DNA from: a virus
Lineage: Duplodnaviria > Heunggongvirae > Uroviricota > Caudoviricetes
Direction: 5' to 3' (one strand)
Virus record (IMG/VR): IMGVR_UViG_3300009678_000054
Location: 35,854 to 99,853 of that record
Length of the DNA stretch: 64,000 nucleotides
Positions 1-64,000 of this stretch are shown here, piece after piece (positions within the stretch are counted from its first letter, which is position 1; every line of letters begins with the position of its first letter). The notes beneath the pieces were generated by a model. That model was given only the letters and a program-made list of their open reading frames with translations. It was not told the origin of the DNA and made no database searches. The position numbers and the translations under genes are program-made.

Positions 1-1
1 C

Positions 2-703
2 GCCTTTGATTCTGATTATGCTGAAAAACTCGGTATTGACATAAATAAGCTGCTTATTAGTCAACCTGATTATGGTGAGCAAGCTTTAGAGATAGCTGAC
101 CGTCTTATTATCACAGGTAAGGTAAACGTAGTAGTGATTGATTCGGTAGCCGCACTTGTACCGAAAGGTGAACTGGAAGGAGAGATGGGCGACAGTAAAA
201 TGGGCCTACACGCAAGATTAATGTCTCAAGCACTTAGAAAGCTAACCGCAACAGTTAGTAAAACTGGAACGATTTTAATTTTCATCAACCAGCTTCGTGA
301 TAAGATCGGAGTAATGTTCGGTAGCCCGGAAACTACCACAGGTGGAAACGCATTGAAGTTCTATGCTTCAGTTCGTCTTGACGTTAGAAAAATGACAATT
401 TTGAAAGATGGTGACCAGGCTGTTGCCAATCATGTGAAGGTAAAAGTAGTTAAGAATAAAATAGCCCCACCTTTCCGATCTGCAGAATTCGATATTCGTT
501 ATGGCGAAGGTATTGATCGGTATGCTGAAGTACTGGATATTGGTGTACAACTTGAAATTATAAATCAGTCAGGCAGTTGGTTTAGTTATAATAACGATAA
601 GCTCGGCCAGGGTCGTGAAAGTGTACGTCAACTTCTTAAAGATAACGAAGAACTGTACACTGAAATTCGCAAAACCATTTACGATAAACTTTTTAAATCA
701 TAA
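2..703 (+). CDS. recA: RecA recombinase, C-terminal two thirds (5' end lies outside the window)
   Basis: Translation [73 protein letters not shown] matches the conserved RecA core (L2 loop, [15 protein letters not shown]). The ORF is open to position 2. Confidence 0.85.
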
Positions 704-705
704 TT

Positions 706-1017
706 ATGGATACACAACAAGAACAACAAATCATCATCAAAGGTGAAGAAGTATTACAGTTTAATGAAATACTTGATACCATTCCTCATCGTGAAGCTAA
801 AAAACTTGTCAGGTTTATAAACTCATGTCAGCAAAAAAGAGTTAATGAGACTAAATTAGCCGAAGTCGCCAGCCAGCTTGCTCATTTTCAAATGTCAAAG
901 TATGAAGGAGCTAAAACAGCGGATAAGTCAAGGTTAACGCAAAGCGAAGGAGAGCAGGTACAGTTAGGAACTAAAGCATTAACTAAGTCAAAGTTAACGC
1001 TGGAAGAACCAAAATAA
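706..1017 (+). CDS. hypothetical protein (103 aa) immediately downstream of recA
   Basis: ORF directly abuts the recA stop and is followed by a strong terminator hairpin. No recognisable motif. Confidence 0.4.
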   Translation: MDTQQEQQIIIKGEEVLQFNEILDTIPHREAKKLVRFINSCQQKRVNETKLAEVASQLAHFQMSKYEGAKTADKSRLTQSEGEQVQLGTKALTKSKLTLEEPK

Positions 1018-1050
1018 GAAAAAACCCCGGAATTACCGGGGTTTGTTATT
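1018..1050. terminator. bidirectional rho-independent terminator
   Basis: Hairpin ccccggaattaccgggg (1025-1041) flanked by an A-run on one side and a T-run on the other. It sits between convergent genes 706..1017 (+) and 1050..2207 (-). Confidence 0.7.
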
Positions 1051-2207
1051 TATTTCCATGTCTTGTTATCATATCCTGTGATCGTAGTTTCTTGGAATAT
1101 GAATTCAAAAACTTTCTTTGGCCCAGGGTCAGGCGGTGGAGCATCAGTCGGTATAACATCTTTTGTTTTAGTAGCAGTAACGCCATAAACATCGGTGACC
1201 GTTAATTTGACTTTATACACACCAAATGCGGAGATAATCTTATTCTTTTTACCATACGGGTCTATTGTATAATCAGGCGGTTCATTTACGAATAAGAAAT
1301 TCCAGTTACCACCAGGATAAGGTTCAACATCCCATCTATACCCATTCCACTCAGGAGTTGCAAAATTACTCTTTGAACCATCAAGAATAATAGTCCCATC
1401 AGCGTAAGTATAATCAAACTCTGCAGAAACAATATAATTCTTTGGAGGATTTATCCATGTGCTTCCTTTCTTATTCGCAAGACACCATTCATAGATATTC
1501 AACATGACTCCGCCGTGATCTTCACGATAAGCTGGATTGAAAAACTTATTCCAATCTTGGTGTCCACCAGGATAGATTGTTTCTCGTGCAGTATTAGCCG
1601 CTTTTGCGTTAAGAGCTACATTCCACTGCTTCAAATTATTTGTAAAACCACCATCATTTACACCTGAAAATCCCCATGTCTCAATCTTAGCATTAGCCGT
1701 AGCTTGTATGTTTGAAATATTACCTTTGCTTGCAGGAGACATAGGTACTGCTGCGGCGTACAATTCCAAAATACCATTAGTAGAAATTGATTGAAGTGTC
1801 ACATCACCACCTGCAGAAAGACCACCAATGAAAATAGCATTAGTATCTATCTTATTCGGAAAACGAGTAAATAGATCATTTTGTATGCAATACTTTAACT
1901 GATCGGGAGAAGGAGACCATGTAGGATGTTGAAGTGCGACAAGAATAAATCTTGTTTCTTTGTTATCAGCAGGACTTGTAAATTTGAAAGCCGAACCATT
2001 AAGAGGGTCATAATCCTTAGTAAAAGCCAAAGGAGAATAACCTATTACCTTTGCAGCATCAGCTTGTGTAAGTCCAGTTTCACCAACTCCATGACAACTC
2101 ATGAACAATGCACATTTCTCTGTATTTGTATTGAGATCATCAGGTGTATATATAACACCCCAAAGTTTTTGTGTAGGAGATACCGAAAATTGAATAGTTT
2201 GTTGCAT
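1050..2207 (-). CDS. alpha/beta-hydrolase esterase with C-terminal PKD/Ig-like domain (possible depolymerase or lysis accessory)
   Basis: GxSxG nucleophile elbow GGLSAGGD. The C-terminal ~90 aa (YKVKLTVTDVYGVTATKTKDV) look like an Ig/PKD beta-sandwich. Last gene of the minus-strand late operon. Confidence 0.55.
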   Translation of the reverse strand: MQQTIQFSVSPTQKLWGVIYTPDDLNTNTEKCALFMSCHGVGETGLTQADAAKVIGYSPLAFTKDYDPLNGSAFKFTSPADNKETRFILVALQHPTWSPSPDQLKYCIQNDLFTRFPNKIDTNAIFIGGLSAGGDVTLQSISTNGILELYAAAVPMSPASKGNISNIQATANAKIETWGFSGVNDGGFTNNLKQWNVALNAKAANTARETIYPGGHQDWNKFFNPAYREDHGGVMLNIYEWCLANKKGSTWINPPKNYIVSAEFDYTYADGTIILDGSKSNFATPEWNGYRWDVEPYPGGNWNFLFVNEPPDYTIDPYGKKNKIISAFGVYKVKLTVTDVYGVTATKTKDVIPTDAPPPDPGPKKVFEFIFQETTITGYDNKTWK

Positions 2208-2217
2208 TATTTCTGTT

Positions 2218-2979
2218 TTAAATTATAACGTAGCCTTGAGCGTCAACTTTTCTGGCACGATATAATTCAAGCAAGTCTTTAGAAGTATATCCGAATGTTT
2301 TTTGGAAATGCGGAGCATCAACGAAACTTTCGTCTTTGTCTCCCTGAGCCTTTGTAATACCATCATTATCCCAATCTGCTCCCCACACCCATCCGTATTT
2401 TTTGAAAACACGAACAACTTCCATCCAATCACTAACCTTATCACCGTCATAATCACCAATAGTATCCCATTTGATCTCATCCCATGTACCATTGCCATCT
2501 TTGTCAACAAGTAATGCTATATCAATTGCCATGCCATAATTATGAAAAGACCTTCCGGCTGGCGAATTAGTAACCTTTTGACCAGGTTTAGTTCTCCCCT
2601 GTTCATATAAGGCTTGTTGTTCTGCGAAGGTACGAATTGTAAAAGTAAAACGAACAGTAGACCGACCAGATAATAATCTTACGATCTCCTGGTAAATAGA
2701 AAAACCTTCAGCCCTTAATTTAGGATGAAGTAATTGTATTCTTTTAAGGGTTGCATTATCCTGATAAACAGGTTTAATGTTAGTAGTAGGGAGCGGTTGT
2801 GCAGGGACGGTAAATAGCTTTTCAAGAGTTTTAGGACCAACTACACCATCTGCAGTTAATCCATTATCAGATTGAAACTTTTTGATAGCAGCAGTGGTTT
2901 TAGGACCACTTGCTCCATCAATATCTAAAGAATAACCTTTAGTTACAAGTTGTTGTTGGATTTGTTTTAACGTTGCCAT
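2218..2979 (-). CDS. endolysin: N-terminal peptidoglycan-binding domain plus peptidase M15 (L-Ala-D-Glu / D-Ala-D-Ala peptidase family)
   Basis: PG_binding_1-like repeats (GASGPKTTAAIKKFQSDNGLTADGVVGPKT). C-terminal H..D..H metal-binding signature of the M15/VanY family (SFHNYGMAIDIAL..GADWDNDG..DAPHFQ). Confidence 0.75.
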   Translation of the reverse strand: MATLKQIQQQLVTKGYSLDIDGASGPKTTAAIKKFQSDNGLTADGVVGPKTLEKLFTVPAQPLPTTNIKPVYQDNATLKRIQLLHPKLRAEGFSIYQEIVRLLSGRSTVRFTFTIRTFAEQQALYEQGRTKPGQKVTNSPAGRSFHNYGMAIDIALLVDKDGNGTWDEIKWDTIGDYDGDKVSDWMEVVRVFKKYGWVWGADWDNDGITKAQGDKDESFVDAPHFQKTFGYTSKDLLELYRARKVDAQGYVII

Positions 2980-2987
2980 ATTTAGTT

Positions 2988-3470
2988 TTATTCAGGATTA
3001 CCATTGAAACTACGAACCCAATAAGCTATACTTAATGGAGCAAGACCATTGACAGTATCGCAGTGAACAGCTACATTATCAGAATCGGTATAAAATAACG
3101 CTTCCTGGTTCTCAACTGAGAAACCACTTCCAGGTAAACCGTCTGAAGCAGTACTAATAACATTATTACATATTTGATAAAGTCCAGGTGGAACTTTCAA
3201 TATTTGAGGACTTGATTTAGAAACATCGGTTTCTACTATAATATTACCATCAGCGTCTTTGAACTGAATTTGATAAGCATCGGGTGAAGCGTTACTAAGG
3301 CTACCACCGTTAGTATCATTTACCCAATAAACAGTAATAACGTTACAGCAATCGTACTGCGCCTTATCAAGCACAGCACGAATTGCATTAAGTTCATTGT
3401 CAGTAAGCTTTAATTTTTTCAAAGCTTGTTTCAAAAAATTATTTACTGACCTATTTTTCGCAGCTAACAT
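2988..3470 (-). CDS. hypothetical protein (160 aa) in lysis cassette
   Basis: ORF only. Tightly packed between the endolysin and membrane-protein genes. Confidence 0.4.
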   Translation of the reverse strand: MLAAKNRSVNNFLKQALKKLKLTDNELNAIRAVLDKAQYDCCNVITVYWVNDTNGGSLSNASPDAYQIQFKDADGNIIVETDVSKSSPQILKVPPGLYQICNNVISTASDGLPGSGFSVENQEALFYTDSDNVAVHCDTVNGLAPLSIAYWVRSFNGNPE

Positions 3471-3500
3471 CAGTTAAAATGTGTAACGTTTTTCAATAAT

Positions 3501-4145
3501 TTATTCACGTTCTCCGTCAACAAATTTTTGTTTGTTTTTTGTAACAGGTAATTGCCATTCTTCATTAGCACGAGGTGCTGTTGAACTGTCAGTTGCAGCG
3601 TTACGCCAGTTAATGTTGTATCCAGGTTCTTCACCATATTGAACAACATATACACTATCTACGGCATTCAACGTGAATTCATCAAAATAATAATCCTTCT
3701 TTGTTGAGTCAGTAGCGTTACGAACTTTACCATTAGCGTGATAAACAGCGTTATCAGGGATACCTGCTTTTCTGTCCTCTTTAAATCCAACATTAGGTCC
3801 GAACAATCCACCCCAAAACAGTAATGCTCCCAGGGCTAATCCTTTCCATAGACCACGACCATCTTGTGATTCGTCGTATTTCTTTTGTGTCTTCACCCAT
3901 ATGAAGATAGCGGCAGCAGGTCCAAGAACTTGCCAAATTCCTGAACGCCAAAAACGCTCAGCGAAGCTTGTTCCGATTTCAGGTGCGAGTGATACAATAC
4001 CAACTACTGTCAGTATAGCAAACCAAATTGCGTGTGTACGAATACGTACCTCACCGTCTTTTACAAAAAAATTAGTCTTACTCATGTTTATTGATTTTAT
4101 TATTAAAAAAGCTTTTTTACATAATCCAATGTAGCTTCTCTCCAT
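3501..4145 (-). CDS. membrane protein (214 aa), lysis-associated candidate (spanin or holin-like)
   Basis: Two hydrophobic segments (WFAILTVVGIVSLAP; ALGALLFWGGLFGP) followed by a soluble C-terminal domain. Confidence 0.4.
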   Translation of the reverse strand: MERSYIGLCKKAFLIIKSINMSKTNFFVKDGEVRIRTHAIWFAILTVVGIVSLAPEIGTSFAERFWRSGIWQVLGPAAAIFIWVKTQKKYDESQDGRGLWKGLALGALLFWGGLFGPNVGFKEDRKAGIPDNAVYHANGKVRNATDSTKKDYYFDEFTLNAVDSVYVVQYGEEPGYNINWRNAATDSSTAPRANEEWQLPVTKNKQKFVDGERE

Positions 4146-4450
4146 TTCTTAATTCGAGTTGCTACATATTTATAAATTGTATCAATTATTACCATCCCAG
4201 TCATACCTACTACAAAGGATGTGAATCCAACGTAGTTCATGTTCATCTCGGTTCTTTCTACTATAACAGGAGTGAAGTATCCAGCCACCACACCACCTAT
4301 AACAATTTGTCGAACAGCTTCCCAAAATTTAGAACGTTTGTACAAAGAGAAAATAAAACCACCAACTAATCCATTTAATAAATACTTGAAGGCTATACCT
4401 AGATCATCAAAAAGACGCAATAAATCATGCTTCATTGTATAAGTTTTCAT
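4103..4450 (-). CDS. small membrane protein (115 aa), holin candidate
   Basis: 2-3 predicted TM helices (GGFIFSLY.., VIGGVVAGYFTPVIV, GFTSFVVGMTGMVII). Lies in the lysis cassette and overlaps the upstream ORF by 43 nt. Confidence 0.4.
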   Translation of the reverse strand: MKTYTMKHDLLRLFDDLGIAFKYLLNGLVGGFIFSLYKRSKFWEAVRQIVIGGVVAGYFTPVIVERTEMNMNYVGFTSFVVGMTGMVIIDTIYKYVATRIKKWREATLDYVKKLF

Positions 4451-4461
4451 CGTTTACACGT

Positions 4462-4827
4462 TTACTCACCCGTTGGTTGAACCGGAATATCAGGAAACTG
4501 ATTCGGTTGATTAACAACTGGTGTATTCGGATTATTCAATTGGATAGGTTGATATGTTTTTAATGCTAACATTGCTGCTATTAAGGCGGCTTCAATTCCA
4601 AGAATCATAGCAATCTGAGCCAGGTATCCTGATAACGATGCAATAACGGCAGCATCAACACTCCTATCATCCATTATCAGTTTTAATACTCTAACGACTA
4701 CATACGATGCGTTATGAACATTAATAACGAAATCAATCAATAACGCAATAGCTCCCAAAGAACGTAAAGATATTTTATTATCACGACCAAGCCATAGGTG
4801 TTCAATGTATTTAAAAAACTTCTTCAT
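4462..4827 (-). CDS. small membrane protein (121 aa), holin or antiholin candidate
   Basis: Hydrophobic helices LGAIALLIDFVINV and AQIAMILGIEAALIAAMLAL. Confidence 0.4.
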   Translation of the reverse strand: MKKFFKYIEHLWLGRDNKISLRSLGAIALLIDFVINVHNASYVVVRVLKLIMDDRSVDAAVIASLSGYLAQIAMILGIEAALIAAMLALKTYQPIQLNNPNTPVVNQPNQFPDIPVQPTGE

Positions 4828-5897
4828 TATTTAGTCTTACATCTAAAGGTTGTTACAACCGTGTCAACAGACGCTACAACGGCTACAAGCTTGTAATAAT
4901 ACAATGTGTTAGTGGTTAAACCAGTATCATTGTAAGCACCACTTGTTCCGGTATGGATTAAAACCTGGGTAGCAAAAGTCGAACTCGTATCTCGATATAT
5001 TTTATAAGTTGTTGCGCCTGGGAAATTTGGTTGCCATCTAACCCAATTACTTGTAGCATCTTCCGCAGTAACAATCATCCAGGCTTCGAACAAACCTAAA
5101 ACCCAAAAATTGGTAAATGTACCCATGAACTGATTCGGGTTAGCACTATGGTAAGCATCCATAAATACTTGCGTATTATAAACACCACCACCTGTTATAA
5201 TAACTTCATCAGATGTAGTTGGATTTGTAGCAAGTGGGACTCCTGCTGCATCACGAACAACAAATCTAGCATTGAACGCACCAAGTCCAGAATATATTCT
5301 GCTTATAGAATATCTGTTTGGACCAATATATTGAATATTAATAGAATTATAATCTATCACACTCATTCCGGTAACAATATTTAAACTTGTACCACCGTCA
5401 GCCGTGCTAAACGCACTTAAACTAAATAAAGCACTCATTCCGCCATTAATCGTCCAAGTAGTAGTCCCTGCACCTGTTAATCTTATACCAATAGGTTTAG
5501 GTTGATAAACAGCAGCTTCAAGAAAATCTAATGCAACAGTAGGACCAACAACAGTTAAAAGATTAGAAAAACTTTCATCTGGTGTAATTGACGTATTAAA
5601 TACGTATTTTACCTTTGGATAATTAATGGTTAATCTTTTATTACCAGCATTACCTGCTACCGAAGTGAAAAAAGCACTACCGTGATTAGTCGCTGAATCC
5701 AAAAATGCCCAGTTAATAGTATTACCATGCACAAATGAATTCGTAGGTGCGACAATAGCAGAGGCAAATATTAAAAAATCAGGGTTATGAGCAGCAGGTA
5801 AATCCCATGCTAAACCCATTCTTCCCTGGAAAATATCAATAATATCTCCCGCTTCTATTGTACCGCTACCTGGATATATTATACCTGATTTAGACAT
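4827..5897 (-). CDS. virion structural protein with C-terminal fibronectin type III domain
   Basis: C-terminal TYKIYRDTSSTFATQVLIHTG..YYYKLVAV is FN3-like. Start overlaps the stop of the downstream gene (ATGA-type coupling). Confidence 0.5.
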   Translation of the reverse strand: MSKSGIIYPGSGTIEAGDIIDIFQGRMGLAWDLPAAHNPDFLIFASAIVAPTNSFVHGNTINWAFLDSATNHGSAFFTSVAGNAGNKRLTINYPKVKYVFNTSITPDESFSNLLTVVGPTVALDFLEAAVYQPKPIGIRLTGAGTTTWTINGGMSALFSLSAFSTADGGTSLNIVTGMSVIDYNSINIQYIGPNRYSISRIYSGLGAFNARFVVRDAAGVPLATNPTTSDEVIITGGGVYNTQVFMDAYHSANPNQFMGTFTNFWVLGLFEAWMIVTAEDATSNWVRWQPNFPGATTYKIYRDTSSTFATQVLIHTGTSGAYNDTGLTTNTLYYYKLVAVVASVDTVVTTFRCKTK

Positions 5898-5917
5898 TAT
5901 TATTTATTTATAAATTA

Positions 5918-6250
5918 TTATTGTATACCGTGCCATTTCCATGTACCACCATCTCCACTGGCAATAGTATAAGCAGGAAGTTTACCATTTGGACTTGCTG
6001 CATCGGTAAATCCTTCGCCAAGTACAGTAAGATCATATGTACTACCGTCACTTAACGTAATTGTAACCGTACCTGTACCATTTGTTTTAACAATAGCTAC
6101 AGATGATAATCCGGCAGGTACAGACTCATCTTCACCAGCCGTTGTTACGTTATCACGACACGTAGCGCAGGTTAAAGCTCTTTCAATACCTTTTAAAATA
6201 GAAATGATTTTGTCTAAAGGACCACGTAAGTCCCCGTATTGTGCGCCCAT
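5918..6250 (-). CDS. hypothetical small virion protein (110 aa)
   Basis: ORF only. Confidence 0.4.
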   Translation of the reverse strand: MGAQYGDLRGPLDKIISILKGIERALTCATCRDNVTTAGEDESVPAGLSSVAIVKTNGTGTVTITLSDGSTYDLTVLGEGFTDAASPNGKLPAYTIASGDGGTWKWHGIQ

Positions 6251-6407
6251 AATTTATATTTATAGCCTGTTAATAAGATTTAACACCACCAGGAGTCCCT
6301 GGCCCTTTTCCCTAAAACGGGAAAACCCACCTTCGCAAAGGTATGCAAAGATAGGTTTTGTATTTTAAAATGTCATATTCAGGAAGAATTATGCTACTTA
6401 TATAGCA

Positions 6408-9400
6408 TTATTCGTTAGTATCTTCTCCTTTTCCGGCACTTGGTTTCAAAAACCAAATGCTATTTCTACCATAGAACTGTAACAATCTTTCAGGTTCAAC
6501 AGTGTTTATATACTGACGATAAAGAGGCAAAGCACGTCCCCATTTAACTGCAGCTTTATTTTGACCAACCTGGTAACCAGGACCAGAACGCTCGTACTCA
6601 GCCATTGGGTCAGAAATAGATTGAGACACCGCATCCCACACCTTGTCTACAGTGGATACCGATGCAGCCGGGTTAGTTACAACCTTAGCCAGGTCCATTG
6701 TACCAACAATCGGAGTATATTGAACCCCTTCAGAGATCAATCTACGGCTTATCAGAGCCATGTAATCATTGAATTCTTCTTCATCGTCATCGTCGTCAAA
6801 CGCTTTAAACGAGAACATAAGAAGGGCCATAGCAGCGAAATCTGCAGCTATCTTACGGAAAGCGTATTTCTCATCTTCAGTTAATTGAGCCATACGTTTT
6901 TGCTCGATAATACTTCTAACCTGAGTTACTAACCCGTTTATAAAAGTACGATAATAACCTTCAGTATAATTACCCGTTTGATAGTTTACATATCCTTTAC
7001 GGTAACGAGAAGCAAATCCTGTATAAATGTGCTTTCTAAACATTAGAAGAAGACTACCCCACCATTGACGCTGCAGCAAAGCTTTGTCCAACTTGTTATA
7101 GTTACCGTGCATTTGCGTATTCACGAATTTTACCGTTTGACGGAAATCTTCATCATCCTGCGTTGTCCACTTTGTATCAGACATTTTAAGCTGACCTTTG
7201 TATTCACGCTCTTTAGCCTCGTATAAGGATATTTCCTCGCCACTATTCAGCTTCACTTTTTTATGTAGCATCATCGCAATAAGCATCTGAGTTTGTACAT
7301 AATGTTCACCACCTTGCTGCATGAAGAAAAAATGATTTCTACGGAACAATTTATTTGCCAAGCTACCAGAAATCTTTTTTCCAAGCTCATCATAAAGTTC
7401 ACCCTGGATAGCATCATAATCAATTAACATTTCAGAAATGAATGATGGTTTACCACCTTTTAAATCTTCAAAGAAATCACCTTTACCAAGTGCAGTGAAA
7501 TAAATACCTTCAGCTTTTAACGCATTACCTATATTGAAATAACGACCTGCCGCACCTTCAACAAAGGTTTCGAGCTTCGCACGAATTATGTTAGTTACAC
7601 CAGCAACCGGGTTAAGAGCAAGTTGCTGGAAAGCTGTAATCAAACCAAGTGTATTGGCAGACTTTTTAACTGACCAGTTCCAATCCTTACGCAACATAGT
7701 TACTTTGTAATCTTTTAACTTACGTTCTTCACCAACTTTGAAACCATGATAGTCAAGATCAGGAATACCTATATGCTCAGACATGTCACTGAAACCTTTA
7801 ATGATTTCAATCTTACCATTCTTATCTTCAACTTTGAACTTAGAATTGAACATTTGAATAGCTGCCTTTTTCATAGGCTGACCATATACAACATCGTTTA
7901 GGAATGAATCAAGTTGTTCGTTAATTCTTGCAGCATCAACCTGCATAGCTTTACGTTCTGCTTTAGATAACGCTTTCAAACCGTTAGACGTAAGTTTAAC
8001 AACTTGGCGAGAATCAATACTCAAAGATGCGTTACCACCAATGAAATTTTTCAAAATGTTTACGTGAGGTTCAATCTGAGAAATAGAATTGTATTTTTGA
8101 GCAGACACAGCGTACTTAACAACTGAATTCAGTAGATCAAAACTTAAATCATTATCCTCAACCATTCTAGTAAATGGTAAAGGAACAGTTCTTCTTTCCT
8201 TCAAGTTATTTTTCTGACTGAAATAAACCTGGTCATCTTCTCCAACAAACAATCTTATTTTCTCAAGTATATCCTGAGCAACTTTACCCTTCTCAACCTT
8301 TGCTGTTATAATACTTCTCTGAGGAATAATACCATATTTTAATCCAGCCTTACCAGCAAGTTCATTAGCTTGTTTATATGAACCATAAAGTTCTTTAAAC
8401 AATGGGTCAGATTGCAATGCTACAAAATCAGGATTCTTATACGTAGTAGCCGGGATATAACCATTACCCGTTTTCACAGTATGAACAGAATACCAAGCGT
8501 CACGAGCTTTCTTCCAGGCAGCGTATTTAACAACATCGTTCTTTGATGGAGCGACACCTATCTTTTCTTCCATTGTTCTTTTCGCCTTGTAAAATTCATC
8601 CCACTTGTATTCTTCGTGGAAAGCCCAACGTTTTACATAATGATACTCAGGTTCACCTTTTTGATTTACACCTTTGTATTCATATGAATCAGCTTGACGC
8701 ATATATTTTGCATAGAAATCAAAATGGTCCTTATTAGTATTGAATACAGGAAGACCTCTGGTTCTTCGTACCAATTTTGTAAGTTTATCCTGAATAGTTA
8801 AACCTTTCTTTAAAGCCCCGGTATATTCTTCTACAACTGATCTAGCTATCAACGAAGACAACGGGTCACGAGAATGCAACAGTGGTCCTAAGAATTGCGT
8901 TACAGCACTAGCGTCCTTTTTGGCAGTTGTAATATAAGTAGCAAGTTCACGCTTGAAAGCTTCTTCTAAAATCTGACGCTTACTCGGAGTTAAATTATTA
9001 GCTTGCATTTCCTTTTGTACAGCTTCATACGTAGCTTTAGATACGATGTTAAAAGGTTTATCAGTCGCAAGAGCCTGGTTGATCGCACTATTTGCGTGAG
9101 GGAATAACCAGTTTACAATAAGTTCCTTTGCATAAGCTTTGTAATCATTTATCAAAGCAGCTTCACGACGATAATTCTTTTTCAAATTACCAATGCTATC
9201 TTCAGCATCAGGAAATTCATCTAGTACAGAAGTAATAAGCAAATCAACATCCTCGTACAAAGTAATGCAATCTTCTATCTCATTTAATAACTGACTCAAC
9301 TTAGCAAGATCATCCTTTGATTTTGTTCTCTTAGCATCGAAAGCATCTTTGAATTCTTGAAACTTTTCATTCAATTTTTTCAAATTGACAGCAGACGATA

Positions 9401-12400
9401 TAATAAAATTGTCAATAGCTTTCAAGTCTCTTGGGTCAGCAGCCAATAACTCAGCAATCTTACCAAAGAAAAACTTTCTTCTTAAAACATCTTCACTCAT
9501 GTTTTTTGTACGTAAAACTGCATCAACCTGTAACTTCTGACGAACGTTATTAATAACTTCATCAAATGTATTTGAAAGTTTAGAAAAACGCTCAGCGTGA
9601 TTTTCAGAACTTACCTTTTTATTCAGATCGAATACAAAAGACGGATTAACTATCAAGTCAGCAAATTCCTGCATACTCATGTTGCTACGGAAATTCTGAG
9701 TCATGATACCCATCTTCGCAAGTGTAGTTTTTAGCCAATCAATAAACTTACCGAACAATGTTTTACCTTCATTGTTTTCTAAATCTTGACGAGCAGACAT
9801 ACGACCAAGCTCCATTACCAAAACTTCATCCCACTGGTCAGATTCACTAAGCTCTGGATAAGCAGTTTTAACGTATTCAAATGATTCTTTACCGCTCTCA
9901 CTATTCTTAACTTCTTCCATTAACGCATTATACAGTTCAGGGTTATCCTTTTTAATAACGTCAATGAAAGGGTGAATAACCTCGTGGAATGGGGTATCAG
10001 GGCTTACATAAGCTTCGTTGATTGTGATAACACCGTTTGCATATTTACCACGCCAGAAACTTCCTGGTTCGTTTACCACAACCACTTTCACACCGAATTT
10101 GTTTTTCAACATACGAATAACGTTATCCAATGAGAAACGTTTCTTCTGTTCAGCAGTAAACTGTTCTTCATGTAACTTCTGAAACTCTACATCAGTATCA
10201 ACAGGTTTCCAACCAATATCTTCAGGTTTTTCTTGCTCTGAATTGTTCGCAGTTACTTTGGCCAAAACTTGTTCATCGAACTCAACTTTAACGGCTTGCG
10301 GATGAGGTTTAACACCTATACGTTCTTCACCAATTTCTTCGGATAACAATGAAAATTCAAGAGGTAATAATCCTATCTTAGCAACAGGATATTGAGGGTC
10401 AGCAAGAGGTGTATCGTTTTCATCAATAACTCTTGTAACCTCACCTGCTTCATTTCTAGCTTGTGGTCCAAACTCGATCATACTTGTATGACCACGAGTT
10501 TCTACAGTCATAGCTCTACGTGCCAACGGTGTATACATACGAGCATGAACATCCCAGGCGTTTTCTTCACCAATAGGACCAAAACCATTTCCTCTTTCAG
10601 CATGTCCGAACAGATCATGCACACCTCTAAATACGTCATTAACCAATAACGCATTTCCTTTAAGATCAGTTAAACCACTTTCTTGTAAGAAAGGATTCTC
10701 TTTTCTTTGTTGATCGGTGATCGCATTTGGTCCGTAATACTTATTAGTTGACAGGATATAAAAATGTTTATTATCTCTAATGTCAGCCATTGCGCTTGGA
10801 GCATCAGCATAGGGTTCACCAGCACCATCAAACAATTCAAAAGTATATCCTTTACTTATAAGGAAATTATATTGGTCAATTGTTTCATTTGCGAAAGCTT
10901 CATATGATGCCTTTACTTCAGGATTATTAGGCTCATCTTTCATCGCCATGTAAGCATCGGCGATCTTCTTTCCAAATTGTACATCAATAGTATATATCTT
11001 AACACCAGGAGAAATATTAAGTCCTTTTTCACTCTTGTATTCATCAGCAATAGCCTTAACTTCTTCGTTAGGTTCTGTAAATAAAGAACTATCTGCAGTC
11101 AACTTACTTTGAGAAGAACTATATTTAGATGTAATTGTACCACCAATAGACGCTAAAAACTCATTAACTTTTTGTTGTGAATCAGAAGCAATATATCCTT
11201 TGAAATTTCCAGCATCCCAGTAAGCAGCAACATGTTTGAAATTAGATTTCAAATTATCAATCAAATCCTGTTCAGATGTCTGGTTAGTTTTCATACCAGC
11301 AAGAACTTGCTCGGCCTTTTCAGTAATAGCTTCTTGTGGGAATGATTGAAGTTTATAAGCATCTTTCTTCTTTTCATTAGCCAACCATTCTTCTTCAGAT
11401 TCAGGAACAATCTTTTCCTCAAGTAATACAATACCATCAGGTTTAATATATTTACTTTTTATTTCTTTAATGAACTGTTTGCGTTCAGGAGAAATAAATT
11501 GAAACACCATGCTCTCATGTACCACATCAGCTTTTTCTGCAGGAACATGTTTAGGATAAGTAACACCAGTTTCTTCGTCAGTATATGATTCATAGAAAGC
11601 TTCTTTCACATAATCACTACCTTCTACAGGATTAGCGTTATGCGCTTTCTGCATTTCTTCATTAACGTCCAGGTTAATTGATTTTATTTTACCTTCAGAA
11701 CCGAGAGTGATTGCTTTAACAAAACCACCTTCAGAACCACCAATGTCATAAATTAATCCACCATTCGCATACATGTTTTGCAATGCAGCACCAACTTTGA
11801 TTTGTGTTTCTCTAAATGTAGGAATAGACGCAGCTATATGATTATCAAAATTACCTTTGAATTTATCATATATCTTTTTAAACTTTGCCTGAAGTATATT
11901 AAATGATAATATCGGAGACCATTCTTTTTTAGGTTTAAACTTTTCACTTTTACCGCTAACGACATCAGAAAAGAATTCCTGAGTCTTACCAGTTTTATTA
12001 ACATCCAGTTTTACATCGTCTTCAACCACTCCGGGAGTTGTCTCTCCGGTTGGTAACTGTTGTCCCCGTATATCACCGCTATCGAGTTCTCTCTGTTGAA
12101 TGGCAGCTTCAGTTGTTCGCACACCGCTTTTATTTGCTCCTGTGTTGGTTGGTCTATTCCACTGAGGATTTCCGAAGCTGAATCGTCCAATAATGTTTGT
12201 GATTGCTTGCTCATGAGTTAACTTTTTATTTTGAACTTGTTCCCAAATTTTATTTATTTCATCACGGTTAGCATCCGTCTTATCTGCTTCTTTAATCAGC
12301 AAACGAATAGCTTCCCATGTAATACTTTGTACTTCACGAGGACGTAAACCTTTCTCTGCGCCTATTTCCTGATATGCTTGCTTTATAACGGCATAAATAG

Positions 12401-13934
12401 GTGAACCACCTGATCTGAACAGATTCATTGCGCTTGCTTCTTCTGCACTGATAACATTTAAAAAAGCTGCACCCATAGCATGAGTGTCAACAGTAACCTG
12501 ACCTTTGTCAGAATTTGGACTTACAATGTTATTATAGAAATTACGAACCTTGTTACCTTTACCTATTTTCTCTGAAATGTTTTCAATAGTCGGGTTTTGG
12601 AAGATAGAAATAGCTTTGAATATTTCTGCTGTGCTACCCCAGGCAAAACGTGTCAATCCACCAACATCGGTCTTAATACCAGATGCTTCACCTTCTGGTG
12701 TCACAACTTGCACTTCAGGACCATGTACAGTCATATCAATAACACGAAGAACGTTTGCTGCAATATCATTATACACGGTATTGTTATCAGCAAGACCTAG
12801 AATATCACCGATTGATTTATCAGTAAGTTGTTCTTTTAGCGCACGAACAACTCCTTCGAAAGGTTCACCTTTACTAAGATTAATAGCGTTATCGTACATA
12901 GCTGAACTAACAGGAGTAGTCATGTGATTTTTCAAAACATTCATTACACGATCTGCACCACTAATATTATTAAACCATTCGTTCTGTGGAGAAAGAACAG
13001 CAAGAATACCAGCAGTAGCTTCAAGTGGTAAACCATATGTTGTAGAAAAGTTCTGAGCAATACGGTTCGCACCATCGTACCAATGACGTGAACGAGCAAT
13101 AAGATTTTTATCCCATGCTTCGAATAATGAACCTAGATTTTTCTTCAAAGCTTCTTTGAACTCAGTGAACGCCTGGTCAGCAAGTGAAAACATGTCATTC
13201 TTAATCTTTTCCTTTGCTGCCTTATCAACTTTTGAGCTACCAAGACTTTCAAATTTTGTTCTAAGAGTTGCAAGCTTTTTCGCAATGGATTTATTTGCAT
13301 AAGGAAGCTTTACATTATTCTTCATTGACGCAGGGCCAGGAATAAAACCTTCAGCAAACCATTGAGCATTTCTAAGGTATGCTGAACCCATTGTCTTATT
13401 GGAATTACGAAATTGTTTTACATCATCAGCAACATCTCCCAATAGATTTGATTCATCGAACGTAGTAGGAAGCGTTATACCCTCTTTAATATTTTCATTA
13501 CCCGTAATAAGCTTTATACCTTTAACTGCACCAGGTGTACCAGAAAGTTTAAAGATACCACCAAATGTATCATTCACCGCTTCAAGGAAACGAATGTTCG
13601 CCTGTTCAACTTCTGTAGCAGAAATAGGAGCAGGTGCTTCAGAAATACGACTACCGTTCACAACATAATATGTATCACCATACTTTCGTACAATACCGTT
13701 GAAACCTTTAAGCAGGTCTTCAACAGTAGGTGCTTTCAAATTACGCATATGAACAATCGCCGATTTGAATTGTTTCATCTTAGTACCACGAATCATAGTC
13801 ACAGCTTCATCAAGAGTTGGATATTTATATCCATTCTCAACTGTTAAACTATGAGCCATGTTGAAACCTAATTCTTTTTCTAAAACCTTAAAGTTCGGAT
13901 GATTGATATTTACGCATTGCGCCATTACGGACAA
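6408..13934 (-). CDS. giant multidomain polyvalent-type virion protein (2508 aa) with Rossmann methyltransferase-like and HExxH zincin-like modules
   Basis: Uninterrupted 7.5 kb ORF. SAM-MTase motif I-like LIYDIGGSEGGFVKAI with downstream acidic motif NLDVNEE. Zincin motif HEVIHPFIDVIK followed by a conserved E. A second candidate metal site is HDLFGHAERGNG. Start overlaps the stop of the 1705-aa gene. Confidence 0.7.
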   Translation of the reverse strand: MSVMAQCVNINHPNFKVLEKELGFNMAHSLTVENGYKYPTLDEAVTMIRGTKMKQFKSAIVHMRNLKAPTVEDLLKGFNGIVRKYGDTYYVVNGSRISEAPAPISATEVEQANIRFLEAVNDTFGGIFKLSGTPGAVKGIKLITGNENIKEGITLPTTFDESNLLGDVADDVKQFRNSNKTMGSAYLRNAQWFAEGFIPGPASMKNNVKLPYANKSIAKKLATLRTKFESLGSSKVDKAAKEKIKNDMFSLADQAFTEFKEALKKNLGSLFEAWDKNLIARSRHWYDGANRIAQNFSTTYGLPLEATAGILAVLSPQNEWFNNISGADRVMNVLKNHMTTPVSSAMYDNAINLSKGEPFEGVVRALKEQLTDKSIGDILGLADNNTVYNDIAANVLRVIDMTVHGPEVQVVTPEGEASGIKTDVGGLTRFAWGSTAEIFKAISIFQNPTIENISEKIGKGNKVRNFYNNIVSPNSDKGQVTVDTHAMGAAFLNVISAEEASAMNLFRSGGSPIYAVIKQAYQEIGAEKGLRPREVQSITWEAIRLLIKEADKTDANRDEINKIWEQVQNKKLTHEQAITNIIGRFSFGNPQWNRPTNTGANKSGVRTTEAAIQQRELDSGDIRGQQLPTGETTPGVVEDDVKLDVNKTGKTQEFFSDVVSGKSEKFKPKKEWSPILSFNILQAKFKKIYDKFKGNFDNHIAASIPTFRETQIKVGAALQNMYANGGLIYDIGGSEGGFVKAITLGSEGKIKSINLDVNEEMQKAHNANPVEGSDYVKEAFYESYTDEETGVTYPKHVPAEKADVVHESMVFQFISPERKQFIKEIKSKYIKPDGIVLLEEKIVPESEEEWLANEKKKDAYKLQSFPQEAITEKAEQVLAGMKTNQTSEQDLIDNLKSNFKHVAAYWDAGNFKGYIASDSQQKVNEFLASIGGTITSKYSSSQSKLTADSSLFTEPNEEVKAIADEYKSEKGLNISPGVKIYTIDVQFGKKIADAYMAMKDEPNNPEVKASYEAFANETIDQYNFLISKGYTFELFDGAGEPYADAPSAMADIRDNKHFYILSTNKYYGPNAITDQQRKENPFLQESGLTDLKGNALLVNDVFRGVHDLFGHAERGNGFGPIGEENAWDVHARMYTPLARRAMTVETRGHTSMIEFGPQARNEAGEVTRVIDENDTPLADPQYPVAKIGLLPLEFSLLSEEIGEERIGVKPHPQAVKVEFDEQVLAKVTANNSEQEKPEDIGWKPVDTDVEFQKLHEEQFTAEQKKRFSLDNVIRMLKNKFGVKVVVVNEPGSFWRGKYANGVITINEAYVSPDTPFHEVIHPFIDVIKKDNPELYNALMEEVKNSESGKESFEYVKTAYPELSESDQWDEVLVMELGRMSARQDLENNEGKTLFGKFIDWLKTTLAKMGIMTQNFRSNMSMQEFADLIVNPSFVFDLNKKVSSENHAERFSKLSNTFDEVINNVRQKLQVDAVLRTKNMSEDVLRRKFFFGKIAELLAADPRDLKAIDNFIISSAVNLKKLNEKFQEFKDAFDAKRTKSKDDLAKLSQLLNEIEDCITLYEDVDLLITSVLDEFPDAEDSIGNLKKNYRREAALINDYKAYAKELIVNWLFPHANSAINQALATDKPFNIVSKATYEAVQKEMQANNLTPSKRQILEEAFKRELATYITTAKKDASAVTQFLGPLLHSRDPLSSLIARSVVEEYTGALKKGLTIQDKLTKLVRRTRGLPVFNTNKDHFDFYAKYMRQADSYEYKGVNQKGEPEYHYVKRWAFHEEYKWDEFYKAKRTMEEKIGVAPSKNDVVKYAAWKKARDAWYSVHTVKTGNGYIPATTYKNPDFVALQSDPLFKELYGSYKQANELAGKAGLKYGIIPQRSIITAKVEKGKVAQDILEKIRLFVGEDDQVYFSQKNNLKERRTVPLPFTRMVEDNDLSFDLLNSVVKYAVSAQKYNSISQIEPHVNILKNFIGGNASLSIDSRQVVKLTSNGLKALSKAERKAMQVDAARINEQLDSFLNDVVYGQPMKKAAIQMFNSKFKVEDKNGKIEIIKGFSDMSEHIGIPDLDYHGFKVGEERKLKDYKVTMLRKDWNWSVKKSANTLGLITAFQQLALNPVAGVTNIIRAKLETFVEGAAGRYFNIGNALKAEGIYFTALGKGDFFEDLKGGKPSFISEMLIDYDAIQGELYDELGKKISGSLANKLFRRNHFFFMQQGGEHYVQTQMLIAMMLHKKVKLNSGEEISLYEAKEREYKGQLKMSDTKWTTQDDEDFRQTVKFVNTQMHGNYNKLDKALLQRQWWGSLLLMFRKHIYTGFASRYRKGYVNYQTGNYTEGYYRTFINGLVTQVRSIIEQKRMAQLTEDEKYAFRKIAADFAAMALLMFSFKAFDDDDDEEEFNDYMALISRRLISEGVQYTPIVGTMDLAKVVTNPAASVSTVDKVWDAVSQSISDPMAEYERSGPGYQVGQNKAAVKWGRALPLYRQYINTVEPERLLQFYGRNSIWFLKPSAGKGEDTNE

Positions 13935-16900
13935 TTTTTTAAATCGTTAAGGAAATCCTCAATATTACTCCACATACCAGCATGATACTCATCAATGATG
14001 TCTTTTGACAGTTCCGCAATTGTTTGAGGGAAGGCGGCAAATTTACCATTAATCGCTGACACCTCATCTTCCGAAAGAGAATTTAAGAAAGAATTAACTT
14101 TCTCGTCATTTGTTTCAGAATGCAGGTCCGATGGGTCAAGACCGAATTGTTCTATACTTTCCACGTCCTCAGCCGTATAAACCTTACCCATGATCTCAGC
14201 ATCTTTCAGATCAATATTTATAGTACCCTCGGAAACCTTTGGAACAACCTGCAGGTTTGAATTTTTAAATACAGTAGTCTTTACCGAAGCTGTAAACTTA
14301 TCACCCAGGTTTACTACAAAATCTTCGTTTAAGTCAACAGGGATATTACCCTTTTCACGTAAACTGATTATCTTAAAATCACCATTAGGTGTCTCTACAA
14401 TGCCAACCCAGTTAGTAACCTTCTTACCGTTCTTATCTGTAACTGCGGATTTAATAGAACTGAGATTATTATTGGCCCAACGGTCCAAATCCTGCAATTT
14501 TTGTTTCGCAGTCTTTGTCGCTTTGTTCTTATCCATTACAACACGAATACTGTCAAACTCATCAATATTCGCAACAGTAACTACATTCTTTCTATTACCA
14601 ACCGTTACACCTTTGAAATCAAGATCATTCAACGTAGGACGTGTTTCATTTGATTTCATAGTATCAAGTTCACCATAGCTCAAAGTTACATCGAATAAAT
14701 CCTGAAGGTCTTTGCTATCAATAATGATTTCTTTCTGACCACTTTCTTCAAGTTTTCCTATTAAATGAGCGTAAACAGATGAATACGCTTTTGCAAGCTT
14801 CTGGAAATCTCCATATGTCTGAGCAGCGTTACCTGTTAATTCAGTATATGTCGCCTGGTCTGTAGCTGCACTCAAAACATGATACTTACCTTGCTTATCT
14901 CTATATGCAAGAGCAGGTATCGGTGACAAGTAACCAATAAGTTCTTTATCGTAGAACAGGGACATTGATTTTGGACTACGAAGCGCATACAAATTATCAA
15001 ACTCTACACGGTTTCCAAAACTATTACGATAAGCCGCTTTGTTAAGAGTTGATTTATTATCGTTACCAGATAATATTTCTTGTTGCTTATCATAAGATGA
15101 TTGAAACTCGCCCTGCAAATCGGCTATACGCAAAGTCATTTCCTTTTTGATATTCGCAAACGTTTCATTTCTGAAAAGGAAATTCAGCTTATCACGAGCT
15201 TCCTTCATTGTTGCGGGAATATACGTGTTAGCGAAATACGTGAACAGATCAAACGCATCAAACTTACTACCTGAACGAATTGGTTTGAAAATTTTCATCT
15301 TGATCTCAACATTACGTTCAGGAACAAAACGAATCTTCTGTTTTAACTTAGCACTTTCAATAAAACCATTAGGGTCTGCTTTATCATAAGTAATAGCAAA
15401 TGGAAACATTACACTGATCTCATCAGGAACAATACCATACTGGTTTGCGAATAGATTACGATATGCAGAAAGACGCTTACCATCAAGTTCACGAATACTT
15501 ATACCTTTGCCCGATTTACCGTACACACGATAAACTTCAGGTCTACGTGCAGATATTTCGTAAATCTTAAAGTTACCTTTTTTATCTACACCTAGTAAAT
15601 CAATTTCACCAGCTACCTTCAAATTCTCATCAAATACTATAACATTGCTATCAATGATTTCAATACCCTGATTTTGCAAATTTTGTCTAATAGCGGTTAA
15701 TTGCTTAACCATATCATTCAAAGCTTCTTCAGAAATCTTTGAAACCATGTCTTTATAAAACTCATCCGTTAATTCGTTTGCAAAGAAAGCCTTTACTATT
15801 GCATCAACAGTATAACCTTTGTTTGCAGCAGACTGGTCAACAGTAACATTATCACCGATGATCTCAGAAACCTTACGATAATATTCACCATCCACCTCGT
15901 AATGAGTATTAAATTTCTTAGAACGTTTTTTATTCTCAGAAATCTTGTTCAATACTTCTTTATAATCAGCCTTATCTTCAGGTTTGATATTTTTTGATTC
16001 ATCAACCTTTACTTCATTTTTAGCTTCATCAAATTTCTGTTCACGAATTTTCTCAATTGTATCAAGGCGATCATCAATTTCTTCCAGGCGATCTTCTTCC
16101 GCTTTGGTCAAAGTTTCTTCCTTAGAATTCAAATATTCCTTTTCTTCGTTCAACTGCTGTTCTTCTTCACGAAGCTCATCTTCATTCTTCTTATCAGCTT
16201 TCATCTTCTCCTTCTTCTCAGGGCTTATCGGTTCTTCACCTTCAGTTTTAGGACCTGTAGGACCATCAGGTAAATTCTCATCAGGTAGATTACCCTGAAT
16301 TTCATCACTATCGTCATTAACCACTTGTTCCTGTAATTCCATCTTTCTTCTTCCGTAAACAGTGTCCCAATAACGCTCACCATATTTAGCATCAGAAATA
16401 CGATTGTAAACATTTAACGTGGCATTACGAGCCATGTCAATATCCTTAACGATTCGTTCCTTTCTAACTTTTCCGCTATCGTAAGATAAACGATTTCTTT
16501 CCGGTATCTCATAACGAAAAGAACCATCCGCATTCTTGCGAAGATTCTTAACTTCATCCTTGTTATCAATTAGAAATTGTTTTAAAGCTGCTTCTGCATT
16601 AGTCATTTCAGTTACAGCCTGACTCAAAGTTTCTTCATCTACGGCCTGTATTTCTTCACGATGAACTGGCTTTTGCTTTTTAGGTGTTGTAATTTTAGTA
16701 CCGTTACCCAGGTCAATAGTCTCTGTATCTGAATCTGGTAAACCTCTTACAGTAGACGGTAGATACAGCGTTTGAGTTGAAAGCATATCAACACGTTTCT
16801 TAGCTGAAAGATAATTGTTATGCAAATCATTTAAACTATCAACCATACTATCTGTTGGAGAAGTATAACGTGCAGCAAGTTCACTACCTACAGCTTCAAC

Positions 16901-19042
16901 TTCATTCTGAGTCTTATCTCTTAATTCGGCAAGATGCGCCGCTCTTGTAGATAAGAAATATAATGTTTGTTTCATCAAAGAAGCCTTAGTACCACGCTTA
17001 TCATCATTTTTAATATTTACAATAAAATTTTGTTGAACATTATCGTATATATTTTTATGAAGTTCTATCTTCTTTTTTACGTAATCCAAACGCTTAGCAT
17101 TCTGAGTCTGGTCAGATGTAAGACCCATTAACATCAAATCTTCTCCTTTGAAATTCTTAGCGTTGTTAACCTTATTCAAAAGAACATCAACCATTCCGTT
17201 GTCAGCGTAAGCTTTTACTAAACGAGCGATATTATCGTTATCAACAATATCGTGAAGTAAATTCATATTCTTAACCTTCAAATTATCAGCAAGCTCAGTC
17301 ATACTAAGCGTTTTGTTCATTGCTGACATGAAAGAAATAACATTATTGGTGTTAATCTTTGGGTTACCGTTATCGTCAACCGCCAAAGTCCCATCGGGAT
17401 TTACTTCATAGAAATTCTTAGATGTGTTTCTAAAACTGCTTACGGCAGCATTGTAATTAGTAACATCTCTTTTTAAATTTCTCAATTCTGAATAACGACC
17501 ACGCACAGACATACCACCACCTATGATACCACCTATGCCTATACTCATAGAAGCATCTCTGTCATCTCCCGATAACGCAGAACCAGTTTGGTTTATATAT
17601 TTATTTAAAGCACGACCAATATTATTATAAAAACCTTCATCAATAGTAGCCGGGTCTTGATTACTACGTTCAATAGCAAGTTGAATATTTTCTTCCCAAA
17701 AACCTTCAATAAGTACCCCTTTACCAGCAGCTTTCAAATAATCAAAACCTTGCTGTCCAAATGTACGCTTTACAATTTCAGCATCGGATAATAATCCAGC
17801 TTCATGACGTACATATTTATTCGAAGCGTTACGTGTAGAAAGCAAAGAACCTTTTCCAAACAACATCTTTACTTCCCACAGGTTCGATGGTCCAAGAACC
17901 AACATATTCATCAAGAAACTATTTCTTCCAGCACGAGCGGTAATATCACGAACTTGTTCAGGTGTGTATTTAGCAGTACCGTCAAAATTAACTTCTTTTA
18001 ATAATTTATCAGCCAATTCATTTTTCAACGCAGCCGCTTCAGTTAATGACTCCGAAGCAGTAAGCATAAGGGTATTGATACCCATATTCATTCCCTTTGC
18101 CAAAGGACTATTACCGATAGTTTTAGCCATATCAGTAACCACTGCTCCTGCTTCACGAGAAAGAACGCCTGGGATTACGGGTGCAGCTTCAACCGTAGCA
18201 GTAGCACCACGAGATAACATCGCTGCTTCTGACATACCGCTCAAACCTTCAGCAGAAAGTGCAGCAGCTTCATCAGCGAATTGCAATCCACGAAGTGCGT
18301 TAATACCACGTACAGCCGCACCACCCAAGTTTAATCCATTAAATATATTACCTGTTGCGTATGCAGAAAGTAAAAATGCAGCACCGTCAACTACATCACC
18401 TTTCCAAAAATCAAGATCGGTAAACATACGTGAAAAGAAACCTGCATCACGATCACTAGCTTCATTATAAATAGGACGATAAATATTATCTACATCTTCA
18501 GCAGCATCTCTACCCCATGAAGCAAGACCGTTATCAGACGCTCCTGCAATCCAGTCAGCGAAATTACTTCCACTATGGTAGTTGTTATTCTTATTACCTA
18601 AGCCTACTAATCCACCTAAGAAGCCAATACCTTGAACTGCATAAGCTCCTGTTTTATCTAATAAACGAATAACGGTATTGAAAGTTTCATCCCACCATGT
18701 ACGATTCTTAGCCCACAAATCCTCATTATCACGACCAATAAGAAATCCTAAATCCTGATAATTATTACCAGATTGATAATCGTCGGAATCCGAAAGAAAC
18801 TTTTGATTGCTGTAATAATCGGCTTCGGCTGCAGGTGCGCCAGGAACTATACCACGACCAGCAAAAGGATTATTCGCACCTTGCATGAAAAACTTCCAGG
18901 TGCTACTACCCTGACCGACACCTGTAGGACTTAATGTCTCAGGCGCAGTAACTCTCGGTATAAAAGCATTGCTGAGGTTAATCTGTAAGAATTGATGCGG
19001 AACAAAGGGTTGTTCCGGCGAATATTTACCTATATCTGGCAT
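13925..19042 (-). CDS. giant virion/internal protein (1705 aa): Gly-rich N-terminus, long acidic coiled-coil region, possible PD-(D/E)xK-like module
   Basis: 5.1 kb ORF. Low-complexity E/K-rich stretch (EEEQQLNEEKEYLNSKEETLTKAEEDRLEEIDDRLD). Candidate nuclease-like segment VIVFDENLKVAGEIDLLGVDKKGNFKIYEIS. Confidence 0.6.
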   Translation of the reverse strand: MPDIGKYSPEQPFVPHQFLQINLSNAFIPRVTAPETLSPTGVGQGSSTWKFFMQGANNPFAGRGIVPGAPAAEADYYSNQKFLSDSDDYQSGNNYQDLGFLIGRDNEDLWAKNRTWWDETFNTVIRLLDKTGAYAVQGIGFLGGLVGLGNKNNNYHSGSNFADWIAGASDNGLASWGRDAAEDVDNIYRPIYNEASDRDAGFFSRMFTDLDFWKGDVVDGAAFLLSAYATGNIFNGLNLGGAAVRGINALRGLQFADEAAALSAEGLSGMSEAAMLSRGATATVEAAPVIPGVLSREAGAVVTDMAKTIGNSPLAKGMNMGINTLMLTASESLTEAAALKNELADKLLKEVNFDGTAKYTPEQVRDITARAGRNSFLMNMLVLGPSNLWEVKMLFGKGSLLSTRNASNKYVRHEAGLLSDAEIVKRTFGQQGFDYLKAAGKGVLIEGFWEENIQLAIERSNQDPATIDEGFYNNIGRALNKYINQTGSALSGDDRDASMSIGIGGIIGGGMSVRGRYSELRNLKRDVTNYNAAVSSFRNTSKNFYEVNPDGTLAVDDNGNPKINTNNVISFMSAMNKTLSMTELADNLKVKNMNLLHDIVDNDNIARLVKAYADNGMVDVLLNKVNNAKNFKGEDLMLMGLTSDQTQNAKRLDYVKKKIELHKNIYDNVQQNFIVNIKNDDKRGTKASLMKQTLYFLSTRAAHLAELRDKTQNEVEAVGSELAARYTSPTDSMVDSLNDLHNNYLSAKKRVDMLSTQTLYLPSTVRGLPDSDTETIDLGNGTKITTPKKQKPVHREEIQAVDEETLSQAVTEMTNAEAALKQFLIDNKDEVKNLRKNADGSFRYEIPERNRLSYDSGKVRKERIVKDIDMARNATLNVYNRISDAKYGERYWDTVYGRRKMELQEQVVNDDSDEIQGNLPDENLPDGPTGPKTEGEEPISPEKKEKMKADKKNEDELREEEQQLNEEKEYLNSKEETLTKAEEDRLEEIDDRLDTIEKIREQKFDEAKNEVKVDESKNIKPEDKADYKEVLNKISENKKRSKKFNTHYEVDGEYYRKVSEIIGDNVTVDQSAANKGYTVDAIVKAFFANELTDEFYKDMVSKISEEALNDMVKQLTAIRQNLQNQGIEIIDSNVIVFDENLKVAGEIDLLGVDKKGNFKIYEISARRPEVYRVYGKSGKGISIRELDGKRLSAYRNLFANQYGIVPDEISVMFPFAITYDKADPNGFIESAKLKQKIRFVPERNVEIKMKIFKPIRSGSKFDAFDLFTYFANTYIPATMKEARDKLNFLFRNETFANIKKEMTLRIADLQGEFQSSYDKQQEILSGNDNKSTLNKAAYRNSFGNRVEFDNLYALRSPKSMSLFYDKELIGYLSPIPALAYRDKQGKYHVLSAATDQATYTELTGNAAQTYGDFQKLAKAYSSVYAHLIGKLEESGQKEIIIDSKDLQDLFDVTLSYGELDTMKSNETRPTLNDLDFKGVTVGNRKNVVTVANIDEFDSIRVVMDKNKATKTAKQKLQDLDRWANNNLSSIKSAVTDKNGKKVTNWVGIVETPNGDFKIISLREKGNIPVDLNEDFVVNLGDKFTASVKTTVFKNSNLQVVPKVSEGTINIDLKDAEIMGKVYTAEDVESIEQFGLDPSDLHSETNDEKVNSFLNSLSEDEVSAINGKFAAFPQTIAELSKDIIDEYHAGMWSNIEDFLNDLKNCP

Positions 19043-19044
19043 AA

Positions 19045-21657
19045 TTATTTAGGTTGTTCTAATCCATGTAATTTATAAAACATTGCTTTTTTCTCAGGCG
19101 TACCTAAAACAACGTCAAGATAACGCTGAACCATTTCCACATCCGGTGGAAACAACATTGTTCCTGTTTCAAAGTTCTTCACGTTAACTTCAATAGTTTT
19201 TCCACCACCGATAGGTAAAGCAACTTTTACCCTTGTTCCCTGACTACCGTTAACCATGTTTTTAACAGTAGAAACCTGGAACGGATAATTATCCAGTGTA
19301 GTACGAATAGCGTCTTTATAATTATCCTTTTGACTAAAAGGTGTAGAACCATCTTTACTAAGCGTTAATCCCCATACATGAGAAAGATCACTTTTAGGAA
19401 ACGCACTATGAATACCAAAAGAATTATTATTCAAATTATCAGTAACAGTCTGAGTAATATCTACCCACACCGGGGCTTGCTGTTTTCCACCTTTCTTATA
19501 TTCAACTTTTACCTGGTAAGATGGTTTATTGGAACTGAAATTATATTGAACTTGTCCTTCAAGAGGATTTATTGATTCAGCATCATCAGTTTCAACAAAA
19601 CCCGTAAGCTGCTTTTGTACAACTTCTTTTTGAAATTTAGTAAGACCTGCAATAGGTAAAGGTACACTGAAGTTATTAAATACAGCACCACCTTCTTTTA
19701 TATAAATCTTTTCAGCATCATCTCTTTTACCATTAACATACTTTCTCAATGTTTTCATTGTGTAAATGTCAGAATCACTTGCATCACGAGGTATGTAACC
19801 AAAACCTACATCTACTAATTCACTCAATCCTGCTCTACCAGCAATATCAAAACCTTCAGGATATTTCACTCCCGGAACTGCACTTATTTTTGCTTCATCA
19901 CTAAAAACGCCACGTCTACCACCAGGTGTATCAACTGCTCCAAGAGAAATAGCATCTTGAACAGGCATATCTTTAACAGTATTACCGTCAGTTACACGAA
20001 CCATTAAATTACGCCAATCAAAACCAACCTTACCATGAGCTATAGCAGAATTGATAATATCTGTTTCTTTATCCTGGGCAATTTTACTAAACGCTTTTAA
20101 CGAAGTTAATCGACCTTTAAATTGAAAAAGACCTTGTAATTCAGTTGGGTCAGTAGGTAACAATTTATTTAATTCATCACGCTCAGCAGTACTTAGATTT
20201 GCGTAATTGTCCATCTTCGCAACCATATCTCCGACTTCTTTATCAATTTGTCCCACATATGCAGGTTTTGGAATCCACTCTCCATTTTTATTTTCAAATC
20301 TTCCTTTAGTATCATGTGCGCCGACCAAGTTATATAACTGTCTATAATAAGCATAATTAGCCTGGAAATATTCAGTATTAAACTGGTCAATCATTTTAAC
20401 CGGACTTTCCATTTGATTATTCGTACCAGTTAAAGTTTGTTGAGTAAACGGTAAATTAGGATTATAGGTAAACGAATTTACACCATCTTTACCCATTTCA
20501 AACTCCGCTTTATTCTTACGAAGTTCATATTCCTTAACTCTAAGATCATAATCCTTTGCCCATTGCTGAGCCTGAATTTCCATACGATCATGAAAGATCA
20601 ACGGCATGTTGGCTTTATATTCAGTCTTTCTCTGCTGAAAACCAAAACTATTCTGAACATTATTACGCCATGCACTACGATATAAAGATTCCTGAATACC
20701 TTCACGCTGACCCTGAGTCAAAGCTCTTTGAGACGTAATACTAGCTTTTTCCTTTGCATTTGTAGAAAGAGCTTGTGTTTGTTGACCGATCAAATTCTGA
20801 ATTTGCATTTTTGTAGCAGCATCAGAAGTGTTATTAAGTTGCGTGTTAAGCTGATTAATGTTTTCCTTTATAGCGTTAGCAGTAGCGTCATATGTTAGAC
20901 CGATCTTGGTTTGAAGTATTTGATCGGTATCACCACGTAAAGCTGACCATCCATGCGCTCTGAAAACAAGAGAATCGTTCTCGTCAGTAACAGCATCAAT
21001 CGCTTCACGAATACGATCACCTTTCAACCATTTTCCTTCAAACTGAAAATAACCATAACTCTTAGCTAATTCACCTTGTGGTGCTGCATCAGAATCCGGG
21101 GTCAAGGCTTTTAAATATTTCTGTACCTTTTCATTAATCATGTTCATATTACCCTGCGGTAATTCGGTAGGTCCATCATAACGAGTGTTATTAATATCAC
21201 CGTCAGTGGCCCATTCATTGTATCCTTTCATCAAATAGTTAGAAACAGCACTATCGTATTTACCACCATCTTTACCAGACAATTTAGTTCTCGCATCGTT
21301 CTGCAAAGCCTTCATCTTCATAGTTGTTCCAATACCATCCATGATAACCTGATCGCCGTAAATATTATAACCCTGGGCCTTCAAAGAATTTACGTTATTA
21401 ATATCCGACAGATTTACACCGCCAAGATTATTTATACCGTTCACCAGATTAACAAGTTTGGCATTTGCGTATTGACGCAATTCCGGCTTAGCAATTTGAG
21501 TCATTGCTGCCCAGTTATTCACTTCCTGTTGTAACGCAGAAGCCCCCGCATCGAACTTGGCTTGCTGATAGGTATTTACCTTACCAAGCAATTCCAGGTC
21601 CGTTTCCATCACCGGGTCTGGTGCAACGAAAACTCTACTAACACTTGAAATTGGCAT
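19045..21657 (-). CDS. large virion protein (870 aa), function unknown
   Basis: ORF 3 nt downstream of the previous stop (operon packing). No clear motif. Confidence 0.55.
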   Translation of the reverse strand: MPISSVSRVFVAPDPVMETDLELLGKVNTYQQAKFDAGASALQQEVNNWAAMTQIAKPELRQYANAKLVNLVNGINNLGGVNLSDINNVNSLKAQGYNIYGDQVIMDGIGTTMKMKALQNDARTKLSGKDGGKYDSAVSNYLMKGYNEWATDGDINNTRYDGPTELPQGNMNMINEKVQKYLKALTPDSDAAPQGELAKSYGYFQFEGKWLKGDRIREAIDAVTDENDSLVFRAHGWSALRGDTDQILQTKIGLTYDATANAIKENINQLNTQLNNTSDAATKMQIQNLIGQQTQALSTNAKEKASITSQRALTQGQREGIQESLYRSAWRNNVQNSFGFQQRKTEYKANMPLIFHDRMEIQAQQWAKDYDLRVKEYELRKNKAEFEMGKDGVNSFTYNPNLPFTQQTLTGTNNQMESPVKMIDQFNTEYFQANYAYYRQLYNLVGAHDTKGRFENKNGEWIPKPAYVGQIDKEVGDMVAKMDNYANLSTAERDELNKLLPTDPTELQGLFQFKGRLTSLKAFSKIAQDKETDIINSAIAHGKVGFDWRNLMVRVTDGNTVKDMPVQDAISLGAVDTPGGRRGVFSDEAKISAVPGVKYPEGFDIAGRAGLSELVDVGFGYIPRDASDSDIYTMKTLRKYVNGKRDDAEKIYIKEGGAVFNNFSVPLPIAGLTKFQKEVVQKQLTGFVETDDAESINPLEGQVQYNFSSNKPSYQVKVEYKKGGKQQAPVWVDITQTVTDNLNNNSFGIHSAFPKSDLSHVWGLTLSKDGSTPFSQKDNYKDAIRTTLDNYPFQVSTVKNMVNGSQGTRVKVALPIGGGKTIEVNVKNFETGTMLFPPDVEMVQRYLDVVLGTPEKKAMFYKLHGLEQPK

Positions 21658-21721
21658 ATCCTATTGATTGTTAAAAATTAATGCAAATATAATTAGATTC
21701 GATGATAATTTGAAAAATGTA

Positions 21722-21752
21722 ATGAAAAACCGTGACAAAGATCACGGCTTTT
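21722..21752 (-). terminator. rho-independent terminator (minus strand) after the 1223-aa gene
   Basis: Hairpin ccgtgacaaagatcacgg (21730-21747). On the minus strand it is followed by TTTTTCATT. Confidence 0.6.
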
Positions 21753-21760
21753 CGTTATAA

Positions 21761-24700
21761 TTAATCAGAGGTCGTAGTTTTGTGTACCGTTCCTGCTGCA
21801 TCTTTCCAGGTAGTTGTCTTGCGAGTTTTACCCTTCGAGGTCATCTTTATCGGTTGATTATCATTATAATTAACCATAGAAGGGTCAAGATAAGGAGCAT
21901 ACTGATAATCGTTATATTCCCCAAATTGATCGAAAGCCGGGCTAAGTTTCAGCATTAAATTACCACTAACGTTTTGGCGGCGTTTAAGCTGATCTACACG
22001 ACTAAGCTGACCCAGGGATGTAAGGAATTGCTGACGCTGAGCTTCACGACCAAGAAGAACATTTTTGTAAAACTCTCCACGAGACTGAGCATCTGCAACA
22101 CTTTGTTTATCACGAACTTGTGTATTATACGTGATCTCCTGATTCTTAATACCAGCATTTTGATTCTCATACTGACTTAAAATCTGGTTATTAGCACGAT
22201 ATTTCTGACCGAGCATGTTGGCAACATTCGATTGACCAGCACCAGTACCCATTTCATTACTACCTTGTACAGCAGCGTTGAAATCTGCCTGATTAGCCGT
22301 TAATGCGGCTGTAGGGTCAAGTAGCTTGTAACGAAGCTGGTGAAATTCTACCGGATTATAAAGCTCAGGAGAGCGTCTGAATGAATCCACAAGACCTGCC
22401 ATTGGAGCAGCAATGTCCGACCAATAAGTAGGCTCATGAAACCTGTTCTCAGGTTGACGAATAAAACGAGGATTTACATTAACACCTGGGTTAAAAGACG
22501 CACCCGGTGTAACGGGTGAAGCAGGAGCTTGCTCATCAGGTGTAGTAGACGTAGTAACATCCGGTACAACCAATCTATTCATCAAATAACTATCAGGATA
22601 AGCTGCACCCAACGCCTCACGATCAGCCTGGGTAAAAGTATAACCTGGTTTTACTGCAAAAGTCTTCGGGTCAAATGCACGTCCAACTGCTTCGTTGAAA
22701 GCCTTATTCTTACCACTCTTTAACAGGTTGATACCTTCACGATTCAAACCCTCACCCCAAATCGTTTGGTCAATAAGCTCAGGTTGATTCTTCAATAAAT
22801 AATCATACGTCATTTGTTGAAACTTCGCAGGGTCAGTTACATTCTCGATACCAGGAATTAAATCTTTCCATTTATCAACAAGAGCAGAAAGACCACCCGG
22901 ATAAGTAACCTGATTGATATTACCCTTTGGAGTCTTTAACTTTTTAGAAACATTCTGCTTACCTTTAAGACCACCTGTTTGATAAATATTCTTTTGCTTT
23001 TTAGACTTACCATATTTAGCCATAGAACCATCGTCGTTTATTCCGTTAGACGCTTTTACACCTTCTTGATGAAGAAACAATAATTCAAAGATGTCATCTT
23101 CAGTAGGAAGTTCACTTTGAAATTGCTCGTTTAAACGGAGTGTATTCATACCAGTTTTATCTAAGTTAGTGCGTAAGTTTGCATCTTTCTTAGCAGTACT
23201 GTATTGTTTGTTTGATTTATCAAGTTCTTTCTTAGCGGTTTCAAAAGCTCTTGCATGAGTTGTATCGCCTTTGATTTTGATACCAAACGCTTCTTCCATG
23301 ACCGCAGGTTTAACCTTTAATGCTTTTGAACCTTTATCCTTACGCTTATCAGAAGTATCTTCAAGTACACGTTTTACATTAGGAATCATTTCACCACCCT
23401 GCTCATGCGTATTAGCGTTATCAGCCACCTTTGCGTATCCACCATTTTGATTTTGTATAACCTCACCTGCTTCAGCTTCTACATCTGCATATTGCTCCAT
23501 ACCATCCGGTAATCCATATACATTCGGCATTTCATCATTAGACATAATAGTACCATCAGGCATACGATGATAACCATCATACATTTTATAAGAATGACGA
23601 CCACCTTTGTGATACTTCTTAATACCACCCGTTTGCTTGCGAACTAAATTCGGAAACTGAGTGTAAAGCTCATCCTTCATGTAAGCATTTGGATTAGAAC
23701 TACCACCTTCAAAAACAAATCCTTGTTTTTGCGCTTCAAGTCCAGTTTGAATTATTTGTCCTCTGGCATTCTGCAATATTTGAGCAGCTTTAGACAGTTC
23801 ATCCTGTGCAAGATTATTATCAATAGCATTCGTATACGCAGCATAAGCTTGATTGTGCTGATTACCCAACTGCATAAATTTATTTTTAAAAACTACAGCC
23901 GGGTCAATTTGCGGTATAACACCGCCTACTTGCTTTACTCTACCACCATATTTCTTAATTCCAGGAATATCGGTAATATAAGAAGGACGCATACTAAGAT
24001 CACCTTCTTCAGTGAACTCAACATTTCCTGTTTCAGGATTATACTTATAGCTACGATTATAGCGTTTAGTTCCTTCAGTATTTGAAGCAGCTACAGTAGG
24101 AGTTAATTGCAAACTAGCAAAACGTCTTCCATAATTCAATTTTGTAACATCGTTTTGACCTTCAACATCACCGTATAAAGGCTGCTTACCTTGAACAACA
24201 TTATACTGATTTACTTCTTGTAAACTTTGTAAATATTTTTGATAATCATCAGCCCCTAAAGTTGACTGCACTTCTTCTGGACTAAGATATTCTTCATAAG
24301 GTGTTTCCTGTACATATTTTAAAGCATCAGGTTGTTTACCTGCTCTCCTAAGATCAACAAGACCTTTAAAATAATCCTGAAAAGCCTTTGGATTCTTTTC
24401 CTTTAATTTATCATTCAATAAATCTTTATAATGTGACAATGTAGCACTTGAACGATAATAACTTTCTTGAGGCGTATATCCAGAAGCAGTAGTAGTTGCA
24501 GGAGCAGACGGAAAAATAACACCACCTGTTTGCATTTGCTGACCACCTTGTTGTTCTGCCTGAATAGCTTCGGCCATTTGAGCAATAGCCTGTTGCTGTT
24601 CTTCCGGTTGCATTTGTTGTAATTGTGCCATTATATCACGAGGGTCTTCTCCCTGCAACTGAGCAAACAATTGTATAATCTGAGCGATCTGATCTTGACC

Positions 24701-25432
24701 ATTTCCACCACCTTGTTTTCTTCCACCAGCAATCCATCCAAAATAACGCTTTTGCGCATCGGTTAAAGGTTTACCATTGACAATACCTTCTTTCAACATT
24801 TTCTTAGCTTTCTCTGACGATAAACCACCAGCCTGATATTTACGCTTACATCCGCCATATTTATAACTATTCGCACCAGAAGGTATAGACATATCACCAT
24901 AGAATGCTTCATGCGCAATACCAGGATGTTCAAGATTAGGACCAAACCCTGCAGGACCACCACCATACTGCGTATACATAGGTAAATTATTTAAACCTTC
25001 ACCTTCCATATTCTCGAAGTAAGCAGGTTCTAATGAATGAACAAGTGTTTTGTATTCCTTATCCTTTAACTTATTATTTTGAATCATGTTTGCAATACCT
25101 GTAATAGTACTGGCCGCATAATTAAATCCTTTAACATATGGATTTTCTGTAAATCTTCCAGTACCAACTTTTACACGTTCCTCATTAACGTTGTACAAAT
25201 TACCAGCAGCATCTCTTTCCAAAGGAACAACTTTGCCAGTATCCTTAACAGGTGTACCTTCAGAAGTAACTCTAGGACCTGGTGTAACACCAGACGGATT
25301 AACAGGAGAAGGTTGGGCAAGATTCATCCAGTTAAAATTCTGCTGATCGTTAGTAGGCATAAAAAATTGCGGGTCTTCGTTAAGAATACCGCCTTGTGCC
25401 TTTAATCTCTTAAATTTACTCTTGTACTTCAT
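21761..25432 (-). CDS. large virion/internal protein (1223 aa) with Q-rich low-complexity segment
   Basis: 3.7 kb ORF. The Q-rich stretch is QLFAQLQGEDP..QLQQMQPEEQQQAIAQMAEAIQAEQQGGQQMQ. Confidence 0.55.
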   Translation of the reverse strand: MKYKSKFKRLKAQGGILNEDPQFFMPTNDQQNFNWMNLAQPSPVNPSGVTPGPRVTSEGTPVKDTGKVVPLERDAAGNLYNVNEERVKVGTGRFTENPYVKGFNYAASTITGIANMIQNNKLKDKEYKTLVHSLEPAYFENMEGEGLNNLPMYTQYGGGPAGFGPNLEHPGIAHEAFYGDMSIPSGANSYKYGGCKRKYQAGGLSSEKAKKMLKEGIVNGKPLTDAQKRYFGWIAGGRKQGGGNGQDQIAQIIQLFAQLQGEDPRDIMAQLQQMQPEEQQQAIAQMAEAIQAEQQGGQQMQTGGVIFPSAPATTTASGYTPQESYYRSSATLSHYKDLLNDKLKEKNPKAFQDYFKGLVDLRRAGKQPDALKYVQETPYEEYLSPEEVQSTLGADDYQKYLQSLQEVNQYNVVQGKQPLYGDVEGQNDVTKLNYGRRFASLQLTPTVAASNTEGTKRYNRSYKYNPETGNVEFTEEGDLSMRPSYITDIPGIKKYGGRVKQVGGVIPQIDPAVVFKNKFMQLGNQHNQAYAAYTNAIDNNLAQDELSKAAQILQNARGQIIQTGLEAQKQGFVFEGGSSNPNAYMKDELYTQFPNLVRKQTGGIKKYHKGGRHSYKMYDGYHRMPDGTIMSNDEMPNVYGLPDGMEQYADVEAEAGEVIQNQNGGYAKVADNANTHEQGGEMIPNVKRVLEDTSDKRKDKGSKALKVKPAVMEEAFGIKIKGDTTHARAFETAKKELDKSNKQYSTAKKDANLRTNLDKTGMNTLRLNEQFQSELPTEDDIFELLFLHQEGVKASNGINDDGSMAKYGKSKKQKNIYQTGGLKGKQNVSKKLKTPKGNINQVTYPGGLSALVDKWKDLIPGIENVTDPAKFQQMTYDYLLKNQPELIDQTIWGEGLNREGINLLKSGKNKAFNEAVGRAFDPKTFAVKPGYTFTQADREALGAAYPDSYLMNRLVVPDVTTSTTPDEQAPASPVTPGASFNPGVNVNPRFIRQPENRFHEPTYWSDIAAPMAGLVDSFRRSPELYNPVEFHQLRYKLLDPTAALTANQADFNAAVQGSNEMGTGAGQSNVANMLGQKYRANNQILSQYENQNAGIKNQEITYNTQVRDKQSVADAQSRGEFYKNVLLGREAQRQQFLTSLGQLSRVDQLKRRQNVSGNLMLKLSPAFDQFGEYNDYQYAPYLDPSMVNYNDNQPIKMTSKGKTRKTTTWKDAAGTVHKTTTSD

Positions 25433-25448
25433 TTTTCAACTTTTAAGT

Positions 25449-27083
25449 TTATTTCGTAATACCAAGATTTTTCAGACTTTGACCTTTTTTTGAATCAATT
25501 ACCATCAAAGTATCACCTTTTGGAAATTGTTGATTAACGTACTGCATATCTTGTTTACGACAATTAATACAACCGAAACTTTGATTAGCGTTAGTTGTAT
25601 TATAATATTTACTACGAACTTTTGGGTCGTAAGTAGTGTGCATAGCTAAAGCAAAAGCTTCTGGACTAGAACCTTCATAATTCAAAGGACTCATATCAAA
25701 ACCAGGGATACCGTAAATATTATCAGCCGGGTTTAAATAATAAGCACCCATAGGAGTATTTCGAAAATCAGGATTTGCTTCAAGCTGCTGCATAGAATAC
25801 TTATTGTAATTACCTTCAGTATTCTTACCAGTAAGAACAGGGAATTGCTTTTGCACTTTGCCATTTCTTATGACATAACCTTGATTAGTTCTCTTATCAA
25901 CAACTACACCAGATTCCAATTTAGATTTATTTGCATCTTTTTTTACAACTTTAGCTGCGCCATATCCAGGAACTTGTAATTTTCCAGCATTTATTTCCCT
26001 AAAAAGCCTGGTATTCTGTTCAGCCGTTCCAGAATAATTGCCAGCAAAATAATCATTAAACAATCTCTTACGATTAGCATAAGAACCATCAATACCATGC
26101 GAATTTAATAAGTCAACTATGCTTCCACCAGCTTGTGTTTTATACTTTTTAGAAAGTCTTTTTTCATGCACACCGCCTGTCATATACGCAACATCATCTG
26201 CTCCATGTAAAACTGTCTCATTACCTGTTTCATCTCTAACGTATACGGGTTGACCATTGTCCAACCCACGTATAGGATTTGTCCCTTGTAATGGTATGAA
26301 AAGATTATCAATAGAACTGTCGTTCAGTCCTAGATATTGTTGTTCCGGCGTTACTGCAACGTTTCCACCAGATTGTTTTATATATTTAGAAATAGGAATA
26401 TTGTAGGATTCAGGTTTATCCTTCAATTCTCCTTTCAAATATTTTCTTGCTCCGCCCTCACCACGAAAATGCACTAACTTTGCAAGTTGCATATCTGTCA
26501 AAGCTGTCTTGATCTCTTTTCTTATCTTTTGAACTTCGGGAAGGAGATAAGTTTTTTCATAAAAAGAATAATATTTTTCCTGGGCTGTTGGACTATCTAA
26601 AAACTCTTTTTGAGATTTAACACCTGTAACCTTCATAATACTTTTACCCCAATCTCCCCATAGAAATTGATATTTTCCTGTAGCTGAACTATTCTTATTA
26701 GTAGCACTATACTTACCACCGCTTTCGATTGCTGCAATATTTTCACCTAAAGTGCTTTTAGTTTTTCCGCCACCCCCGCCACCACCGCCATGACCCGGCC
26801 CTGTAGTAGGACCTGTAAATATACCACCTTCTCCGTCAAACACAAAATTATAAGCATCATCTTCCATCATTTCATCAGAACTATATTCCTCGGTAGGTTG
26901 TTCATATTCTGTTTCATCAGGGATAACAACATTATTGTCAGTTTCATCTTCCATATCTACCTCATCGAAATATCCAGTATGTTCATCACGATTACCAAAA
27001 AGCTTACGATTAAAATCAGCAAGATTTTGATTGATAAACGCATCAATTATTGAATAATCCTGTATTACTTCAAATTCGTCCAT
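25449..27083 (-). CDS. virion-associated peptidoglycan-remodelling protein (544 aa): lytic transglycosylase/lysozyme-like domain plus C-terminal L,D-transpeptidase (YkuD)-like motif
   Basis: SLT-like segment GENIAAIESGGKYSATNKNSSATGKYQFLWGDWG (catalytic E-S followed by GxYQ). Gly-rich linker GPGHGGGGGGGGK. C-terminal H..SFGCINCRK resembles the YkuD active site H-x(n)-S-x-G-C-[IV]-R. Confidence 0.6.
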   Translation of the reverse strand: MDEFEVIQDYSIIDAFINQNLADFNRKLFGNRDEHTGYFDEVDMEDETDNNVVIPDETEYEQPTEEYSSDEMMEDDAYNFVFDGEGGIFTGPTTGPGHGGGGGGGGKTKSTLGENIAAIESGGKYSATNKNSSATGKYQFLWGDWGKSIMKVTGVKSQKEFLDSPTAQEKYYSFYEKTYLLPEVQKIRKEIKTALTDMQLAKLVHFRGEGGARKYLKGELKDKPESYNIPISKYIKQSGGNVAVTPEQQYLGLNDSSIDNLFIPLQGTNPIRGLDNGQPVYVRDETGNETVLHGADDVAYMTGGVHEKRLSKKYKTQAGGSIVDLLNSHGIDGSYANRKRLFNDYFAGNYSGTAEQNTRLFREINAGKLQVPGYGAAKVVKKDANKSKLESGVVVDKRTNQGYVIRNGKVQKQFPVLTGKNTEGNYNKYSMQQLEANPDFRNTPMGAYYLNPADNIYGIPGFDMSPLNYEGSSPEAFALAMHTTYDPKVRSKYYNTTNANQSFGCINCRKQDMQYVNQQFPKGDTLMVIDSKKGQSLKNLGITK

Positions 27084-30000
27084 TATTTTATAGAATAAGT
27101 TAGGTTATCAATTTTGAATTTACTAATAATCTTGTAAGCACTTGTTTTATCATTAATCAAACGTATTTTAAACCATTGACCTTTGATACGTGATAAATCA
27201 AAATCACCTTTCTTATAGTTGAATGCTAAACCATTCAAATTTTTATCAACATTATTCGCATCGAAAATCCATCTTGGAATTTCAGAACTTTCTTTCACCA
27301 AGTTATAAAACTGATTAAATCTCCATGCGTAATTAGCAATAGCTACTTCAATTTCCCAGTTAGTTATATTTCTTACAGGATACTTACCAACCTCGCTCAG
27401 ATTATTCTTGTCGCTCTTAACCAAATTTAATAAACCTGAATTATAAATATCATTGTAAATAATAGCTTTATTGAAACCAGGAAGCTTACTTCTTACAACA
27501 TAATCATATTCGTTCTGGTATCTACGAACTTCAGTATCGAATTCAACACTATTTAAAATTCTCAATTGTCCTTCAAACTTCGTTACATACTCAGCTATGA
27601 ACGGATATAGTGTACCATAGAACACTTGATAACTTGCATTTGTCAGGTTATGCAACCACAATCCATCCTTACCAGAACCAAAGAAATCAATCGCATCAAT
27701 GTAGTATTCTGGTTTATACGAGTGATAAGAAACCCATGACTTCGTAAAGAAGTTATAAGATATAGTCCATGACGCATCCTTCCAATAACGTTTGTCTCCA
27801 AGTCCAACAGTAACAGGTTGATTATCTACCGTTCTGAAGAATGTTTTTGTTTCAGGGTCATATTCAACACCTGTAGTACTATTTCTAAGCTTGTAATCAC
27901 GCTTAGTCAACAAGAAACGATTATAACGTTTATCAAACGCCATACAAATACCCAAACCGTTAAAGCTATTATCAATGTCAGTCTCAGGCATATTCTGGAA
28001 ATCTCTTAACACACGGAATGGAAGATTTTCTTTAAACCAGTTCTTCATTCCATTTTTAGAAATTTCATCCAAATTTGCAGCATTCGCAGCCAGGTTAAAT
28101 ACCTGTCCACGCTTCGCATCGGGCCAAATATGACCATACTCAGTATGTAAAATAGCTTTATGTTGACTACCTACATAACCTAATGTAGTCTCAGCAAACT
28201 CCTGTGGTGGATTCTTAAACACACCGCCTGTACCTACTTGAACCGTGTCACCGTCAATAGGAATAAGATTATATGCTTTGAATACTAACGTGCTGTTTAC
28301 AGTACGAACAAGCACTGTTCCATTTTCAATACCTTCGATAGATGTTATCTTACCTTTAGATAACGGGAAATCATAGTAATCATTTGCTTTATAAGTTAGC
28401 CAATTACTATCAGTAGCGTATATAATCCTGTTTGGATGTTCTATTCTGCAATCACGGCTTGGTTCGAAATTAGGACCGTCAATACTGAATGGAGTTTCCT
28501 TATTTTGCTTAGAATAATCTTTATTGTAAGCGTAGAAATTATCTTCGCTAATAGGAACGTTTTCTTCCTGCATCCAAAAATCCAAGTCATTTTGAGCCGG
28601 ATAAAAAGCTTTCTCTTTCAAGTTTTCTCCATGACGATAATCTACGTTAACATCTGATTCAACAAGGAAATAAGGAATACCGTAATGATACAAATAAATG
28701 AAACCATTTTGGTAGAAGAACTTATTGGTGCTACAATCACGAATGCTCTTAGGACGACCCATGAATGTTGCAGCACCAGTCGGTGTTACGATAGCCAGGA
28801 TGTCAAGTATATTATCAATCTCCGAACCTACACCAAGTGTATTATTGTAATAATGTCTTGGAACAGCCAGGTTAGGAAAATTCTCATAATTGAAATCAGT
28901 ACCATCAGGTAATCTAAACGTGTTCGCAAGGAAGTACGGAACTTTTGTCTTAAATGCAAAACGATTGATAAACGTATCGCCACCATAAACACCACGACAA
29001 TCATCGTTATCCGCATCCATTTCAAATATACAAGAGTCAGTTGGTAAATATTCAATATTAAATATATTACCATATTGATCTGGCACAAAATTCTTTATAG
29101 CAGCATAATACGATGAAATAGGTTTATTAACACGTTTGTCAAAATCACAAGACACTGCTGCATCTTCAAGCGTGAATCGACTTGTATCAGTTATTCCAGA
29201 AGATACACCTGCATCAGGGAAATCCACACCTGCATAACGCAGGTATAGAGAAGATTCACGATGCCAGTTATTTATCTTTGTACCAACGAATTGACCAGGT
29301 ATTGTATCAGATGGTTCAGATACAATTGAATTCTCACCTTTCAAATAACTCGATGCGCTGATTCTTCTTATCTTATTTCCACTGTTAGGAACATCATCGA
29401 AAGAATTATACTTACCGACAGAATGATATTGTGCTGACCAATCACGGTAAGGCGTAAGCGATTCAATTAAATCTAAAATAATTTTCGCTTCAGCAAGAAC
29501 ACGGCTCATAAAGTTAGCTACACGGCTAAGGAATATAAGTGGGAACAATGGTAACAATGCAGGTTGTCTTGTCGCAAGGAATATAGGATTATACCAATCC
29601 TTATATCTTCCCTGAATTGTTTTTAATGTCACCTCGTGAGCAGAATTGATATTAGCTGCTCTATTTGGATGCAAAATACTATCAATAGACGTATCCGGTA
29701 TCCACGCTGCACCAGGTCCAGTTACAAATGGTAAAAATGGACCAAGTACACCCGATGCCACACCTAAACCAGAAGTAATAAGACCTCTTTGACTATAAGT
29801 ATGTTCTTCTACTTCTTCTGTCTGCAATAATGCGGCTACTATACCTGCAGTCAACGCAATAACATAAGATGTATCTGACAAGAAACGTTGCTGAGCTTGC
29901 TGCGTAGATTTTGTAAAATAACCTTCTGACAAACCATATTCAACTGTCTCAAGTTTCAGCTTAGTACCTACTGTAGGTTCGCTGAAATGTGTATCAGGTG

Positions 30001-33000
30001 AATGGAAAGTGTAACGCTTAGATTTTATAAATGGAAGATCAGCACCTTCAGGGTCATTATGATTATCGTAATTTGCAAAATTATCAGTTACAAAAGGATT
30101 ACTTCTTAAATCATTATAAGGATAATTTGCAAAATAAATAATTTGAGAATCAAAAAATTCACCATCCTTCACACGTCTATATTGATTCATATCATACAAC
30201 AAACCTTTTGCTACAATAGACTTGTTTCTGAAACGATTACCTCGAACAATTCTGTAACCAACAATACGAGCAGCTTCCTCTGCGCTTACAATACCACCAG
30301 TTATGGCTGCAGTCAGGGCCGCACGCACACTATCATGGTCAACCTTTACACCTATTGGATATACAATATTATTACGAGTGAAATCCTGAGTCGCATTCTC
30401 TCCATCATGAATGTGAGTTATGAACGAATCCGGGAACTTGTGGTGACGAATAGGTAAACCGCACAAATCGCCCCAAATATCAGGGTTATTAGGGTAACGT
30501 TCTGTTGATTCCCAATAAGAAAAATTACCAAACTGATAACAAGTTTCTTCGCATTCTTCGTATTGCTGAAGATCACCGCCTTCAATAGTACCAGTATTAT
30601 AAACTTCCCATCTCTGTCTTTCACAATTCTCTACAGAAAATTCTGTAGGAGTTACAAAAGAACGAAAACAATCATCGCAATCTACCGCATCACCAATAGC
30701 GTTCTTAGGCACAATATACCAGTGATATATTGTATTAGGGTCAAGGTTATTTACTATAAATGTAGAATCTACAGCATTACCTATTAATACAAGAGGGTCG
30801 CCATCGGCTGCTAAGTAAATATCATAGGATGTAGCACATACTACGTCCAGCCAATCTAAAACAACTGTTTCAAAAGAAGGTGTTATAGACCCGTTAATAG
30901 GATACATTAAAGTCGTACAACACGGCACAGAATCACAAGGGTCATCTACAACATAAATCAACACTGACGCTATAGATTCGCAACCTCTAATATCAGTAAC
31001 AGTAAGTTCAAATTCGTATGTACCTGCAGCAGTTAAACCTGTTACATTTGTATATGCTACATTAGGATTTGAAATTACAGGTGTAGCTGGACCTGAAACG
31101 AAATCCCAAAAATAAGAAGCTATACCATCTTCATCAGTTGACGCACTACCGTCTAAATATGAAATAGTAACGGGAAGCGTCACTATCTTATCAGGACCAG
31201 GGTCAGCGATAGGTGCAATATTCGCAGGAACAGTAACATCAAATTGTACTGTATCAACCACTATGTTACCTACTGTATCAATAGCACACAACTGGAATAC
31301 AAATGTACCAGTATCGTATTCATAGAAAAAAGTATTAGCAATACCAGCATTATCTATAATAACAGTTTTAGGACCAGATAACTGAGTCCATGTTATAGAG
31401 ACAATAGGATTTGTACCAGCTATTACTGTACCGTTTAAACCTACAGATGCCAGGTAATTTATAATTTGGTCAGCACCAGCATTCACGCTTGGCGGCGTAC
31501 CTGTGGTTAACGCTGGCGTACAACCAGTATCAGTATGCGGCGTTAATGGACAAGTTTCAGCTTGAACCGAATTGTCTAATGTTAATTCAGGACCAGAATC
31601 CTCACATGGACAATCCGTTTCATTTAAAGCTTCTACTGGAATAGTAATTTGTTCTTCAGGTTCTACTGGTTCAGCACAATCATCGCAATTATTTTCAACA
31701 ATAACATCATCACCTGTTACAATTTCTAAATCACTTTCAATTGCTGGACGACCAGGAATGTGATATACTGGTGATTCCTCACCGTTATTATATATAAACT
31801 GAATACCAAAAGCGTATACTTCATCACGCATATATCCACGGAACTTTGCAACATTGCGTGCATTACGATATACAGCTTCAGGTATAGCAATTGTCTGCCA
31901 CTGAAGTCCTATACCATTAGCTACACGCTGCAAATTAGGCTTGCTAAATTCTTTCAAACTTGCCCAAAACAATATATTATTTGAAGAAGTAACATTTCCT
32001 GCACTCTTGTAAAAAGGAAAACGTTGGAAAATGTCACCTTCAGTTAATCTAACTTCTGCTTCTTCATTGCCTGTGTAATAAATTTTACTTTGTGTTACCG
32101 GGAACGTACCTACTTCAAAGAAAGAAGTAAAATTGTTTATAGTTTTAGCAACAGCTAGTTTATAATACTGATACGGTCCAAACTCATCCAGATTACGAAT
32201 TTCAAGAGCAATTGCTCTATCAGTAGGATAGTCTGTAGCAAACGTAAAATCTTTTGTTCTTATCGGAATAATATTGGTAGAAGATACATAAGATGTACGT
32301 TTATTTCCAAAACGATCAGCAAAAGCAATAAAAAATTGATATACACCTGCTTTATTACTACCACCAGTTACCAGATCAATAAATTCAATACAAGGCGTTG
32401 TAACATTTGGCTGCAAATTCATCTTGTTACAATCAATGTTAATTCCATAAACAGGGTCTTCACAAGGTGGTGTATTAAAAGAAATAATAGTCTTAAATTC
32501 TTTTCTAATAACAAGAGGTTGCGTTACATCGTCATTAGTATATTCAAATTGAACCCAACGTCTCGAATTGAAATCATCACCAAAGAAAATATCAATACCG
32601 CAATCAGTAATACGGTATTCAACAGAATTTATAGGAAAACTCTTGCTGAAATTAAAACAATCCTGATTATCAATTAAATGATATGTACAACAAGGAGATT
32701 GCGTAATCGTCTCCAATGGAGTAGATTCAGCAAGCTTCACAGCAGCACAATCATCACATCCTTTTATAAGACCATCAGAAGCAAAATCACGACAATTCTG
32801 TAAACCAAGTGTTTCACCTATTTCATTTGCCCCGGTTGTTGGGTTTTTCAAAAACCATATAATACGGTTCTGCTCAACAATGTTTACAAAACCAATAACA
32901 TCAAATCCAGAAGGGAAATCTGTGCATAATAGGTTCGATGGTTCATTCTGAATCATAGGAAATCCATTACCATCGAAATCTTCCACGATGGCATTCAAAG

Positions 33001-33091
33001 CATGGCTAAATGACAATTCATCCAATTGCATCGGATGAAAATCAGTAAGCATACCTTTTATTGTGCGAGATACTTCTTTCTTAATCGGCAT
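27083..33091 (-). CDS. giant structural protein (2002 aa) with PKD and FN3 repeats (adhesin / tail or baseplate-associated candidate)
   Basis: PKD signature DGSASTDEDGIASYFWDFVSGP. Big-like segment VNAGADQIINYLASVGLNGTVIAGTNPIVSITWTQLSGP. FN3-like segment VVLDWLDVVCATSYDIYLA..YHWYIVPKN. Confidence 0.6.
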   Translation of the reverse strand: MPIKKEVSRTIKGMLTDFHPMQLDELSFSHALNAIVEDFDGNGFPMIQNEPSNLLCTDFPSGFDVIGFVNIVEQNRIIWFLKNPTTGANEIGETLGLQNCRDFASDGLIKGCDDCAAVKLAESTPLETITQSPCCTYHLIDNQDCFNFSKSFPINSVEYRITDCGIDIFFGDDFNSRRWVQFEYTNDDVTQPLVIRKEFKTIISFNTPPCEDPVYGINIDCNKMNLQPNVTTPCIEFIDLVTGGSNKAGVYQFFIAFADRFGNKRTSYVSSTNIIPIRTKDFTFATDYPTDRAIALEIRNLDEFGPYQYYKLAVAKTINNFTSFFEVGTFPVTQSKIYYTGNEEAEVRLTEGDIFQRFPFYKSAGNVTSSNNILFWASLKEFSKPNLQRVANGIGLQWQTIAIPEAVYRNARNVAKFRGYMRDEVYAFGIQFIYNNGEESPVYHIPGRPAIESDLEIVTGDDVIVENNCDDCAEPVEPEEQITIPVEALNETDCPCEDSGPELTLDNSVQAETCPLTPHTDTGCTPALTTGTPPSVNAGADQIINYLASVGLNGTVIAGTNPIVSITWTQLSGPKTVIIDNAGIANTFFYEYDTGTFVFQLCAIDTVGNIVVDTVQFDVTVPANIAPIADPGPDKIVTLPVTISYLDGSASTDEDGIASYFWDFVSGPATPVISNPNVAYTNVTGLTAAGTYEFELTVTDIRGCESIASVLIYVVDDPCDSVPCCTTLMYPINGSITPSFETVVLDWLDVVCATSYDIYLAADGDPLVLIGNAVDSTFIVNNLDPNTIYHWYIVPKNAIGDAVDCDDCFRSFVTPTEFSVENCERQRWEVYNTGTIEGGDLQQYEECEETCYQFGNFSYWESTERYPNNPDIWGDLCGLPIRHHKFPDSFITHIHDGENATQDFTRNNIVYPIGVKVDHDSVRAALTAAITGGIVSAEEAARIVGYRIVRGNRFRNKSIVAKGLLYDMNQYRRVKDGEFFDSQIIYFANYPYNDLRSNPFVTDNFANYDNHNDPEGADLPFIKSKRYTFHSPDTHFSEPTVGTKLKLETVEYGLSEGYFTKSTQQAQQRFLSDTSYVIALTAGIVAALLQTEEVEEHTYSQRGLITSGLGVASGVLGPFLPFVTGPGAAWIPDTSIDSILHPNRAANINSAHEVTLKTIQGRYKDWYNPIFLATRQPALLPLFPLIFLSRVANFMSRVLAEAKIILDLIESLTPYRDWSAQYHSVGKYNSFDDVPNSGNKIRRISASSYLKGENSIVSEPSDTIPGQFVGTKINNWHRESSLYLRYAGVDFPDAGVSSGITDTSRFTLEDAAVSCDFDKRVNKPISSYYAAIKNFVPDQYGNIFNIEYLPTDSCIFEMDADNDDCRGVYGGDTFINRFAFKTKVPYFLANTFRLPDGTDFNYENFPNLAVPRHYYNNTLGVGSEIDNILDILAIVTPTGAATFMGRPKSIRDCSTNKFFYQNGFIYLYHYGIPYFLVESDVNVDYRHGENLKEKAFYPAQNDLDFWMQEENVPISEDNFYAYNKDYSKQNKETPFSIDGPNFEPSRDCRIEHPNRIIYATDSNWLTYKANDYYDFPLSKGKITSIEGIENGTVLVRTVNSTLVFKAYNLIPIDGDTVQVGTGGVFKNPPQEFAETTLGYVGSQHKAILHTEYGHIWPDAKRGQVFNLAANAANLDEISKNGMKNWFKENLPFRVLRDFQNMPETDIDNSFNGLGICMAFDKRYNRFLLTKRDYKLRNSTTGVEYDPETKTFFRTVDNQPVTVGLGDKRYWKDASWTISYNFFTKSWVSYHSYKPEYYIDAIDFFGSGKDGLWLHNLTNASYQVFYGTLYPFIAEYVTKFEGQLRILNSVEFDTEVRRYQNEYDYVVRSKLPGFNKAIIYNDIYNSGLLNLVKSDKNNLSEVGKYPVRNITNWEIEVAIANYAWRFNQFYNLVKESSEIPRWIFDANNVDKNLNGLAFNYKKGDFDLSRIKGQWFKIRLINDKTSAYKIISKFKIDNLTYSIK

Positions 33092-33093
33092 TA

Positions 33094-34047
33094 TCAGCTA
33101 ATAGTTCTGTCGTAAAATGAATAATAAAATTTATTTCTGCTTCTCATCTTTCTTATTGAATTCACCATTTTTGCAAACGATGGAAGCTTCGCCCAATATC
33201 TTGCCTGACCTAAGTATTTATCATACTGAACTCTGGCATCTTGTAACATTTGCGCAATATTCTGTACAGCAGAATTCCAATATAATTCTTCAAAAAGCTG
33301 AGAATAGATGTAATATTCAACAGCTTTCTCTATATCTTCCTGAACCGGAATCATGGGTAGATCGTTATCATCCATCGGTAATCCGTAATACTGCATGAAT
33401 ATTGAATCATTATCAAACACGGTATGTATAGTACGATTATCGTCAATTGTTACCTCATCAGCTTCACCTCTAAATAAACTTGGACAATCGTTTGTACAAA
33501 AATCCTTATGACGAACATTAGGACTTAAACGAAGCAATATTGGATTTCTGAAAGACGTTACTACATCATCACCATTTACAAAAGTACGAATAACGACTTT
33601 AGTCTCGCCATCATGCTTATGTTCAAACTTACACTTATTCGGACACTCTTTAGTAATTTCAGTTTGATACATGTAAATCCAGGGCTTCTGTTCATTGATA
33701 CTTTGAGTCGATCTAAACGTAGGTGTACATTTATACATCGCATGAAGACGCTTCAAATTCTCTGGTAATTTACCCTTACGGTCCTTTATAGGAATAAGAG
33801 CTTCGCATTCCTGGAACACCGCTTCTCCAAGTTGTTCCATAACATAAGCCACATGTTTGTGAAAGTCACCAGTATCTATCAAGCTCAAAGCATCGTAACT
33901 TGCCAATCTTTTTGAGATACGGTCAAACATAGGTCCGGTGCTTTTAAACTGTAATAGATTTTCTGGATTAATTTTTCCCATTATACTAATTTTTAAATTC
34001 TTTGCGATACTTTTTATTATACAGATTTTCCAACCGACCTTTCTCAA
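33094..34047 (-). CDS. hypothetical protein (317 aa)
   Basis: ORF 3 nt downstream of the next gene. Overlaps the upstream 175-aa ORF by 62 nt, so the true start may be an internal Met. Confidence 0.45.
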   Translation of the reverse strand: MRKVGWKICIIKSIAKNLKISIMGKINPENLLQFKSTGPMFDRISKRLASYDALSLIDTGDFHKHVAYVMEQLGEAVFQECEALIPIKDRKGKLPENLKRLHAMYKCTPTFRSTQSINEQKPWIYMYQTEITKECPNKCKFEHKHDGETKVVIRTFVNGDDVVTSFRNPILLRLSPNVRHKDFCTNDCPSLFRGEADEVTIDDNRTIHTVFDNDSIFMQYYGLPMDDNDLPMIPVQEDIEKAVEYYIYSQLFEELYWNSAVQNIAQMLQDARVQYDKYLGQARYWAKLPSFAKMVNSIRKMRSRNKFYYSFYDRTIS

Positions 34048-34513
34048 TAAAATCAGTTACTTCCCAGGCTGTATAATTCTTTCCATCTCTGAATAAATCC
34101 GATGCTTCTTTTCCTAATTTCTTCATCGCTTTAAATTTGAATACCTCATGATAATGAGCATTGTCAGCCCGGCCAACACGATACCACATTACACGACAAG
34201 AATAACCATCAGTGTGCATATTTGCAAAATAAACATACTTTCCTAGTTTCTTTGTTTCCTTCCAGTTAATCATTGGTTTACTAGGAATGTATTTAGTCAC
34301 ACATAAATAACCCATTCCAAAAGGAATCTTAAAACCATCAATCTCGTTTTTTATAACTTCAGCTACGATTTTATTAGCATGATTAATTATATTCTTACAA
34401 TCGTTATAAGGTAAGGAAATGTTGTGTTTTTTGACAAGGTTTTTTTCGTAGAATTCCTTACCAAAAATGTAATCTCTTTTACCATGACGGCTTACACTAC
34501 CTTTTGCTGGCAT
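33986..34513 (-). CDS. hypothetical protein (175 aa)
   Basis: ORF. Start abuts the stop of the 234-aa gene. Confidence 0.45.
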   Translation of the reverse strand: MPAKGSVSRHGKRDYIFGKEFYEKNLVKKHNISLPYNDCKNIINHANKIVAEVIKNEIDGFKIPFGMGYLCVTKYIPSKPMINWKETKKLGKYVYFANMHTDGYSCRVMWYRVGRADNAHYHEVFKFKAMKKLGKEASDLFRDGKNYTAWEVTDFIEKGRLENLYNKKYRKEFKN

Positions 34514-35217
34514 TATATTTTTTGTGGGTTTGTTTTTTCGTTCTCGTTCATATTTGTCATCTCATCTGTCTGGACTGCTCTATACGATTTTAAAATTTCA
34601 TTAATCGTTCCTGACTTGATGTCCTGAAGCAAATGTTCCGGGGCAACAAATTCAGAATCCAATACGCCAATACAACCTTCATCGCAGTTATCGCAACACT
34701 TATCACAATCCAGGGCCAGAGCCTTACCTTTATCTGTGAACATACCACGCACACGAATACGCTCAACCATCGAATCCGGGATGATAATAAAACCATTCTC
34801 AATCCAAAAATAACGCTTGGATTTATCCTGGAATTCACGACTTCTAGTGTATTTGTATTGTTGGGGAGTGGTTTGCAGATAATCACGGTCGTAGTCTACA
34901 GATGATATATTGATAAGATAACCAAAGCGAGTGCTGTACACTTCAGGTAATTTCTCTTTGGATTTCATTACCTTTTTACAGGAAGGAATATTAACATCGC
35001 AGCAATCTATAAGCTCCCATTCTTCGAGTCTTAGACAAGGGATTGTTACCCATAACTCAGTGTATCTAAAAAGGCGTTTGTCATCAGCTTCACGTTTTAT
35101 AAATAATGCAGCTATACCCTTGAGTTTCATATGGATATATTTGGCCGGAATCCATAAGTCGGGAGCTACTGCTCTGACGCTATTTCGGACATCGCTTATG
35201 ATTTCTCTTACTATCAT
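34513..35217 (-). CDS. Cys-rich hypothetical protein (234 aa)
   Basis: Cys clusters CCDVNIPSC and CDKCCDNCDEGC suggest metal binding. First gene after terminator 35309-35336. Confidence 0.45.
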   Translation of the reverse strand: MIVREIISDVRNSVRAVAPDLWIPAKYIHMKLKGIAALFIKREADDKRLFRYTELWVTIPCLRLEEWELIDCCDVNIPSCKKVMKSKEKLPEVYSTRFGYLINISSVDYDRDYLQTTPQQYKYTRSREFQDKSKRYFWIENGFIIIPDSMVERIRVRGMFTDKGKALALDCDKCCDNCDEGCIGVLDSEFVAPEHLLQDIKSGTINEILKSYRAVQTDEMTNMNENEKTNPQKI

Positions 35218-35308
35218 TTATAACGCAATTTCATTGTAAATTTATGTCTAACCTGCAAAATTATTACATTTTCAGCAGATTGAGAAAATTACAATCAATT
35301 CCGGTTAT

Positions 35309-35336
35309 AAAAAAAGCCCACCTGGAAAAGTGGGCT
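35309..35336 (-). terminator. rho-independent terminator (minus strand) after the HTH-phosphoesterase gene
   Basis: Hairpin gcccacctggaaaagtgggc (35316-35335). On the minus strand it is followed by TTTTTTT. Confidence 0.65.
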
Positions 35337-35357
35337 GAAGTATAACGGAACGACCTT

Positions 35358-36791
35358 TTATAAAACAGTCGTGGTAAACTCACCTATTAGGCCAGTTTGC
35401 GGATTAAAAAGCAGGGCCTTAGCTTGTTTCATACTAGCATAACCTTTAGATTTATGCCAAAAATCAGTACCGGAAAGTGATGGTAATACCTGAACCTGGA
35501 AACCCTGATGCTCATCAACCGATACATGCCACATCTTCTTATTCTTATGAAAGTGACCGAGTTGGGCAAAACGAAACTTCGTGTCGGCCCACAAGCGGGG
35601 TTGCTCAGTTGCAAAGATCAATCCCAGGGATTCATGCTTTTCTTCATTACCGTGCGTAAACTGGAAACCATTTTTACCAAACTGATAATACTTACGAAGC
35701 TTTGGGTCATTATCAATGTTCACCAATTCATTTTTATGATAGAAAGATTCAAGAATTTCCCCCATCATGAATGACGATGTAGTATCATGATTACCAGGCA
35801 CTACTACTACATCAACCGGAGCAATTCTGCTTAGTTCATCAATCATCTCGATCAAAATACGTTTAACAATTTTAATGATCTTCATATATCTACAATCACT
35901 ATCCTGTGGCGTACCATTGAAAGTAGTATTATGACGGTTGTCAATGTTAATCAAGTCATTACCAATTGGTAAAAGAATTCGATCAACAGTGTTTAAATTC
36001 ACACGACTAAGTAGGTCTTTAACCGCTTCCTTAACCCGCTTCTCAGCAATCTTCAGATCATAATCCTCGTCTGTTTCGGCTCTCCAAGCAAGTTTACCGA
36101 AGTGAGGGTCGAAGATACAGATTTCCAATAAGTTAATACTATTTACGTTAACCTGATCGGTGACCACCGGAGCTTTGACCACCGGAGAATACGATTTCAA
36201 TTCTTTTAGAATTGCTTCTTTCTGCTTACCCAAGTCTGTAGAAACTTTCCTACGAGCAAGTTTAGCCTTTACCTGGAAAAGTGGCTCTACAAAGATTTTT
36301 CCGCTATCTTTGACCGCACCAGAAGCGACACCTTTTTCAGTGGTCCAATCAATAAATTTATCCTTTCGACCAACTTCCCACTTGTTAACTTCATACGAAA
36401 TCACTTCCCACTCCTTCTCGTCCACTTCACATGCTTTCAGAAGGTGAGAGAGCGTCTTTATTCGCTTATTTGTAATAATGACTACATCAGCCTCACCATT
36501 GCGTACATTCTCTTTAAACTGCCTTTCTGTGGATTTGTGACCCTCTGAGGTTTCAACCGGGTCATTAGGGACGAGACCTGCTTCACGCAAGGTTCTGTAG
36601 ATTCTTCGAACTTGTTCTGAAGTTACACCGAATTGTTTAGCAACATCGGCGTAACACCCTGGATTACCTCTCTCAATTGGGTTTTCAATGAGATAATTTA
36701 CTATTTGCTGGCGCAAAATAGATTCAATTCTTGTTTTACTCATTCCGTTTATTTTGTTCTGCAAATATACAACAAGTTTTTGAATTATCAA
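35358..36791 (-). CDS. HTH DNA-binding domain fused to calcineurin-like metallophosphoesterase (477 aa); isolated single-gene unit
   Basis: N-terminal HTH GCYADVAKQFGVTSEQVRRIYRTLREAGLV. C-terminal metallophosphatase motifs LPIGNDLINIDNRHN and VVVPGNHDTTS (GNHD/E motif), also LGHFHKN. Bounded by terminators at 35309-35336 and 36806-36836. Confidence 0.65.
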   Translation of the reverse strand: MIIQKLVVYLQNKINGMSKTRIESILRQQIVNYLIENPIERGNPGCYADVAKQFGVTSEQVRRIYRTLREAGLVPNDPVETSEGHKSTERQFKENVRNGEADVVIITNKRIKTLSHLLKACEVDEKEWEVISYEVNKWEVGRKDKFIDWTTEKGVASGAVKDSGKIFVEPLFQVKAKLARRKVSTDLGKQKEAILKELKSYSPVVKAPVVTDQVNVNSINLLEICIFDPHFGKLAWRAETDEDYDLKIAEKRVKEAVKDLLSRVNLNTVDRILLPIGNDLINIDNRHNTTFNGTPQDSDCRYMKIIKIVKRILIEMIDELSRIAPVDVVVVPGNHDTTSSFMMGEILESFYHKNELVNIDNDPKLRKYYQFGKNGFQFTHGNEEKHESLGLIFATEQPRLWADTKFRFAQLGHFHKNKKMWHVSVDEHQGFQVQVLPSLSGTDFWHKSKGYASMKQAKALLFNPQTGLIGEFTTTVL

Positions 36792-36805
36792 ACATCAAAT
36801 GTTAA

Positions 36806-36836
36806 TAAAAACAAAAACCCCCTTAGATAAGGGGGT
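36806..36836 (-). terminator. rho-independent terminator (minus strand) after the 576-aa fibre gene
   Basis: Hairpin cccccttagataaggggg (36818-36835). On the minus strand it is followed by TTTTTGTTTTT. Confidence 0.65.
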
Positions 36837-36885
36837 ATAAAGTGTTTCTGGAAAAAAACCAACAAAAACCAGTACTTTTCGTATT

Positions 36886-38616
36886 TTAACAACTGTTACC
36901 AGTAGGCGCACCTAAAAGACCAGTAACAGAATTAAGATTATAAATAACTGCACTACTTGTTCTTCCAACGAAATCAAATCCGGTGAAAGGTAATGTTTGT
37001 TCAACATCACTGTAAAGAATTGTTACAGTCGGTGTAAGAACTCCTGTATAGAATACTTCTTGTTCAGCTTCACCGCAAATGGTTTCATCATCATTTCCAA
37101 ATCTCATCATATCACCAGTACAGTTAATCGTAACACTGAAGTTATCACTTAATGGATTACCAGGGTCAGCGTTTCCTGCCTCTATACGAATTTCATAAGT
37201 GTTGCCTGGTATAGGATTAAAGCTAAATGAACCAGTTGTGGCCGTACTCAAACTTGCACCCCACGGACCAGGATATGATGCAACACCTCTCCATCCACTG
37301 CTTGCTATAATCGTAGTACCATTTTCACGAATTGAAAATCTATTAGGTCTTTCGAATACTTCGAAATTCAAAGTAACTTCATTAACACCATCGACACAAA
37401 GTGGGAAAAATCCTAAATCAACGTAGTTCAAATTTGCTGTTTCTATACTTATACTGTCACCACATGTAAAACACTCAGTAACATCAATTGTATCAGAGAA
37501 GCTATCTGTACCCGTTGTACAGTTAGTAACATCAAAGCTTACAGTAATACCTGTTCCTAGATCACCAGATGTAGGTGTACCGCCAAATACAACATTTCCA
37601 GCAACTATTGAGATAGTCATCCAACTTGGTTTAACAACATTCGCAAGAACAAATGGAGCAGTACCATTAAGTGACAATGAGAAATTATAAGCACTATCTT
37701 GTTGAGCATCTGGTAAAGGAGCATCATCTATCGTAACATCTGTACAACCTACTCCTGCATCTACGATAACATCTATATTACATGGCGCAATTACGTTAGC
37801 AGTATCAAAAAAGTTCATTGTAAGAGGTATTGTACCATTAGTACCACCACCTGTATAATCAAGAGGGACAATTATTGAAGTAGTAAGAGGATTAACAACT
37901 TGTGTTATACTACCTGTAAATTCACCACCTGCAGAGGTTATGAATACAGTTATAGTACCTGTTCCCGTAACAGTTACGGGTATAGTAACAGTTCCAGAAG
38001 AAGGAGTTCCAAGTACAAATGTTCCATCTACACTTACTGCACCGCATGTAAATAATACAGTAGGTGCTTCTTCCTCACACTCTGCTACTAAATCACAAAA
38101 CTCACTTGGGAATTCATCTCTGATTCTATTAAGCAAACACAAAATATCCAATGACGGAGTAATATGAAAAGCTCCACTTTCGTCTTGAGTAACCGCTATC
38201 TCGATACAATCATTTGTTTCATCAACAAAAACTGTAGCAGGAGTATAAAGACCATCAGCACGTTCTTCAGTCGCTTGACCAACATCATCAGATAGTTTAA
38301 CGTGAGCGTATGGTTTATGTCCAGCCGGGCCATTAGATACCCAACGGATAGAATTAGTTTCCTGACCCTCAAAAGTAATATTCAAACTATTACCTACAAG
38401 ATCATCAAGAGCTTCTAAAATAGTTTCGAGGTCTGTATCACAATTTATACCAAGATTAGGCAAACCAGCAGGGTCAGTACAATTCAGATGATAAAAGACA
38501 CATTGCGCATCTATCTTGTCTTCACATGCGTTATCATTGCCGCACTGATCGCAGAACGGTTGAGTAACCTGGCAATTACATCTTACATTATCTGGTTGTC
38601 CACAAAATTGACACAT
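36886..38616 (-). CDS. tail fibre / receptor-binding protein candidate (576 aa) with Cys-rich N-terminal anchor module
   Basis: N-terminus MCQFCGQPDNVRCNCQ..C.QCGNDNAC is shared with the next gene (38630..39133). T/G/S-rich beta-rich C-terminal body, typical of fibres. Confidence 0.5.
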   Translation of the reverse strand: MCQFCGQPDNVRCNCQVTQPFCDQCGNDNACEDKIDAQCVFYHLNCTDPAGLPNLGINCDTDLETILEALDDLVGNSLNITFEGQETNSIRWVSNGPAGHKPYAHVKLSDDVGQATEERADGLYTPATVFVDETNDCIEIAVTQDESGAFHITPSLDILCLLNRIRDEFPSEFCDLVAECEEEAPTVLFTCGAVSVDGTFVLGTPSSGTVTIPVTVTGTGTITVFITSAGGEFTGSITQVVNPLTTSIIVPLDYTGGGTNGTIPLTMNFFDTANVIAPCNIDVIVDAGVGCTDVTIDDAPLPDAQQDSAYNFSLSLNGTAPFVLANVVKPSWMTISIVAGNVVFGGTPTSGDLGTGITVSFDVTNCTTGTDSFSDTIDVTECFTCGDSISIETANLNYVDLGFFPLCVDGVNEVTLNFEVFERPNRFSIRENGTTIIASSGWRGVASYPGPWGASLSTATTGSFSFNPIPGNTYEIRIEAGNADPGNPLSDNFSVTINCTGDMMRFGNDDETICGEAEQEVFYTGVLTPTVTILYSDVEQTLPFTGFDFVGRTSSAVIYNLNSVTGLLGAPTGNSC

Positions 38617-38629
38617 GAAATTCGTTTTA

Positions 38630-39133
38630 TTAAGTTGTAGGTATCGTTCTTGTTGTACCGTTCACCTGGATTCTCAAACCATTAGCAGCAAGTAAATCAG
38701 TTCTGAACCAGTAATCTCCATCATTCAAACCAGTAGGGTCAGCAATAACATTGCCTTTAAAATGTTCCAAAAATCCAATCATTTCATCAACTGCTGTAGC
38801 AAATTGCTGAAGTGTGTTGATAGTATATCCAAGTTCATCTTCCAGAATAGGAAAATTCCAGTTATTAGCCTTGATTTGACCAATATAATCATCAATAGTA
38901 TTAAGTATCAACTCAAGAGTTGAACCATTCTGCAGATCGAGATTGTCAAGCTCAGTTTGCTCGTTATTACTCTTATGATAAATAATACAAGTTGTATCAA
39001 GTTTTATCAAACATCCTGTATTAGTACATCCACAAGGTTTTGGGGCATGACAATGAGAACAAGAATGCGAATGCGAATGCGAATGTGAGCAATTGCAATT
39101 TATAAAAGAAGGTAATCCACAAATATGACACAT
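38630..39133 (-). CDS. small Cys/His-rich protein (167 aa), paralogous N-terminal module plus (Ser-His)n repeat
   Basis: MCHICGLPSFINCNCSHSHSHSHSCSHCH aligns to the N-terminus of the 576-aa protein. The SH repeat is encoded by the hexanucleotide repeat TCGCAT x3 plus degenerate copies at 39057-39090. Confidence 0.5.
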   Translation of the reverse strand: MCHICGLPSFINCNCSHSHSHSHSCSHCHAPKPCGCTNTGCLIKLDTTCIIYHKSNNEQTELDNLDLQNGSTLELILNTIDDYIGQIKANNWNFPILEDELGYTINTLQQFATAVDEMIGFLEHFKGNVIADPTGLNDGDYWFRTDLLAANGLRIQVNGTTRTIPTT

Positions 39134-39138
39134 AACTA

Positions 39139-40083
39139 TTAATTAAATTTTTCAAAAAATATTGAGGCAACTACCTGGTCCGTATCCGTAGTTCCTGCAA
39201 GCTGTAAAGTAATCGCTGCCGGAGCATTATCGCTTCTTAATGAAATAACATCACCTGCTGCAAGACTTAGTAAAACAAATCCATTATTTTGTTGCGTACC
39301 CGCTCCACTACCATATACACTTCCTAATTGCTTAGTATTACCTTTAAATACTGCAAAAGCATTAGCTTCTGCACCTGCTACTAACCAACTAATTTTATAT
39401 AAACCACCTGCATTAGCACCTATAGTTATATTTCCAGTACCAGATACAGTTGTAATGTCAGCAGTATTGTTAACAGCACTACTTTCAAATAATACTTTTG
39501 AATTATTTGAAGCAATTGTTCCTGTTACATCAATAACTGATTGCCAAAAATAAGCAAAACTATTTAAACCTGGGGAATTTACCGGACTAAGAACTTCTAA
39601 TGCGGCTTCAAGTTCCAAAATTCTTGTTTCATGGTCACACAATTTAGCAACAAATAATTGAAGTATGCTTTGTAATGTGTAAGTATTAGTAGCAACGGCA
39701 CAGGCTTCTGCATCCGGTGTTAAACACAACAGGTCAATAACCAATGTTTCAGCACCAATGTTTAAATCAGCAAGTTGGTCTTCTACAGCCGTAACTCTAC
39801 CTTCCAATAAACAGATTTTAGTAATCTCAAGTTGATGAAGACCTTTAGCATCAATGGTTAAAGGGTCAAAATCAAAACAGTCTTTATCAAGTTCAGTGAA
39901 ATTATTTCCATCAACTAATACCTTCAGATATTTGTCAATGTAAAAAATCACATCATTTATATTGGCATCACAAGGAAACAGTTCCAAGTCTTCTTCAGAC
40001 AGAAATGTTAAATCTTTCCCGGTGAAAGGAACGCAAGATGATGGTATAACATTACCGCAATTGTATTTTGAAATCTTAGGCAT
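39139..40083 (-). CDS. tail fibre-like protein (314 aa)
   Basis: Cys-containing N-terminus (YNCGNVIPSSCVPF), coiled segment, then a G/A/T-rich C-terminal beta domain (GTGNITIGANAGGLYKISWLVAGAEANAFAVF). Confidence 0.45.
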   Translation of the reverse strand: MPKISKYNCGNVIPSSCVPFTGKDLTFLSEEDLELFPCDANINDVIFYIDKYLKVLVDGNNFTELDKDCFDFDPLTIDAKGLHQLEITKICLLEGRVTAVEDQLADLNIGAETLVIDLLCLTPDAEACAVATNTYTLQSILQLFVAKLCDHETRILELEAALEVLSPVNSPGLNSFAYFWQSVIDVTGTIASNNSKVLFESSAVNNTADITTVSGTGNITIGANAGGLYKISWLVAGAEANAFAVFKGNTKQLGSVYGSGAGTQQNNGFVLLSLAAGDVISLRSDNAPAAITLQLAGTTDTDQVVASIFFEKFN

Positions 40084-40236
40084 TATTTATAAAGTATTTT
40101 GCATAACTTTCTTTCTGCAGCACGGTCCTTATCGAACTTTGCACGATAAAACTTAACAGGTGATAAATTGAACTTTAGATCATAAAGAAATTCACCTCTC
40201 AAGCTTTCCGCATAAATCAAAATTGTTTCAATAAAC

Positions 40237-40554
40237 TTAGGCATTCTGCAATCCAGTTATAAAAGTTACCAATTTTTTAATTTCGTTATCCAGTAATTGT
40301 TTATAAGAACATTTCTTATTCACGTTAATTGACGTAAGAACAATACCTATATATTTATTAATAGTACCAGCTTTGATATTATATCTTACGTAAAATCCAT
40401 TATCCTTAAACCATTTCAATTTAGTAAGCCAAACATCCAAAATCTCATTTGTATATTCGCACGGACCTTCTTGCTGTTGAACACGGGAACTTTTGTTAAC
40501 AAGATTTACAGAATTTGATGATACTGATTTTGAACCACATGAACTGCATCCCAT
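40237..40554 (-). CDS. hypothetical protein (105 aa)
   Basis: ORF. Starts with the Cys-rich motif MGCSSCGSK. Start overlaps the stop of the upstream gene. Confidence 0.4.
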   Translation of the reverse strand: MGCSSCGSKSVSSNSVNLVNKSSRVQQQEGPCEYTNEILDVWLTKLKWFKDNGFYVRYNIKAGTINKYIGIVLTSINVNKKCSYKQLLDNEIKKLVTFITGLQNA

Positions 40555-41102
40555 TAGTTACAGTTTTTACAAAATTTATCTAATAATTTTTGAGTTAATC
40601 TGTCTGCTAATTGATAATATGCTTGCGCCTTTTTCGCATTAACATTTACCACCGCTCTCGCACCTTCAATTAATGAATAAATTTTGAAAAGGTCTTTCTC
40701 AATATTCTTATCTTCTTTTGTATCACAATCAGCAAGATCGAGCTTATCATGAACCATTGCCAACTTTTCATTAAGCAATGCAGTTCTCATGTGCTTTTTA
40801 CAAGTAAATACCTTATCATAAGGACATATCTTGTATCTGAATTCCCAAGTTCCATCCGGTAAATTAACTAGGAAATCTTGTTTTAAAACAGCAGTTAATC
40901 CAAGCGTATTAGAATTAAAAGTATTTACCTTACTAGCTTCTATATTCACCAGGAAATATTTGTCATAGCCGGGCATAACAACCTCAAGAAGCGGTCTTTC
41001 TGGTTGTTCCATATATTGAGACTCATCCAGAAATACCAGCGTTTTTGTGTTGCCTGTATCCAGTATATCGAAACCAAGTACGTGTCTATGTATTCCAGCC
41101 AT
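40554..41102 (-). CDS. hypothetical protein (182 aa), C-terminal CxxC
   Basis: ORF. Ends with KFCKNCN. Confidence 0.45.
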   Translation of the reverse strand: MAGIHRHVLGFDILDTGNTKTLVFLDESQYMEQPERPLLEVVMPGYDKYFLVNIEASKVNTFNSNTLGLTAVLKQDFLVNLPDGTWEFRYKICPYDKVFTCKKHMRTALLNEKLAMVHDKLDLADCDTKEDKNIEKDLFKIYSLIEGARAVVNVNAKKAQAYYQLADRLTQKLLDKFCKNCN

Positions 41103-41173
41103 TGTTTTACAATTTGCTTATCAGTTGAGAAGAAGCTATGCTGATTCTCCTGATAAGTTTCTGCTTTAATATT

Positions 41174-42037
41174 TTATTGCAATACTACCATTGCGTTGAA
41201 CGTTGTAGGATTAGGACCAGATAAATAAACATTGTTAAATGTATATACACCTGGGCCTATAAAAGCTTGATTAATAACAAGAGCATTACTATCTGTAACC
41301 GTTACTAACGTAGCTGTAAAAGTAGTTCCAGAAATAAACACTTTAACCGTTTTAAAACCTTGCGAACCATCATCAGTACGAAAATCACCAAATTGACCAG
41401 TAGTTAACGGAAATATATCAAAAACATTATGAGTTAACACTACATCATTTACAGTTACACTATCAATTGTTCCATTACCTACATTGCTATTTGAAATACG
41501 GAAAAAGTTAAAACAGGTATCTTCGCTTGCACCAGTTACAACACCATTTTCAAGTGTCCAATTAACACCTGTTGCATCTTCTCTAAAAATAGTAAAAGTA
41601 ACAGGTGTAAGTTGATAATTTTGATAGAATATAGTACCGATCTGTATTTCTTCAGTACTAATAATATATGTTGAACTTAGGCCAACACACATAAGCTCTG
41701 CTGTATTACCACCAAAACCTTGTACTTGAGCAAAGCAGCATGTTTTATTAAGTTTTTGTTCCAACAACGCTTTAGCACGTTCCAAAGATTCTTTCCATTT
41801 GCGTTCATCAATACCGTTTAACAAAGAAGTAATTTGAATCAAAAAGAAATCTTGTGTTATTCCAAGTGTAACTTCTTCAGCGGGTGGACAACAAGGGTCG
41901 TGTAACGCAGTTCCTATCAACTTAGCAGCTTTATCTATAATTTGTAAACTTCTACCAAGCTTGCTCGTTTTGGAAAAACGCTTGAGATAAGCAATAACCA
42001 ATCTCTCAACAGGATGCGTATATATAACTCTCGACAT
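41174..42037 (-). CDS. modular structural protein (287 aa), paralogue of 42040..42633
   Basis: The N-terminal ~100 aa align to the adjacent gene (MSRxxxxHPVExLV..FLKxFxK..S..IxxIIxKAxxxIxxxLxxPCCxPxEEVxLG....FLIQ..SLLN.ID..KWKESL.RA). The C-terminal halves are unrelated. Confidence 0.5.
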   Translation of the reverse strand: MSRVIYTHPVERLVIAYLKRFSKTSKLGRSLQIIDKAAKLIGTALHDPCCPPAEEVTLGITQDFFLIQITSLLNGIDERKWKESLERAKALLEQKLNKTCCFAQVQGFGGNTAELMCVGLSSTYIISTEEIQIGTIFYQNYQLTPVTFTIFREDATGVNWTLENGVVTGASEDTCFNFFRISNSNVGNGTIDSVTVNDVVLTHNVFDIFPLTTGQFGDFRTDDGSQGFKTVKVFISGTTFTATLVTVTDSNALVINQAFIGPGVYTFNNVYLSGPNPTTFNAMVVLQ

Positions 42038-42039
42038 TA

Positions 42040-42633
42040 TTAATTATTATACATAGTTATAATATAACCACCTGGACAGTCAAAACCTTCACTTGTCATC
42101 AACGTTATATTAACACCGATATTTGTCCACTCACCTATATATTGAAAATGTTCATTTAAAAATATAATAAGAGCATCTATTACTTCTTGAAGCGTCCAGG
42201 GTGTATCTACACTAAATATTTGAGCTAAACTATCAGGTATTGCTTCGCCACAAAAATTAAGATGTACTCCTACACCTGTATTGTTTTGTGTACCATCAAC
42301 AAACGTAACTGGCACTGGAATAGTATTACAACAAATATGAAATATAATAGTTTCCAGATTGTTATTAGCTCTGGTTAATGATTCTTTCCATTTACTAGCA
42401 TCAATCTTGTTTAAAAGTGATCTTAATTGTATAAGAAAAGCATTTTCAATACGTCCTAAAACCACTTCTTCACCAGGAATACAACAAGGTTGATTTAACA
42501 CTAAGTTTATCATCCTAGATGCCTTCTCGATTATCTGTTTTATATTTCTTGAAACACTTTTTCCTTTATTAAAGTTTTTCAAGAAATTATCTACAAGTAT
42601 CTCAACAGGATGTTTATGAAGTTTTCTCGACAT
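42040..42633 (-). CDS. modular structural protein (197 aa), paralogue of 41174..42037
   Basis: See the paralogue above. Only 3 nt separate the two genes. Confidence 0.5.
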   Translation of the reverse strand: MSRKLHKHPVEILVDNFLKNFNKGKSVSRNIKQIIEKASRMINLVLNQPCCIPGEEVVLGRIENAFLIQLRSLLNKIDASKWKESLTRANNNLETIIFHICCNTIPVPVTFVDGTQNNTGVGVHLNFCGEAIPDSLAQIFSVDTPWTLQEVIDALIIFLNEHFQYIGEWTNIGVNITLMTSEGFDCPGGYIITMYNN

Positions 42634-42667
42634 ACTAATTCTCCTGCTTTATTAACCATGTTGAAGT

Positions 42668-43381
42668 TTATCCAATTTTTTTAACAATCAAACGCTGTGC
42701 ATTCGCAGCAGTTAAATTACCATCAGATTGTGTAATAGTAAGTGCTGTTGCATTACCTACGGAATTAATTACAGCGAGTACTGAATTAGGTGCTGATGTA
42801 GTAATAATAGTAGTACCAACAAGAAGATGTCCACCGGATGTTGGATTAGCATCTACAACTACTGATTCAGGAATATCTACACCGTTTACTTCAAGCTGAA
42901 GTTGACCTTGTTCTGTTGTATGAACATTAAAAGTAACTTCATAAGTTCCAATTTCAACAAGAATAACATTATCAAAGTTATTGGCAGGAGTACTTGATGG
43001 GTTAGCTGGACCTAGTATTATACCACCTGTTGACGGACCTGTTCTTGGAAAAGGAACTCTACCAGTAGCAGCAGCGGTTTTAACAGGTACAGTAGAAGGA
43101 TAATCATCTGTACCACCGTTTCCAGTTCCAGCAGTTAATCCATAAAACATACTACCACCACCCGCACCAGCGGCTACGGAAAGGGGATTATCTGTCGTTC
43201 CATCTCCTGTTAAAGAATCATCTGTAATGATACCTAACATTCCTGGTGAAAGACAAGCGGCAACGTCTTCGCAAAAAGTATCACAACATGAATCCAACCA
43301 ACTAAAAAGTTTTGAACCCATTCTTCTACCGAATAATCCGGTAAAAATATCTTTTTTAGCACTATTTTTTGACTGCGGCAT
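42668..43381 (-). CDS. Gly-rich structural protein (237 aa), fibre/whisker-like
   Basis: G/T/A-rich segments (GDGTTDNPLSVAAGAGGGSMFYGLTAGTGNGGTDD). Confidence 0.45.
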   Translation of the reverse strand: MPQSKNSAKKDIFTGLFGRRMGSKLFSWLDSCCDTFCEDVAACLSPGMLGIITDDSLTGDGTTDNPLSVAAGAGGGSMFYGLTAGTGNGGTDDYPSTVPVKTAAATGRVPFPRTGPSTGGIILGPANPSSTPANNFDNVILVEIGTYEVTFNVHTTEQGQLQLEVNGVDIPESVVVDANPTSGGHLLVGTTIITTSAPNSVLAVINSVGNATALTITQSDGNLTAANAQRLIVKKIG

Positions 43382-43493
43382 ATTATATTTTTAATATTTT
43401 TTAATATTTATAAAAAAATGGCAACGCAGGTCCACATAGTAGTACACTGTGTCCACGTTGCCATTAAGTATGATTATAAAGATGCTTTTCGGC

Positions 43494-45710
43494 TTAAAGC
43501 ACTACAGGCTCGAAATCACCACCCAGGATAGATTGCAAGTATGAATTCACTGCTGTTTCGAATTCCTTACCAGTACCTTCAGGGAAGTAGAATTCCACAC
43601 GGTAACTATCAGTGTTCTTCTCAGAGAACCATGATTGATGATAATCAAATTCAAATGCCAGCGTGTATTGATCGTAAAACTTCGCCGGGTCAGCCTGAAG
43701 AACTGCATCCTGATACTGACGTACAATTGGATTTTCGCAGTCACGGAACTTACGCTCGTAACCTTTAAAGAAAGCTTCTTCTTCACGTACACGGCTACCT
43801 ACACCGATTGGCAGTTTCAAACCCTGGATTTCAGTAACAGGCCATTCGCTTGCGCAAATTGTAGGCTTGTCATTGTAGTCCTGGCTATGCTGAGAGATTT
43901 CGATAATCAAAGGCTCAGCGTCATAACGCCAATGGTCAAATGCACACTCGTCAACAATCAAATCAATGTAAGTTGATTCAAGTTGAACACCCCATGCAGT
44001 ACCAGCACCAGGAACAGCGGGTGCTTCTACCCATTTGATACCTTCGAAAGCGTTAGGTGCAACCCATGTAGCAACACCTGGGTCGCAACCAGCAGGTACG
44101 CACTGAGATTCAACAACTGTTTGATATTGACGAACGCAATCTTCTTCACCTACTTCAGTAATTACCAAACTTGGAAAAGCTTCCTGAAGATCAAGCAAAC
44201 GGCTTTCACCGCAGATGTCATCTTTCAGGGTTATTGTGAAAACTTTATCAAACTTATCAAGTACATCCCCCACAGCCCATGCTGTTGAAGTAGGAGTAGT
44301 GATAATACATGACTGACGCAAGTTACCATTAACCAGTTCAACAACTTCAGAAGGTGCAACACCCGGAGTTGGAGTAGTTACAGTAGCAGTACCATCAGTA
44401 ATGTTATCTACTACAATTAACAGAGGTACATCTTGAGCAGCGTACTGACCAGCAAAAGTGATCGTTACAGGCACAGCAGGAAGTGGACCACCAGCGACAA
44501 TTACATCTCCTGGATTAATGTTGCTCAATGCTTCCAATGCGTTACGTACTTGTGTAGCGGTTGCATTGTAAGGAATTGCAGCAGTAGTTTGACCGAGGAA
44601 GGTGAATGTGAAGTCACCAGCAGTACCACCTGTTGCAACAACGCTTTGAACTTCATTTGTAGAAGTTATAGCGGTAAGTGCAGTAGCAGACAGTACAATG
44701 TATGTAGAGTATCCGAAGTTGTACGAAACACGTACAATACTTTCAGGACCTACGATTCCGTATTCAGTTGCAACGGCTGCAGTAGCAGCGGCATCACCAG
44801 CATCAGCTTTAACAATTGTGTAAGCAAAGTTATTACCTACAGCAGTGAAACCAGCCGGACATTCTGGACAATCAGAAATGATTGTGTAACCAGCGTTGGT
44901 AAAGTTTGCAGGTGCAGCATCAGCACTATCCTGAATCAATTCATAGATAGATGTAGATTCAAAACGACTCTTACGAGTAACAAGTGAACCAGGATACTGA
45001 GATTGTACAAGGCCAATAGCTGTATCATCACCAGCATCGCAAACAGTAAGTAAATACTGTTGGCAGTTTCCATCAGGAGTAGGAGCAACGGTATTAGAGA
45101 TCACAGACGCTTTTATCAAGGTCTGACTTTTACGATTACCCAGGTTAAGGATAGGGTCGTTATTAATTTGACGAGCTAAATCATTCGCCATGTTTTCAGC
45201 ACTTACGTCAGCACAGTTGTCACCGCAGTCATCACAACAACCAGAGAAAATACTGTACATACGTACATAACCTCTGCCTTCAGTGTGCCAAATTTGGTCA
45301 ACTGGACCACCAGAGAGTTTCAAGAAAACAGTCTTGCTTTCTTCGCATCTCGCACTGATTGTCTTTGTGGTATCAACACCATCGTAACCGATAGTGATAA
45401 CCTGATTTTGTCCACGTTCAGCCGCACGGCCAATGAAACTCAAAATCTTCTTTCCTTTAACAGGTTTGCTACGCTTAAAATCGTTAGCGATAGCTCCTAA
45501 CAAATTAGTAGGAACTTCCGGTGTACCCTGAATGAACTGGATAACACGGTTTGCGGGATAAGATGGAACAGCAATAGCTGTTTGATCTTTATTAGGGTCA
45601 GCTTCGAAGATACCAAGCTGCTGATTAGCGATTTGGTCAGCGAATCCAGACTTAAAGAGAGCGGGGTTGTTTACAACAAAAACGTCTCTAAATGATTGGT
45701 GATTAGCCAT
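43494..45710 (-). CDS. large structural protein (738 aa): tail tubular/nozzle or second capsid-associated protein candidate
   Basis: Position downstream of the capsid genes. Beta-rich with repetitive T/A/G content. No enzymatic motif. Confidence 0.45.
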   Translation of the reverse strand: MANHQSFRDVFVVNNPALFKSGFADQIANQQLGIFEADPNKDQTAIAVPSYPANRVIQFIQGTPEVPTNLLGAIANDFKRSKPVKGKKILSFIGRAAERGQNQVITIGYDGVDTTKTISARCEESKTVFLKLSGGPVDQIWHTEGRGYVRMYSIFSGCCDDCGDNCADVSAENMANDLARQINNDPILNLGNRKSQTLIKASVISNTVAPTPDGNCQQYLLTVCDAGDDTAIGLVQSQYPGSLVTRKSRFESTSIYELIQDSADAAPANFTNAGYTIISDCPECPAGFTAVGNNFAYTIVKADAGDAAATAAVATEYGIVGPESIVRVSYNFGYSTYIVLSATALTAITSTNEVQSVVATGGTAGDFTFTFLGQTTAAIPYNATATQVRNALEALSNINPGDVIVAGGPLPAVPVTITFAGQYAAQDVPLLIVVDNITDGTATVTTPTPGVAPSEVVELVNGNLRQSCIITTPTSTAWAVGDVLDKFDKVFTITLKDDICGESRLLDLQEAFPSLVITEVGEEDCVRQYQTVVESQCVPAGCDPGVATWVAPNAFEGIKWVEAPAVPGAGTAWGVQLESTYIDLIVDECAFDHWRYDAEPLIIEISQHSQDYNDKPTICASEWPVTEIQGLKLPIGVGSRVREEEAFFKGYERKFRDCENPIVRQYQDAVLQADPAKFYDQYTLAFEFDYHQSWFSEKNTDSYRVEFYFPEGTGKEFETAVNSYLQSILGGDFEPVVL

Positions 45711-45731
45711 TGTTTCTTAGTTTAATGTTTA

Positions 45732-46403
45732 TTATGGTTCAGTAGAAATTCTTTCGTTTGCTATTTGATGCTTTTCAATATCTCCGATCTTACCGGATAC
45801 TCTTTTCACAACACGTTCAATAACCGAATCAATTTGTTCATCTGTCAAATCAGTATCTAAATCGGTAGATTCAGAACCGTCAATTTTTATGTAACCAGAA
45901 ATATCAATCGGCTTTGGTTCACGATAAAAAGAAAGATAAGCTTTCTTTATTGTGAAATCTTTGAAGTAAACACGTAATTTCTTTTTAGTGATAACATACG
46001 GTGTTTCTTCATAATCAAACTGCGGTGCGCTAAAATCATCAGCTAACGTAGTTTGGAAACCCAGGGCTTTCTTTTCAAAATTGAAAATCTTCTTACCCTT
46101 ACAATTATCTTTATCAGCAATGCTGAATGAACTTGATTGACGGAAAAAGTTAGACGGAATTTCGAATTCTACAGAATCTTCATACGTCTTTATCTTTTTA
46201 AGAAGCATATCAATTTCCAACAGATTGTCGATAGTTGTAAGCTTCCAGTTGTCAGAATCATCATTAAAAAATTCAGACAACCAGCGAAGTCGTTCAGTAT
46301 TGAACAACAGAACAAAATGACTGACTAAGATGTTCGCACCTTCGTTCGAATCATTTTTATTCATTTCCAGCAGGAATCTCTTATAAATTTCTTTTGATGT
46401 CAT
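45732..46403 (-). CDS. hypothetical structural protein (223 aa)
   Basis: ORF in the head-tail module. Start abuts the upstream stop. Confidence 0.45.
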   Translation of the reverse strand: MTSKEIYKRFLLEMNKNDSNEGANILVSHFVLLFNTERLRWLSEFFNDDSDNWKLTTIDNLLEIDMLLKKIKTYEDSVEFEIPSNFFRQSSSFSIADKDNCKGKKIFNFEKKALGFQTTLADDFSAPQFDYEETPYVITKKKLRVYFKDFTIKKAYLSFYREPKPIDISGYIKIDGSESTDLDTDLTDEQIDSVIERVVKRVSGKIGDIEKHQIANERISTEP

Positions 46404-47272
46404 TATAATTTATCAACCTCTTTTTTCAAAGAGACCAATTCTGCTGAATTCTCAGGGGACATCAAGTATTCCAACGCTTCTTCGTAGTTGTTACCCAGGA
46501 TAATGTCGCCTCTGCGGTATATGTTACCCTTGCTTGTTACAATGCGCTTTTTTATAGCTTTGTCCAGAGTTAACTTTGTATTCAATTCTTCTGGCTTCAG
46601 GTCCAAAGCTGCTATAACTTTCTCAATGTTCTGAGTCAAAGCATTCTTTTCAGTAACGTCAAGAAGTTCTTTTATCTTAACATAAGCCTGAGAAGGCGAT
46701 ACTTCGTTTTTCGCATCATATCCAAACAGATAAGAGTAAATCTTTATCAGTCTGTCAGGATTGCTCTCGTTTATTGTAAACAATTTGGCAACAGCCTTGT
46801 CTTTCTTCTGAGAACTCTTTGCTGTCTTGCTCACTTCTTCTTGTTCACGAAAGAAGAAAAATAAACAATTCGCAAAGTCTTCGTTTTCTTCGATAGTTTC
46901 CTGATCGGGAGCTACCTTATGATTTGCAATCAAAAACGTTTCAATCAATTGGTGCATTGGATTAGTCGGGTCTAAAACAACACCGTCTTCAATCACTATA
47001 TAAAAATCATTCCAGTACTCAGAATTAATATCTAACTCACGTCCGAGCAAACGCTCAAGGTCTTCACGCTTCTTTTTAATAGAGTCCTGAATTCTCTTTC
47101 TCTCTTTCGAATCTTCAATTCGAATAATGTGCAAAGCGTTTTCATCTAATCCGGTAATCAATTTACCATCAGGTCCTACACCTGGTTGGATGTAGTCTTT
47201 TGCACCCACATACTTCAATGCAAGCAGTGGATTTTCAGGATTAGGAACGGCTTTAATAATAACCTTTTCCAT
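46403..47272 (-). CDS. hypothetical structural protein (289 aa), head-completion or adaptor candidate
   Basis: Position immediately after the major capsid gene. Confidence 0.45.
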   Translation of the reverse strand: MEKVIIKAVPNPENPLLALKYVGAKDYIQPGVGPDGKLITGLDENALHIIRIEDSKERKRIQDSIKKKREDLERLLGRELDINSEYWNDFYIVIEDGVVLDPTNPMHQLIETFLIANHKVAPDQETIEENEDFANCLFFFFREQEEVSKTAKSSQKKDKAVAKLFTINESNPDRLIKIYSYLFGYDAKNEVSPSQAYVKIKELLDVTEKNALTQNIEKVIAALDLKPEELNTKLTLDKAIKKRIVTSKGNIYRRGDIILGNNYEEALEYLMSPENSAELVSLKKEVDKL

Positions 47273-47340
47273 TTGTTGTTTTTTGTTGGTTTAATATAAA
47301 AAGTTGGCGGCTACAACCGCCAACGTATGAAAAGTTATTC

Positions 47341-48981
47341 TTATTCTGCTTCGATCAACAGGGTACGAGATGGGTCTCTTACCCAAACGTTACCGAAGTT
47401 GTATGCAAAGATACCGTAACCGTTTCTTCCAGGAAGATGACCAGTGCTACCCTTTGTACGATTCAATCCATAAGGATTGACAGTACCAGCGTAGTAACCC
47501 CAATAGTCTTCAGATGCAGCTTGTGGTTTCACCAGATAAACGTTGCTGTCCTTATTCAGGTCAGTAAGGTTACGCACATCAGCTTCTTTGAACTTCTGAG
47601 CAGCGTTTGTTGAACGGCTGTCAGTTACATCAATAATCATAGCTGAGAAGCTGTAGTCAGGGAATTCACCATACAGACCATCAGTGTTACGAAGTCCGTA
47701 TTCGTTGTCCAAAGCAGCACTGTAACGGAAGTTAACAAGACCTGCATTCGGGAATCTCAACGAAGTGAAACGATAACCGAATCTCAAGTTCATTGGGTCT
47801 TTACCACTCACAATACCAAGCTGGTCAGAGTTAATAATACCAATGTTCTTAGATGTAGCTTTCAATTCAATCAACTTGCTGATTTCATTCAAGAAACCGC
47901 TACCGCAGTCAATTGTAGTTTCACGATCTTCAACCGGAATACCAGTACCACGGTACAAGTTAGCGATAGAAGCGTCGATCAAATCAAGATTCAAACGTCC
48001 TTTAGTGTAAGGAATTCTGTTACCAGAACGAAGTTGCTCGTAAAGACCGAGACCAAGCTTTATTTTCTTACGACCGGATACGCTTACTTCACCACCTTTA
48101 CCCCACATGAATGATAATTCCTGCATGTTGAACAGTTCAGAAAGAACCGCACCATCAATCGCAGGTAACCATGCACCAGAGCCAGGTACATTTTTCTTAC
48201 CGATTTTATTGTAGAACATTAAAACTGAATCAGCTTTTGACAAATCATAAGAACGATTAATACGATCTTTCAATTTGTCCTGTGCAGCCATTGACAACAC
48301 AGCACCGTGCATTGTAACCCAGTGTTCTACTTTACGCTCACCTGAACCCAGGTTAGCTTCAAGGTCCATCCATCCAAGACGCATGTTGCTGATAGAAGAA
48401 CCCTGTGTAGAGTATTCGTCAATAGCATGGTCAATCTTGATGTACTGAGAACCTGGTTTCAAATACTTCTTAGGATAAGAAGTATGCTTCTTATTTTGAG
48501 AAGCTATTTCCACAGTGTGTACCCAACCATCCTGCTCGTAGTAAACTTCTTCCTCAGAAACTACCAGGGAAGGAGCATTACGAAGATCAGTAGTTATTAC
48601 ATCACCGTTGGTATAAGCTTCAGACAGCTTAATTTTGAATCTTGCACCAGCACGTCCCGGTTGTTCCAGGGTGTTAGTGTAGAAAGTATCAACAATGTAC
48701 GGAAGACCACGTTTGAACGGCTGACTGAAACGGAATTTACCTTCCAGGTTGTTCAAATACATTGTAGATTTCTTTACATTCAACATGTCCAAAATAGGTG
48801 TGTTAACCAAACCATACTGGTTGAAAGGAGTAACAAGACCTAAGTGGTCAATGAATGCGTTTTGACCCAATGCGTTGTACAAGTGATTTGAGTCAGTGAA
48901 CTGTCCCCAGTCCATCTTATGACGTGCAATTACTGTGTAACCTTGATGGCCAGCAACACTTGGGAGAGCGAAAGTTGACAT
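47341..48981 (-). CDS. major capsid protein candidate (546 aa)
   Basis: Gene order terminase-portal-scaffold-this ORF. Size and composition fit an HK97-fold MCP. Confidence 0.5.
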   Translation of the reverse strand: MSTFALPSVAGHQGYTVIARHKMDWGQFTDSNHLYNALGQNAFIDHLGLVTPFNQYGLVNTPILDMLNVKKSTMYLNNLEGKFRFSQPFKRGLPYIVDTFYTNTLEQPGRAGARFKIKLSEAYTNGDVITTDLRNAPSLVVSEEEVYYEQDGWVHTVEIASQNKKHTSYPKKYLKPGSQYIKIDHAIDEYSTQGSSISNMRLGWMDLEANLGSGERKVEHWVTMHGAVLSMAAQDKLKDRINRSYDLSKADSVLMFYNKIGKKNVPGSGAWLPAIDGAVLSELFNMQELSFMWGKGGEVSVSGRKKIKLGLGLYEQLRSGNRIPYTKGRLNLDLIDASIANLYRGTGIPVEDRETTIDCGSGFLNEISKLIELKATSKNIGIINSDQLGIVSGKDPMNLRFGYRFTSLRFPNAGLVNFRYSAALDNEYGLRNTDGLYGEFPDYSFSAMIIDVTDSRSTNAAQKFKEADVRNLTDLNKDSNVYLVKPQAASEDYWGYYAGTVNPYGLNRTKGSTGHLPGRNGYGIFAYNFGNVWVRDPSRTLLIEAE

Positions 48982-49011
48982 AGCGTTTCTGCTTTTAAGT
49001 AGTTATTATTT

Positions 49012-50418
49012 TTACATCAAACGGAATCCCGTGCCTTTCTTTTTGCTACGGTCATCACCAATTTGTTCGTTAGGTTTAGCTTTCTTCTTTCCTTGAACAC
49101 CTCTTGCAAGTTTAAATGCCTTCTCTGCTTCTGCGGTCTTACCGTCATTTTTCAGAGATTTCATAAAACGAGATGGATTGTTCACGAAACGAACCATGTA
49201 AACATAGTTCTTCAAATCTTTACGGAACTCAGAGAGCTTGTAATAAAAGTCATTCACTTTTGTACCGTTATTCAATTCATGTCGGAACGAAGTCAGCAAT
49301 TTAATGATTTCCTTCTTTTCTTCAGCAGGAATTTCATCGTCTTCATTTACGATCTTTGTAACATCGTCAGAAAACTTCTTCTGATTAGCTTTCGTTTGAA
49401 TTTCGAAGTTTTTCTTCGCTTGTTCTTGGTCAGCTTTTATGGTATCGGATTGTTCTTTCAGATGAGATGTAATCATCTCTTTCGCTTCCTTAGCATCATC
49501 TTCTAACATCTTATCGGCAATCAATCGCTCGATTTCCTTATTAGCACGTTGAGATGTACGCTTTAGAATCTGCGTCTGATATTGGAAAACTATTTCTTTC
49601 TGGCCTTCTTCAGACGAGATGTCAATAGCTTTAACCTGTTGTTGTTCTTTGAAGATGTCAATAAGGTCTTCAGGATTGCCACCGTTCGCTGCATATTCAG
49701 CGATGTCACGACCGTAAGGACCAAATGTATCGAGCAGTTCCTCTTTTAACGAGTCTTTTACCCAGGCCCTTTGCTGAAGTTCAATTTCTTCGAACGTTTC
49801 TTCATCCCATTCAATATCGTCCGATTTTTTACCATCGAACTCAAAAGGTTTCCATTCACCCTTTTTCAAAAGCAATTCAACTCTTGCTTTCAGGAAATCA
49901 GAAACAGTAATAGGAGAATCTTCATCGTTCTCACCTTTATTGTCGTCATCTTCTTTTTTATCTTCATCTTCCTCATTCTGATTCTCATCATTTTCATCTT
50001 CTTCTTTATCTTCAGTCTTTTTTACAGACTTACCGGAAGCGTTTTTACCTTCATCATTCTTATCATCTTCATCATTATCATCGTCATCATCAGTCTGAAA
50101 CACCGATTCTAAGTCGTCTTTTTCCAAGTCAGAAACCACAGTCTTTGCGGCAGAAGTAGCAGGTTTGGAAGTTGACTTAGCGGTTTTTGAGTCTGATTTT
50201 TTACCAGATGCACCAGCACCATCGTCTGATTTTTTACCAGCTTCACCTTTTTTACCTTCAGGTGTACCGCCCATTGCGGCTAGAACGTCTTCTGCTGAAG
50301 CTTCTTCAACGCTGGTCGCTTTTAAATTGTCGAACATTTGTTGTTGTTTTTTGAGTGATCTTAATGCAAAACTATGGAAAAAAAAATAATAACAGAAATC
50401 TGTTATAATTTCTGCCAC
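49012..50418 (-). CDS. scaffolding protein candidate (468 aa), highly acidic and low-complexity
   Basis: Long D/E/K runs (DDDDNDEDDKNDEGK..EDKEEDENDENQNEEDEDKKEDDDNKGENDED). Predicted helical C-terminal half. Sits between the portal and MCP genes. Confidence 0.55.
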   Translation of the reverse strand: MAEIITDFCYYFFFHSFALRSLKKQQQMFDNLKATSVEEASAEDVLAAMGGTPEGKKGEAGKKSDDGAGASGKKSDSKTAKSTSKPATSAAKTVVSDLEKDDLESVFQTDDDDDNDEDDKNDEGKNASGKSVKKTEDKEEDENDENQNEEDEDKKEDDDNKGENDEDSPITVSDFLKARVELLLKKGEWKPFEFDGKKSDDIEWDEETFEEIELQQRAWVKDSLKEELLDTFGPYGRDIAEYAANGGNPEDLIDIFKEQQQVKAIDISSEEGQKEIVFQYQTQILKRTSQRANKEIERLIADKMLEDDAKEAKEMITSHLKEQSDTIKADQEQAKKNFEIQTKANQKKFSDDVTKIVNEDDEIPAEEKKEIIKLLTSFRHELNNGTKVNDFYYKLSEFRKDLKNYVYMVRFVNNPSRFMKSLKNDGKTAEAEKAFKLARGVQGKKKAKPNEQIGDDRSKKKGTGFRLM

Positions 50419-50436
50419 TTATATAGCATTTCGCTT

Positions 50437-53085
50437 TTATTTATTTACTGTTGCTACCTTAACCTCGGCTTTGTATTTTTTAAGTTTTACTTTCAAATCC
50501 TTTTCTTTAAGGTCTAACTCTCTCTGTTTCAATTGTTTAGCAGTAGCATTTTGTTCACGTTTGATGTCATTAGACTCACGCTGTACATTTATCTTCTCAG
50601 CATCACTTGCGTTTTTAGATGCAAATTTTTCATACTCAAGAGAATCAGGTACACCGGAAGTATCTGTATCAACCAGGTTATTAGGTTGACGATTAAAAGT
50701 TTGAATGAAAGCAACTTCTTTCTTAGTTTGATTATTCTCAGTATTCATTGCTATCTTAGCCTGATCTTGACCTTGAGCAATTTGAGCAGCCTGGTCAATT
50801 TGTTGCTGACGTTGCTGCATTTCCTGTTGCTTCAATGCTTCAGTTTTATCTACAGCTTCTTTCAACTTAGCCTTGATCGCTGATGGTGAATTCGAAGTGA
50901 TAACTTCAACAATATCCAGGGCAGTAACAGCAAGTGTATTATTGTTAACAAAATAGTTCTTTATCTGTTCCAATTGACGCAGTAAAGCTTGAGAATTAAC
51001 AACATATACGTGCATATTACGAAGAAGCAAATTAGTTCCATTCATGCGAATGAATACACGGCTGGCATCTGACTTCGTGTACATAATTGTAATGTCACGA
51101 TTATTAGACTGAGTATATTGAGCAATATCCAGGTTCATAGTCAAGCAACGCTGCTTATATTCCATGAAATCAGTGTAATAACGCTGAACGTTTAATGTAG
51201 CCTGACTAACTGCTGTATTAATTCCGGTAGCAGTCTCGGTAGCCTTAACCTCACTCATAAGCTGAGGACTTATACCAAGTTGGGCCAAAGCTCTTGACTC
51301 GAAGAATTCAGCCAGCTTAGCACGACTTACCATTTGAGAAGTAAGTTCCATATCAACCGCACGAGGGAAGGTATTATTCTGGTTAGCACCTTTCATGTTT
51401 TGAGGGCTAGAATCACCAAATACGTGACCTAACTCTTTAGCAATCAACGCAATTTTCTCCCATGATTCTTCACCACCCCAATCTTTCATAGTATTAAAGA
51501 AATTAGCATCCCATACCATGAATTTACCAATTTCCTTTTCAAGAAGCTGATATAACTGATTCATACACACGTTATAACCAATCTGGTGAGGTTTCATTAA
51601 ATCTACAAGGCTCATCGAAAGAGCATTGCGATTATTAAAAGAACGGCCACATATAGGAAGCTGTGCGCCATATGGATTCATGTCAGATTTAAACTGGAAA
51701 TCAACCGGGCCAAGATCAAGATACATAGCCTCAGTGTCATTTAACGTAAAGCAGATTTTGATACCTTTCCAGGTTTCGTTTATCCACGTCCAATAGACAG
51801 TATTAAGCCTGTTTCCGCTTGTATATTCTCCATGAACCTCTTTAAAACCTTCCGGTACAACAAATGTCTCATCAACGGTCTCCGATACCTTTTGACCAGT
51901 CATAGGGTCTTCAAATACTACCTTACCATACTTCTTTTGACTCATCCAATAAACTTCAGTTACACGGAAAAGACCATTATGGCGATCAATATAAGGAAGT
52001 CTGCCATTTTGAGTAAGTGCTGACACCATGTCAGGTCCGGCCATTGGTAGCTTATTAATAGGGTCATAACCTGAATGTCGGCGAATCATTTCGTATGACT
52101 TGAAATCTTCGAACGGAACGTAAGCATTGTATGGAAAACCAGTCATATCTACTTTACCGCTACTATCCTCATTATCCAATGTCTCAAGTTGCTTCAATTC
52201 TTTCTGATTCATTTTCCAACCATAGCGATCAACTATCTGAGACTTGGTAAGATAAAAGATACGACCAGCAAAGTCCCCTTCTTCAACCCATTGAACTTCC
52301 GGGGATGTGTGATAAAATGTATTTACCGGATTCCAGGTTTCCTGGTTATATCCATCTGCAGTAAGATAAAAATGGCGGAAACATCGGTCGGTGATAAGCA
52401 TATCACGAAATTCAACACGTTCCAATTCCGAGAGTTTGAAACGTTGACGATCAACTTCAAGCTGATGAGTACCCCAAATTTCACCCTGGCCTTGCCATTG
52501 TGTATTCATGTAGGTATTGATCTGTTCAGGGGTCATAGCTTGTTGAGCTTCCTGAACTTCTTTGAAATATTGCATCGCTTCTTCTTCAGAACCAAAATCC
52601 TGCTTACTTGGGTCAAGACCCTGAGCAACCAAGCGTGCATTGATCTCGTTCATAATTTCAGCCTTAACGCTTTGGTGCATTAATTCAGTCTGAGTACGAA
52701 CATATTCGTTACTTTCATCATTTTCATAGATTTCTTCAACACGAAAAACATCCGGGAATTCTGCCAATTTTTCAGTAAGGTTATTCAGAACTTTACCAAT
52801 AATGTCATAATGGCGGAGAGTCGAGGGAACTTCAAATTCACGGGTCAACATTGTTAACCAATCTTTGTAACCAATTTCGTCAACATAATGACTCATGATA
52901 AACTGTCCATTTACCATTTTGTAATTCTCTACAAAACGCATGTTATCATAGTATTGAATACGACCCAGGTTCTCAAAAGAATCCACGCATTCTTTTCCCC
53001 ATTGTTTTTTCTTGGCCATTTTCTCCTTCAGAGTTTTCATCTGAGCAGGAATTCCGGTAAGAGGTGAGGTATAGGAAGAAATCAT
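50437..53085 (-). CDS. portal protein candidate (882 aa)
   Basis: Large ORF immediately downstream of the large terminase, the conserved position for a portal. Acidic C-terminal tail. Confidence 0.55.
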   Translation of the reverse strand: MISSYTSPLTGIPAQMKTLKEKMAKKKQWGKECVDSFENLGRIQYYDNMRFVENYKMVNGQFIMSHYVDEIGYKDWLTMLTREFEVPSTLRHYDIIGKVLNNLTEKLAEFPDVFRVEEIYENDESNEYVRTQTELMHQSVKAEIMNEINARLVAQGLDPSKQDFGSEEEAMQYFKEVQEAQQAMTPEQINTYMNTQWQGQGEIWGTHQLEVDRQRFKLSELERVEFRDMLITDRCFRHFYLTADGYNQETWNPVNTFYHTSPEVQWVEEGDFAGRIFYLTKSQIVDRYGWKMNQKELKQLETLDNEDSSGKVDMTGFPYNAYVPFEDFKSYEMIRRHSGYDPINKLPMAGPDMVSALTQNGRLPYIDRHNGLFRVTEVYWMSQKKYGKVVFEDPMTGQKVSETVDETFVVPEGFKEVHGEYTSGNRLNTVYWTWINETWKGIKICFTLNDTEAMYLDLGPVDFQFKSDMNPYGAQLPICGRSFNNRNALSMSLVDLMKPHQIGYNVCMNQLYQLLEKEIGKFMVWDANFFNTMKDWGGEESWEKIALIAKELGHVFGDSSPQNMKGANQNNTFPRAVDMELTSQMVSRAKLAEFFESRALAQLGISPQLMSEVKATETATGINTAVSQATLNVQRYYTDFMEYKQRCLTMNLDIAQYTQSNNRDITIMYTKSDASRVFIRMNGTNLLLRNMHVYVVNSQALLRQLEQIKNYFVNNNTLAVTALDIVEVITSNSPSAIKAKLKEAVDKTEALKQQEMQQRQQQIDQAAQIAQGQDQAKIAMNTENNQTKKEVAFIQTFNRQPNNLVDTDTSGVPDSLEYEKFASKNASDAEKINVQRESNDIKREQNATAKQLKQRELDLKEKDLKVKLKKYKAEVKVATVNK

Positions 53086-53100
53086 AATTTTCTGTTATAA

Positions 53101-53175
53101 CTCCGCAAATTACAACAATTTTTGTACACAACGGAATTTGTAATCAAAACTGGTGATATTTATAATCAAAATGGA
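53101..53175 (-). promoter_or_regulatory. AT-rich repeated element (copy A) upstream of the portal gene; promoter candidate
   Basis: About 65 nt similar to 60355-60420 (ATTACAACAATTTTTG ..12-13 nt.. TTnTAATCAAA..TGnTGATATTT). Lies in the intergenic gap between terminase and portal. Confidence 0.4.
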
Positions 53176-55244
53176 GTACGTTTAGTTCTAAATGGTCCAG
53201 AGCTTTTAGTTTTAAAAGCACCAGTTTTAGATATATTAAACGGAGTCTTAGGTTGTTTAGGTTTCTTTTTCTCAACTTTATTAGGGTCTACTACCTTAAC
53301 CCTGGCAACCGGATAAAACTTATCCTTGACACCAGCTAAAATCAACGCATGGCGAGAAGCTACGATACGGTCCACGTTTAATCCAACCTTGTGATTGATG
53401 ATCTCTTTAAGTAAACCTTTAGACTTGATACGAACAATACCAAATTTTATAATATTATCACCATGCGCATCCTGGCCCACCACAATTTCTTCCAAACAAT
53501 AAGCCTTCAGCTTACCGTTACCAAATCGGATGTTAGCGGTAGCCGCCGACAGACCTTTATTACGCTTTACTTTGGTATTTGGATTAATCTCCTTAGCCAG
53601 GTCCAAACCATCTTCAAGCCAATGAATCTTATGTTTTTTGTCAAAATGACGAATAAACTCAGCATCTTCATTTTCCGGGAGACAAGTAGCCTGATAATAT
53701 TCCATCAACAATTCGCACTGTTCACGCCATTTACCGATTTTATCAGGACGTGCTGTGTACTCAGCAACAAAAGTCTCCTGCGCACGACCACTCAACGGGT
53801 CATAAGTTCTACGATACACAAAGAAAGAACCCAATGACTGAGAGGTTGGAGCTTCATCCTGATTATAAGGGTCAGCCCCGGATATATGAAGTACACCGTA
53901 TTCTTGTCCTGGGAGCGGTTTTTCCCATATTATAATAGGCGCATCAAAATCATACTTGTGTTTATCCGATTCCTTTATAGGGAAATCAATGATTGGATAT
54001 TTATTGCTCGGAACAACTTTAACCTCTTTGGTTGAAAGATCACGAGTGAGGAATATATATTCTTCTTCTACATCAATACTTTCAAGATAAGTTAAATGTT
54101 GTTTTGCTATTTCTTTAACATCGGCAAATACATCATCCGCTTCATCCATTAAAAACAAATCATCATCAACAATAGGATGATACATTTGTTCTTTTTTAGA
54201 TAAAGTTATCTTACCTGCTTTCTTTAAATCTTCAATATCTTTTTGAATTTGAGCTTCAGCCCCTTCTTGACTACGTACAACTCGAATAGGTGTAACATCA
54301 AGTTCACTTCCACGAGGTACACCAAGATAATCTGATAAACGAATCTTTTTACGATCTGAAGCCGAACGCATCCATCCTGGAACAAACTTTCTTGTAACAC
54401 CACGCACTTTATCCTTTACTTCTATACACATAAATCTATATGTATCAAGTTTTGAATAAAAGTTCTGTAGGTCTTCAGATTTTTCAAATGAACCAGATGT
54501 TCCAGTGAAGATCGGTGAACATCGCCATCCCCATTGAGTAAGAAGGGCTGGTCTTGCAGCAATAAATGCTTCAAGAAATTCACCTTTACCTACCTCATCG
54601 AGCAGCAACGCTGACGTAGTAGGACCAGCAAGATTTTCAGTACTCTTACCTTCTTCAAGATTTCGAATAAGAATTTCAGAATACTTTTGAGGATTACCTT
54701 TTCCATCCTTATAACCAAGAACAACTGCTTTTGACCAGTCGTTTTTAATACGAAGTTGGGGAGCGAAATACTCGTGTAGATTTTTGAAACCTCTGTCGAT
54801 TTTAGATGTTAACAGAGTTAAGTCGTTAGTTGAGAGACCTGCTACAATATTTTGTGTATTTTTAAATGCAATTGCCCGGCGACCCATGTACGATGCACCG
54901 AATTCAGATTTACCTAACTGACGAGAACCTATAATTAATAAACCTTTACGTTCTTGTTCAGCCCTATGAATAGACTCACCGATTAACCATTCGTTATCAC
55001 GAAGATAAGGACGCATAGGTTTACGCTCAGTATATCCTGTAAATGGGTCTGGTTCTTGGTCAATATCAATTATCCAATGATTCGTATGCCAATATAACCA
55101 TCCCGGAATATAAACTCCGTTGATAGTTACACCTTTAATAACTTTATTTTTTTCTTCTTTCCAAAATGCTTTATACTCCCTCGAATCTTTCGTAGGGACA
55201 TCTCGCATATTTATAAAAAGTTCAGGACTTTTAATTAAACTCAT
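53166..55244 (-). CDS. terminase large subunit
   Basis: Walker A LLIIGSRQLGKSEF and Walker B SALLLDEVG in the N-terminal ATPase. C-terminal nuclease-like acidic motifs (VLHISGADPY). 692 aa. Confidence 0.8.
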   Translation of the reverse strand: MSLIKSPELFINMRDVPTKDSREYKAFWKEEKNKVIKGVTINGVYIPGWLYWHTNHWIIDIDQEPDPFTGYTERKPMRPYLRDNEWLIGESIHRAEQERKGLLIIGSRQLGKSEFGASYMGRRAIAFKNTQNIVAGLSTNDLTLLTSKIDRGFKNLHEYFAPQLRIKNDWSKAVVLGYKDGKGNPQKYSEILIRNLEEGKSTENLAGPTTSALLLDEVGKGEFLEAFIAARPALLTQWGWRCSPIFTGTSGSFEKSEDLQNFYSKLDTYRFMCIEVKDKVRGVTRKFVPGWMRSASDRKKIRLSDYLGVPRGSELDVTPIRVVRSQEGAEAQIQKDIEDLKKAGKITLSKKEQMYHPIVDDDLFLMDEADDVFADVKEIAKQHLTYLESIDVEEEYIFLTRDLSTKEVKVVPSNKYPIIDFPIKESDKHKYDFDAPIIIWEKPLPGQEYGVLHISGADPYNQDEAPTSQSLGSFFVYRRTYDPLSGRAQETFVAEYTARPDKIGKWREQCELLMEYYQATCLPENEDAEFIRHFDKKHKIHWLEDGLDLAKEINPNTKVKRNKGLSAATANIRFGNGKLKAYCLEEIVVGQDAHGDNIIKFGIVRIKSKGLLKEIINHKVGLNVDRIVASRHALILAGVKDKFYPVARVKVVDPNKVEKKKPKQPKTPFNISKTGAFKTKSSGPFRTKRTPF

Positions 55245-55762
55245 GGGTCTTCAAAATCTCCAACCTCGTCTATTTCTTCAAAGTCATCTTCGTAAGCAGA
55301 CGTATCAAATTTAGCATTGGATGCAGGGAGAGCTTTCGTTGGAGATTGTTTTGTTTTTTTAGAACTTCCCTTTTCTTCTTTTTTCGATTGTTCGTCTTCG
55401 TCATCTTCCATGAAGCCCGGTATCTCGTGTCCACCACGAACATCTTTTTCACCAGTTTCTTCTTCATTGACAATTTTCTTCAGACGATTTATTTCCATCA
55501 ACATGTTGGGAAGTTCTTTGAGTGTATCACGCAAACATTTAATCTGCGTTTCTTCAGAAGATATAACCTTGATGATGGGATTGCCACGAGTTGATTCATA
55601 AACTTCAATACGATCTTTAATACCACCATCGAGTTTATCTTCAACCCATTTCTGTAATTGCTTGCATTTTTTCTCAAGCCATTCCAGATCGTAACCTATA
55701 TAATTTGTTTTTTTCTTTGCTGTTGCCATAGTTATTAATTGAGGCCGTAGGCAGATTTGCAC
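55241..55762 (-). CDS. small acidic protein (173 aa), terminase small subunit candidate
   Basis: Immediately upstream of the large terminase and overlapping it by 4 nt. Charged, helical, with an acidic C-terminus. Confidence 0.4.
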   Translation of the reverse strand: MQICLRPQLITMATAKKKTNYIGYDLEWLEKKCKQLQKWVEDKLDGGIKDRIEVYESTRGNPIIKVISSEETQIKCLRDTLKELPNMLMEINRLKKIVNEEETGEKDVRGGHEIPGFMEDDEDEQSKKEEKGSSKKTKQSPTKALPASNAKFDTSAYEDDFEEIDEVGDFEDP

Positions 55763-55814
55763 TGCCGCATACTGGTTTTGCAGACCAGCGCATTACTATC
55801 TTTGCTATACGGCC

Positions 55815-56423
55815 TTATTCAGCCGTTGCTGCTTTAATTACAGGAATATCATTATGACCATTAGCTATGAAAATAACCTGCGATTTTGATTTACTGGTAA
55901 ATTTCACTTCATCAATAACAATTCCCATATCACCAGCATAGTTCTGCAATGACTTCTGTAATTTTGTTCTTGTTGTTTTCTTTCTTATATCATCCCAGGT
56001 AATGTCTTCAATTAAATCAGACATTTCACCTTGCGCACGATCACGTAAATTAGAAAGAGAATCGTTGTTATCAATAATGTATTTCTTACTACCTGTTTCC
56101 ATTATTCGCCATCCACGTTTACGTTCTTCTTTTGGAACATGAGGTATAGGGTCAACATGATAATCAATCATCAACCCAAGCATAATTGTCTCGTTGTCCT
56201 TTGTAGTTAACGGAATAGGTTGAATATTCATGGTATCCGGCTGCGTGTTCACTTCATAAGGATATTCAAAAAATGGAAATTTAAAATAAAATCCAGGTTC
56301 AAATGTACCTGAATATTTTCCATTAGTAAGAAGAACTGCTTCCTGATATTCATTAACAATGAAACCAGGTTTTAAGTAGTCCCACCACTTCTCAAGCCAT
56401 GCTCCAAGAAATTCAAAACCCAT
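55815..56423 (-). CDS. SPFH (band-7/prohibitin-like) domain protein (202 aa)
   Basis: EAVLLTNGKYSGTFEPGFYFKFPFFEYPYEVNTQPDTMNIQ..TKDNETIMLGLMIDYHV follows the SPFH core pattern (hydrophobic-PF-hydrophobic, ..TKD...). Confidence 0.45.
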   Translation of the reverse strand: MGFEFLGAWLEKWWDYLKPGFIVNEYQEAVLLTNGKYSGTFEPGFYFKFPFFEYPYEVNTQPDTMNIQPIPLTTKDNETIMLGLMIDYHVDPIPHVPKEERKRGWRIMETGSKKYIIDNNDSLSNLRDRAQGEMSDLIEDITWDDIRKKTTRTKLQKSLQNYAGDMGIVIDEVKFTSKSKSQVIFIANGHNDIPVIKAATAE

Positions 56424-56425
56424 AA

Positions 56426-56662
56426 TTACGCATTTATAAGTTCACCATTTTCCAATTCCTGCTTGTATTGCTCCAATCGGTTCAACAATTCTTTATTTGT
56501 CCAAAAGAAAAATTCAGGACCTTCAGTTGACTTACGGCGTAAGAAACCTGACATATGTTGAGCAATCGGGTACTGAGGATACATATCAACCACTTCCATA
56601 AAATTATGAAAAAATTGCTGACTCAGTTGTGTATCCTCTTTGTTGTTTTTAATGTTTGGCAT
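56426..56662 (-). CDS. hypothetical protein (78 aa)
   Basis: ORF 3 nt upstream of the SPFH gene. Confidence 0.35.
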   Translation of the reverse strand: MPNIKNNKEDTQLSQQFFHNFMEVVDMYPQYPIAQHMSGFLRRKSTEGPEFFFWTNKELLNRLEQYKQELENGELINA

Positions 56663-56675
56663 TTGTTGTTAATTT

Positions 56676-57089
56676 TTAATGTAGCACCCCTTCTGCTGTT
56701 TTCAATATCAGATAAACGAGAGCGTTTTCTCCTTTTACGATTGCTACTGATACAACTTTTTTATCGGCATTTTTTAAAATAGCAAATACAATTTCTTGGT
56801 CATTAATCGTAGCTTTCCATAAAATTGCTGTCTCACCTTCATCTAATTTACGATTTGATAAAACAGTTAAAAATTTTACAGTAAATTTTGAATTATCCTT
56901 TAAGTTAAGGAAAGTTGCCACAGAGTCATAAATAATAATCTGTGTTTTTACTTCAAGATCACTGGTGTGAAAATCACCTTCGTAAAGACAAATGTTATCT
57001 GAAATAACTGTGTCCTTTGTTTTCTGAGCGAACCCGACCATCGTCACTAACGACAGCAAGAGGGTAAAAAATAAATGTTTAATCTTCAT
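56676..57089 (-). CDS. secreted/lipoprotein-like small protein (137 aa)
   Basis: N-terminal signal peptide MKIKHLFFTLLLSLVTMVGFAQ. Confidence 0.45.
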   Translation of the reverse strand: MKIKHLFFTLLLSLVTMVGFAQKTKDTVISDNICLYEGDFHTSDLEVKTQIIIYDSVATFLNLKDNSKFTVKFLTVLSNRKLDEGETAILWKATINDQEIVFAILKNADKKVVSVAIVKGENALVYLILKTAEGVLH

Positions 57090-57558
57090 TGTTCTTAGTT
57101 ATAGCTGTCCATTTAAGAGGGATTTGAGCATCGGGATTTGCCTTGTTCCAATTAGTTAAACCACAGTTACAAGACAAACAATATTCTTTAGTATCTTCAC
57201 CACCAATTCTGCAGCTACAATGAATGCAGTGCTGATAAGGCAGATCGAGAGGTTTAAATCCATGTGCTTTACAATTAGCACTGTTAAACGGACAACTCGC
57301 ACAGATGTCTTTTCTTCTCATGATCTCTGCTACCTGCTCATCTGTTGCCGTTCCGTTTTTCACCATCGAACTAACTCGAATGGCTTCAATAATTTTATCA
57401 CTATTTTGTATTGCGTTTTTTACCGCCGTTAGGTAATCTTTTATTATTGGCATTTTTTTTAAACCTTTTTTGATAATGAATAGCGAGTTTGTTACGTTGA
57501 ACAAGGGCAAAATACAAATCTTCCATACAGTCCTGCAGTATCTCAGCACGTTTTTCAT
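57079..57558 (-). CDS. Cys-rich zinc-finger protein (159 aa as listed; true start may be the internal Met at about 57453)
   Basis: CASCPFNSANCKAHGF..CIHCSCRIGG..CLSCNC. The first 35 codons overlap the upstream ORF. Confidence 0.4.
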   Translation of the reverse strand: MKNVLRYCRTVWKICILPLFNVTNSLFIIKKGLKKMPIIKDYLTAVKNAIQNSDKIIEAIRVSSMVKNGTATDEQVAEIMRRKDICASCPFNSANCKAHGFKPLDLPYQHCIHCSCRIGGEDTKEYCLSCNCGLTNWNKANPDAQIPLKWTAITKNNED

Positions 57559-57802
57559 CCGAGATGCTTTCAGCCACTCGTATTCTACGAATCTTAGCTA
57601 TCTGTTTTCTCAGGTAACTATACAATTTGTACCTACTAACCGTGAAAACACCTATACCTCTAAACGCAAGAGTTGTATTTTCCAGGCTAAAAATATTTTT
57701 CATCCCAGTATTCCAATACTCCATCAAAACCGGGCGAACCTGATCTTCCGGTAATTTGAGTTCTTTGGCCGTTTTTTTTATGACGAAATCAATATTTTTC
57801 AT
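57401..57802 (-). CDS. hypothetical basic protein (133 aa)
   Basis: ORF. Lys/Arg-rich C-terminus. Confidence 0.35.
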   Translation of the reverse strand: MKNIDFVIKKTAKELKLPEDQVRPVLMEYWNTGMKNIFSLENTTLAFRGIGVFTVSRYKLYSYLRKQIAKIRRIRVAESISDEKRAEILQDCMEDLYFALVQRNKLAIHYQKRFKKNANNKRLPNGGKKRNTK

Positions 57803-57804
57803 CT

Positions 57805-58203
57805 TTAGCTGCGATCTATTTTTATGAGCAAGGTAACAACATTATCCGGTTGAAAGTCCTTGCTTATAGCTAGTTCGTAGCTTTTATAAACGCCAACATA
57901 TCTTTTCAGAAATCCGAGCTTATGTAATTTTACCTTTACATTACGAAGGGAGTCCACCTTCGGAACAATACCTGATTTTATGATAAGCTGGTCCGTTTTC
58001 TCCTTGATGCCATACACTACGTAGAATGCCAGAACCTTCCTTTGTGTCTTTGTCAACTTGATATTGTTGAGAAAGCAGAGGATGGATATAACCATTTCGA
58101 TCTGGTCGGTATGGCTTTGGACCTTCTGTTCAATTTTTATTACGCTCATGATAGTAATTCGAATGCAAATATAATGAAAACTGGTGACAATTCCAAACAC
58201 CAA
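57805..58203 (-). CDS. hypothetical protein (132 aa)
   Basis: ORF abutting the previous gene. Confidence 0.4.
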   Translation of the reverse strand: MVFGIVTSFHYICIRITIMSVIKIEQKVQSHTDQIEMVISILCFLNNIKLTKTQRKVLAFYVVYGIKEKTDQLIIKSGIVPKVDSLRNVKVKLHKLGFLKRYVGVYKSYELAISKDFQPDNVVTLLIKIDRS

Positions 58204-58265
58204 TTGTTAAGGCTTGGTTAAATACGATTTATAATCGTTTTTAATTATAATTTACGTTTTAGGCA

Positions 58266-58291
58266 TAAAAAAAGCTCGCACGAGGGCGAGC
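58266..58291 (-). terminator. rho-independent terminator (minus strand)
   Basis: Hairpin gctcgcacgagggcgagc. On the minus strand it is followed by TTTTTTT. Confidence 0.6.
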
Positions 58292-58417
58292 TACGGAATA
58301 TCAAACAACGGTGTCACCCTATCACCGAAAATCTACTCTAACGTTTTGTAGCAGGTCGTAGATTACGTTGAAACCCGAAGGGTGTTTTGGTGACATTCCG
58401 AAGCGAAGATAAGAAAA

Positions 58418-58441
58418 AAAATCGAGACTACCAAATAAATA
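58418..58441. repeat. 24-nt direct repeat gaaaaaaaatcgagactaccaaat (copy 1); copy 2 at 61231-61254
   Basis: Exact 23-24 nt identity between the two loci. Confidence 0.6.
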
Positions 58442-58981
58442 GTTGCATAAACAACTATGTACAGGTCAACCACAAGACTATCAATGCTTAATAAGGCAAT
58501 AAAGTCCGTTCTCACATGGTTGCATATGCAACTATTAGTTAAACAACTAAATTATAGACTGCGTGTTATACCCGGTCGGGTATCATAGTGCGGTGTTTCG
58601 TGCTTTTCGTACCCGTGCGGGTATAGCAATCCCCTGAATGAGAAGTGGTTTTTTCCCATTTGACTGTTAGTATCATTGTTTCGATCTATGCTGTACGTTG
58701 CGGCTGGCACGACCGCTACACCCTCGTAATCAAAGACTTCTACTAGCCAACCCCTACGTTTCTATCCCCTGACATGCCGGGATTTGTTTCGACTGGCCAT
58801 CTTTTGACTACCCATGATCTTATCAATTGATACGTTTTCGACACTATCGGAGAAAATCTCAGTCCTATGATGGGTGGACCTACCAATCCGACTTCTGAAA
58901 CGGTTTAGCATTACCTTGCTTAGGGGTATCTGACCGTCTGTACCGGGCCTGGGGCTGAAGTCCCTGGCGTTTATCGGGTGT

Positions 58982-59329
58982 CTATGCTTTCTTCAAAGCA
59001 TTCGTAATTTGATCTTTATACTCTGCTCTTGAACTTATAATGTTCGGCAGCTTAATATTAATAACCTGATAAAAATCACGTAAATATTTGGCCACTTCTG
59101 AAGGTGGCATACCTTCGAGTGGTCCAATACTGATAATATCAGGTTTAAATTGTGTGAGATAGGCTATAAATTCTTCTTTTGTCCGGGCAATATCCCAGTA
59201 ATGGTTCTTGTAAATCGAACCGCCTAACACTCTAAAAAGTGTCTTCTGTGTGAGTTCTTTATGAATGAGCAATCTATTCATTCGGGCTGCAATATTACGA
59301 AATAATATCGAGATTACAAAATTTTGCAA
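58982..59329 (-). CDS. hypothetical protein (115 aa)
   Basis: ORF. The start region overlaps the AT-rich repeat family at 59321-59385, so the real start may be an internal Met. Confidence 0.35.
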   Translation of the reverse strand: MQNFVISILFRNIAARMNRLLIHKELTQKTLFRVLGGSIYKNHYWDIARTKEEFIAYLTQFKPDIISIGPLEGMPPSEVAKYLRDFYQVINIKLPNIISSRAEYKDQITNALKKA

Positions 59330-59382
59330 TCAAAAAATTTTATAATTGCAAATTGTAATCATTTTTGCAAATAAAAAAAGCC

Positions 59383-59412
59383 CGATGAAAATTATCATCG
59401 AGCTTGATTGTA
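59383..59412 (-). terminator. rho-independent terminator (minus strand) after tRNA-Trp
   Basis: Hairpin cgatgaaaattatcatcg. On the minus strand it is followed by GGCTTTTTTTAT. Confidence 0.55.
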
Positions 59413-59416
59413 ATTG

Positions 59417-59488
59417 CACGCACTGATGGATTCGAACCACCAACTTCGGTTTTGGAGACCATTGTTTTACCGTTGCTACTAAGCACGT
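59417..59488 (-). tRNA. tRNA-Trp (anticodon CCA)
   Basis: Cloverleaf folded by hand. Acceptor ACGTGCT/AGTGCGT, anticodon loop CUCCAAA, T-arm GGTGG-TTCGAAT-CCATC. Confidence 0.7.
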
Positions 59489-59729
59489 ATAATCACATTT
59501 TGTCTTCCCTAAAGGAATTGCACCCTTGTTTCCGGGTTCGTAGCCCGGTGTACTGTCTGCTGTACTAAAGGAAGTGGGGTGATAGGACGATACTGCCTCG
59601 TCTTCTTCATGTTCACAGCATGACGCTTCACTTTAAAGCTTCAACCACAGAACCCAGTCGTGGTACTGCCCCACGTTCCCATGCTTCAAAGGCAAGTATA
59701 ATACTTTTATACTACCTGGGTTTATAAAG

Positions 59730-59800
59730 TTTCCATCCATTGAATCGAACAACATCCTGGTGGGTCAGAGCCACCCGTACTACCGTTATACGAGACGGAA
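59730..59800 (-). tRNA. tRNA-Gln (anticodon CTG)
   Basis: Acceptor TTCCGTC/GATGGAA with U1:A72 (typical of bacterial tRNA-Gln). Anticodon stem GGTGG/CCACC with loop CTCTGAC. T-loop TTCGATT. Confidence 0.65.
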
Positions 59801-59987
59801 ATTTGCAATTTGCGAATTGCGAAATGTGTGCAAAGTTGGTTCTGCCCCAACTCCCCCGGATTTTCAGTCCGGTGCTTCTACTAAGTTAGCTTCATGCACA
59901 AGCTCCGAATTTTGCTCCATCGACTTCTACGATGACTCACTTCTCCCCAATGGAAGGTGAGCGGTGTATTACATTCGGCAACCGATG

Positions 59988-60071
59988 AGCCTTGTGTAGG
60001 ATTCAAACCTACGATGACGTTACCGTGTCTGTTTACAAAACAGGTCCAATCGTTCGCTATGGGAACAAGGC
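59988..60071 (-). tRNA. atypical tRNA (84 nt): best fold gives anticodon UGU (Thr) but with a 15-nt class-II-like extra arm
   Basis: Perfect 7-bp acceptor GCCTTGT/ACAAGGC. T-arm GTAGG-TTTGAAT-CCTAC. Anticodon region CCTGT-TTTGTAA-ACAGA, alternatively a 6-bp perfect stem CTGTTT/AAACAG with a 3-nt loop. Confidence 0.45.
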
Positions 60072-60135
60072 ATAAACCCTTTCTGTGCTTGCCGGACTAA
60101 CTACGCCGTTCTATGAAAGAGAAACAGTCTCCAAC

Positions 60136-60210
60136 GTCAGGAATGTCAGCGTCGAACTGACCTGTCCATGATTCCAAGTCACGGATGCCTAAGCCCCCGG
60201 TCAATTCCTG
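60136..60210 (-). tRNA. tRNA-Pro (anticodon TGG)
   Basis: Acceptor CAGGAAT/ATTCCTG (perfect). Anticodon stem CGTGA/TCATG with loop CTTGGAA. T-arm GTCAG-TTCGACG-CTGAC. Confidence 0.7.
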
Positions 60211-60250
60211 AAAATAAAAAACCCCCTCGTGGACACCGAGAGGGTTAGTA
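60211..60250 (-). terminator. rho-independent terminator (minus strand) abutting the 5' end of tRNA-Pro
   Basis: Hairpin ccctctcggtgtccacgaggggg. On the minus strand it is followed by TTTTTTATTTT, immediately before the tRNA-Pro 5' end. Confidence 0.55.
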
Positions 60251-60354
60251 TAACGTGAAAAGCAGAAAACTATGAATTAGTCACGTACACGCAGCCCTCT
60301 CATGCCTTGCGGCTGAGGTTGCCAAAATCGTGTATGGGTCGTGAACATTTTCAT

Positions 60355-60420
60355 GAACTGCAATATTACAACAATTTTTGAAATCAACAAATTTTATAAT
60401 CAAATTTGATGATATTTTTT
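60355..60420 (-). promoter_or_regulatory. AT-rich repeated element (copy B); promoter candidate within the tRNA array
   Basis: See copy A (53101-53175). About 65 nt with shared blocks ATTACAACAATTTTTG and TAATCAAA..TGaTGATATTT. Confidence 0.4.
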
Positions 60421-60422
60421 GT

Positions 60423-60503
60423 TGCCCAGGCAGGAATCGAACCTACATAGCCGAAGGCGAGGGTTTTACAGACCCCTGATTTAGCCAATTTACCATCTGT
60501 GCA
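60423..60503 (-). tRNA. tRNA-Tyr (anticodon GTA), class II
   Basis: Anticodon arm GGGGT-CTGTAAA-ACCCT (bacterial Tyr loop CUGUAAA). Extra arm CGCCTTCGGC. T-arm GTAGG-TTCGATT-CCTGC. Acceptor TGCACAG/CTGGGCA (one mismatch). Confidence 0.65.
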
Positions 60504-60541
60504 ATATTATGCGGAGATTAATAAGTCTATTCTCCGCACTG

Positions 60542-60630
60542 CGGAAGCAAAAGGATTCGAACCTTCGGACCGGGTTACCCCGATCTCTACTTTAGCAAAG
60601 TAGCGCAATAAACCTCTCTACCATGCTTCC
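60542..60630 (-). tRNA. tRNA-Ser (anticodon GCT), class II
   Basis: Acceptor GGAAGCA/TGCTTCC. Anticodon CTACT-TTGCTAA-AGTAG. Long extra arm AGATCGGGGTAACCCGGTCCG. T-loop TTCGAAT. Confidence 0.75.
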
Positions 60631-60633
60631 ATG

Positions 60634-60721
60634 CGGAGAACCAGGGACTCGAACCCCGAACACGCTTGCGGCGTGCTACCTGTTTTCAAGACAGGCCCTT
60701 CGTCCAGTACAGACGCTCTCC
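60634..60721 (-). tRNA. tRNA-Ser (anticodon TGA), class II
   Basis: Acceptor GGAGAGC/GTTCTCC. Anticodon CCTGT-CTTGAAA-ACAGG. Extra arm TAGCACGCCGCAAGCGTGTT. T-arm CGGGG-TTCGAGT-CCCTG. Confidence 0.75.
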
Positions 60722-60725
60722 ATTG

Positions 60726-60805
60726 TCACCCACCCAGGAGTCGAACCTGGAAAAGCTGCGGGTTTAAGCCGCTTAACTGTGCCAATTTGCATAAGCCAGT
60801 GGGCG
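60726..60805 (-). tRNA. atypical tRNA-like gene (80 nt), anticodon loop CTTAAAC (UAA, Leu-type) with an extended ~25-nt D region and short variable region
   Basis: Acceptor CGCCCAC/GTGGGTG. T-arm CCAGG-TTCGACT-CCTGG. Anticodon stem GCGG/CCGC. The D region TGGCTTATGCAAATTGGCACAG is shared with the paralogue at 60931-61010. Confidence 0.45.
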
Positions 60806-60839
60806 ATATAGACAACTTGTCTAAATTGTGTCTAAATTG

Positions 60840-60927
60840 TACGGGTAGAGGGATTCGAACCCCCACGCTACTATTATTTCGCCTCTGATTCTAAGTCAGA
60901 GTTGACTACCAATTCCAGCATACCCGC
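60840..60927 (-). tRNA. tRNA-Leu (anticodon TAG), class II
   Basis: Anticodon arm CTCTGA-CTTAGAA-TCAGAG. Extra arm GCGAAATAATAGTAGCGT. T-arm GGGGG-TTCGAAT-CCCTC. Acceptor GCGGGTA/TACCCGT. Confidence 0.65.
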
Positions 60928-60930
60928 ATG

Positions 60931-61010
60931 TACCTCTGAGTGGAGTCGAACCACCAAAAGCTCAGGTTTTGAATCTGTTAGCTGTACCAATTTACATAAG
61001 CCACAGAGGT
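60931..61010 (-). tRNA. atypical tRNA-like gene (80 nt), paralogue of 60726-60805; anticodon region CAG-ATTCAAAAC-CTG (contains UCA and CAA; assignment ambiguous)
   Basis: Perfect acceptor ACCTCTG/CAGAGGT. T-arm GGTGG-TTCGACT-CCACT. D region TGGCTTATGTAAATTGGTACAG is near-identical to the paralogue. Confidence 0.4.
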
Positions 61011-61038
61011 ATAAAAACAAAAAACCCCGGATGAAAAC
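61004..61038 (-). terminator. rho-independent terminator (minus strand) downstream of the CPBP gene
   Basis: Hairpin ccccggatgaaaacatccagggtg. On the minus strand it is followed by TTTTTTGTTTTTAT. Confidence 0.55.
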
Positions 61039-61230
61039 ATCCAGGGTGTAAGATCGTATTAACTGAAAAATGTTACGATATAAACATACTATCCCCGGAC
61101 GCTGCGTACAACGACAAACTGAGATAATATGAGGATAATCGTTTCATCTTTGATAATTAGAAACTGCACCATGCCGTGCAGTCGGTCCGGTAATACTATT
61201 ACCAGAGGGGTTTAAGCAATGCAAACATAC

Positions 61231-61254
61231 GAAAAAAAATCGAGACTACCAAAT
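61231..61254. repeat. 24-nt direct repeat gaaaaaaaatcgagactaccaaat (copy 2)
   Basis: Identical to 58418-58441. Immediately 3' of the CPBP gene. Confidence 0.6.
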
Positions 61255-61728
61255 CGTAATTTTAATTCCGTAATTTGATACAATGGTAGGGAAAACAAAT
61301 GTCAAAGAAAAATTCCAAAGAAAATGCAGGAAGGTTGAAGACCAGTAGCTATAATTGTTCTTGAGATATACCCAGGAAAATAGTAGTCCACCAACTCCTT
61401 GAATCAATAAACTGATCGGTCCAGAACCATGACCCCATCCGAAAATAACTGAGCTTATTATGATAATAGGCCATGTTACATCTCTACCCGGTTTGCTAAA
61501 TCTTTTAGCAATTAGTAGCGGAGCGTGTCGAAAAGCAAGTTCTTCCCATAAAGGGGCAAAAATACAAGAAAAGAAAAAAATACCAATTGGGGTGAGCGAG
61601 TAACCTCCATACGGACTAAAGGACGTTACAGCCTTCAAACCTTTGATAATGAGAAATAACCAGAGAATAGAAACAGAAAATGCAGCGAAGATAACAATTA
61701 GCTTAGAAACGAATTTGGGAAGATTCAT
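61246..61728 (-). CDS. CPBP/CAAX-protease family intramembrane metalloprotease (Abi-type), 160 aa
   Basis: Multi-pass membrane protein with the three CPBP motifs: EExxxR (WEELAFRH), FxxxH (FGWGHG) and HxxxN (HFLWNFS). Confidence 0.6.
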   Translation of the reverse strand: MNLPKFVSKLIVIFAAFSVSILWLFLIIKGLKAVTSFSPYGGYSLTPIGIFFFSCIFAPLWEELAFRHAPLLIAKRFSKPGRDVTWPIIIISSVIFGWGHGSGPISLLIQGVGGLLFSWVYLKNNYSYWSSTFLHFLWNFSLTFVFPTIVSNYGIKITIW

Positions 61729-61791
61729 TATTTAACTGTTTAGGGATGAACGATACAGTAATATAATGAAAATAAATGACAAAACCAAATA

Positions 61792-61869
61792 TGGTGGACC
61801 AGGTGGGAATCGAACCCACTTCACGCTGCTTGCAAAGCAGCATCGCTGTGCCTTAGAACATGCCAGCCC
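61792..61869 (-). tRNA. tRNA-Ala (anticodon TGC), 3' CCA encoded
   Basis: Acceptor GGGCTGG/CTGGTCC with the G3:U70 Ala identity pair. Anticodon GCTGC-TTTGCAA-GCAGC. T-arm GTGGG-TTCGATT-CCCAC. Terminal ACCA. Confidence 0.7.
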
Positions 61870-62149
61870 ATAAAAACGAGGAAATAGATTTTCACTAACC
61901 CGATTTAGCGGCCTCGTTGTTGGCATTCCTGGTACTGCCCCAGGCTTTTCAGCTTATCAGGCTGACGTGCTGACTAATCTACTAAACGCCAATGATAACA
62001 GCAGGATTTGCCAGATGGATTTACACTTTCGTTACCTAGCCAGCATCCATTCACTGTTATTGTTGACTCTGCTGGACCTGCACCAGCACCCTGCACATTA
62101 TGAGTGTGCTGCTCCGCTATTTGAGCTAAGAGTCAATAGAATCATGATA

Positions 62150-62232
62150 TTGCACCTGCCCGAACCGGAATCGAACCGATTCAGTTGGGGACTCGAACCC
62201 CGCCTCACATGATAACCGTCCAACGGTAAGCT
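62150..62232 (-). pseudogene. tRNA-like remnant with two tandem T-arm-like hairpins; no consistent acceptor pairing
   Basis: CGGGG-TTCGAGT-CCCCA and ATCGG-TTCGATT-CCGGT lie within 40 nt of each other. I could not fold a complete cloverleaf. Confidence 0.3.
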
Positions 62233-62234
62233 TG

Positions 62235-62308
62235 TCGAAACGATGAGAATCGAACTCACCCCGACCTGGATTGACAATCCAGCGATTACACCAGTAAACT
62301 GCGCTTCG
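62235..62308 (-). tRNA. tRNA-Asp (anticodon GTC)
   Basis: Acceptor CGAAGCG/CGTTTCG. Anticodon CTGGA-TTGTCAA-TCCAG. T-arm GTGAG-TTCGATT-CTCAT. Confidence 0.7.
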
Positions 62309-62314
62309 ATATAG

Positions 62315-62390
62315 TACTGATTACGGAGATCGAATCCGTATTTTTGGGTTGAAAGCCCAACGTCCTAAGTCCAGTTTAGACGAAACCAGC
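62315..62390 (-). tRNA. tRNA-Glu (anticodon TTC)
   Basis: Anticodon TTGGG-CTTTCAA-CCCAA. D-arm TCGTCTA..AGGAC resembles E. coli tRNA-Glu. T-arm ACGGA-TTCGATC-TCCGT. Confidence 0.65.
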
Positions 62391-62435
62391 AGGTCTCGCC
62401 TTCTTCTGTTAAAGTTGACATATAAAAAGTTTAAG

Positions 62436-62508
62436 AGCGACAAGACAGAATCGAACTGTCATCCCCAACTTGGCAAGCTGGTTTAATGAGCCATTATACG
62501 ATTGTCGC
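62436..62508 (-). tRNA. tRNA-Gly (anticodon GCC)
   Basis: Perfect acceptor GCGACAA/TTGTCGC. Anticodon CCAGC-TTGCCAA-GTTGG. T-arm GACAG-TTCGATT-CTGTC. Confidence 0.75.
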
Positions 62509-62536
62509 ATAAAAAGGATACCAGGGCTACGTGTTT

Positions 62537-62770
62537 CTATTGTTCCTGTTCCTGATCTTCGCTAAATCCTTTTATAATTTTCAAAATATCTTTCGATGTT
62601 ACTGTAACGCATTTTCCTGCGATTTCAGCTACCCTTTTTTTCGGGATGTCGTAGTGATCTCGGTGAAACCAACACCTCTTAATCCCTAAATCTAGTGCCA
62701 TAGCGTGCAAATTAGCTATGGAGTACGGAATGCAGACCAGGTGTTGCTTATTATCGCAGTAATAAGTCAC
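62537..62770 (-). CDS. small conserved hypothetical protein (77 aa)
   Basis: ORF between tRNA genes. Contains H..C..H..C pattern (CIPYSIANLHAMALDLGIKRCWFHRDHYDIP). Confidence 0.4.
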   Translation of the reverse strand: MTYYCDNKQHLVCIPYSIANLHAMALDLGIKRCWFHRDHYDIPKKRVAEIAGKCVTVTSKDILKIIKGFSEDQEQEQ

Positions 62771-63078
62771 TTTAATCCGGTTCTCAGTATCAGCGTATCT
62801 TTGTAATTACAAACTGCATTTCCGTGCCAATCAACTCTATTACAAAAAAATATTACCATTCTATTTCCATCAGGTAGAGGAATTTCACCTCTGCTATCTT
62901 GCATGATTGTATGTTTACTCCATCCATTACCACATCTTACTCTACCCATTGAGTAACAGCTTGTAAATAAAAACAAAAATAATACGCTAAACTTGCCCAT
63001 ATAAAATTTTAAGAGCGATACTTCGGATTCGAACCGAAACGTCCAGTTTGGAAGACTGGTGTGCTGGCCATTAAACAC
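62767..63078 (-). CDS. small secreted/lipoprotein-like protein (103 aa)
   Basis: Signal-peptide-like segment KFSVLFLFLFTSCYSMG after a short N-terminal region. Overlaps the downstream ORF by 4 nt. Confidence 0.4.
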   Translation of the reverse strand: MFNGQHTSLPNWTFRFESEVSLLKFYMGKFSVLFLFLFTSCYSMGRVRCGNGWSKHTIMQDSRGEIPLPDGNRMVIFFCNRVDWHGNAVCNYKDTLILRTGLK

Positions 63079-63087
63079 CAGTAACGC
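63014..63087 (-). tRNA. tRNA-Gly (anticodon TCC)
   Basis: Anticodon CCAGT-CTTCCAA-ACTGG. T-arm TTCGG-TTCGAAT-CCGAA. Acceptor GCGTTAC/GTATCGC (one mismatch). Overlaps the 5' end of ORF 62767..63078, so that ORF's start is doubtful. Confidence 0.6.
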
Positions 63088-63092
63088 TTATG

Positions 63093-63184
63093 TTGCGGCA
63101 GTGGGATTCGAACCCACGATGGTAAGGTATGCACCTAATTTCAGGTTATGAGCCTGATGAGGTCGGCCACTGCTCCACACCGCA
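63093..63184 (-). tRNA. atypical tRNA (92 nt): anticodon CAU (Met/Ile2-type) with a ~23-nt class-II-like extra arm
   Basis: Acceptor TGCGGTG/TGCCGCA. Perfect anticodon arm TCAGG-CTCATAA-CCTGA. Extra arm AATTAGGTGCATACCTTACCATC (stem AGGT/ACCT). T-arm GTGGG-TTCGAAT-CCCAC. Confidence 0.45.
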
Positions 63185-63197
63185 ATGTAGCTGTAGG

Positions 63198-63341
63198 GGT
63201 AGGATTTGAACCTACATAAGGGGATTTAATTTGATACACAAGCAAGTTTATACATTAGTGGTCAACCCGATTATATCAAATCTATTTCCTGGTCCTCGTC
63301 CACGAGACAAGTGGATGCGTTTGCCAATTTCGCCACCCTAC
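63198..63341 (-). ncRNA. structured RNA candidate with a tRNA-like 3' end (T-arm plus acceptor), whose 7-nt acceptor complement lies 144 nt upstream
   Basis: 3' end GTAGG-TTCAAAT-CCTAC-CCCTACA. A perfect complement TGTAGGG lies at 63334-63340. I could not fold a canonical 75-nt tRNA from the proximal sequence. Confidence 0.3.
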
Positions 63342-63541
63342 AAAGTTTCAAAACACTTGTCGCAAAGACAAATTGTTTTTGATATTTTTTTAAAAGAAGT
63401 ATATAAAAGGTTACTAAAAGTCTGGTCACCTTCTGTAGCATCTAGTTCTTCCAAAGAATCAATTTTTACAACTTTAACCTGATTGTAGTTACCGTCCGTA
63501 ATTGATACAACTTTTTTACATTTTATACAAGTATCTTTCAT
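63338..63541 (-). CDS. small zinc-ribbon protein (67 aa)
   Basis: CxxC ... CxC..C pattern (CIKCKK ... CLCDKC). Confidence 0.35.
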   Translation of the reverse strand: MKDTCIKCKKVVSITDGNYNQVKVVKIDSLEELDATEGDQTFSNLLYTSFKKISKTICLCDKCFETL

Positions 63542-63596
63542 GTCCTAAATATAGCATAAATATAGGACATTTCCAAATTTTAAAAGAACTTTTTTG

Positions 63597-63683
63597 AGGG
63601 CAGTGTAGGATTTGAACCTACGTGAACGGTACTCCCGCCTTGAAGTTAACAGCTTCCTGCTCTGGCCTCTGAGCTAACCACCC
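63597..63683 (-). tRNA. atypical tRNA (87 nt): anticodon GUU (Asn) with a ~19-nt class-II-like extra arm
   Basis: Acceptor GGGTGGT/ACTGCCC. Canonical D-arm GCTC-AGAGGCCA-GAGC. Anticodon GGAAG-CTGTTAA-CTTCA (Asn-type loop CUGUUAA). Extra region AGGCGGGAGTACCGTTCAC. T-arm GTAGG-TTCAAAT-CCTAC. Confidence 0.45.
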
Positions 63684-63789
63684 TTAATGTTGGTTGTAGC
63701 CAACAAATTGTATGTTTTTGTTTGTTATAACCAATGTTAAATATAATGAACAAAAACCCGGTGTTTTGTCAATTATATTTAACGTTGTT

Positions 63790-63860
63790 TTCCTGAGAGG
63801 ATTCGAAACCCTGCCTAGCAATTTAGAAAAATGTGATGCTATCCACTACACCACAGGAAA
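63790..63860 (-). tRNA. tRNA-like gene, anticodon undetermined (irregular anticodon and T-arm pairing)
   Basis: Perfect 7-bp acceptor pairing TTTCCTG/CAGGAAA and a T-loop TTCGAAT. The putative anticodon region is a 5-bp stem TAGCA/TGCTA enclosing a 16-nt loop. Confidence 0.3.
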
Positions 63861-63861
63861 G

Positions 63862-63933
63862 TACTTCATCCAGGAATTGAACCCGGTACGCACAGGATGT
63901 AAACCTGCCGCTCTGCCGATGAGCTAATAGACT
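63862..63933 (-). tRNA. tRNA-Val-like (anticodon TAC); acceptor stem has two mismatches
   Basis: D-arm GCTC-ATCGGCA-GAGC. Anticodon GCAGG-TTTACAT-CCTGT. T-arm CCGGG-TTCAATT-CCTGG. Acceptor AGTCTAT/ATGAAGT pairs poorly. Confidence 0.45.
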
Positions 63934-63967
63934 ATTTACTCTCGTTTTAAAAACGAGGGCGTTAATT

Positions 63968-64000
63968 ACCTTCGTTCCCCTACCAAGAATCGAACTTAGA
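63968..64000 (-). tRNA. partial tRNA (3' half only; continues beyond the window end)
   Basis: T-loop TTCGATT with flanking stem and acceptor-like 3' strand, truncated by the window edge. Preceded at 63941-63957 by the perfect palindrome ctcgtttt-a-aaaacgag. Confidence 0.35.

Follow-up and report, generated by a model that had tools for sequence, protein, structure and literature searches.

The large gene at 6408..13925 on the minus strand of the 64,000-nucleotide stretch of DNA from a crAss-like phage analysed here (the window) probably codes for a capsid-packaged cargo protein of the gp65/gp49 family, which in this lineage would serve as the scaffold for an array of effectors of the polyvalent type. 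It is a known type of cargo protein that has acquired swappable enzyme-like modules, and not a new kind of system. The 2505-residue product contains five separable conserved modules, at least one of which is a SAM-dependent enzyme fold, and the linkers between the modules, among them those at about residues 593-690 and 1165-1255, were predicted by AF2 to be disordered. An initial annotation of the region had drawn attention to three motifs: a motif I of SAM-dependent methyltransferases, an HExxH and a second His-rich candidate site. All three are real, and all lie inside conserved domains. All features described below are on the minus strand, and their coordinates are those of the window.

The ORF had been described as a single uninterrupted frame of 7.5 kb coding for 2508 residues. 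Translation from the TTG at 13934 did proceed without an internal stop over 6408..13934, and an ORF of this length in DNA of 37% GC is far beyond chance. The 2508 residues, however, are the length of the ORF from TTG and probably not that of the protein. An ATG at 13925-13923 gives 2505 residues plus the stop codon (6408..13925) and overlaps the stop of an upstream 1705-aa ORF as TAATG. An identical database protein of 2505 aa (P0001) has an N-terminus that coincides with this ATG, as do the N-termini of all the relatives. Because of the overlap with the upstream stop and the agreement with P0001 and its relatives, the ATG at 13925 is likely the true start, and translation probably does not begin at the TTG at 13934 given by the ORF finder. 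Residues are numbered here from the ATG at 13925.

The protein had been regarded as a virion protein. This view is supported by the orthologs of its C-terminal half, which are proven virion proteins, but the C-terminal 1300 residues are not anonymous. Judging from the alignments, residues 1212-2505 are an ortholog of Cellulophaga phage phi14:2 gp65 and of crAss001 gp49. Both proteins were detected in virions by mass spectrometry (sequence-record notes; PMC10172136), and cryo-EM of crAss001 placed gp49 among the capsid cargo and not in the tail structure (PMC10172136). Residues 1884-2485 aligned with gp49, residues 2041-2475 with gp65, and residues 1257-2484 with a 2748-aa cyanophage protein. 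Identity to gp65/gp49 was 23-26% in the C-terminal third. In a search of a small database with phmmer the E-values were 1.9e-31 for gp49 and 1.5e-18 for gp65, and tblastn against a phage collection gave about 1e-25 for the C-terminal domain. This conserved domain (residues 2086-2505; 6411..7670) is the hallmark of the gp65/gp49 family; its profile matched 3139 representative proteins, 1813 of them at E <= 1e-10, and always about 100 residues from the C-terminus. Hydropathy analysis of the domain revealed one strongly hydrophobic helix (residues 2355-2373) followed by the acidic run DDDDDEEE. The long helical middle region that precedes it (residues 1401-2085; 7671..9725) was assigned to the gp65/gp49-like scaffold by comparison with Lbo-JY46 and gp65.

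The orthologs also differ from the present protein. Both gp65 (1421 aa) and gp49 (1349 aa) are without the inserted array of about 1100 residues formed here by a DUF7178 module, a CmoA-like enzyme and an HDxxGH domain. Moreover, gp49 lacks the HExxH that gp65 and the present protein share upstream of the long helical region, with a colinear spacing between the HExxH and the C-terminal domain of 775 residues here versus 730 in gp65. A zincin domain is on record for the gp65 orthologs, which at times occur as fusions, within polyproteins that are presumably cleaved (bioRxiv 10.1101/2020.03.07.982082).

The genomic context resembles that of phi14:2. The structural and cargo block ends with this gene, which lies directly after a translationally coupled gene of 1705 aa (13925..19042) that is homologous to phi14:2 gp67 and crAss001 gp47, themselves virion cargo proteins. 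The order terminase, portal, MCP, ..., gp67-like gene, 2505-aa gene mirrors that of phi14:2 and is kept in relative L005. In phi14:2, however, the family adjoins the virion RNAP gene gp66, and no gp66-type RNAP gene is adjacent here. A gp66-like RNAP or DFDxD motif was absent from the window, which covers 64 kb of a genome of roughly 100 kb, and from the vicinity of the gene in L005, motif, BLAST, phmmer and PDB searches of the giant ORFs nearby yielded no virion RNAP, and no RNA polymerase module of any type was detected within the 2505-aa ORF. This last point sets the protein apart from the virion RNA polymerase gp50 of phage N4, also a giant protein, capsid-packaged and ejected, with a zincin-like domain in its C-terminal MPTase region (Iyer et al.). 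The neighbouring giant ORFs look structural, and one of them, of 2002 aa, carries PKD repeats.

The HExxH, HEVIHPFIDVIK (residues 1314-1318; nt 9972-9986), is the only one in the protein, against 0.04 expected from composition. It was said to lie more than 500 residues after motif I, and the distance is 590 residues. Ten relatives, the most distant with 44% identity, all have the HExxH unchanged. A candidate third ligand, E1338 (nt 9912-9914), is found 20 residues downstream, and H1314, E1315, H1318 and E1338 were all invariant in 8 sequences that include phi14:2 gp65 and the cyanophage protein. The surrounding zincin-like core (residues 1258-1384; 9774..10154) is supported by the invariant residues, by the topology of the AF2 model and by the zincin annotation of gp65 in the literature. 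In the model a helix and three strands are followed by the HExxH helix and then by the Glu helix, with the ligands on consecutive helices, which is the canonical topology of a zincin core. The best Foldseek matches were to IrrE/ImmA-type zincins and minigluzincins, all of them zincins, but weak (E >= 0.076), with none at E <= 0.001, and searches of Pfam, NCBIfam, PHROG and PDB sequences returned no match to a curated peptidase family. The zincin-like module that had been proposed is supported by the invariance of the HExxH and by the predicted core, but not by a strong fold match or by a Pfam peptidase family. We regard the HExxH...E domain as gluzincin-like and as a probable zinc protease.

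The motif I segment, LIYDIGGSEGGFVKAI (nt 11709-11756), is inside a cassette of a class I SAM-dependent enzyme (residues 646-940, core 690-914; 11106..11990), with LIYDIGGSEGG at residue 724 and NLDVNEE at residue 751. The cassette matched phrog_4752 (E 1.7e-18), and the CmoA model TIGR00740 aligned with it over positions 22-237 of 239 (E 2.2e-9). Since the score of 37.4 bits does not reach the curated equivalog cutoff of 193.3 bits, we refer to the cassette as CmoA-like and not as CmoA. When a profile of the cassette was compared with the PDB, the top three matches, at E 5e-5 to 8e-5, were CmoA structures (4iwn, 4gek and 1im8), and the next MTase followed at 0.065; CmoA is its best and only significant relative of solved structure, and over the full length. 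Shared with CmoA are the N-terminal motif F-D-x-x-I-x-x-S-(I/V)-P and the motif I (V/I)YD(L/I)G(C/G)S. CmoA is a free enzyme, however, whereas the cassette is embedded in a giant predicted virion protein. A copy with 50% identity is found within an 1829-aa protein of Maribacter phage Panino. CmoA is a carboxy-SAM synthase, and phage CmoA acts in a CmoA-CmoX pathway that produces 5-carboxymethylcytosine (PMC12783734). A motif scan of the window for a partner of the CmoB/CmoX type found no PPC/PCQ plus ENV signature of C5-MTases in any real ORF. The SAM-MTase module noticed at the outset is thus real, but specifically CmoA-like and not a DNA methylase of the DarB type. DarB-like and helicase modules had been suggested as targets for a search; in the DarB-type dyad an EcoKI/TaqI-type adenine MTase (NPPY/F) is combined with LPD36 and a SWI2/SNF2 helicase, and no match to a helicase or N6-MTase family was found anywhere in the protein.

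The second His-rich site, HDLFGHAERGNG (residue 1103; nt 10584-10619), proved to be an HDxxGH within a separately conserved domain (residues 941-1205; 10311..11105) that matched phrog_3170 (E 3e-11) and was modelled by AF2 with a pLDDT above 90. It has an alpha/beta architecture in which His, Asp and Glu residues are conserved, and about 200 mycobacteriophages encode it as a stand-alone gene of about 148 aa. It had no match in Pfam and no structural neighbour in the PDB. InPase (PF18823) and DUF3293, two Pfam families that co-occur with it in homologs, were considered as its identity, but neither maps onto the domain.

The N-terminal 650 residues or so, which had seemed impossible to name, consist of a lineage-specific domain of 130 residues followed by Pfam DUF7178. 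The former (residues 1-130; 13536..13925; AF2 pLDDT 50-83) is present in every member of the closest subfamily, regardless of the cassettes that come after it. Comparison by hhalign with the N-termini of gp65, gp49, gp47, gp50, gp66 and gp67 gave no similarity. The DUF7178 module (residues 131-645; 11991..13535) has a confident, mostly helical core at about residues 170-590 and ends in a disordered linker (residues 593-645) in the AF2 model. Its predicted two-lobed helical fold superposes on EndoIII, OGG or AlkA, and in this respect resembles that of the HhH-GPD DNA glycosylases. A candidate helix-hairpin-helix plus Asp motif, ...LG.G.KVRNFYNNI...VT.DTHA., was located at residues 447-483 (12477..12587); conservation reaches 90% or more at K459, R461, N462, D480, T481 and H482, and the AF2 model has a helix-hairpin-helix, a loop and then a helix at K459...D480-T-H. 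This arrangement looks like K120...D138-T-H of EndoIII (GVGRKTAN...VDTH), a likeness that is not statistically significant. A Smith-Waterman comparison of the motif windows gave z = 0.76, an HMM comparison against 3000 shuffles did not rank EndoIII above the shuffles, hhalign returned a probability of 0.1, PF00730 did not match in a Pfam search at E <= 10, and the DUF7178 profile detected no relationship to EndoIII in the PDB. As all these tests were negative, the glycosylase reading is a hypothesis at the level of the fold only. At the sequence level DUF7178 has no detectable kinship to EndoIII, OGG, AlkA or MutY, nor to the queuosine glycosylase Qng1/DUF2419; it is about twice the size of EndoIII, has extra inserts and lacks the cysteines of the Fe-S cluster. 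A literature search found no published mention of DUF7178, and Iyer et al. 2017 (PMC5512222) discuss neither DUF7178 nor the HDxxGH domain and do not mention glycosylases.

The resemblance to polyvalent proteins that had been pointed out is supported by the inserted modules. DUF7178, which acts as a hub domain, and the HDxxGH domain recur in more than 100 giant proteins with polyvalent-specific Pfam domains. DUF7178 was carried by 119 of 120 retrieved homologs and the HD domain by 44, with the two in either order. Among these homologs DUF7178 co-occurs with PF18760, PF18857, PF18823, PF18834, PF18838, PF18798 and PF18853, and ART-PolyVal and LPD Pfam domains are present in many of them. This supports placing the protein, by its domain content, with the polyvalent proteins of Iyer, Burroughs, Anand, de Souza and Aravind (2017; PMC5512222), which likewise are giant proteins built of enzyme-like domains of unrelated kinds, with a zincin-like metallopeptidase as the hub and with a predicted logic of delivery with the DNA, as we suppose here. 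In two respects the present protein departs from them: their EcoKI/TaqI-type adenine MTase fused to a SWI2/SNF2 helicase has a CmoA-like SAM enzyme in its place, and the carrier scaffold is that of the crAss gp65 family.

Among close relatives, cassettes have been swapped, lost or reordered on one scaffold. The MTase is absent from P0003-5, P0006 and P0008 have a different cassette, P0121-123 are without DUF7178, MTase and HD, and P0135 and P0137 have the MTase and not DUF7178. Differing sets of this kind in close relatives are as expected of parts under arms-race selection. Pfam searches with the alternative cassettes of the relatives (the 'GNYVFYHYS' cassette, that of P0007 and the extra HExxH cassette of P0009) returned nothing usable apart from a weak SprT-like hint (E 0.15).

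We propose that the scaffold consists of the lineage-specific residues 1-130, the gluzincin-like HExxH...E domain and the long helical region with its conserved C-terminal domain, the latter presumably allowing the protein to enter the capsid and to leave it through the tail. DUF7178, the CmoA-like enzyme and the HDxxGH domain would have been inserted after the N-terminal domain and ahead of the zincin. The protein would be made late, packaged and later ejected together with the DNA. The zincin may split it into individual enzymes by cleavage in the disordered linkers, whether ahead of packaging or once the protein has entered the host, and in the first minutes of infection the targets of these enzymes could be nucleic acids and the SAM pool. 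Possibly, the incoming DNA is thereby protected, or defences that depend on SAM or target DNA are disabled; both ejection and the anti-defence role are inferred. More tentatively, DUF7178 may be a divergent EndoIII-like DNA glycosylase/AP-lyase that is delivered in the capsid with the genome; in this phage its companion would be a CmoA-like enzyme by which SAM is converted or depleted just as the phage enters. DNA bases and the methyl-donor pool would then be edited before phage gene expression, and the gp65 cargo protein would be a general plug-in scaffold for effectors of this kind. We consider this version possible but doubtful.

It also seems conceivable, if unlikely, that the protein is packaged but that its modules do their work while the virion is being assembled or earlier, and not after ejection. 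The zincin might then process cargo in the procapsid, for example, or phage DNA might be modified by the SAM and glycosylase-like modules before it is packaged. Iyer et al. (PMC5512222) raise autoproteolysis before packaging (P1 DdrB) and processing in the head for polyvalent MPTases. Phage CmoA, for its part, provides the Cx-SAM with which DNA is modified genome-wide during replication. Expression with the late structural block is badly timed for such a modification, however, the motif of a CmoX-like C5-MTase is absent from the window, and delivery is the simplest reason for effectors to be fused to a cargo scaffold.

A role mainly as a transcription accessory, with the N-terminal enzymes modifying nascent RNA or template DNA in the service of early transcription and not of counter-defence, appears similarly improbable. 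It would accord with the annotation of gp65 as an 'RNA polymerase accociated protein' and of gp49 as a 'putative RNA-polymerase subunit', with the co-packaging and occasional fusion of gp65, gp66 and gp67 (bioRxiv 10.1101/2020.03.07.982082), and with the native context of CmoA, which is the modification of RNA (tRNA). The 'RNAP subunit' labels, however, derive from gene neighbourhood and not from experiment, and a gp66-type RNAP is missing both from the window and from beside the gene in the relative. Moreover, the cassettes are common to more than 100 polyvalent proteins that do not have the gp65 scaffold, and they are dispensable in close relatives, which fits a core role in transcription poorly. 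That the protein is a purely structural component of tail or baseplate, its motifs being chance matches or decayed relics, is highly improbable and largely refuted already: no Pfam enzyme family scored above threshold and the adjoining giant ORFs look structural, as noted for the one with PKD repeats, but relatives at 23-80% identity all retain the motifs without change, the CmoA-like match is full-length and significant by profile, and gp49 is capsid cargo in crAss001.

Few known viruses are as abundant as the crAss-like phages. If the cargo reading is correct, a gp65/gp49 protein can carry interchangeable enzyme modules, and the same modules populate the polyvalent proteins of unrelated phages, so that the locus would link the literature on crAss cargo proteins with that on polyvalent effectors. 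It also supplies candidates for study, namely a SAM enzyme of the CmoA-like type that is predicted to be delivered as a protein, an HDxxGH domain with stand-alone counterparts in mycobacteriophages, and a possible DNA glycosylase-like function for Pfam DUF7178. Should the modules act on entry, they would be candidates for new anti-defence activities. As to the origin of the cassettes, GC and GC3 differ too little from module to module to serve as an argument for recent transfer, the MTase cassette being the lowest with 33% GC.

The single uninterrupted ORF described in the initial annotation was borne out: 6408..13934 (-) encodes 2508 aa from a TTG, and its translation has no internal stop. 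An ATG at 13925-13923, four codons into the ORF, overlaps the stop of the upstream 1705-aa ORF (…TAATGGCG…), and public metagenome data contain a protein identical over 2505 aa and starting with MAQCVNINHP (P0001), encoded on a contig of 99.9 kb, with another copy on a 119.7-kb contig. Residues are therefore numbered from the ATG at 13925. The motif segments singled out earlier could all be located, LIYDIGGSEGG at aa 724, NLDVNEE at aa 751, HDLFGHAERGNG at aa 1103 and HEVIHPFIDVIK at aa 1314.

We conclude that the 2505-aa protein combines a crAss gp65/gp49 cargo protein, for which a zincin had already been noted, with the polyvalent-protein principle, both known separately. The gp65/gp49-like scaffold spans aa 1212-2505. 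Within it, aa 2041-2475 were homologous to phi14:2 gp65, annotated in its record as a virion protein from MS/MS, aa 1884-2485 to crAss001 gp49, and aa 1257-2484 to a 2748-aa protein of Leptolyngbya phage Lbo-JY46. crAss001 gp49 is found in virions and has been placed in the capsid cargo zone (PMC10172136). A zincin-like protease domain was described in gp65 orthologs, and gp65, gp66 and gp67 are in some cases joined as one polyprotein, which probably undergoes cleavage (Drobysheva et al., bioRxiv 10.1101/2020.03.07.982082). A profile of aa 1212-2400 matched 3139 representative proteins in a library of 1.84 billion, 1813 of them at E <= 1e-10. The best-conserved piece, aa ~2088-2400, always lay about 100 residues before the C-terminus in proteins of 1000-5400 aa; thus, members of the gp65/gp49 family as a rule keep the C-terminal module constant and differ greatly in what they carry N-terminally.

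The initial annotation had also proposed methyltransferase-like and zincin-like modules. The former was upheld as a SAM-dependent fold that profiles identify as CmoA-like; as to the latter, the HExxH motif is invariant and the zincin assignment is not statistically secured. HExxH occurs once in the protein, against 0.04 occurrences expected from composition. The DTPFHE--HPF segment was invariant across ten relatives with 44-81% identity, and H1314, E1315, H1318, F1320, N1328, P1329 and E1338 remained so when the cyanophage Lbo-JY46 protein and phi14:2 gp65 were added. AlphaFold modelled aa 935-1560 from an alignment of 31 sequences with a mean pLDDT of 75; in this model aa 1258-1384, the candidate zincin domain, form a helix, three short strands, the HExxH helix and then a helix carrying E1338. 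In crAss001, an HExxH (TYHEAFHVVF) is present at aa 2157 of gp47, the gp67-like protein, and none in gp49, so that the zincin there is apparently on a different cargo protein.

BLAST of the 2505-aa protein against 129 retrieved homologs gave sharp module boundaries. The class I SAM-dependent fold covers aa 646-940 (phrog_4752, "tRNA methyltransferase", E 1.7e-18). NCBIfam CmoA (TIGR00740) matched it at E 2.2e-9 over 216/239 positions, but scored 37 bits where the cutoff is 193. When a six-sequence profile of the module was searched against the PDB, the three best structures, 4iwn, 4gek and 1im8, were all CmoA, with E values between 5e-5 and 8e-5, and the methyltransferase ranked next had E 0.065. 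Motif I and the N-terminal cap motif of CmoA could both be recognised. Phage CmoA supplies the CmoX DNA carboxymethylation pathway, and SAM depletion was also suggested as a possible effect (PMC12783734). A motif scan of the 64-kb window found no CmoX-like motif; carboxy-SAM synthesis and ordinary methyl transfer are both plausible chemistries for the module. The same methyltransferase, at 50% identity, is part of an 1829-aa "tRNA methyltransferase" (7002-12491) that closes the virion block of Maribacter phage Panino, an unrelated, non-crAss phage; a large array of tRNA genes and a tmRNA come directly after it.

The "HDxxGH" domain (aa 941-1205; 10311-11105, -; phrog_3170) matched no Pfam model, and Foldseek found no PDB neighbour for it, though its AlphaFold model is very confident. 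Its conserved positions include PY, NKH, ND-FR-VHD-FGH, GEENAW-H and ETRGQNSW. It occurs on either side of DUF7178 in 44/120 DUF7178 proteins, and as a free-standing gene of ~148 aa in ~200 cluster-C-type mycobacteriophages (e.g. Catera gp103 and Cali gp102). Microcystis phage Mel-JY33 has it in fusion with a "lysin".

The Pfam scan proposed with the initial annotation identified DUF7178 at aa ~131-645 (E 1.8e-28; phrog_3842). DUF7178 was present in 119/120 of the best database matches, proteins of 1400-4200 aa; many of these also carry domains from the repertoire that Iyer et al. (PMC5512222) describe for polyvalent proteins, namely ART-PolyVal, LPD, InPase, RadC, lysozyme or HTH, and that paper makes no mention of glycosylases. 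Only the ten closest among 120 DUF7178 proteins use the gp65/gp49 scaffold. We found no mention of DUF7178 in the literature. Its predicted fold resembled human OGG1 (7.0), endonuclease III (6.7), AGOG (6.7), 3-methyladenine glycosylases of the AlkA/MagIII/Mag1 type (6.1-6.6), and MutY, NTHL1 and ROS1 (5.8-6.0); every long alignment listed (at least 148 residues) was to an HhH-GPD glycosylase or to Qng1, a hydrolase of a nucleoside glycosidic bond. Both structure models were built from shallow alignments (23-31 sequences). Conservation was highest in LG-x-x-(N/H)-K459-V-R-N-F-Y-N-N-I…(V/T)-T-x-D480-T-H-A, which maps to a predicted helix-hairpin-helix, loop and helix N-cap and resembles G116-V-G-R-K120-T-A-N…V-D138-T-H of E. 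coli EndoIII (checked against 2abk), where K120 and D138 are the catalytic residues. A profile search of the PDB found no sequence relationship to HhH-GPD proteins or EndoIII, hhalign gave a probability of 0.1 for EndoIII, a Pfam scan at E <= 10 did not match PF00730, EndoIII was not listed when searched among 3000 shuffles with the DUF7178 HMM, and Smith-Waterman against the EndoIII motif window gave z 0.76. Because all sequence tests against EndoIII were negative, the glycosylase-like assignment, which we somewhat favour, is a fold-level hypothesis only and is not statistically secured.

Among close relatives the inserts vary, and the N-terminal domain (aa 1-130), zincin and C-terminal scaffold are constant; the N-terminal domain begins all members of the closest subfamily and occurs nowhere else. 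P0002 has DUF7178 and the methyltransferase without the HD domain, P0003-5 have DUF7178 and HD with ~100 aa in place of the methyltransferase, and P0006 and P0008 have DUF7178, an unrelated ~200-aa cassette and HD. P0007 carries a further, different cassette and P0009 an additional HExxH cassette; P0121-123 have the 200-aa cassette only, P0124, P0130 and P0138 HD only, P0135 and P0137 the methyltransferase without DUF7178, and P0136 nearly no insert. The ~200-aa cassette, starting ..GNYVF(Y/F)HYS.. (P0006, P0008, P0121-P0124), is conserved, stands in for the methyltransferase or the entire array, and had no Pfam match.

The data show which domains the protein contains, that its motifs are conserved, that it is homologous to cargo proteins of virions and that its cassettes vary combinatorially. 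In the mechanism that we infer, the conserved scaffold would get the protein packaged and ejected together with the DNA. The zincin may then cut at disordered linkers, freeing modules that would work early, on nucleic acids and SAM. A module-separating role was proposed for polyvalent MPTases (Iyer et al., PMC5512222), and the same cleavage role for gp65 (Drobysheva et al., bioRxiv 10.1101/2020.03.07.982082). The linkers are at aa 593-645 and ~1165-1250, where pLDDT fell below 50. In the linker after DUF7178 (~12020-12080, -; aa ~615-635), the motif ..QQ(R/G)E...(D/N)(I/L)RGQQ.. recurs at the same position in many polyvalent proteins that have nothing else in common; possibly the zincin processes the protein there. 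New here are that a single polypeptide joins the gp65/gp49 cargo protein and the polyvalent principle, that cassettes are exchanged on this scaffold, that a CmoA-like enzyme is among the presumably virion-borne modules, and a fold-level lead for DUF7178.

The window belongs to a crAss-like phage. Terminase (53166-55244), portal (50437-53085), major capsid protein (47341-48981), tail genes and giant ORFs of 2002, 544, 1223, 870, 1705 and 2505 aa follow in this order on one strand; beyond lie small genes, an endolysin and then, on the opposite strand, a recombinase. This order mirrors that of Cellulophaga phage phi14:2, where the block closes with g067, g066 (virion RNAP) and g065. The 1705-aa ORF (13925-19042, -) is a homolog of gp67 and crAss001 gp47. 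In phi14:2 the RNAP gene separates the gp67 and gp65 genes, whereas here their homologs adjoin; neither a DFDxD/DxDxD motif scan nor tblastn with phi14:2 gp66 and crAss001 gp50 detected a gp66-type two-barrel virion RNA polymerase in the 64-kb window (genome ~100-120 kb). A relative's contig (L005) has an equally RNAP-less arrangement, and the transcription block is absent from the epsilon crAss group (Yutin et al.). In the 544-aa ORF (25449-27083, -), which lies in the virion/cargo block, Pfam identified a YkuD L,D-transpeptidase catalytic domain (E 7e-13), and PHROG gave matches to L-alanyl-D-glutamate peptidase and transglycosylase; the product is probably an unusual kind of cell-wall enzyme carried by the virion. 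The 2002-aa ORF (27083-33091, -; phrog_37948, "virion structural protein", E 5e-169) contains PKD/Ig-like repeats at aa ~595-800 similar to KIAA0319-like PKD domains, and an SbcD/Mre11-like DNA repair exonuclease gene (35358-36791, -; phrog_704, E 6e-72) lies amid the structural gene block.

Follow-up and report, generated by a model that had tools for sequence, protein, structure and literature searches.

Within the window, the 64,000 nucleotides of Caudoviricetes DNA analysed here, positions 25449-27083 of the minus strand encode a protein of 544 amino acids (aa); all other features described below lie on the same strand. This ORF is the first gene past the muzzle gene, that is, it occupies the cargo slot. 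Its ATG start codon overlaps the stop codon of the upstream 2002-aa gene (TAATG). The ORF location and the two amino acid strings given in an earlier, sequence-only reading of this DNA proved exact: GENIAAIESGGKYSATNKNSSATGKYQFLWGDWG spans aa 113-146 of the protein, and H482...S502-F-G-C505-I-N-C-R-K510 is likewise present. An identical 544-aa protein is found in public metagenomes (P0001, on contigs of up to 119,689 bp), and a search with 20 kb found no near-identical DNA among deposited phages.

Directly upstream of the ORF, and overlapping it by one base, lies the gene for a crAss-type muzzle protein of 2002 aa (27083-33091; PF25731 crAss_MUZ, E=2.7e-34, plus PKD domains; phrog_37948, E=4.7e-169). 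Beyond it, the interval 33094-35217 encodes ring protein 1 (33094-34047; PF24228, E=1.9e-17), a 175-aa ORF and ring protein 2 (34513-35217; PF25702, E=1.7e-20). On the other side, the next cargo-slot protein (1223 aa, 21761-25432) is rich in a GG junction motif. A separate canonical endolysin of 253 aa is encoded at 2218-2979 (PG_binding_1, E=2.3e-17; Peptidase_M15_4, E=6.6e-13).

The ORF product was confirmed as a protein with two catalytic domains, a gp144-like lytic transglycosylase (LT) and a YkuD domain housed in a cassette (aa 321-530). The N-terminal region, which forms the head of a scaffold, is acidic (aa 1-95, 26799-27083; 28 Asp/Glu against 3 Lys/Arg). The N-terminus is kept among homologues, and the acidic region is retained in P0002, P0004 and others, as well as in a 290-aa protein of a sister phage; it is possibly a packaging or virion-association segment. 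A glycine run (PGHGGGGGGGG, aa 96-106, 26766-26798) follows as a flexible linker; the same run was the source of spurious scFv-linker matches in a phmmer search of the PDB. The gp144/Slt-like LT domain (aa 107-240, 26364-26765) ends in K-Q-S-G-G and contains the predicted catalytic Glu and the next Ser (Glu120-Ser121, codons at 26721-26726). After it comes the scaffold 'tail' (aa 241-312, 26148-26363), which is kept across 48 homologues. The junction KYKTQAGG (aa 313-320, 26124-26147) is the place where the scaffold of the sister phage stops and where, after the GG, the cassette starts. The cassette is made of a three-helix domain of wall-binding type, similar to DUF3597 (aa 321-377, 25953-26123), and a YkuD-fold catalytic domain (aa 391-530, 25494-25913) assigned by PF03734, AF2 and Foldseek. 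The active-site segment of the latter (25563-25640) includes His482 (25638-25640) and S502-F-G-C505-I-N507 (25563-25580), with Cys505 at 25569-25571. The 544-aa protein lacks transmembrane and signal-like segments (its most hydrophobic 19-mer averages 0.45 on the Kyte-Doolittle scale) and has no HExxH motif.

The best match of aa 107-240 in both sequence and fold is phiKZ gp144 (3bkh); no other solved relative can be detected by sequence. A phmmer search of the PDB returned gp144 with E=3.9e-5, with Glu120-Ser121 aligned to the IES of gp144; identity is 28% over 149 aligned columns, and the family profile gives E=5.8e-5. In addition, the domain is matched by phrog_4067, annotated as 'transglycosylase' (E=3.6e-6). 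Modelled with AF2 (pLDDT 88.9) and submitted to Foldseek, aa 100-320 gave 3bkh as the first match (E=1.6e-4, prob 1.00), followed by Slt (5ohu, prob 0.99) and by Slt70, Cj0843 and MltF (prob 0.6-0.93). Glu120, Ser121 and G136-K-Y-Q are at least 90% conserved among 70 homologues, and the Glu is invariant in 53. At the level of a model, these data confirm aa 107-240 as an LT of the Slt/gp144 type with a lysozyme-like/goose-type helical fold and an intact Glu-Ser pair; catalysis is predicted. The SLT likeness originally proposed thus stands as regards fold and conserved Glu-Ser, and falls as regards the Pfam SLT family: PF01464 did not match the 544-aa protein, and only PF06737 appeared, below its cut-off (E=0.066). 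The additional suggestion of a T7 gp16-type protein did not survive as homology, as an hhalign comparison of the family profile with aa 1-200 of gp16 gave a probability of 0.45% and E=0.13. T7 gp16 is a functional analogue only: it is an ejected internal protein that uses a transglycosylase to cross the wall, but with its 1318 aa it forms a channel, and it has no YkuD domain.

The resemblance to gp144 does not extend to the rest of the protein: gp144 has 260 aa and lacks the YkuD cassette, the acidic head and the 'tail' domain. Most scaffold homologues (~300 aa) span only aa 1-312, without YkuD. In all this variety the 'tail' stays C-terminal even where other domains are inserted; in the AF2 model, aa ~260-312 fold into a small beta domain of six strands, for which Foldseek found no significant match.

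The YkuD domain is recognised by PF03734 with E=7.3e-13 and 49.8 bits (gathering cut-off, 23.4), aa 393-525 covering profile positions 4-143 of 146. Modelled with AF2, aa 314-544 reached a pLDDT of 91, with values above 90 throughout the YkuD domain. All Foldseek matches of the model in the PDB at E<=1e-3 (n=50) are YkuD-fold enzymes except 4xxt, and they include Bacillus subtilis YkuD (1y7m, E=9.5e-7), LdtMt2, Ldtfm and Bd1075. A comparison of the cassette profile with PDB sequences yielded weak or spurious matches only (designed TIM barrels, ribosomal eS17).

The YkuD motif has been given as HXX(14-17)[S/T]HGCh (10.1101/2020.02.18.954545), and the active site H482-T-T-(17 residues)-S502-F-G-C505-I fits it except for the replacement of the second His by Phe. 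An unusually long His-Cys spacing was considered and rejected, as 17 is the long end of the canonical 14-17. Among relatives, His482 is present in 132 of 133 and Cys505 in 128 of the 129 that are ungapped at this position, while Ser502, Gly504 and Asn507 are essentially invariant among 133 YkuD relatives. The second His of 'SHGC' is missing throughout: the 544-aa protein has Phe503, and the subfamily has Tyr (96 sequences), Phe (10), Gln or Trp. Modelling and conservation together confirm a YkuD fold with an intact and strongly conserved His/Cys active site. Hence, neither observation that might have undone the sequence-only reading was made: folds of SLT and YkuD type are both found, and the Cys/His pair is kept in homologues. 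Its YkuD signature has to be amended in one detail, as the motif ends in C-I-N and not in C-[IV]-R. The C-I-N ending is also that of LdtMt2.

In the three-helix domain, PF12200 matches under its cut-off (E=7.8e-6), phrog_5115 and phrog_2307 match as well, and identity reaches 37% to the portion of Listeria phage L-alanoyl-D-glutamate peptidase endolysins that lies outside their catalytic domain. The helices are seen in the AF2 model, with a weak match to 2gqb, and in other proteins the domain forms 3-7 tandem repeats. DUF3597 is tabulated among endolysin cell-wall-binding domains (PMC5017753).

At E<=1e-3 the cassette subfamily counts 484 cluster representatives, and at E<=1e-10 it counts 220; most are proteins of 400-2800 aa. 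All members that were found come from phages or metagenomes. A pattern scan of 185,579 species genomes, a method of limited sensitivity, detected no cellular relatives. YkuD is already catalogued, though rarely, among the catalytic domains of phage lytic proteins (10 PhaLP entries; PMC8310338), and a gut-phage endolysin of GH25...YkuD architecture has been described (PMC13284279). Those are endolysins or generic lysins, not crAss-type cargo, and their partner and wall-binding domains differ. The combination was initially judged unusual for a phage entry protein; unusual it is, but not unprecedented in view of these catalogued lytic proteins. In the literature searched we found no virion-associated L,D-transpeptidase and no YkuD domain in a crAss phage.

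The order Ring2-Ring1-Muzzle followed by this gene is present in the window, in the sister phage and in four genomes that carry the LT scaffold, and in six loci (L005, L007, L008, L009, L011 and L016) the distance from the muzzle gene to the YkuD module downstream of it is 1-4 kb. In crAss001, the post-muzzle proteins gp45 and gp46 are cargo detected by mass spectrometry (MS); they are packaged in the capsid and the tail and leave before the DNA does (PMC10172136). They share the slot with the 544-aa protein. BLASTP gave no similarity at E<=0.01, gp45/gp46 lack the GG motif, and no wall-degrading domain has been reported in them, the word 'peptidoglycan' being absent from PMC10172136. A positional analogue is gp041 of Cellulophaga phage phi4:1, which follows a muzzle homologue, has a phage tail lysozyme domain and was detected in virions by MS/MS, as were its neighbours; no homology to the 544-aa protein was found. 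Synteny therefore supports the view that the 544-aa protein is ejected, virion-packaged cargo, as the sequence-only reading had proposed: the slot after the genes matched by PF25702, PF24228 and PF25731, the phi4:1 analogue and the separate endolysin all point in this direction.

One might ask if the protein could be a second endolysin or a spanin-like late lysis factor and not a virion component. Lytic plus wall-binding domains are a typical endolysin layout, the wall-binding domain resembles those of Listeria phage endolysins, and endolysins are found among the PhaLP YkuD entries. We regard this explanation as extremely improbable. The gene sits within the structural/cargo block, is translationally coupled to the muzzle gene and keeps its position in every relative examined; the long acidic N-terminus and the conserved 'tail' are atypical of endolysins; the positional analogue in phi4:1 resides in virions. 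Because a canonical endolysin is encoded at 2218-2979, the 544-aa protein is better seen as an entry enzyme than as a lysis enzyme, and its identity as the end-of-cycle endolysin was rejected on these grounds: the PG_binding_1 plus M15_4 gene lies elsewhere, this gene belongs to the tail/cargo block and is coupled to it, and its product has neither a signal peptide nor a transmembrane segment.

Comparison with the sister phage, whose muzzle protein is 76% identical, reveals how the domains have been shuffled. Its 290-aa scaffold protein has an M15-like peptidase where the LT would be, as does P0062, and ends in '...SKKYKTK*'. The sister phage does possess the cassette, in another protein: P0078, an orthologue of the 1223-aa protein, shows 60% identity to it on either side of the inserted cassette, which follows RKQAGG. 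Both insertion points, in the window phage and in the sister phage, are at Q-A-G-G. Elsewhere the cassette recurs in large post-muzzle proteins whose company varies (LT, M15-like or NlpC/P60 domain); in several loci YkuD is the sole recognisable wall-active domain of the cargo block, and in L007 the neighbour is an NlpC/P60 cargo protein. These sequences show that the cassette is mobile among post-muzzle proteins of different phages and that the LT-YkuD pairing is evolutionarily incidental. As the linkage is not kept even in the sister phage, a mechanism that required both enzymes on one chain is unlikely.

The structural atlas of crAss001 gives ejected cargo no wall-degrading role. In the large sister group to which relatives of Cellulophaga Lightbulbvirus and Lbo-JY46 belong, the first post-muzzle genes constitute an interchangeable wall-active toolbox with LT, M15-like, NlpC/P60, tail lysozyme and phage-specific YkuD modules. 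Such modules are testable candidates for the means by which these abundant phages cross walls of the Bacteroidota type.

Module boundaries have a signature of their own. The motif [F/Y/M]-[Q/K]-x-G-G is about 3-fold enriched (585 occurrences vs 191±14), is confined to post-muzzle cargo proteins, and coincides with module boundaries in 26 of 63 cases (2.7 by chance) and in 53 of 132 (13 by chance). The 1223-aa protein alone has 12 such motifs, with 2.1 expected. A possible explanation, which we take seriously without thinking it probable, is that the 544-aa polypeptide is a precursor cut at [Q/K]-x-G-G after aa 240 and aa 320. The LT, the 'tail' and the wall-binding-YkuD part would then work separately, and their fusion would be a convenience of packaging or expression. 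The enrichment of the motif, its location at module boundaries, its restriction to post-muzzle cargo and the Q-A-G-G at the cassette insertion points of both phages fit this explanation. It also agrees with the frequent processing of polyvalent virion proteins, which are multidomain proteins encoded beside virion genes, delivered on infection and able to breach the wall by means of a lysozyme or peptidase domain (Iyer et al. 2017, PMC5512222). However, inspection of head, tail and other window genes with Pfam and PHROGs identified no protease for the GG sites, only an HEVIH motif in a 2508-aa protein and an Rce1-like membrane protease. Furthermore, the pattern is accounted for just as well by Gly-Gly linkers, which would make it easier for a protein to unfold and refold as it is extruded through the tail; crAss001 cargo is thought to transit partly unfolded (PMC10172136).

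With regard to polyvalent proteins, fold matches in BFVD include proteins with a 'large polyvalent protein associated domain', and the 544-aa protein combines two wall-active domains and one binding domain in a virion context; it lacks an MPTase domain, a zincin that polyvalent proteins often have, and YkuD is not mentioned in PMC5512222 (0 occurrences). Some relatives (P0002, P0017, P0029) have C-terminal extensions with an HExxH motif that Pfam does not recognise. The idea that these extensions are a slot for a second wall peptidase was rejected as unsafe, since zincins in polyvalent virion proteins may be processing proteases (PMC5512222). Whatever the role of the GG junctions, the motif and the cassette, a small, self-contained unit of a binding domain joined to a Cys enzyme, might be of use in enzybiotic engineering.

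The reading that we favour, with somewhat better than even confidence, is that of an ejected, modular, wall-breaching cargo protein of a crAss-like phage with a muzzle, whose YkuD domain is probably hydrolytic at a peptidoglycan L,D bond during entry. The protein would leave the virion before the DNA and act in the host periplasm, where the LT would cut glycan strands. YkuD would hydrolyse the mDAP3-D-Ala4 or mDAP-mDAP stem bond, as an L,D-carboxy/endopeptidase like Csd6, Bd1075 and Tlde1, and the sacculus would be loosened or edited locally at the entry site. Co-delivery of both enzymes would be needed and covalent linkage would not; they may even be split at the GG junctions. Precedents exist, as several enzymes with the YkuD fold are well-established hydrolases and one is a toxin injected into other cells (PMC12729407, PMC10653827, PMC9638812). 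In Csd6, Pgp2 and Bd1075 (L,D-carboxypeptidases) and in the amidase DpaA the YkuD fold is purely hydrolytic (PMC10653827, PMC12729407). These hydrolases are defined by a short L2 loop and a single-entrance pocket, whereas transpeptidases have a two-entrance groove under an L2 lid. A carboxypeptidase-like assignment by loop lengths was dropped, however, as profile alignment to solved enzymes was uninformative. The nearest parallel in delivery is offered by the T6SS effectors Tlde1/Tlde1a, L,D-transpeptidase-fold Cys enzymes with L,D-carboxypeptidase and D-amino-acid exchange activities (PMC9638812; 10.1101/2020.02.18.954545). As is proposed for the cassette, they are put into a target periplasm as a weapon. 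Tlde1, however, belongs to DUF2778/PF10908, has a shorter His-Cys spacing, depends on T6SS delivery and lacks a wall-binding domain, and PF10908 did not match the 544-aa protein even with an E-value limit of 10. Phage ejection would be a third route for delivering L,D-transpeptidase-fold enzymes against the wall of another cell, beside T6SS Tlde1 and Bdellovibrio.

A related proposal concerns the partnership with the LT. Phage LTs are inhibited by LD-crosslinks, which protect cells (PMC11390936, 2024), and YkuD, where it accompanies an LT, may also strip or prevent such LT-inhibiting 3-3 crosslinks. An L,D-bond-specific enzyme alongside an LT would be a plausible counter to this protection. 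Two observations weaken this idea: in the closest relative the partner of the cassette is an M15-like peptidase and not an LT, and most phages with the LT scaffold lack YkuD. Other considerations weigh on hydrolysis as such: the best fold matches are mostly bona fide transpeptidases, the motif is canonical but for the His→Phe/Tyr change, trimming by an L,D-carboxypeptidase alone leaves the mesh closed, and 3-3 crosslinks may be few in the hosts.

The opposite proposal is that YkuD is a genuine L,D-transpeptidase which, in the infected periplasm, might reseal or stiffen the wall around the entry hole with 3-3 crosslinks, anchor ejected proteins to mDAP, or blunt the LTs of rival phages by increasing LD-crosslinking. 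The motif HXX17-S-x-G-C-h-N is canonical, transpeptidases come nearest among solved folds, and the wall-binding-then-YkuD layout mirrors bacterial Ldts (1y7m, 4lpq, 5bmq; LdtMt2 among them), which share the fold, the order of domains and the His...S-x-G-C-h-N/R motif. The reaction runs without an external energy source, inhibition of LTs by LD-crosslinks extends to the phage enzymes, and Ldt enzymes are used by Bdellovibrio on prey walls according to a review (PMC11390936). We nevertheless think a transpeptidase unlikely. Identity of the cassette to bacterial Ldts is 13-21%, and the conserved acceptor-side His of 'SHGC' is missing subfamily-wide, with Tyr or Phe in its place. Unlike the bacterial enzymes, the cassette sits in large cargo proteins; it accompanies lytic domains (LT, M15-like, NlpC/P60), and some cargo blocks, in which one would expect an activity that breaches the wall, have no other recognisable wall enzyme. 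Besides, a few cargo molecules are unlikely to remodel the sacculus, and the literature searched holds no precedent.

A different kind of hydrolysis was also contemplated. DpaA is an example of a YkuD-fold enzyme specialised as a peptidoglycan-protein amidase (PMC12729407, PMC10653827), and a DpaA-like cassette would detach peptidoglycan-bound outer-membrane proteins so that the outer membrane comes free at the entry site. An entry enzyme must cross the zone in which outer membrane and peptidoglycan are tethered, and the Arg at Cys+2 that is common in transpeptidases is replaced by an invariant Asn. Asn at this position is also found in LdtMt2, a true transpeptidase, so the residue is non-discriminating. 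We consider the amidase very unlikely. Cleavage of an L,D bond remains the preferred activity.

Constructive use of a transpeptidase deserves separate mention, even if we hold it to be decidedly unlikely. The enzyme would covalently link the ejected trans-envelope channel or the cargo to mDAP of the host wall, much as LdtA-C attach Lpp, or it would make local 3-3 crosslinks. If so, the crosslinks could limit the damage done by the phage's own cutter and block the LTs of superinfecting phages. Under such a scheme, the pair C505-x-x-C508 might be a redox switch that holds the enzyme off inside the virion.

The open reading frame at 25449-27083 (minus strand) was confirmed to encode a protein of 544 aa, and both strings quoted in the sequence-only reading were found in it: the E-S...G-K-Y-Q region at aa 113-146 and the stretch H482...S502-F-G-C505-I-N-C-R-K near the C-terminus. 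Its first codon shares a base with the stop codon of the 2002-aa gene preceding it (TAATG), and an identical protein is encoded in public metagenomes on contigs reaching 119,689 bp. An acidic head (aa 1-95; 28 Asp/Glu vs 3 Lys/Arg) leads into eight consecutive glycines, after which come a lytic-transglycosylase (LT) domain (aa 107-240) and a conserved "tail" (aa 241-312), whose final ~50 residues form a six-stranded beta domain in an AlphaFold model. Beyond the junction KYKTQAGG (aa 313-320) lies a wall-binding domain of three helices that resembles DUF3597 (aa 321-377), joined by a short basic linker to a YkuD domain (aa ~391-530); we refer to aa 321-530 as the cassette. No signal or membrane segment was detected in the 544-aa protein.

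When the LT domain was searched as a single sequence, phiKZ gp144 was its sole match of solved structure (E=3.9e-5), with the catalytic Glu-Ser aligned, and a 70-sequence profile retrieved gp144 again. An AlphaFold model of aa 100-320 (pLDDT 88.9) also had gp144 as first match (E=1.6e-4, prob 1.00, 28% identity), followed by Slt, Slt70, Cj0843 and MltF. Residues Glu120, Ser121 and G136-K-Y-Q are invariant or at least 90% conserved. The SLT-type fold proposed from the sequence is thus borne out by the model. The protein has no detectable homology to T7 gp16, to which it had been likened.

The YkuD domain matches Pfam PF03734 with 49.8 bits (cut-off 23.4; E=7.3e-13). In a model of aa 314-544 (pLDDT 91), the significant PDB matches are nearly all YkuD-fold enzymes, led by B. 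subtilis YkuD, in which a wall-binding domain precedes the catalytic domain as it does in the cassette. Around the active site, the sequence agrees with the canonical motif HXX(14-17)[S/T]HGCh at a spacing of 17, except that Phe replaces the second His. With aa 320-544 as query, an exhaustive HMMER search yielded 484 cluster representatives at E<=1e-3, of which 220 remained at E<=1e-10; most are proteins of 400-2800 aa. His482 is present in 132 of 133 aligned YkuD domains and Cys505 in 128 of the 129 that are ungapped; Ser502, Gly504 and Asn507 are essentially invariant, and the His of "SHGC" is replaced by Tyr or Phe throughout. Because these residues are nearly invariant, the YkuD active site is under strong purifying selection. 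With both folds matched and the Cys/His pair conserved, the domain interpretation of the sequence-only reading therefore stands. The catalytic Cys505 also opens a C-I-N-C (CxxC) motif (window 25560-25571, minus strand; aa 505-508) whose second cysteine, C508, occurs in 80/133 domains and which might serve as an active-site redox switch.

The wall-binding domain scores under threshold against Pfam DUF3597. It shares 37% identity with the non-catalytic portion of Listeria phage endolysins, and is found as 3-7 tandem copies in other proteins; cell-wall-binding repeats typically appear as tandem copies. Only a handful of viral proteins in BFVD have the fold of the YkuD cassette, and a pattern-limited scan of 185,579 species genomes found no cellular relative of it.

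The window is a large phage genome fragment with all genes on one strand and 19 tRNAs; it also carries giant ORFs, a capsid gene and a terminase-like gene. The 544-aa gene is preceded by crAss-type tail genes, those for ring protein 2 (PF25702, E=1.7e-20), ring protein 1 (PF24228, E=1.9e-17) and, directly adjacent, a 2002-aa muzzle protein (PF25731, E=2.7e-34), while proteins of 1223, 870, 1705 and 2508 aa are encoded downstream. The gene order in crAss001 is muzzle (gp44), cargo proteins gp45 and gp46, then the giant RNA-polymerase-associated proteins. Virions contained all of them, and ejection before the DNA has been proposed, with no mention anywhere in that study of a peptidoglycan-active protein (PMC10172136). 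The 544-aa protein is not homologous to gp45 or gp46. Among cultured phages, Leptolyngbya phage Lbo-JY46 is closest, its capsid and muzzle proteins being ~42% identical to those of the window; the Cellulophaga phages phi4:1/phi17:2 and the gut phage csAssE-Sib are more distant. In phi4:1, the gene after the muzzle homologue encodes gp041, which has a phage-tail-lysozyme domain and was confirmed as a virion protein by MS/MS. A separate, canonical endolysin of 253 aa (PG_binding_1 plus Peptidase_M15_4/VanY) is encoded at window 2218-2979 (minus strand). On the basis of synteny, we conclude that the 544-aa protein is probably a virion-borne, ejected entry enzyme. A DNA-repair-exonuclease-like gene (window 35358-36791, minus strand; phrog_704, E=5.7e-72) lies among the structural genes, just ahead of those for the ring proteins.

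Comparison with relatives shows that the two domains behave as modules whose pairing is labile. Most of the 70 whole-protein homologues are 300-340 aa long and match aa 1-312 alone, that is, head, LT domain and tail. In four genomes with such short homologues the gene again immediately follows the Ring1 and muzzle genes, and no YkuD is present in their cargo block; the homologue P0062 has an M15 peptidase domain in place of LT. A sister phage, ~76% identical to the window in the muzzle, Ring1 and 870-aa proteins, has a post-muzzle protein of 290 aa that shares head and tail with the 544-aa protein and stops ('...EKRLSKKYKTK*') exactly where the latter runs on ('...KKYKTQAGG|SIVDLL'). Its central domain is not LT but M15/LAS-like (SYHLTGNAVDF...HYHVE), with sub-threshold matches to M15_3, M15_2 and M15_4. 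The sister cassette, 62-67% identical to that of the window, sits after 'RKQAGG' inside P0078, the orthologue of the 1223-aa neighbour, and both flanks are 60% identical. LT and YkuD occur on one polypeptide in reversed order in five large proteins (P0080, P0117, P0129, P0147 and P0151). Wherever IMG/VR and ENA contigs show its context, the cassette is found 1-4 kb downstream of the muzzle gene; an NlpC/P60 cargo protein adjoins it in one case, and in several it is the sole wall-active domain recognised there. The conserved principle is thus the presence of wall-active modules in post-muzzle cargo proteins and not an LT fused to YkuD. The pairing of a cutter with a putative crosslinker is an incidental arrangement.

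Relatives carry other extensions and insertions. The homologues P0002, P0017 and P0029 carry C-terminal extensions of ~200 aa with HExxH after an M-Q-[TA]-G-G junction, starting at the point that matches the YkuD cassette of the window; Pfam does not recognise them; they are possibly processing proteases of zincin type, like those of polyvalent proteins. In a 127.8-kb contig of a related phage (L023, SRR28211907_8262), a four-gene opposite-strand insert inside the cargo block (13402-16413) includes genes for an 8xMP protein (PF24838) and a protein of the bacterial gasdermin family (PF26164). In the related locus L005, an inserted GIY-YIG/NUMOD3 homing-endonuclease gene (9403-10008) separates the muzzle gene from the one for the YkuD cargo protein; the near-identical L007 lacks it.

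A short motif, [F/Y/M]-[Q/K]-x-G-G, recurs in these proteins, with 585 occurrences vs 191+/-14 in shuffled sequences (~3-fold). It ends within 6 residues before the start of the wall-binding domain in 26/63 cases (chance ~2.7), and starts within 20 residues after the YkuD end in 53/132 (chance ~13). The 1223-aa protein (window 21761-25432, minus strand) has 12 copies vs 2.1 expected; the excess is smaller in the 544-aa protein (3 vs 1.2) and in the 870-aa protein (window 19045-21657, minus strand; 3 vs 1.1), and the motif is almost absent from the other window proteins. It is enriched in phi4:1 gp040, slightly above expectation in the cargo-slot proteins of Lbo-JY46 and absent from crAss001 gp45/gp46. 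We also saw it in loci L001, L002 (phi4:1 gp040/gp041) and L005-L016. The motif is confined to post-muzzle cargo proteins, where it marks domain boundaries and the points of cassette insertion. The motif could be a maturation cleavage site, a possibility raised by the frequent processing of polyvalent virion proteins (PMC5512222), and the domains might then be separated by processing; no protease able to cut at the motif was found in the window. It could equally be a flexible hinge, with small domains unfolding and refolding singly during extrusion through the tail, or it could be a recombination junction.

The 544-aa protein thus carries two intact predicted catalytic centres and a wall-binding domain, in a slot that encodes virion or ejected proteins in related phages. 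After adsorption it would be extruded into the periplasm, where the LT domain would cut glycan strands while the cassette would bind the wall and its Cys505/His482 dyad would attack an L,D bond of the stem peptide. We favour a hydrolytic outcome, with the YkuD domain as a predicted L,D-carboxy/endopeptidase, over a true crosslinking or anchoring enzyme, because the cassette always accompanies or replaces lytic modules in the wall-breaching compartment. Further reasons are that the YkuD fold is known to support L,D-carboxypeptidase, endopeptidase and amidase chemistry (PMC12729407, PMC10653827), that a related fold already serves as an injected anti-wall toxin, Tlde1a (PMC9638812), and that catalogues of phage lytic proteins list YkuD as a catalytic domain (PMC8310338, PMC13284279). 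A DpaA-like amidase is another, less likely alternative. Structure can discriminate between these chemistries through the L2 lid and the entrances to the active site: LdtMt2 and YkuD have a two-entrance groove, whereas Csd6, Pgp2, Bd1075 and DpaA have a single entrance. Lytic transglycosylases, among them the lambda and P2 enzymes, are inhibited by LD-crosslinks, which protect cells from such phages (PMC11390936). With an LT partner, cutting 3-3 links or removing the tetrapeptide donors for them would lift this block; the idea is weaker as a general explanation because the partner in the sister phage is an M15-like peptidase.

Ejected or virion-associated wall hydrolases, often bifunctional, are already known, as are gp144-type LTs, YkuD as a rare phage lysin domain, L,D-transpeptidase-fold toxins and polyvalent virion proteins. 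In the literature searched, we found no description of a YkuD subfamily specific to phages (S-[Y/F]-G-C-h-N) that has a wall-binding domain of its own, of a mobile YkuD cassette recurring in crAss-like post-muzzle cargo proteins or of its GG-delimited modularity. The finding offers testable functions for crAss-type cargo and a tie to phage resistance based on LD-crosslinks.

Additional observations concern other loci. The 2508-aa giant protein (window 6408-13934, minus strand) matches DUF7178 (E=1.8e-28), has a segment (aa 694-917) resembling the PHROG "tRNA methyltransferase" and contains one HEVIH motif, at aa 1317, which may be a zincin-like site; the protein is a candidate polyvalent or RNA-polymerase-associated cargo protein. 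Window 55815-56423 (minus strand) codes for an SPFH/Band_7 protein (PF01145, E=4e-16), and in L005 a Band_7 gene lies at 4272-4796, between the ring-protein and muzzle genes. The 19 tRNA genes form an array at window 55741-63933 (minus strand), all on the gene strand, in a stretch where G+C is raised (0.41-0.43 vs ~0.37). Unusually for phage cargo, the middle of this array contains a gene (window 61246-61728, minus strand) for an Rce1-like/CPBP intramembrane protease of 160 aa (PF02517, E=9.3e-17).

What the first reader, a model, noticed from the sequence alone, without database searches (positions are those of the whole stretch)
59988..60071. tRNA-like genes with class-II-length extra arms but anticodons of class-I amino acids (UGU, CAU, GUU)
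Three genes (59988-60071, 63093-63184, 63597-63683) have good acceptor stems, canonical T-arms and perfect or near-perfect anticodon arms reading Thr-, Met/Ile2- and Asn-type anticodons. Each carries a 15-23-nt extra region between the anticodon and T arms, able to form its own stem (for example AGGT/ACCT). In bacteria only Leu, Ser and Tyr (and Sec) tRNAs have long variable arms. These could be chimeric or mis-charging tRNAs, decoys for host tRNA-targeting nucleases (anticodon nucleases), or tRNAs with a processed insert.
Basis: seen in the sequence. Interest (0 to 1): 0.6.

Follow-up and report, generated by a model that had tools for sequence, protein, structure and literature searches.

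The report
Phage tRNAs with an extra arm
Three tRNA genes of an environmental crAss-like phage (Thr, Asn and an initiator-like Met) really carry the extra hairpin arm that bacteria normally reserve for Leu/Ser/Tyr tRNAs, and the same oddity is common in large phages, including phiKZ, without my finding any paper that describes it.

Summary
tRNA-Asn(GUU) at 63597-63683 and tRNA-Met(CAU) at 63093-63184 pass Rfam's tRNA threshold (53.1 and 49.5 bits). tRNA-Thr(UGU) at 59988-60071 scores only 20.1 bits, but ARAGORN calls it at a 5% lower threshold, and its orthologues in related phages are called outright.

Close relatives keep all three arms, with compensatory changes in the Thr and Met arm stems. 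More distant relatives carry normal 73-75-nt genes at the same array positions.

The trait is widespread. Among the first ~120 pattern matches in IMG/VR, 92 (Asn), 37 (Met) and 24 (Thr) were validated long-arm tRNAs. Cultured phages have them too (phiKZ, E. coli phage 4MG, Cellulophaga phi4:1).

Across viral examples the arm stem covaries strongly. Acceptor and discriminator identity elements match the cognate short tRNAs, not Ser or Tyr.

Best reading: these are working Thr, Asn and initiator-like Met tRNAs rebuilt with a class-II-like arm. Mis-charging and splicing are unlikely. A counter-defence role is plausible but untested.

The parts
59988..60071 (-). tRNA-Thr(UGU), 84 nt to the discriminator U73. 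Anticodon at 60035-60037. G1:C72 and C2:G71 present. U13xU22 mismatch gives a 3-bp D stem. T loop is UUUGAAU.
   Evidence: Rfam 20.1 bits, below the gathering score. ARAGORN -ps95 calls tRNA-Thr(tgt). Orthologues L004 3520-3603 and L005 2620-2704 are called by default. The three-sequence consensus fold is a five-arm cloverleaf in which 10 of 24 pairs have compensatory changes.
60013..60027 (-). Variable arm of tRNA-Thr: C-ACG-GUAA-CGU-CAUC (3-bp stem, GNRA tetraloop, 4-nt 3' tail).
   Evidence: The stem is ACG/CGU in the window and L005, and AAC/GUU in L004. Two of three pairs changed on both sides and the GUAA loop is kept. The same layout recurs in 39 viral long-arm Thr tRNAs.
63093..63184 (-). 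tRNA-Met(CAU), initiator-like, 92 nt to A73. Anticodon at 63148-63150. U1:A72 and A11:U24 present. C13xC22 mismatch. Two G:C pairs next to the anticodon loop.
   Evidence: ARAGORN 93 nt. Rfam 49.5 bits. Its 5' half aligns with the normal-length Met1 of L006 and L010. Orthologue of 94 nt in L337 at 11946-12039.
63118..63140 (-). Variable arm of tRNA-Met: AAUU-AGGU-GCAU-ACCU-UACCAUC (4-bp stem).
   Evidence: The stem is AGGU/ACCU in the window and GGGA/UCCC in L337. Two of four pairs changed on both sides.
63597..63683 (-). tRNA-Asn(GUU), 87 nt to the discriminator U73. Anticodon at 63648-63650. Normal 4-bp D stem.
   Evidence: ARAGORN 88 nt. Rfam 53.1 bits. MFE fold is a five-arm cloverleaf. 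An 88-nt orthologue in L338 at 7840-7927 has the same arm stem. Syntenic genes in L006, L007 and L010 are 73 nt.
63622..63640 (-). Variable arm of tRNA-Asn: A-GGCGG-GAGUA-CCGUU-CAC (5 pairs, two of them G.U).
   Evidence: ARAGORN drawing. MFE fold. L338 has the same stem with a different loop, GCAUA. The layout resembles the viral examples L135 and L177, A-GGCC-GNAA-GGUU-CAC.
63191..63342 (-). 152-nt tRNA-like gene 'X' between Asn and Met. It has an ~82-nt variable arm, G73 and the non-canonical anticodon loop UUGUCUC. Related to the finding but a distinct entity.
   Evidence: Rfam tRNA 40.3 bits. MFE fold is a five-arm cloverleaf. Orthologues in L337, L007 and L010.
59416..63933 (-). tRNA array that holds these genes: about 30 tRNA or tRNA-like genes, running on beyond the window end. 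Gene order is conserved with related phages.

Best explanation
These are genuine phage tRNA genes that keep their cognate identities (Thr-UGU, Asn-GUU and an initiator-like Met-CAU). They have acquired a structured hairpin in the variable region, at the position where class-II tRNAs carry their long arm.

Shown:
- The genes and arms exist, and related phages conserve them with compensatory changes.
- More distant relatives carry normal-length genes at the same array positions, so the arm is a derived trait of this subclade.
- The window's genes belong to a large, phage-enriched population of long-arm class-I tRNAs. In that population the arm stems covary, and acceptor and discriminator identity elements equal those of the normal cognate tRNAs.
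- In Thr (population-wide), and in this window's Met gene, the D stem is also remodelled to the class-II-like 3-bp form.

Inferred:
- ThrRS, AsnRS and MetRS charge them. These enzymes read mainly the anticodon plus acceptor or discriminator bases.
- They work in translation, because ribosomes and EF-Tu already accept class-II shapes.

Speculative (about 0.3): the arm is kept because it changes how tRNA-binding proteins other than the synthetase see the molecule. The most likely case is that it sterically hinders host tRNA-cleaving defence nucleases that grip the anticodon-stem/D-loop face. Alternatively it marks phage tRNAs as 'self'.

Conservation and compensation:
- Thr arm: 2 of 3 pairs compensatory.
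- Met arm: 2 of 4 pairs compensatory.
- Asn arm stem is identical in L338, while the T stem and acceptor stem changed compensatorily.

Derived state:
- Syntenic Asn, Met and Thr genes are 73-75 nt in L006, L007 and L010.

Breadth in IMG/VR (first ~120 pattern sites per scan):
- 92 of 121 are validated long Asn, 37 of 119 Met(CAU), 24 of 120 Thr(UGU), 13 of 120 Lys(UUU), 10 of 121 Gly(UCC) and 3 of 121 Phe(GAA).
- In 185,579 prokaryotic genomes only 12 of 120 Asn sites validate. Half of those are archaeal, and two of the bacterial ones (L229, L262) sit in dense tRNA arrays.

Cultured phages:
- phiKZ tRNA-Asn is 87-89 nt.
- E. coli phage 4MG has Asn at 86 nt and Lys at 84 nt.
- Cellulophaga phage phi4:1 has an 89-nt Asn annotated 'tRNA-Pseudo'.

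Arm is a real helix:
- In 20 Asn genes with 17-nt arms, 85% of cells pair, against 52% in shuffles (0 of 500 reach it) and 30-49% when partners are slid.
- 26 cells show double-sided changes against 7.3 expected.
- 25 of 82 arm loops are GNRA tetraloops.

Identity:
- Long Thr: G1:C72 100%, C2:G71 100%, U73 or A73. This matches short Thr and differs from Ser (G2:C71 94%, G73 69%).
- Long Asn: G73 84%, equal to short Asn at 84%; Tyr has A73 in 96%.
- Long Met(CAU): 66% have C.A, U:A or U.U at positions 1:72, which is initiator-like.
- The window's Thr has G1:C72 and C2:G71.

Core remodelling:
- The 13:22 pair forms in 82% of short class-I tRNAs but in 1 of 38 long Thr. In Leu it forms in 4%.
- The window's Thr has UxU and its Met has CxC at 13:22.

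Other points:
- These are the only copies of these isoacceptors in the part of the array seen.
- Asn codons make up 6.6% of the phage's structural-gene codons.

Background (literature):
- Asn identity is the anticodon plus G73. A CAU anticodon is sufficient for MetRS. Thr identity is acceptor pairs plus the anticodon (PMC9976931).
- PARIS AriB cleaves exactly Lys(UUU), Thr(UGU) and Asn(GUU) at positions 40/41 and is modelled to contact the D loop (PMC12409363).
- Phage tRNAs are already argued to be nuclease-resistant replacements (PMC10264068, PMC11555353).
Against: - No expression, processing or aminoacylation data exist for any of these genes.
- The window's Thr gene is below Rfam's threshold and has a C56U T loop.
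- The window's Asn has U73 rather than the G73 identity element. Its normal-length relatives also have U73, as do 12-13% of viral Asn genes.
- AsnRS and ThrRS are class-II synthetases that face the variable-loop side of the tRNA, so an arm might interfere with charging.
- The counter-defence idea is only circumstantial. Long arms also occur in Gly, Phe, Cys and others, and Lys(UUU), the main PARIS target, is not enriched. Phage T5, whose tRNAs were shown to defeat PARIS, has a normal-length Asn.
Confidence: 0.62

Rival explanations
1. Tolerated, functionless expansion. The variable loop is the one tRNA segment where length is free. On this view phage tRNAs, under weak or fluctuating constraint, simply accumulate insertions there. 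Pairing is then maintained only because an unpaired 15-23-nt loop would be harmful. The tRNAs still work as Thr, Asn and Met tRNAs.
For: - The same array shows many other departures from canon: non-canonical T loops, a short-arm Leu and an 82-nt arm.
- Long arms occur at a low level in nearly every class-I isotype.
- Arm sequences and lengths are very diverse.
Against: - There is a strong isoacceptor bias: Asn far above Met, above Thr, above the rest.
- A stereotyped layout recurs: about 1 nt, a 3-5-bp stem, a tetraloop that is often GNRA, then a 3-4-nt tail ending in C.
- The 13:22 pair is lost in concert with arm gain.
- Arms persist, with compensatory changes, across phages whose terminases are only 78-82% identical.
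- The trait is strongly enriched in viruses over cells.
Confidence: 0.22
2. Mis-charging tRNAs. On this view they are class-II tRNAs in disguise, like nematode nev-tRNAs or bacterial allo-tRNAs. SerRS, LeuRS or TyrRS would charge them because of the long arm, so Ser, Leu or Tyr would be inserted at Thr, Met or Asn codons.
For: - SerRS identity rests mainly on the size of the extra arm, not the anticodon (PMC9976931).
- Each of GUU, CAU and UGU is one base (position 36) away from a class-II anticodon: Tyr GUA, Leu CAA, Ser UGA.
- Many viral long-arm Asn genes are closest overall to Tyr or Ser genes, although that analysis is biased by length.
- Long Thr genes have a class-II-like D stem.
Against: - Long Thr genes have C2:G71 in 100% of cases, never the G2:C71 seen in 94% of Ser genes, and U73 or A73 rather than G73.
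- Long Asn genes have G73 like normal Asn, not the A73 of Tyr.
- The window's Met gene is orthologous to normal-length genes, and the Asn gene aligns with them more moderately.
- Arm stems are short. Mean best stem is 3.75 bp for Asn, with 10% reaching 5 bp; for Ser the mean is 4.9 bp, with 65% reaching 5 bp.
- Asn codons are 6.6% of structural-gene codons and this is the only phage Asn tRNA seen, so mis-reading would be costly.
Confidence: 0.08
3. Non-translating decoys or pseudogenes. On this view the RNAs are made but serve only to soak up or inhibit host tRNA nucleases, or they are decaying genes.
For: - The window's Thr gene is sub-threshold for Rfam.
- GenBank marks the Cellulophaga phage phi4:1 homologue as tRNA-Pseudo.
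- Authors of the PARIS study raise competition by overexpressed viral tRNAs as a possibility (PMC12409363).
- The neighbouring gene X has an anticodon loop unfit for decoding.
Against: - Acceptor stems are perfect or near-perfect 7-bp helices. Anticodon loops are canonical (U33, A37) and T stems are intact, all maintained by compensatory changes.
- Cognate identity elements are conserved across the whole population.
- No normal-length copy of the same isoacceptor is present in the part of the array seen.
Confidence: 0.06
4. Processed insert. On this view the extra segment is an intron-like element removed after transcription, giving a normal 73-76-nt tRNA.
For: Archaeal tRNAs can carry introns at non-canonical positions. 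Half of the validated prokaryotic hits were archaeal.
Against: - No bacterial or phage machinery is known that splices the variable loop (own knowledge).
- No RNA ligase or endonuclease was found among the 20 window ORFs scanned.
- The insert is a small hairpin, often closed by a GNRA tetraloop, whose stem covaries like a structural arm.
- It is accompanied by class-II-type remodelling of the D stem.
- Rfam finds no ribozyme or intron.
Confidence: 0.02

Closest known systems
Canonical class-II (type II) bacterial tRNAs: Leu, Ser, Tyr, Sec
   Same: - An extra stem-loop emerges from the variable region between the anticodon and T arms.
- In the Thr and Met genes, the D stem has 3 bp with an unpaired 13:22.
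- Arm length (15-23 nt) lies in the class-II range.
   Different: - The anticodons belong to class-I amino acids.
- Acceptor and discriminator elements are those of Thr, Asn and initiator Met.
- Stems are short (3-5 bp), closer to Tyr and Leu arms than to Ser arms.
Nematode nev-tRNAs and other eukaryotic noncanonical V-arm-containing tRNAs (PMC3333845; Hamashima et al. 2016, cited in PMC5389517)
   Same: A long variable arm is combined with an anticodon that is not Leu, Ser or Tyr.
   Different: - nev-tRNAs are Leu-type class-II tRNAs that keep Leu charging and so mis-decode.
- Here the identity elements are cognate to the anticodon, the genes are viral, and at least the Met gene descends from a normal-length class-I orthologue.
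Bacterial allo-tRNAs and (8/4) tRNAs of bacteria and phages (PMC5389517)
   Same: Non-standard cloverleaves with long V arms, found in bacteria and in phage tRNA clusters.
   Different: - allo-tRNAs have 8/4 or 9/3 acceptor/T branches, a Sec-like D arm, and G73 or U73 Ser identity.
- The window's genes have the standard 7/5 branch.
Nuclease-resistant phage tRNA variants: T5 tRNA-Lys/Thr/Asn against PARIS AriB, T5 tRNA-Tyr against retron PtuAB, mycobacteriophage anticodon-loop variants (PMC12409363, PMC11555353, PMC10264068)
   Same: - These are phage-encoded copies of the isoacceptors that defence nucleases attack. Thr-UGU and Asn-GUU are AriB targets.
- The phage copies differ structurally from host tRNAs while keeping decoding.
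   Different: - The known escapes are point substitutions in the anticodon stem-loop or D loop, not an added arm.
- T5's own Asn has a normal 5-nt variable loop.
- No cleavage data exist for long-arm tRNAs.
Type I (short-arm) tRNA-Leu of Streptomyces coelicolor (PMC6614811)
   Same: The class I / class II boundary is crossed within one isotype while the cognate synthetase still charges the tRNA. This mirrors the short-arm Leu(UAA) in this window.
   Different: The direction is opposite (loss of the arm), and the setting is cellular rather than viral.

Membership tests
tRNA (Rfam RF00005) | Cloverleaf that scores at or above the gathering score of 29 bits | tested here: met
   Asn 53.1 bits, Met 49.5 bits, X 40.3 bits.
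tRNA (Rfam RF00005) | The same criterion applied to the Thr(UGU) gene at 59988-60071 | tested here: inconclusive
   Scores 20.1 bits, below 29. However, ARAGORN calls it at 95% threshold. Its orthologues are called by default, and all five helices are kept with compensatory changes.
Class-II tRNA architecture | Variable region longer than 10 nt that forms its own stem-loop at position 47 | tested here: met
   The variable regions are 15, 19 and 23 nt with stems of 3-5 bp. Covariation across 20 viral Asn genes supports the stem.
Class-II tRNA architecture | 3-bp D stem with 13:22 unpaired | tested here: inconclusive
   Met by Thr (UxU) and Met (CxC), but not by Asn (C13-G22). Population figures: 1 of 38 long Thr genes pair 13:22, against 53% of long Asn and 88% of long Met.
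Class-II tRNA architecture | Leu, Ser, Tyr or Sec anticodon | tested here: not met
   The anticodons are UGU, CAU and GUU, placed by both ARAGORN and the covariance model.
tRNA-Thr identity (E. coli / T. thermophilus type) | G1:C72, C2:G71, G35 and U36 | tested here: met
   All four are present in the window gene. In 39 viral long-arm Thr genes, G1:C72 and C2:G71 are each at 100%. The identity set is from PMC9976931 and own knowledge.
tRNA-Asn identity (bacterial) | GUU anticodon plus G73 | tested here: inconclusive
   The anticodon criterion is met. The discriminator is U73 in the window, and also in its normal-length relatives. G73 is found in 84% of viral long-arm Asn genes, the same as in short ones.
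Bacterial initiator tRNA-fMet | 1:72 mismatch or weak pair; A11:U24; three G:C pairs closing the anticodon stem | tested here: inconclusive
   U1:A72 is a weak pair, not the C.A mismatch. A11:U24 is present. Only two G:C pairs (30:40, 31:39) are present, followed by A29:U41. Formylation cannot be tested here.
allo-tRNA / (8/4) tRNA | 8/4 or 9/3 acceptor/T-stem branch | tested here: not met
   All three genes have 7-bp acceptor and 5-bp T stems.
Mis-decoding V-arm tRNAs (nev-tRNA-like) | Charged with Leu or Ser despite a class-I anticodon | not testable with these tools
   Only indirect evidence is available: the identity elements are cognate rather than Ser, Leu or Tyr type.
Intron-containing tRNA | An insert removed from the mature RNA, with splicing motifs or machinery present | not testable with these tools
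   No RNA data are available. No ribozyme or intron family is matched. No ligase or endonuclease is found among the 20 ORFs scanned.

The most novel reading that the evidence does not exclude
Large phages may systematically swap the class architecture of their tRNAs. They would add a class-II-like arm to Asn, initiator Met, Thr and sometimes Lys and others, and remove it from Leu and Tyr. The result would be tRNAs still charged by the host's cognate synthetases but no longer fitting host tRNA-cleaving defence nucleases that recognise tRNA shape, such as PARIS AriB, VapC, Septu or retron PtuAB, and Schlafen-type enzymes. Alternatively the altered tRNAs might be spared by a phage-directed purge of host tRNAs. 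On this reading the extra arm is a counter-defence device, not decoration.
Probability: 0.25. Interest if true: 0.85.

Novelty: new variant of a known kind. Interest (0 to 1): 0.64.

Why it matters
Textbooks and annotation tools assume that in bacteria and their viruses only Leu, Ser, Tyr and Sec tRNAs have a long variable arm. This window, and the hundreds of viral loci it led to, show that phages routinely break that rule in both directions while keeping cognate identity elements.

- It bears on how AsnRS, ThrRS, MetRS, formylase, EF-Tu, RNase P and modification enzymes tolerate an extra arm.
- It explains why some phage tRNAs are mislabelled as pseudogenes. The Cellulophaga phage phi4:1 tRNA-Asn is one example.
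- It offers a concrete, testable structural candidate for how phage tRNAs evade tRNA-targeting immunity.
- Cultured phages of Pseudomonas (phiKZ), E. coli (4MG) and Cellulophaga (phi4:1) carry such genes, so the question can be tested directly.
- Natural arm-bearing class-I tRNAs could also serve as scaffolds for tagging or orthogonal translation.

Tried and rejected
- Megablast of the array against GenBank phages found no match.
- A single-protein terminase scan of IMG/VR found nothing. A profile scan found only relatives at 56% identity or less, most without arrays.
- Contigs for three closer relatives (P0007, P0008, P0010) break at the tRNA array and were useless.
- The Phe(GAA) control scan was confounded: TGAAAA also matches the Ser(UGA) loop, and 88 of 121 sites were Ser. 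Gly(UCC) served as a second control.
- A nearest-neighbour analysis to test descent from Tyr or Ser genes is biased by length. I treat it as inconclusive.
- I tried to tie the arm to the published PARIS escape by T5 tRNAs. T5 itself has a normal-length Asn. Only T5-like relatives such as SHSML-45 have an 80-83-nt version. That link is therefore not supported.
- Twenty window ORFs were scanned for synthetases, RNA ligases or tRNA-modifying enzymes, and none was found.
- Ten full-text literature searches found no description of long-arm class-I tRNAs in phages. The library lacks most subscription journals, so earlier mention cannot be excluded.
Full report
CONTEXT

The window is part of an environmental crAss-like phage.
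- It encodes a crAss-type major capsid protein (PF23898), crAss tail ring proteins 1 and 2, a portal and a large terminase.
- Its minus strand carries a dense tRNA array from about 59416 to beyond the window end. ARAGORN finds 19 tRNAs in the window. Rfam adds more at or below threshold.
- The DNA has no near match among GenBank phages.
- The terminase has many metagenomic relatives on contigs of 100-125 kb.

THE OBSERVATION

tRNA-Asn(GUU), 63597-63683, and tRNA-Met(CAU), 63093-63184:
- ARAGORN calls them at 88 and 93 nt.
- Rfam's tRNA model scores them 53.1 and 49.5 bits against a gathering score of 29.
It absorbs the extra bases as an insertion between model positions 44 and 45.

tRNA-Thr(UGU), 59988-60071, is weaker:
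- Default ARAGORN misses it and Rfam gives only 20.1 bits.
- ARAGORN calls it as an 85-nt tRNA-Thr(tgt) when its threshold is lowered by 5%.
- It has a perfect 7-bp acceptor stem and a perfect T stem.
- The low score most likely comes from a C56U change in the T loop and an unusual D arm.

Folds:
- Minimum-free-energy folds of Thr and Asn are five-arm cloverleaves.
- The Met arm appears in the consensus fold with its orthologue, but not in the single-sequence fold.

The variable regions are:
- Thr: C-ACG-GUAA-CGU-CAUC (60013-60027)
- Asn: A-GGCGG-GAGUA-CCGUU-CAC (63622-63640)
- Met: AAUU-AGGU-GCAU-ACCU-UACCAUC (63118-63140)

The observation therefore stands.

RELATIVES

I fetched the array from related phages through their terminase and GroES-like genes. 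Gene order is conserved: Lys, Val, Arg, Asn, X, Met, Gly, Gly, Glu, Asp, Met, Ile ... Leu, Leu, Ser, Ser, Tyr, Pro, Thr, Phe, Gln, His, Arg, Trp.

In phages whose terminase is about 60% identical (L006, L007, L010), the syntenic Asn, Met and Thr genes are ordinary 73-75-nt tRNAs. The 5' half of the window's Met gene aligns well with them; the Asn gene aligns more moderately. The arm is thus a derived feature of the window's subclade.

Closer phages (78-82% identity, plus one relative of unmeasured closeness reached through its GroES-like gene) keep the arms:
- Thr is 84-85 nt in L004 and L005. The arm stem changes from ACG/CGU to AAC/GUU while the GUAA loop is retained, so 2 of 3 pairs are compensatory. 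Across the whole molecule, 10 of 24 pairs are compensatory.
- Met is 94 nt in L337. The arm stem is GGGA/UCCC against AGGU/ACCU in the window, so 2 of 4 pairs are compensatory.
- Asn is 88 nt in L338, with the same arm stem, a different loop and compensatory changes in the T and acceptor stems.
- L337 carries a different long-arm Asn (86 nt, arm U-GUC-GAAA-GAC-CGCC) and a 94-nt long-arm Lys(UUU).

These genes are maintained as structured RNAs, and the arm is part of the maintained structure.

BREADTH

I scanned IMG/VR viral contigs for an anticodon loop followed, 24-36 nt later, by a GGTTCRAATCC T loop. A normal class-I tRNA cannot have that spacing. Every scan stopped at its limit of about 120 rows, so counts are relative rather than total.

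Pattern sites that ARAGORN confirmed as a tRNA of 80 nt or more with the expected anticodon:

| Isoacceptor | Confirmed / sites |
|---|---|
| Asn(GUU) | 92 / 121 |
| Met(CAU) | 37 / 119 |
| Thr(UGU) | 24 / 120 |
| Lys(UUU) | 13 / 120 |
| Gly(UCC) | 10 / 121 |
| Phe(GAA) | 3 / 121 (88 of these sites were Ser-UGA) |

The window's trio is therefore exactly the three commonest long-arm isoacceptors.

The same Asn pattern in one genome for each of 185,579 prokaryotic species gave only 12 confirmed among 120 sites. Half of those were archaeal, where non-canonical introns are expected. Two of the bacterial ones (L229, L262) lay in dense tRNA arrays of the phage or mobile-element type.

Many viral hits come from contigs of 100-400 kb. 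Cultured phages have them too:
- phiKZ tRNA-Asn is annotated at 89 nt (ARAGORN 87 nt).
- E. coli phage 4MG has Asn at 86 nt and Lys at 84 nt, and a short Leu.
- Cellulophaga phage phi4:1 has an 89-nt Asn that GenBank labels tRNA-Pseudo.
- 343 GenBank records, mostly T5-like, share an 80-83-nt Asn.
- T5 itself has a normal Asn.

IS THE ARM A REAL HELIX?

Among 82 distinct viral long-arm Asn genes:
- The arm is typically 16-18 nt. The layout is about 1 unpaired base, a 4-bp stem, a tetraloop and a 3-4-nt tail.
- 67% have a contiguous stem of 4 bp or more, against 29% of shuffled arms.
- 25 of the 82 loops are GNRA tetraloops.

On an ungapped alignment of the 20 genes with 17-nt arms:
- The four stem pairs are standard pairs in 85% of cells. 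Shuffles give 52% (0 of 500 reach the observed value). Sliding the partner by 1-3 columns gives 30-49%.
- 26 cells show changes on both sides, against 7.3 expected.

Long-arm Thr and Met genes show the same kind of hairpins. The window's Thr arm (GUAA loop, CAUC tail) is typical of them.

WHICH AMINO ACID?

Across 708 viral loci:
- Long-arm Thr(UGU) genes have G1:C72 in 100% and C2:G71 in 100%, with U73 or A73. Normal Thr(UGU) genes are the same (94%, 87%). Ser genes are different: G2:C71 94%, A3:U70 74%, G73 69%.
- Long-arm Asn genes have G73 in 84%, identical to normal Asn (84%). Tyr has A73 in 96%.
- Long-arm Met(CAU) genes are enriched for C.A, U:A or U.U at positions 1:72 (66%), the initiator signature.

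In the window:
- The Met gene has U1:A72, A11:U24 and the GGAGCAG D-arm motif of initiators.
- The Thr gene has G1:C72 and C2:G71.
- The Asn gene has U73, as do its normal-length relatives.

According to the identity review PMC9976931:
- Asn identity is the anticodon plus G73.
- A CAU anticodon suffices for MetRS.
- Thr identity is acceptor pairs plus the anticodon.
- Ser identity depends chiefly on the size of the extra arm together with G1:C72 and G2:C71.

The arms here are short. Mean best stem is 3.75 bp for Asn against 4.9 bp for Ser, and 10% against 65% reach 5 bp. Cognate charging is therefore the best-supported inference and Ser, Tyr or Leu charging is unlikely. No charging experiment exists.

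Asn codons are 6.6% of the phage's structural-gene codons, and these are the only phage copies of these isoacceptors in the part of the array seen. That also argues for working, cognate tRNAs.

CORE REMODELLING

Class-II tRNAs characteristically have a 3-bp D stem with 13:22 unpaired (own knowledge). In the viral data Leu pairs 13:22 in only 4% of genes. Frequency of a 13:22 pair:

| Group | 13:22 paired |
|---|---|
| Short class-I tRNAs | 82% |
| Long-arm class-I tRNAs | 45% |
| Long-arm Thr | 1 of 38 (short Thr 77%) |
| Long-arm Lys | 28% (short Lys 82%) |
| Long-arm Asn | 53% (short Asn 83%) |
| Long-arm Met | 88% (unchanged) |

In the window, Thr has UxU and Met has CxC at 13:22. The normal-length Thr and Met genes of L006, L007 and L010 pair there (read). 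Gain of the arm thus goes with a class-II-like core, at least in Thr. This is hard to reconcile with an intron or a random insertion.

WHAT THE ARM IS FOR

This is not shown. The literature establishes three relevant points:
- Phage tRNAs can act as nuclease-resistant replacements (PMC10264068, PMC11555353).
- PARIS AriB cleaves Lys(UUU), Thr(UGU) and Asn(GUU) between positions 40 and 41. In an AlphaFold 3 model it also grips D-loop bases 16-17 (PMC12409363). An arm emerging at position 47 would protrude from that face.
- Septu and VapC52 cleave in the variable loop (abstracts listed).

The overlap of Thr-UGU, Asn-GUU and, in L337, Lys-UUU with AriB's targets is suggestive. The evidence against is real:
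- Met(CAU) is more often long-armed than Thr.
- Lys is no more enriched than the Gly control.
- Known T5 escapes are point substitutions.
- T5's Asn has a normal variable loop.

I therefore give the counter-defence role about 0.25-0.3. 'Tolerated expansion with no function' gets about 0.2. Mis-charging, decoy or pseudogene, and splicing each get below 0.1.

COMPARISON WITH KNOWN SYSTEMS

The nearest described entities are:
- nematode nev-tRNAs and other eukaryotic V-arm tRNAs (PMC3333845);
- bacterial allo-tRNAs and 8/4 tRNAs (PMC5389517);
- in the opposite direction, the short-arm tRNA-Leu of Streptomyces (PMC6614811).

The window's genes differ from the first two groups. They have standard 7/5 branches and cognate identity elements, they are viral, and at least the Met gene descends from a normal class-I orthologue.

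Ten full-text searches found no paper describing long-arm Asn, Met or Thr tRNAs in phages. Such genes do sit, unremarked or flagged as pseudogenes, in GenBank records. I therefore rate this a new variant of a known kind. The caveat is that the searchable library omits most subscription journals.

LIMITS

- There are no RNA or biochemical data.
- Validation rests on ARAGORN.
- The 'no tRNA' sites are only a rough chance baseline.
- Small-sample compensatory counts (two or three sequences) are descriptive, not statistical.

Noticed in passing
window 63191-63342 (-); orthologues L337 11583-11735, L007 about 2900-3000, L010 about 2843-2940: A 152-nt tRNA-like gene 'X' (Rfam tRNA 40.3 bits). It has an ~82-nt variable arm, G73, a Leu-like D arm and the anticodon loop UUGUCUC, which lacks a purine at 37. 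The loop is UGUUCUC or UCGUCUC in relatives whose arm is only ~26 nt. Between the window and L337 the anticodon stem is fully compensatory and the arm segment AAUCGGGUUGACCACUAA is conserved. It resembles the 'tRNA-like stable RNAs with unknown functions' (RNA1, RNA2) annotated in phage T5.
   Followed up: partly
window 60725-60801 (-) and 60931-61001 (-); L009, L015 and L016 Tyr genes; E. coli phage 4MG (L341): The reverse anomaly: class-II isotypes with short variable loops. Leu(UAA) is 77 nt and a Leu(CAA)-like gene is 71 nt in the window. Tyr(GUA) is 72-74 nt in relatives. In 708 viral loci there are 96 distinct short Leu genes against 153 long ones, and the short ones keep the class-II-like unpaired 13:22.
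   Followed up: partly
window 59575-59650, 59651-59721, 59827-59899, 61920-61991, 59502-59574, 55741-55814, 62062-62135 (all -): Many tRNAs in the array lack the canonical U54-U55-C56 T loop. The loops are GGCAGUA or GCAGAAC in His(GUG), Gln(UUG), Phe(GAA) and Ile(GAU), and UGCAAUU, UGCAAAU or UGCAGGU in Arg(ACG), Cys and the second Met(CAU). Both ARAGORN and Rfam miss the His gene at 59575-59650; I found it only by folding the spacer.
   Followed up: partly
window 59900-59987 (-) and 62136-62233 (-): Structured spacers that are not recognisable tRNAs. The first is an 88-nt element (-25.7 kcal/mol) with a T-arm-like hairpin CAUCG-UAGAAGU-CGAUG, closed by a CCGAAU/AUUCGG helix. The second is a 98-nt element with two T-arm-like hairpins (GGGGUUCGAGUCCCC and CCGGUUCGAUUCCGG). 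They may be tRNA remnants or further tRNA-like RNAs.
   Followed up: no
L337 10957-11050: A close relative (the same genome as L005) has a 94-nt tRNA-Lys(UUU) with a long variable arm at the head of the array. Another relative, L338, has a normal-length Lys(UUU)-like gene there; I read it from the sequence and ARAGORN did not call it. The window ends before its own Lys gene.
   Followed up: partly
window 61792-61869 (-): A tRNA-Ala(UGC) of 78 nt with an encoded CCA, G3:U70 and an aberrant D arm. At a permissive threshold the region 61792-61901 also gives a weak tmRNA hit (22.9 bits, gathering score 47). In relatives a tRNA-Ile(GAU) is the last tRNA called before the Leu genes.
   Followed up: no
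window 61246-61728 (-), 62537-62770 (-), 63338-63541 (-): Small ORFs are embedded in the tRNA array: an Rce1-like CAAX-protease-family membrane protein, a DUF4031 protein and a 67-aa CxxC...CxxC protein. The last one's stop overlaps the 5' end of gene X. Rce1-like ORFs recur inside the arrays of L004 and L010.
   Followed up: no
window 134-703 (+): An ORF matching the C-terminal two-thirds of bacterial RecA plus the RecA_C domain (E 4e-63). It lies on the strand opposite to nearly all other genes at the window's start. This could mean the window begins in host DNA or in an acquired gene.
   Followed up: no
L004 3380-3464: ARAGORN calls the tRNA-Pro(UGG) of the closest large relative at 85 nt, with the anticodon at position 38. 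This may be another lineage-specific expansion. The window's Pro is 75 nt.
   Followed up: no
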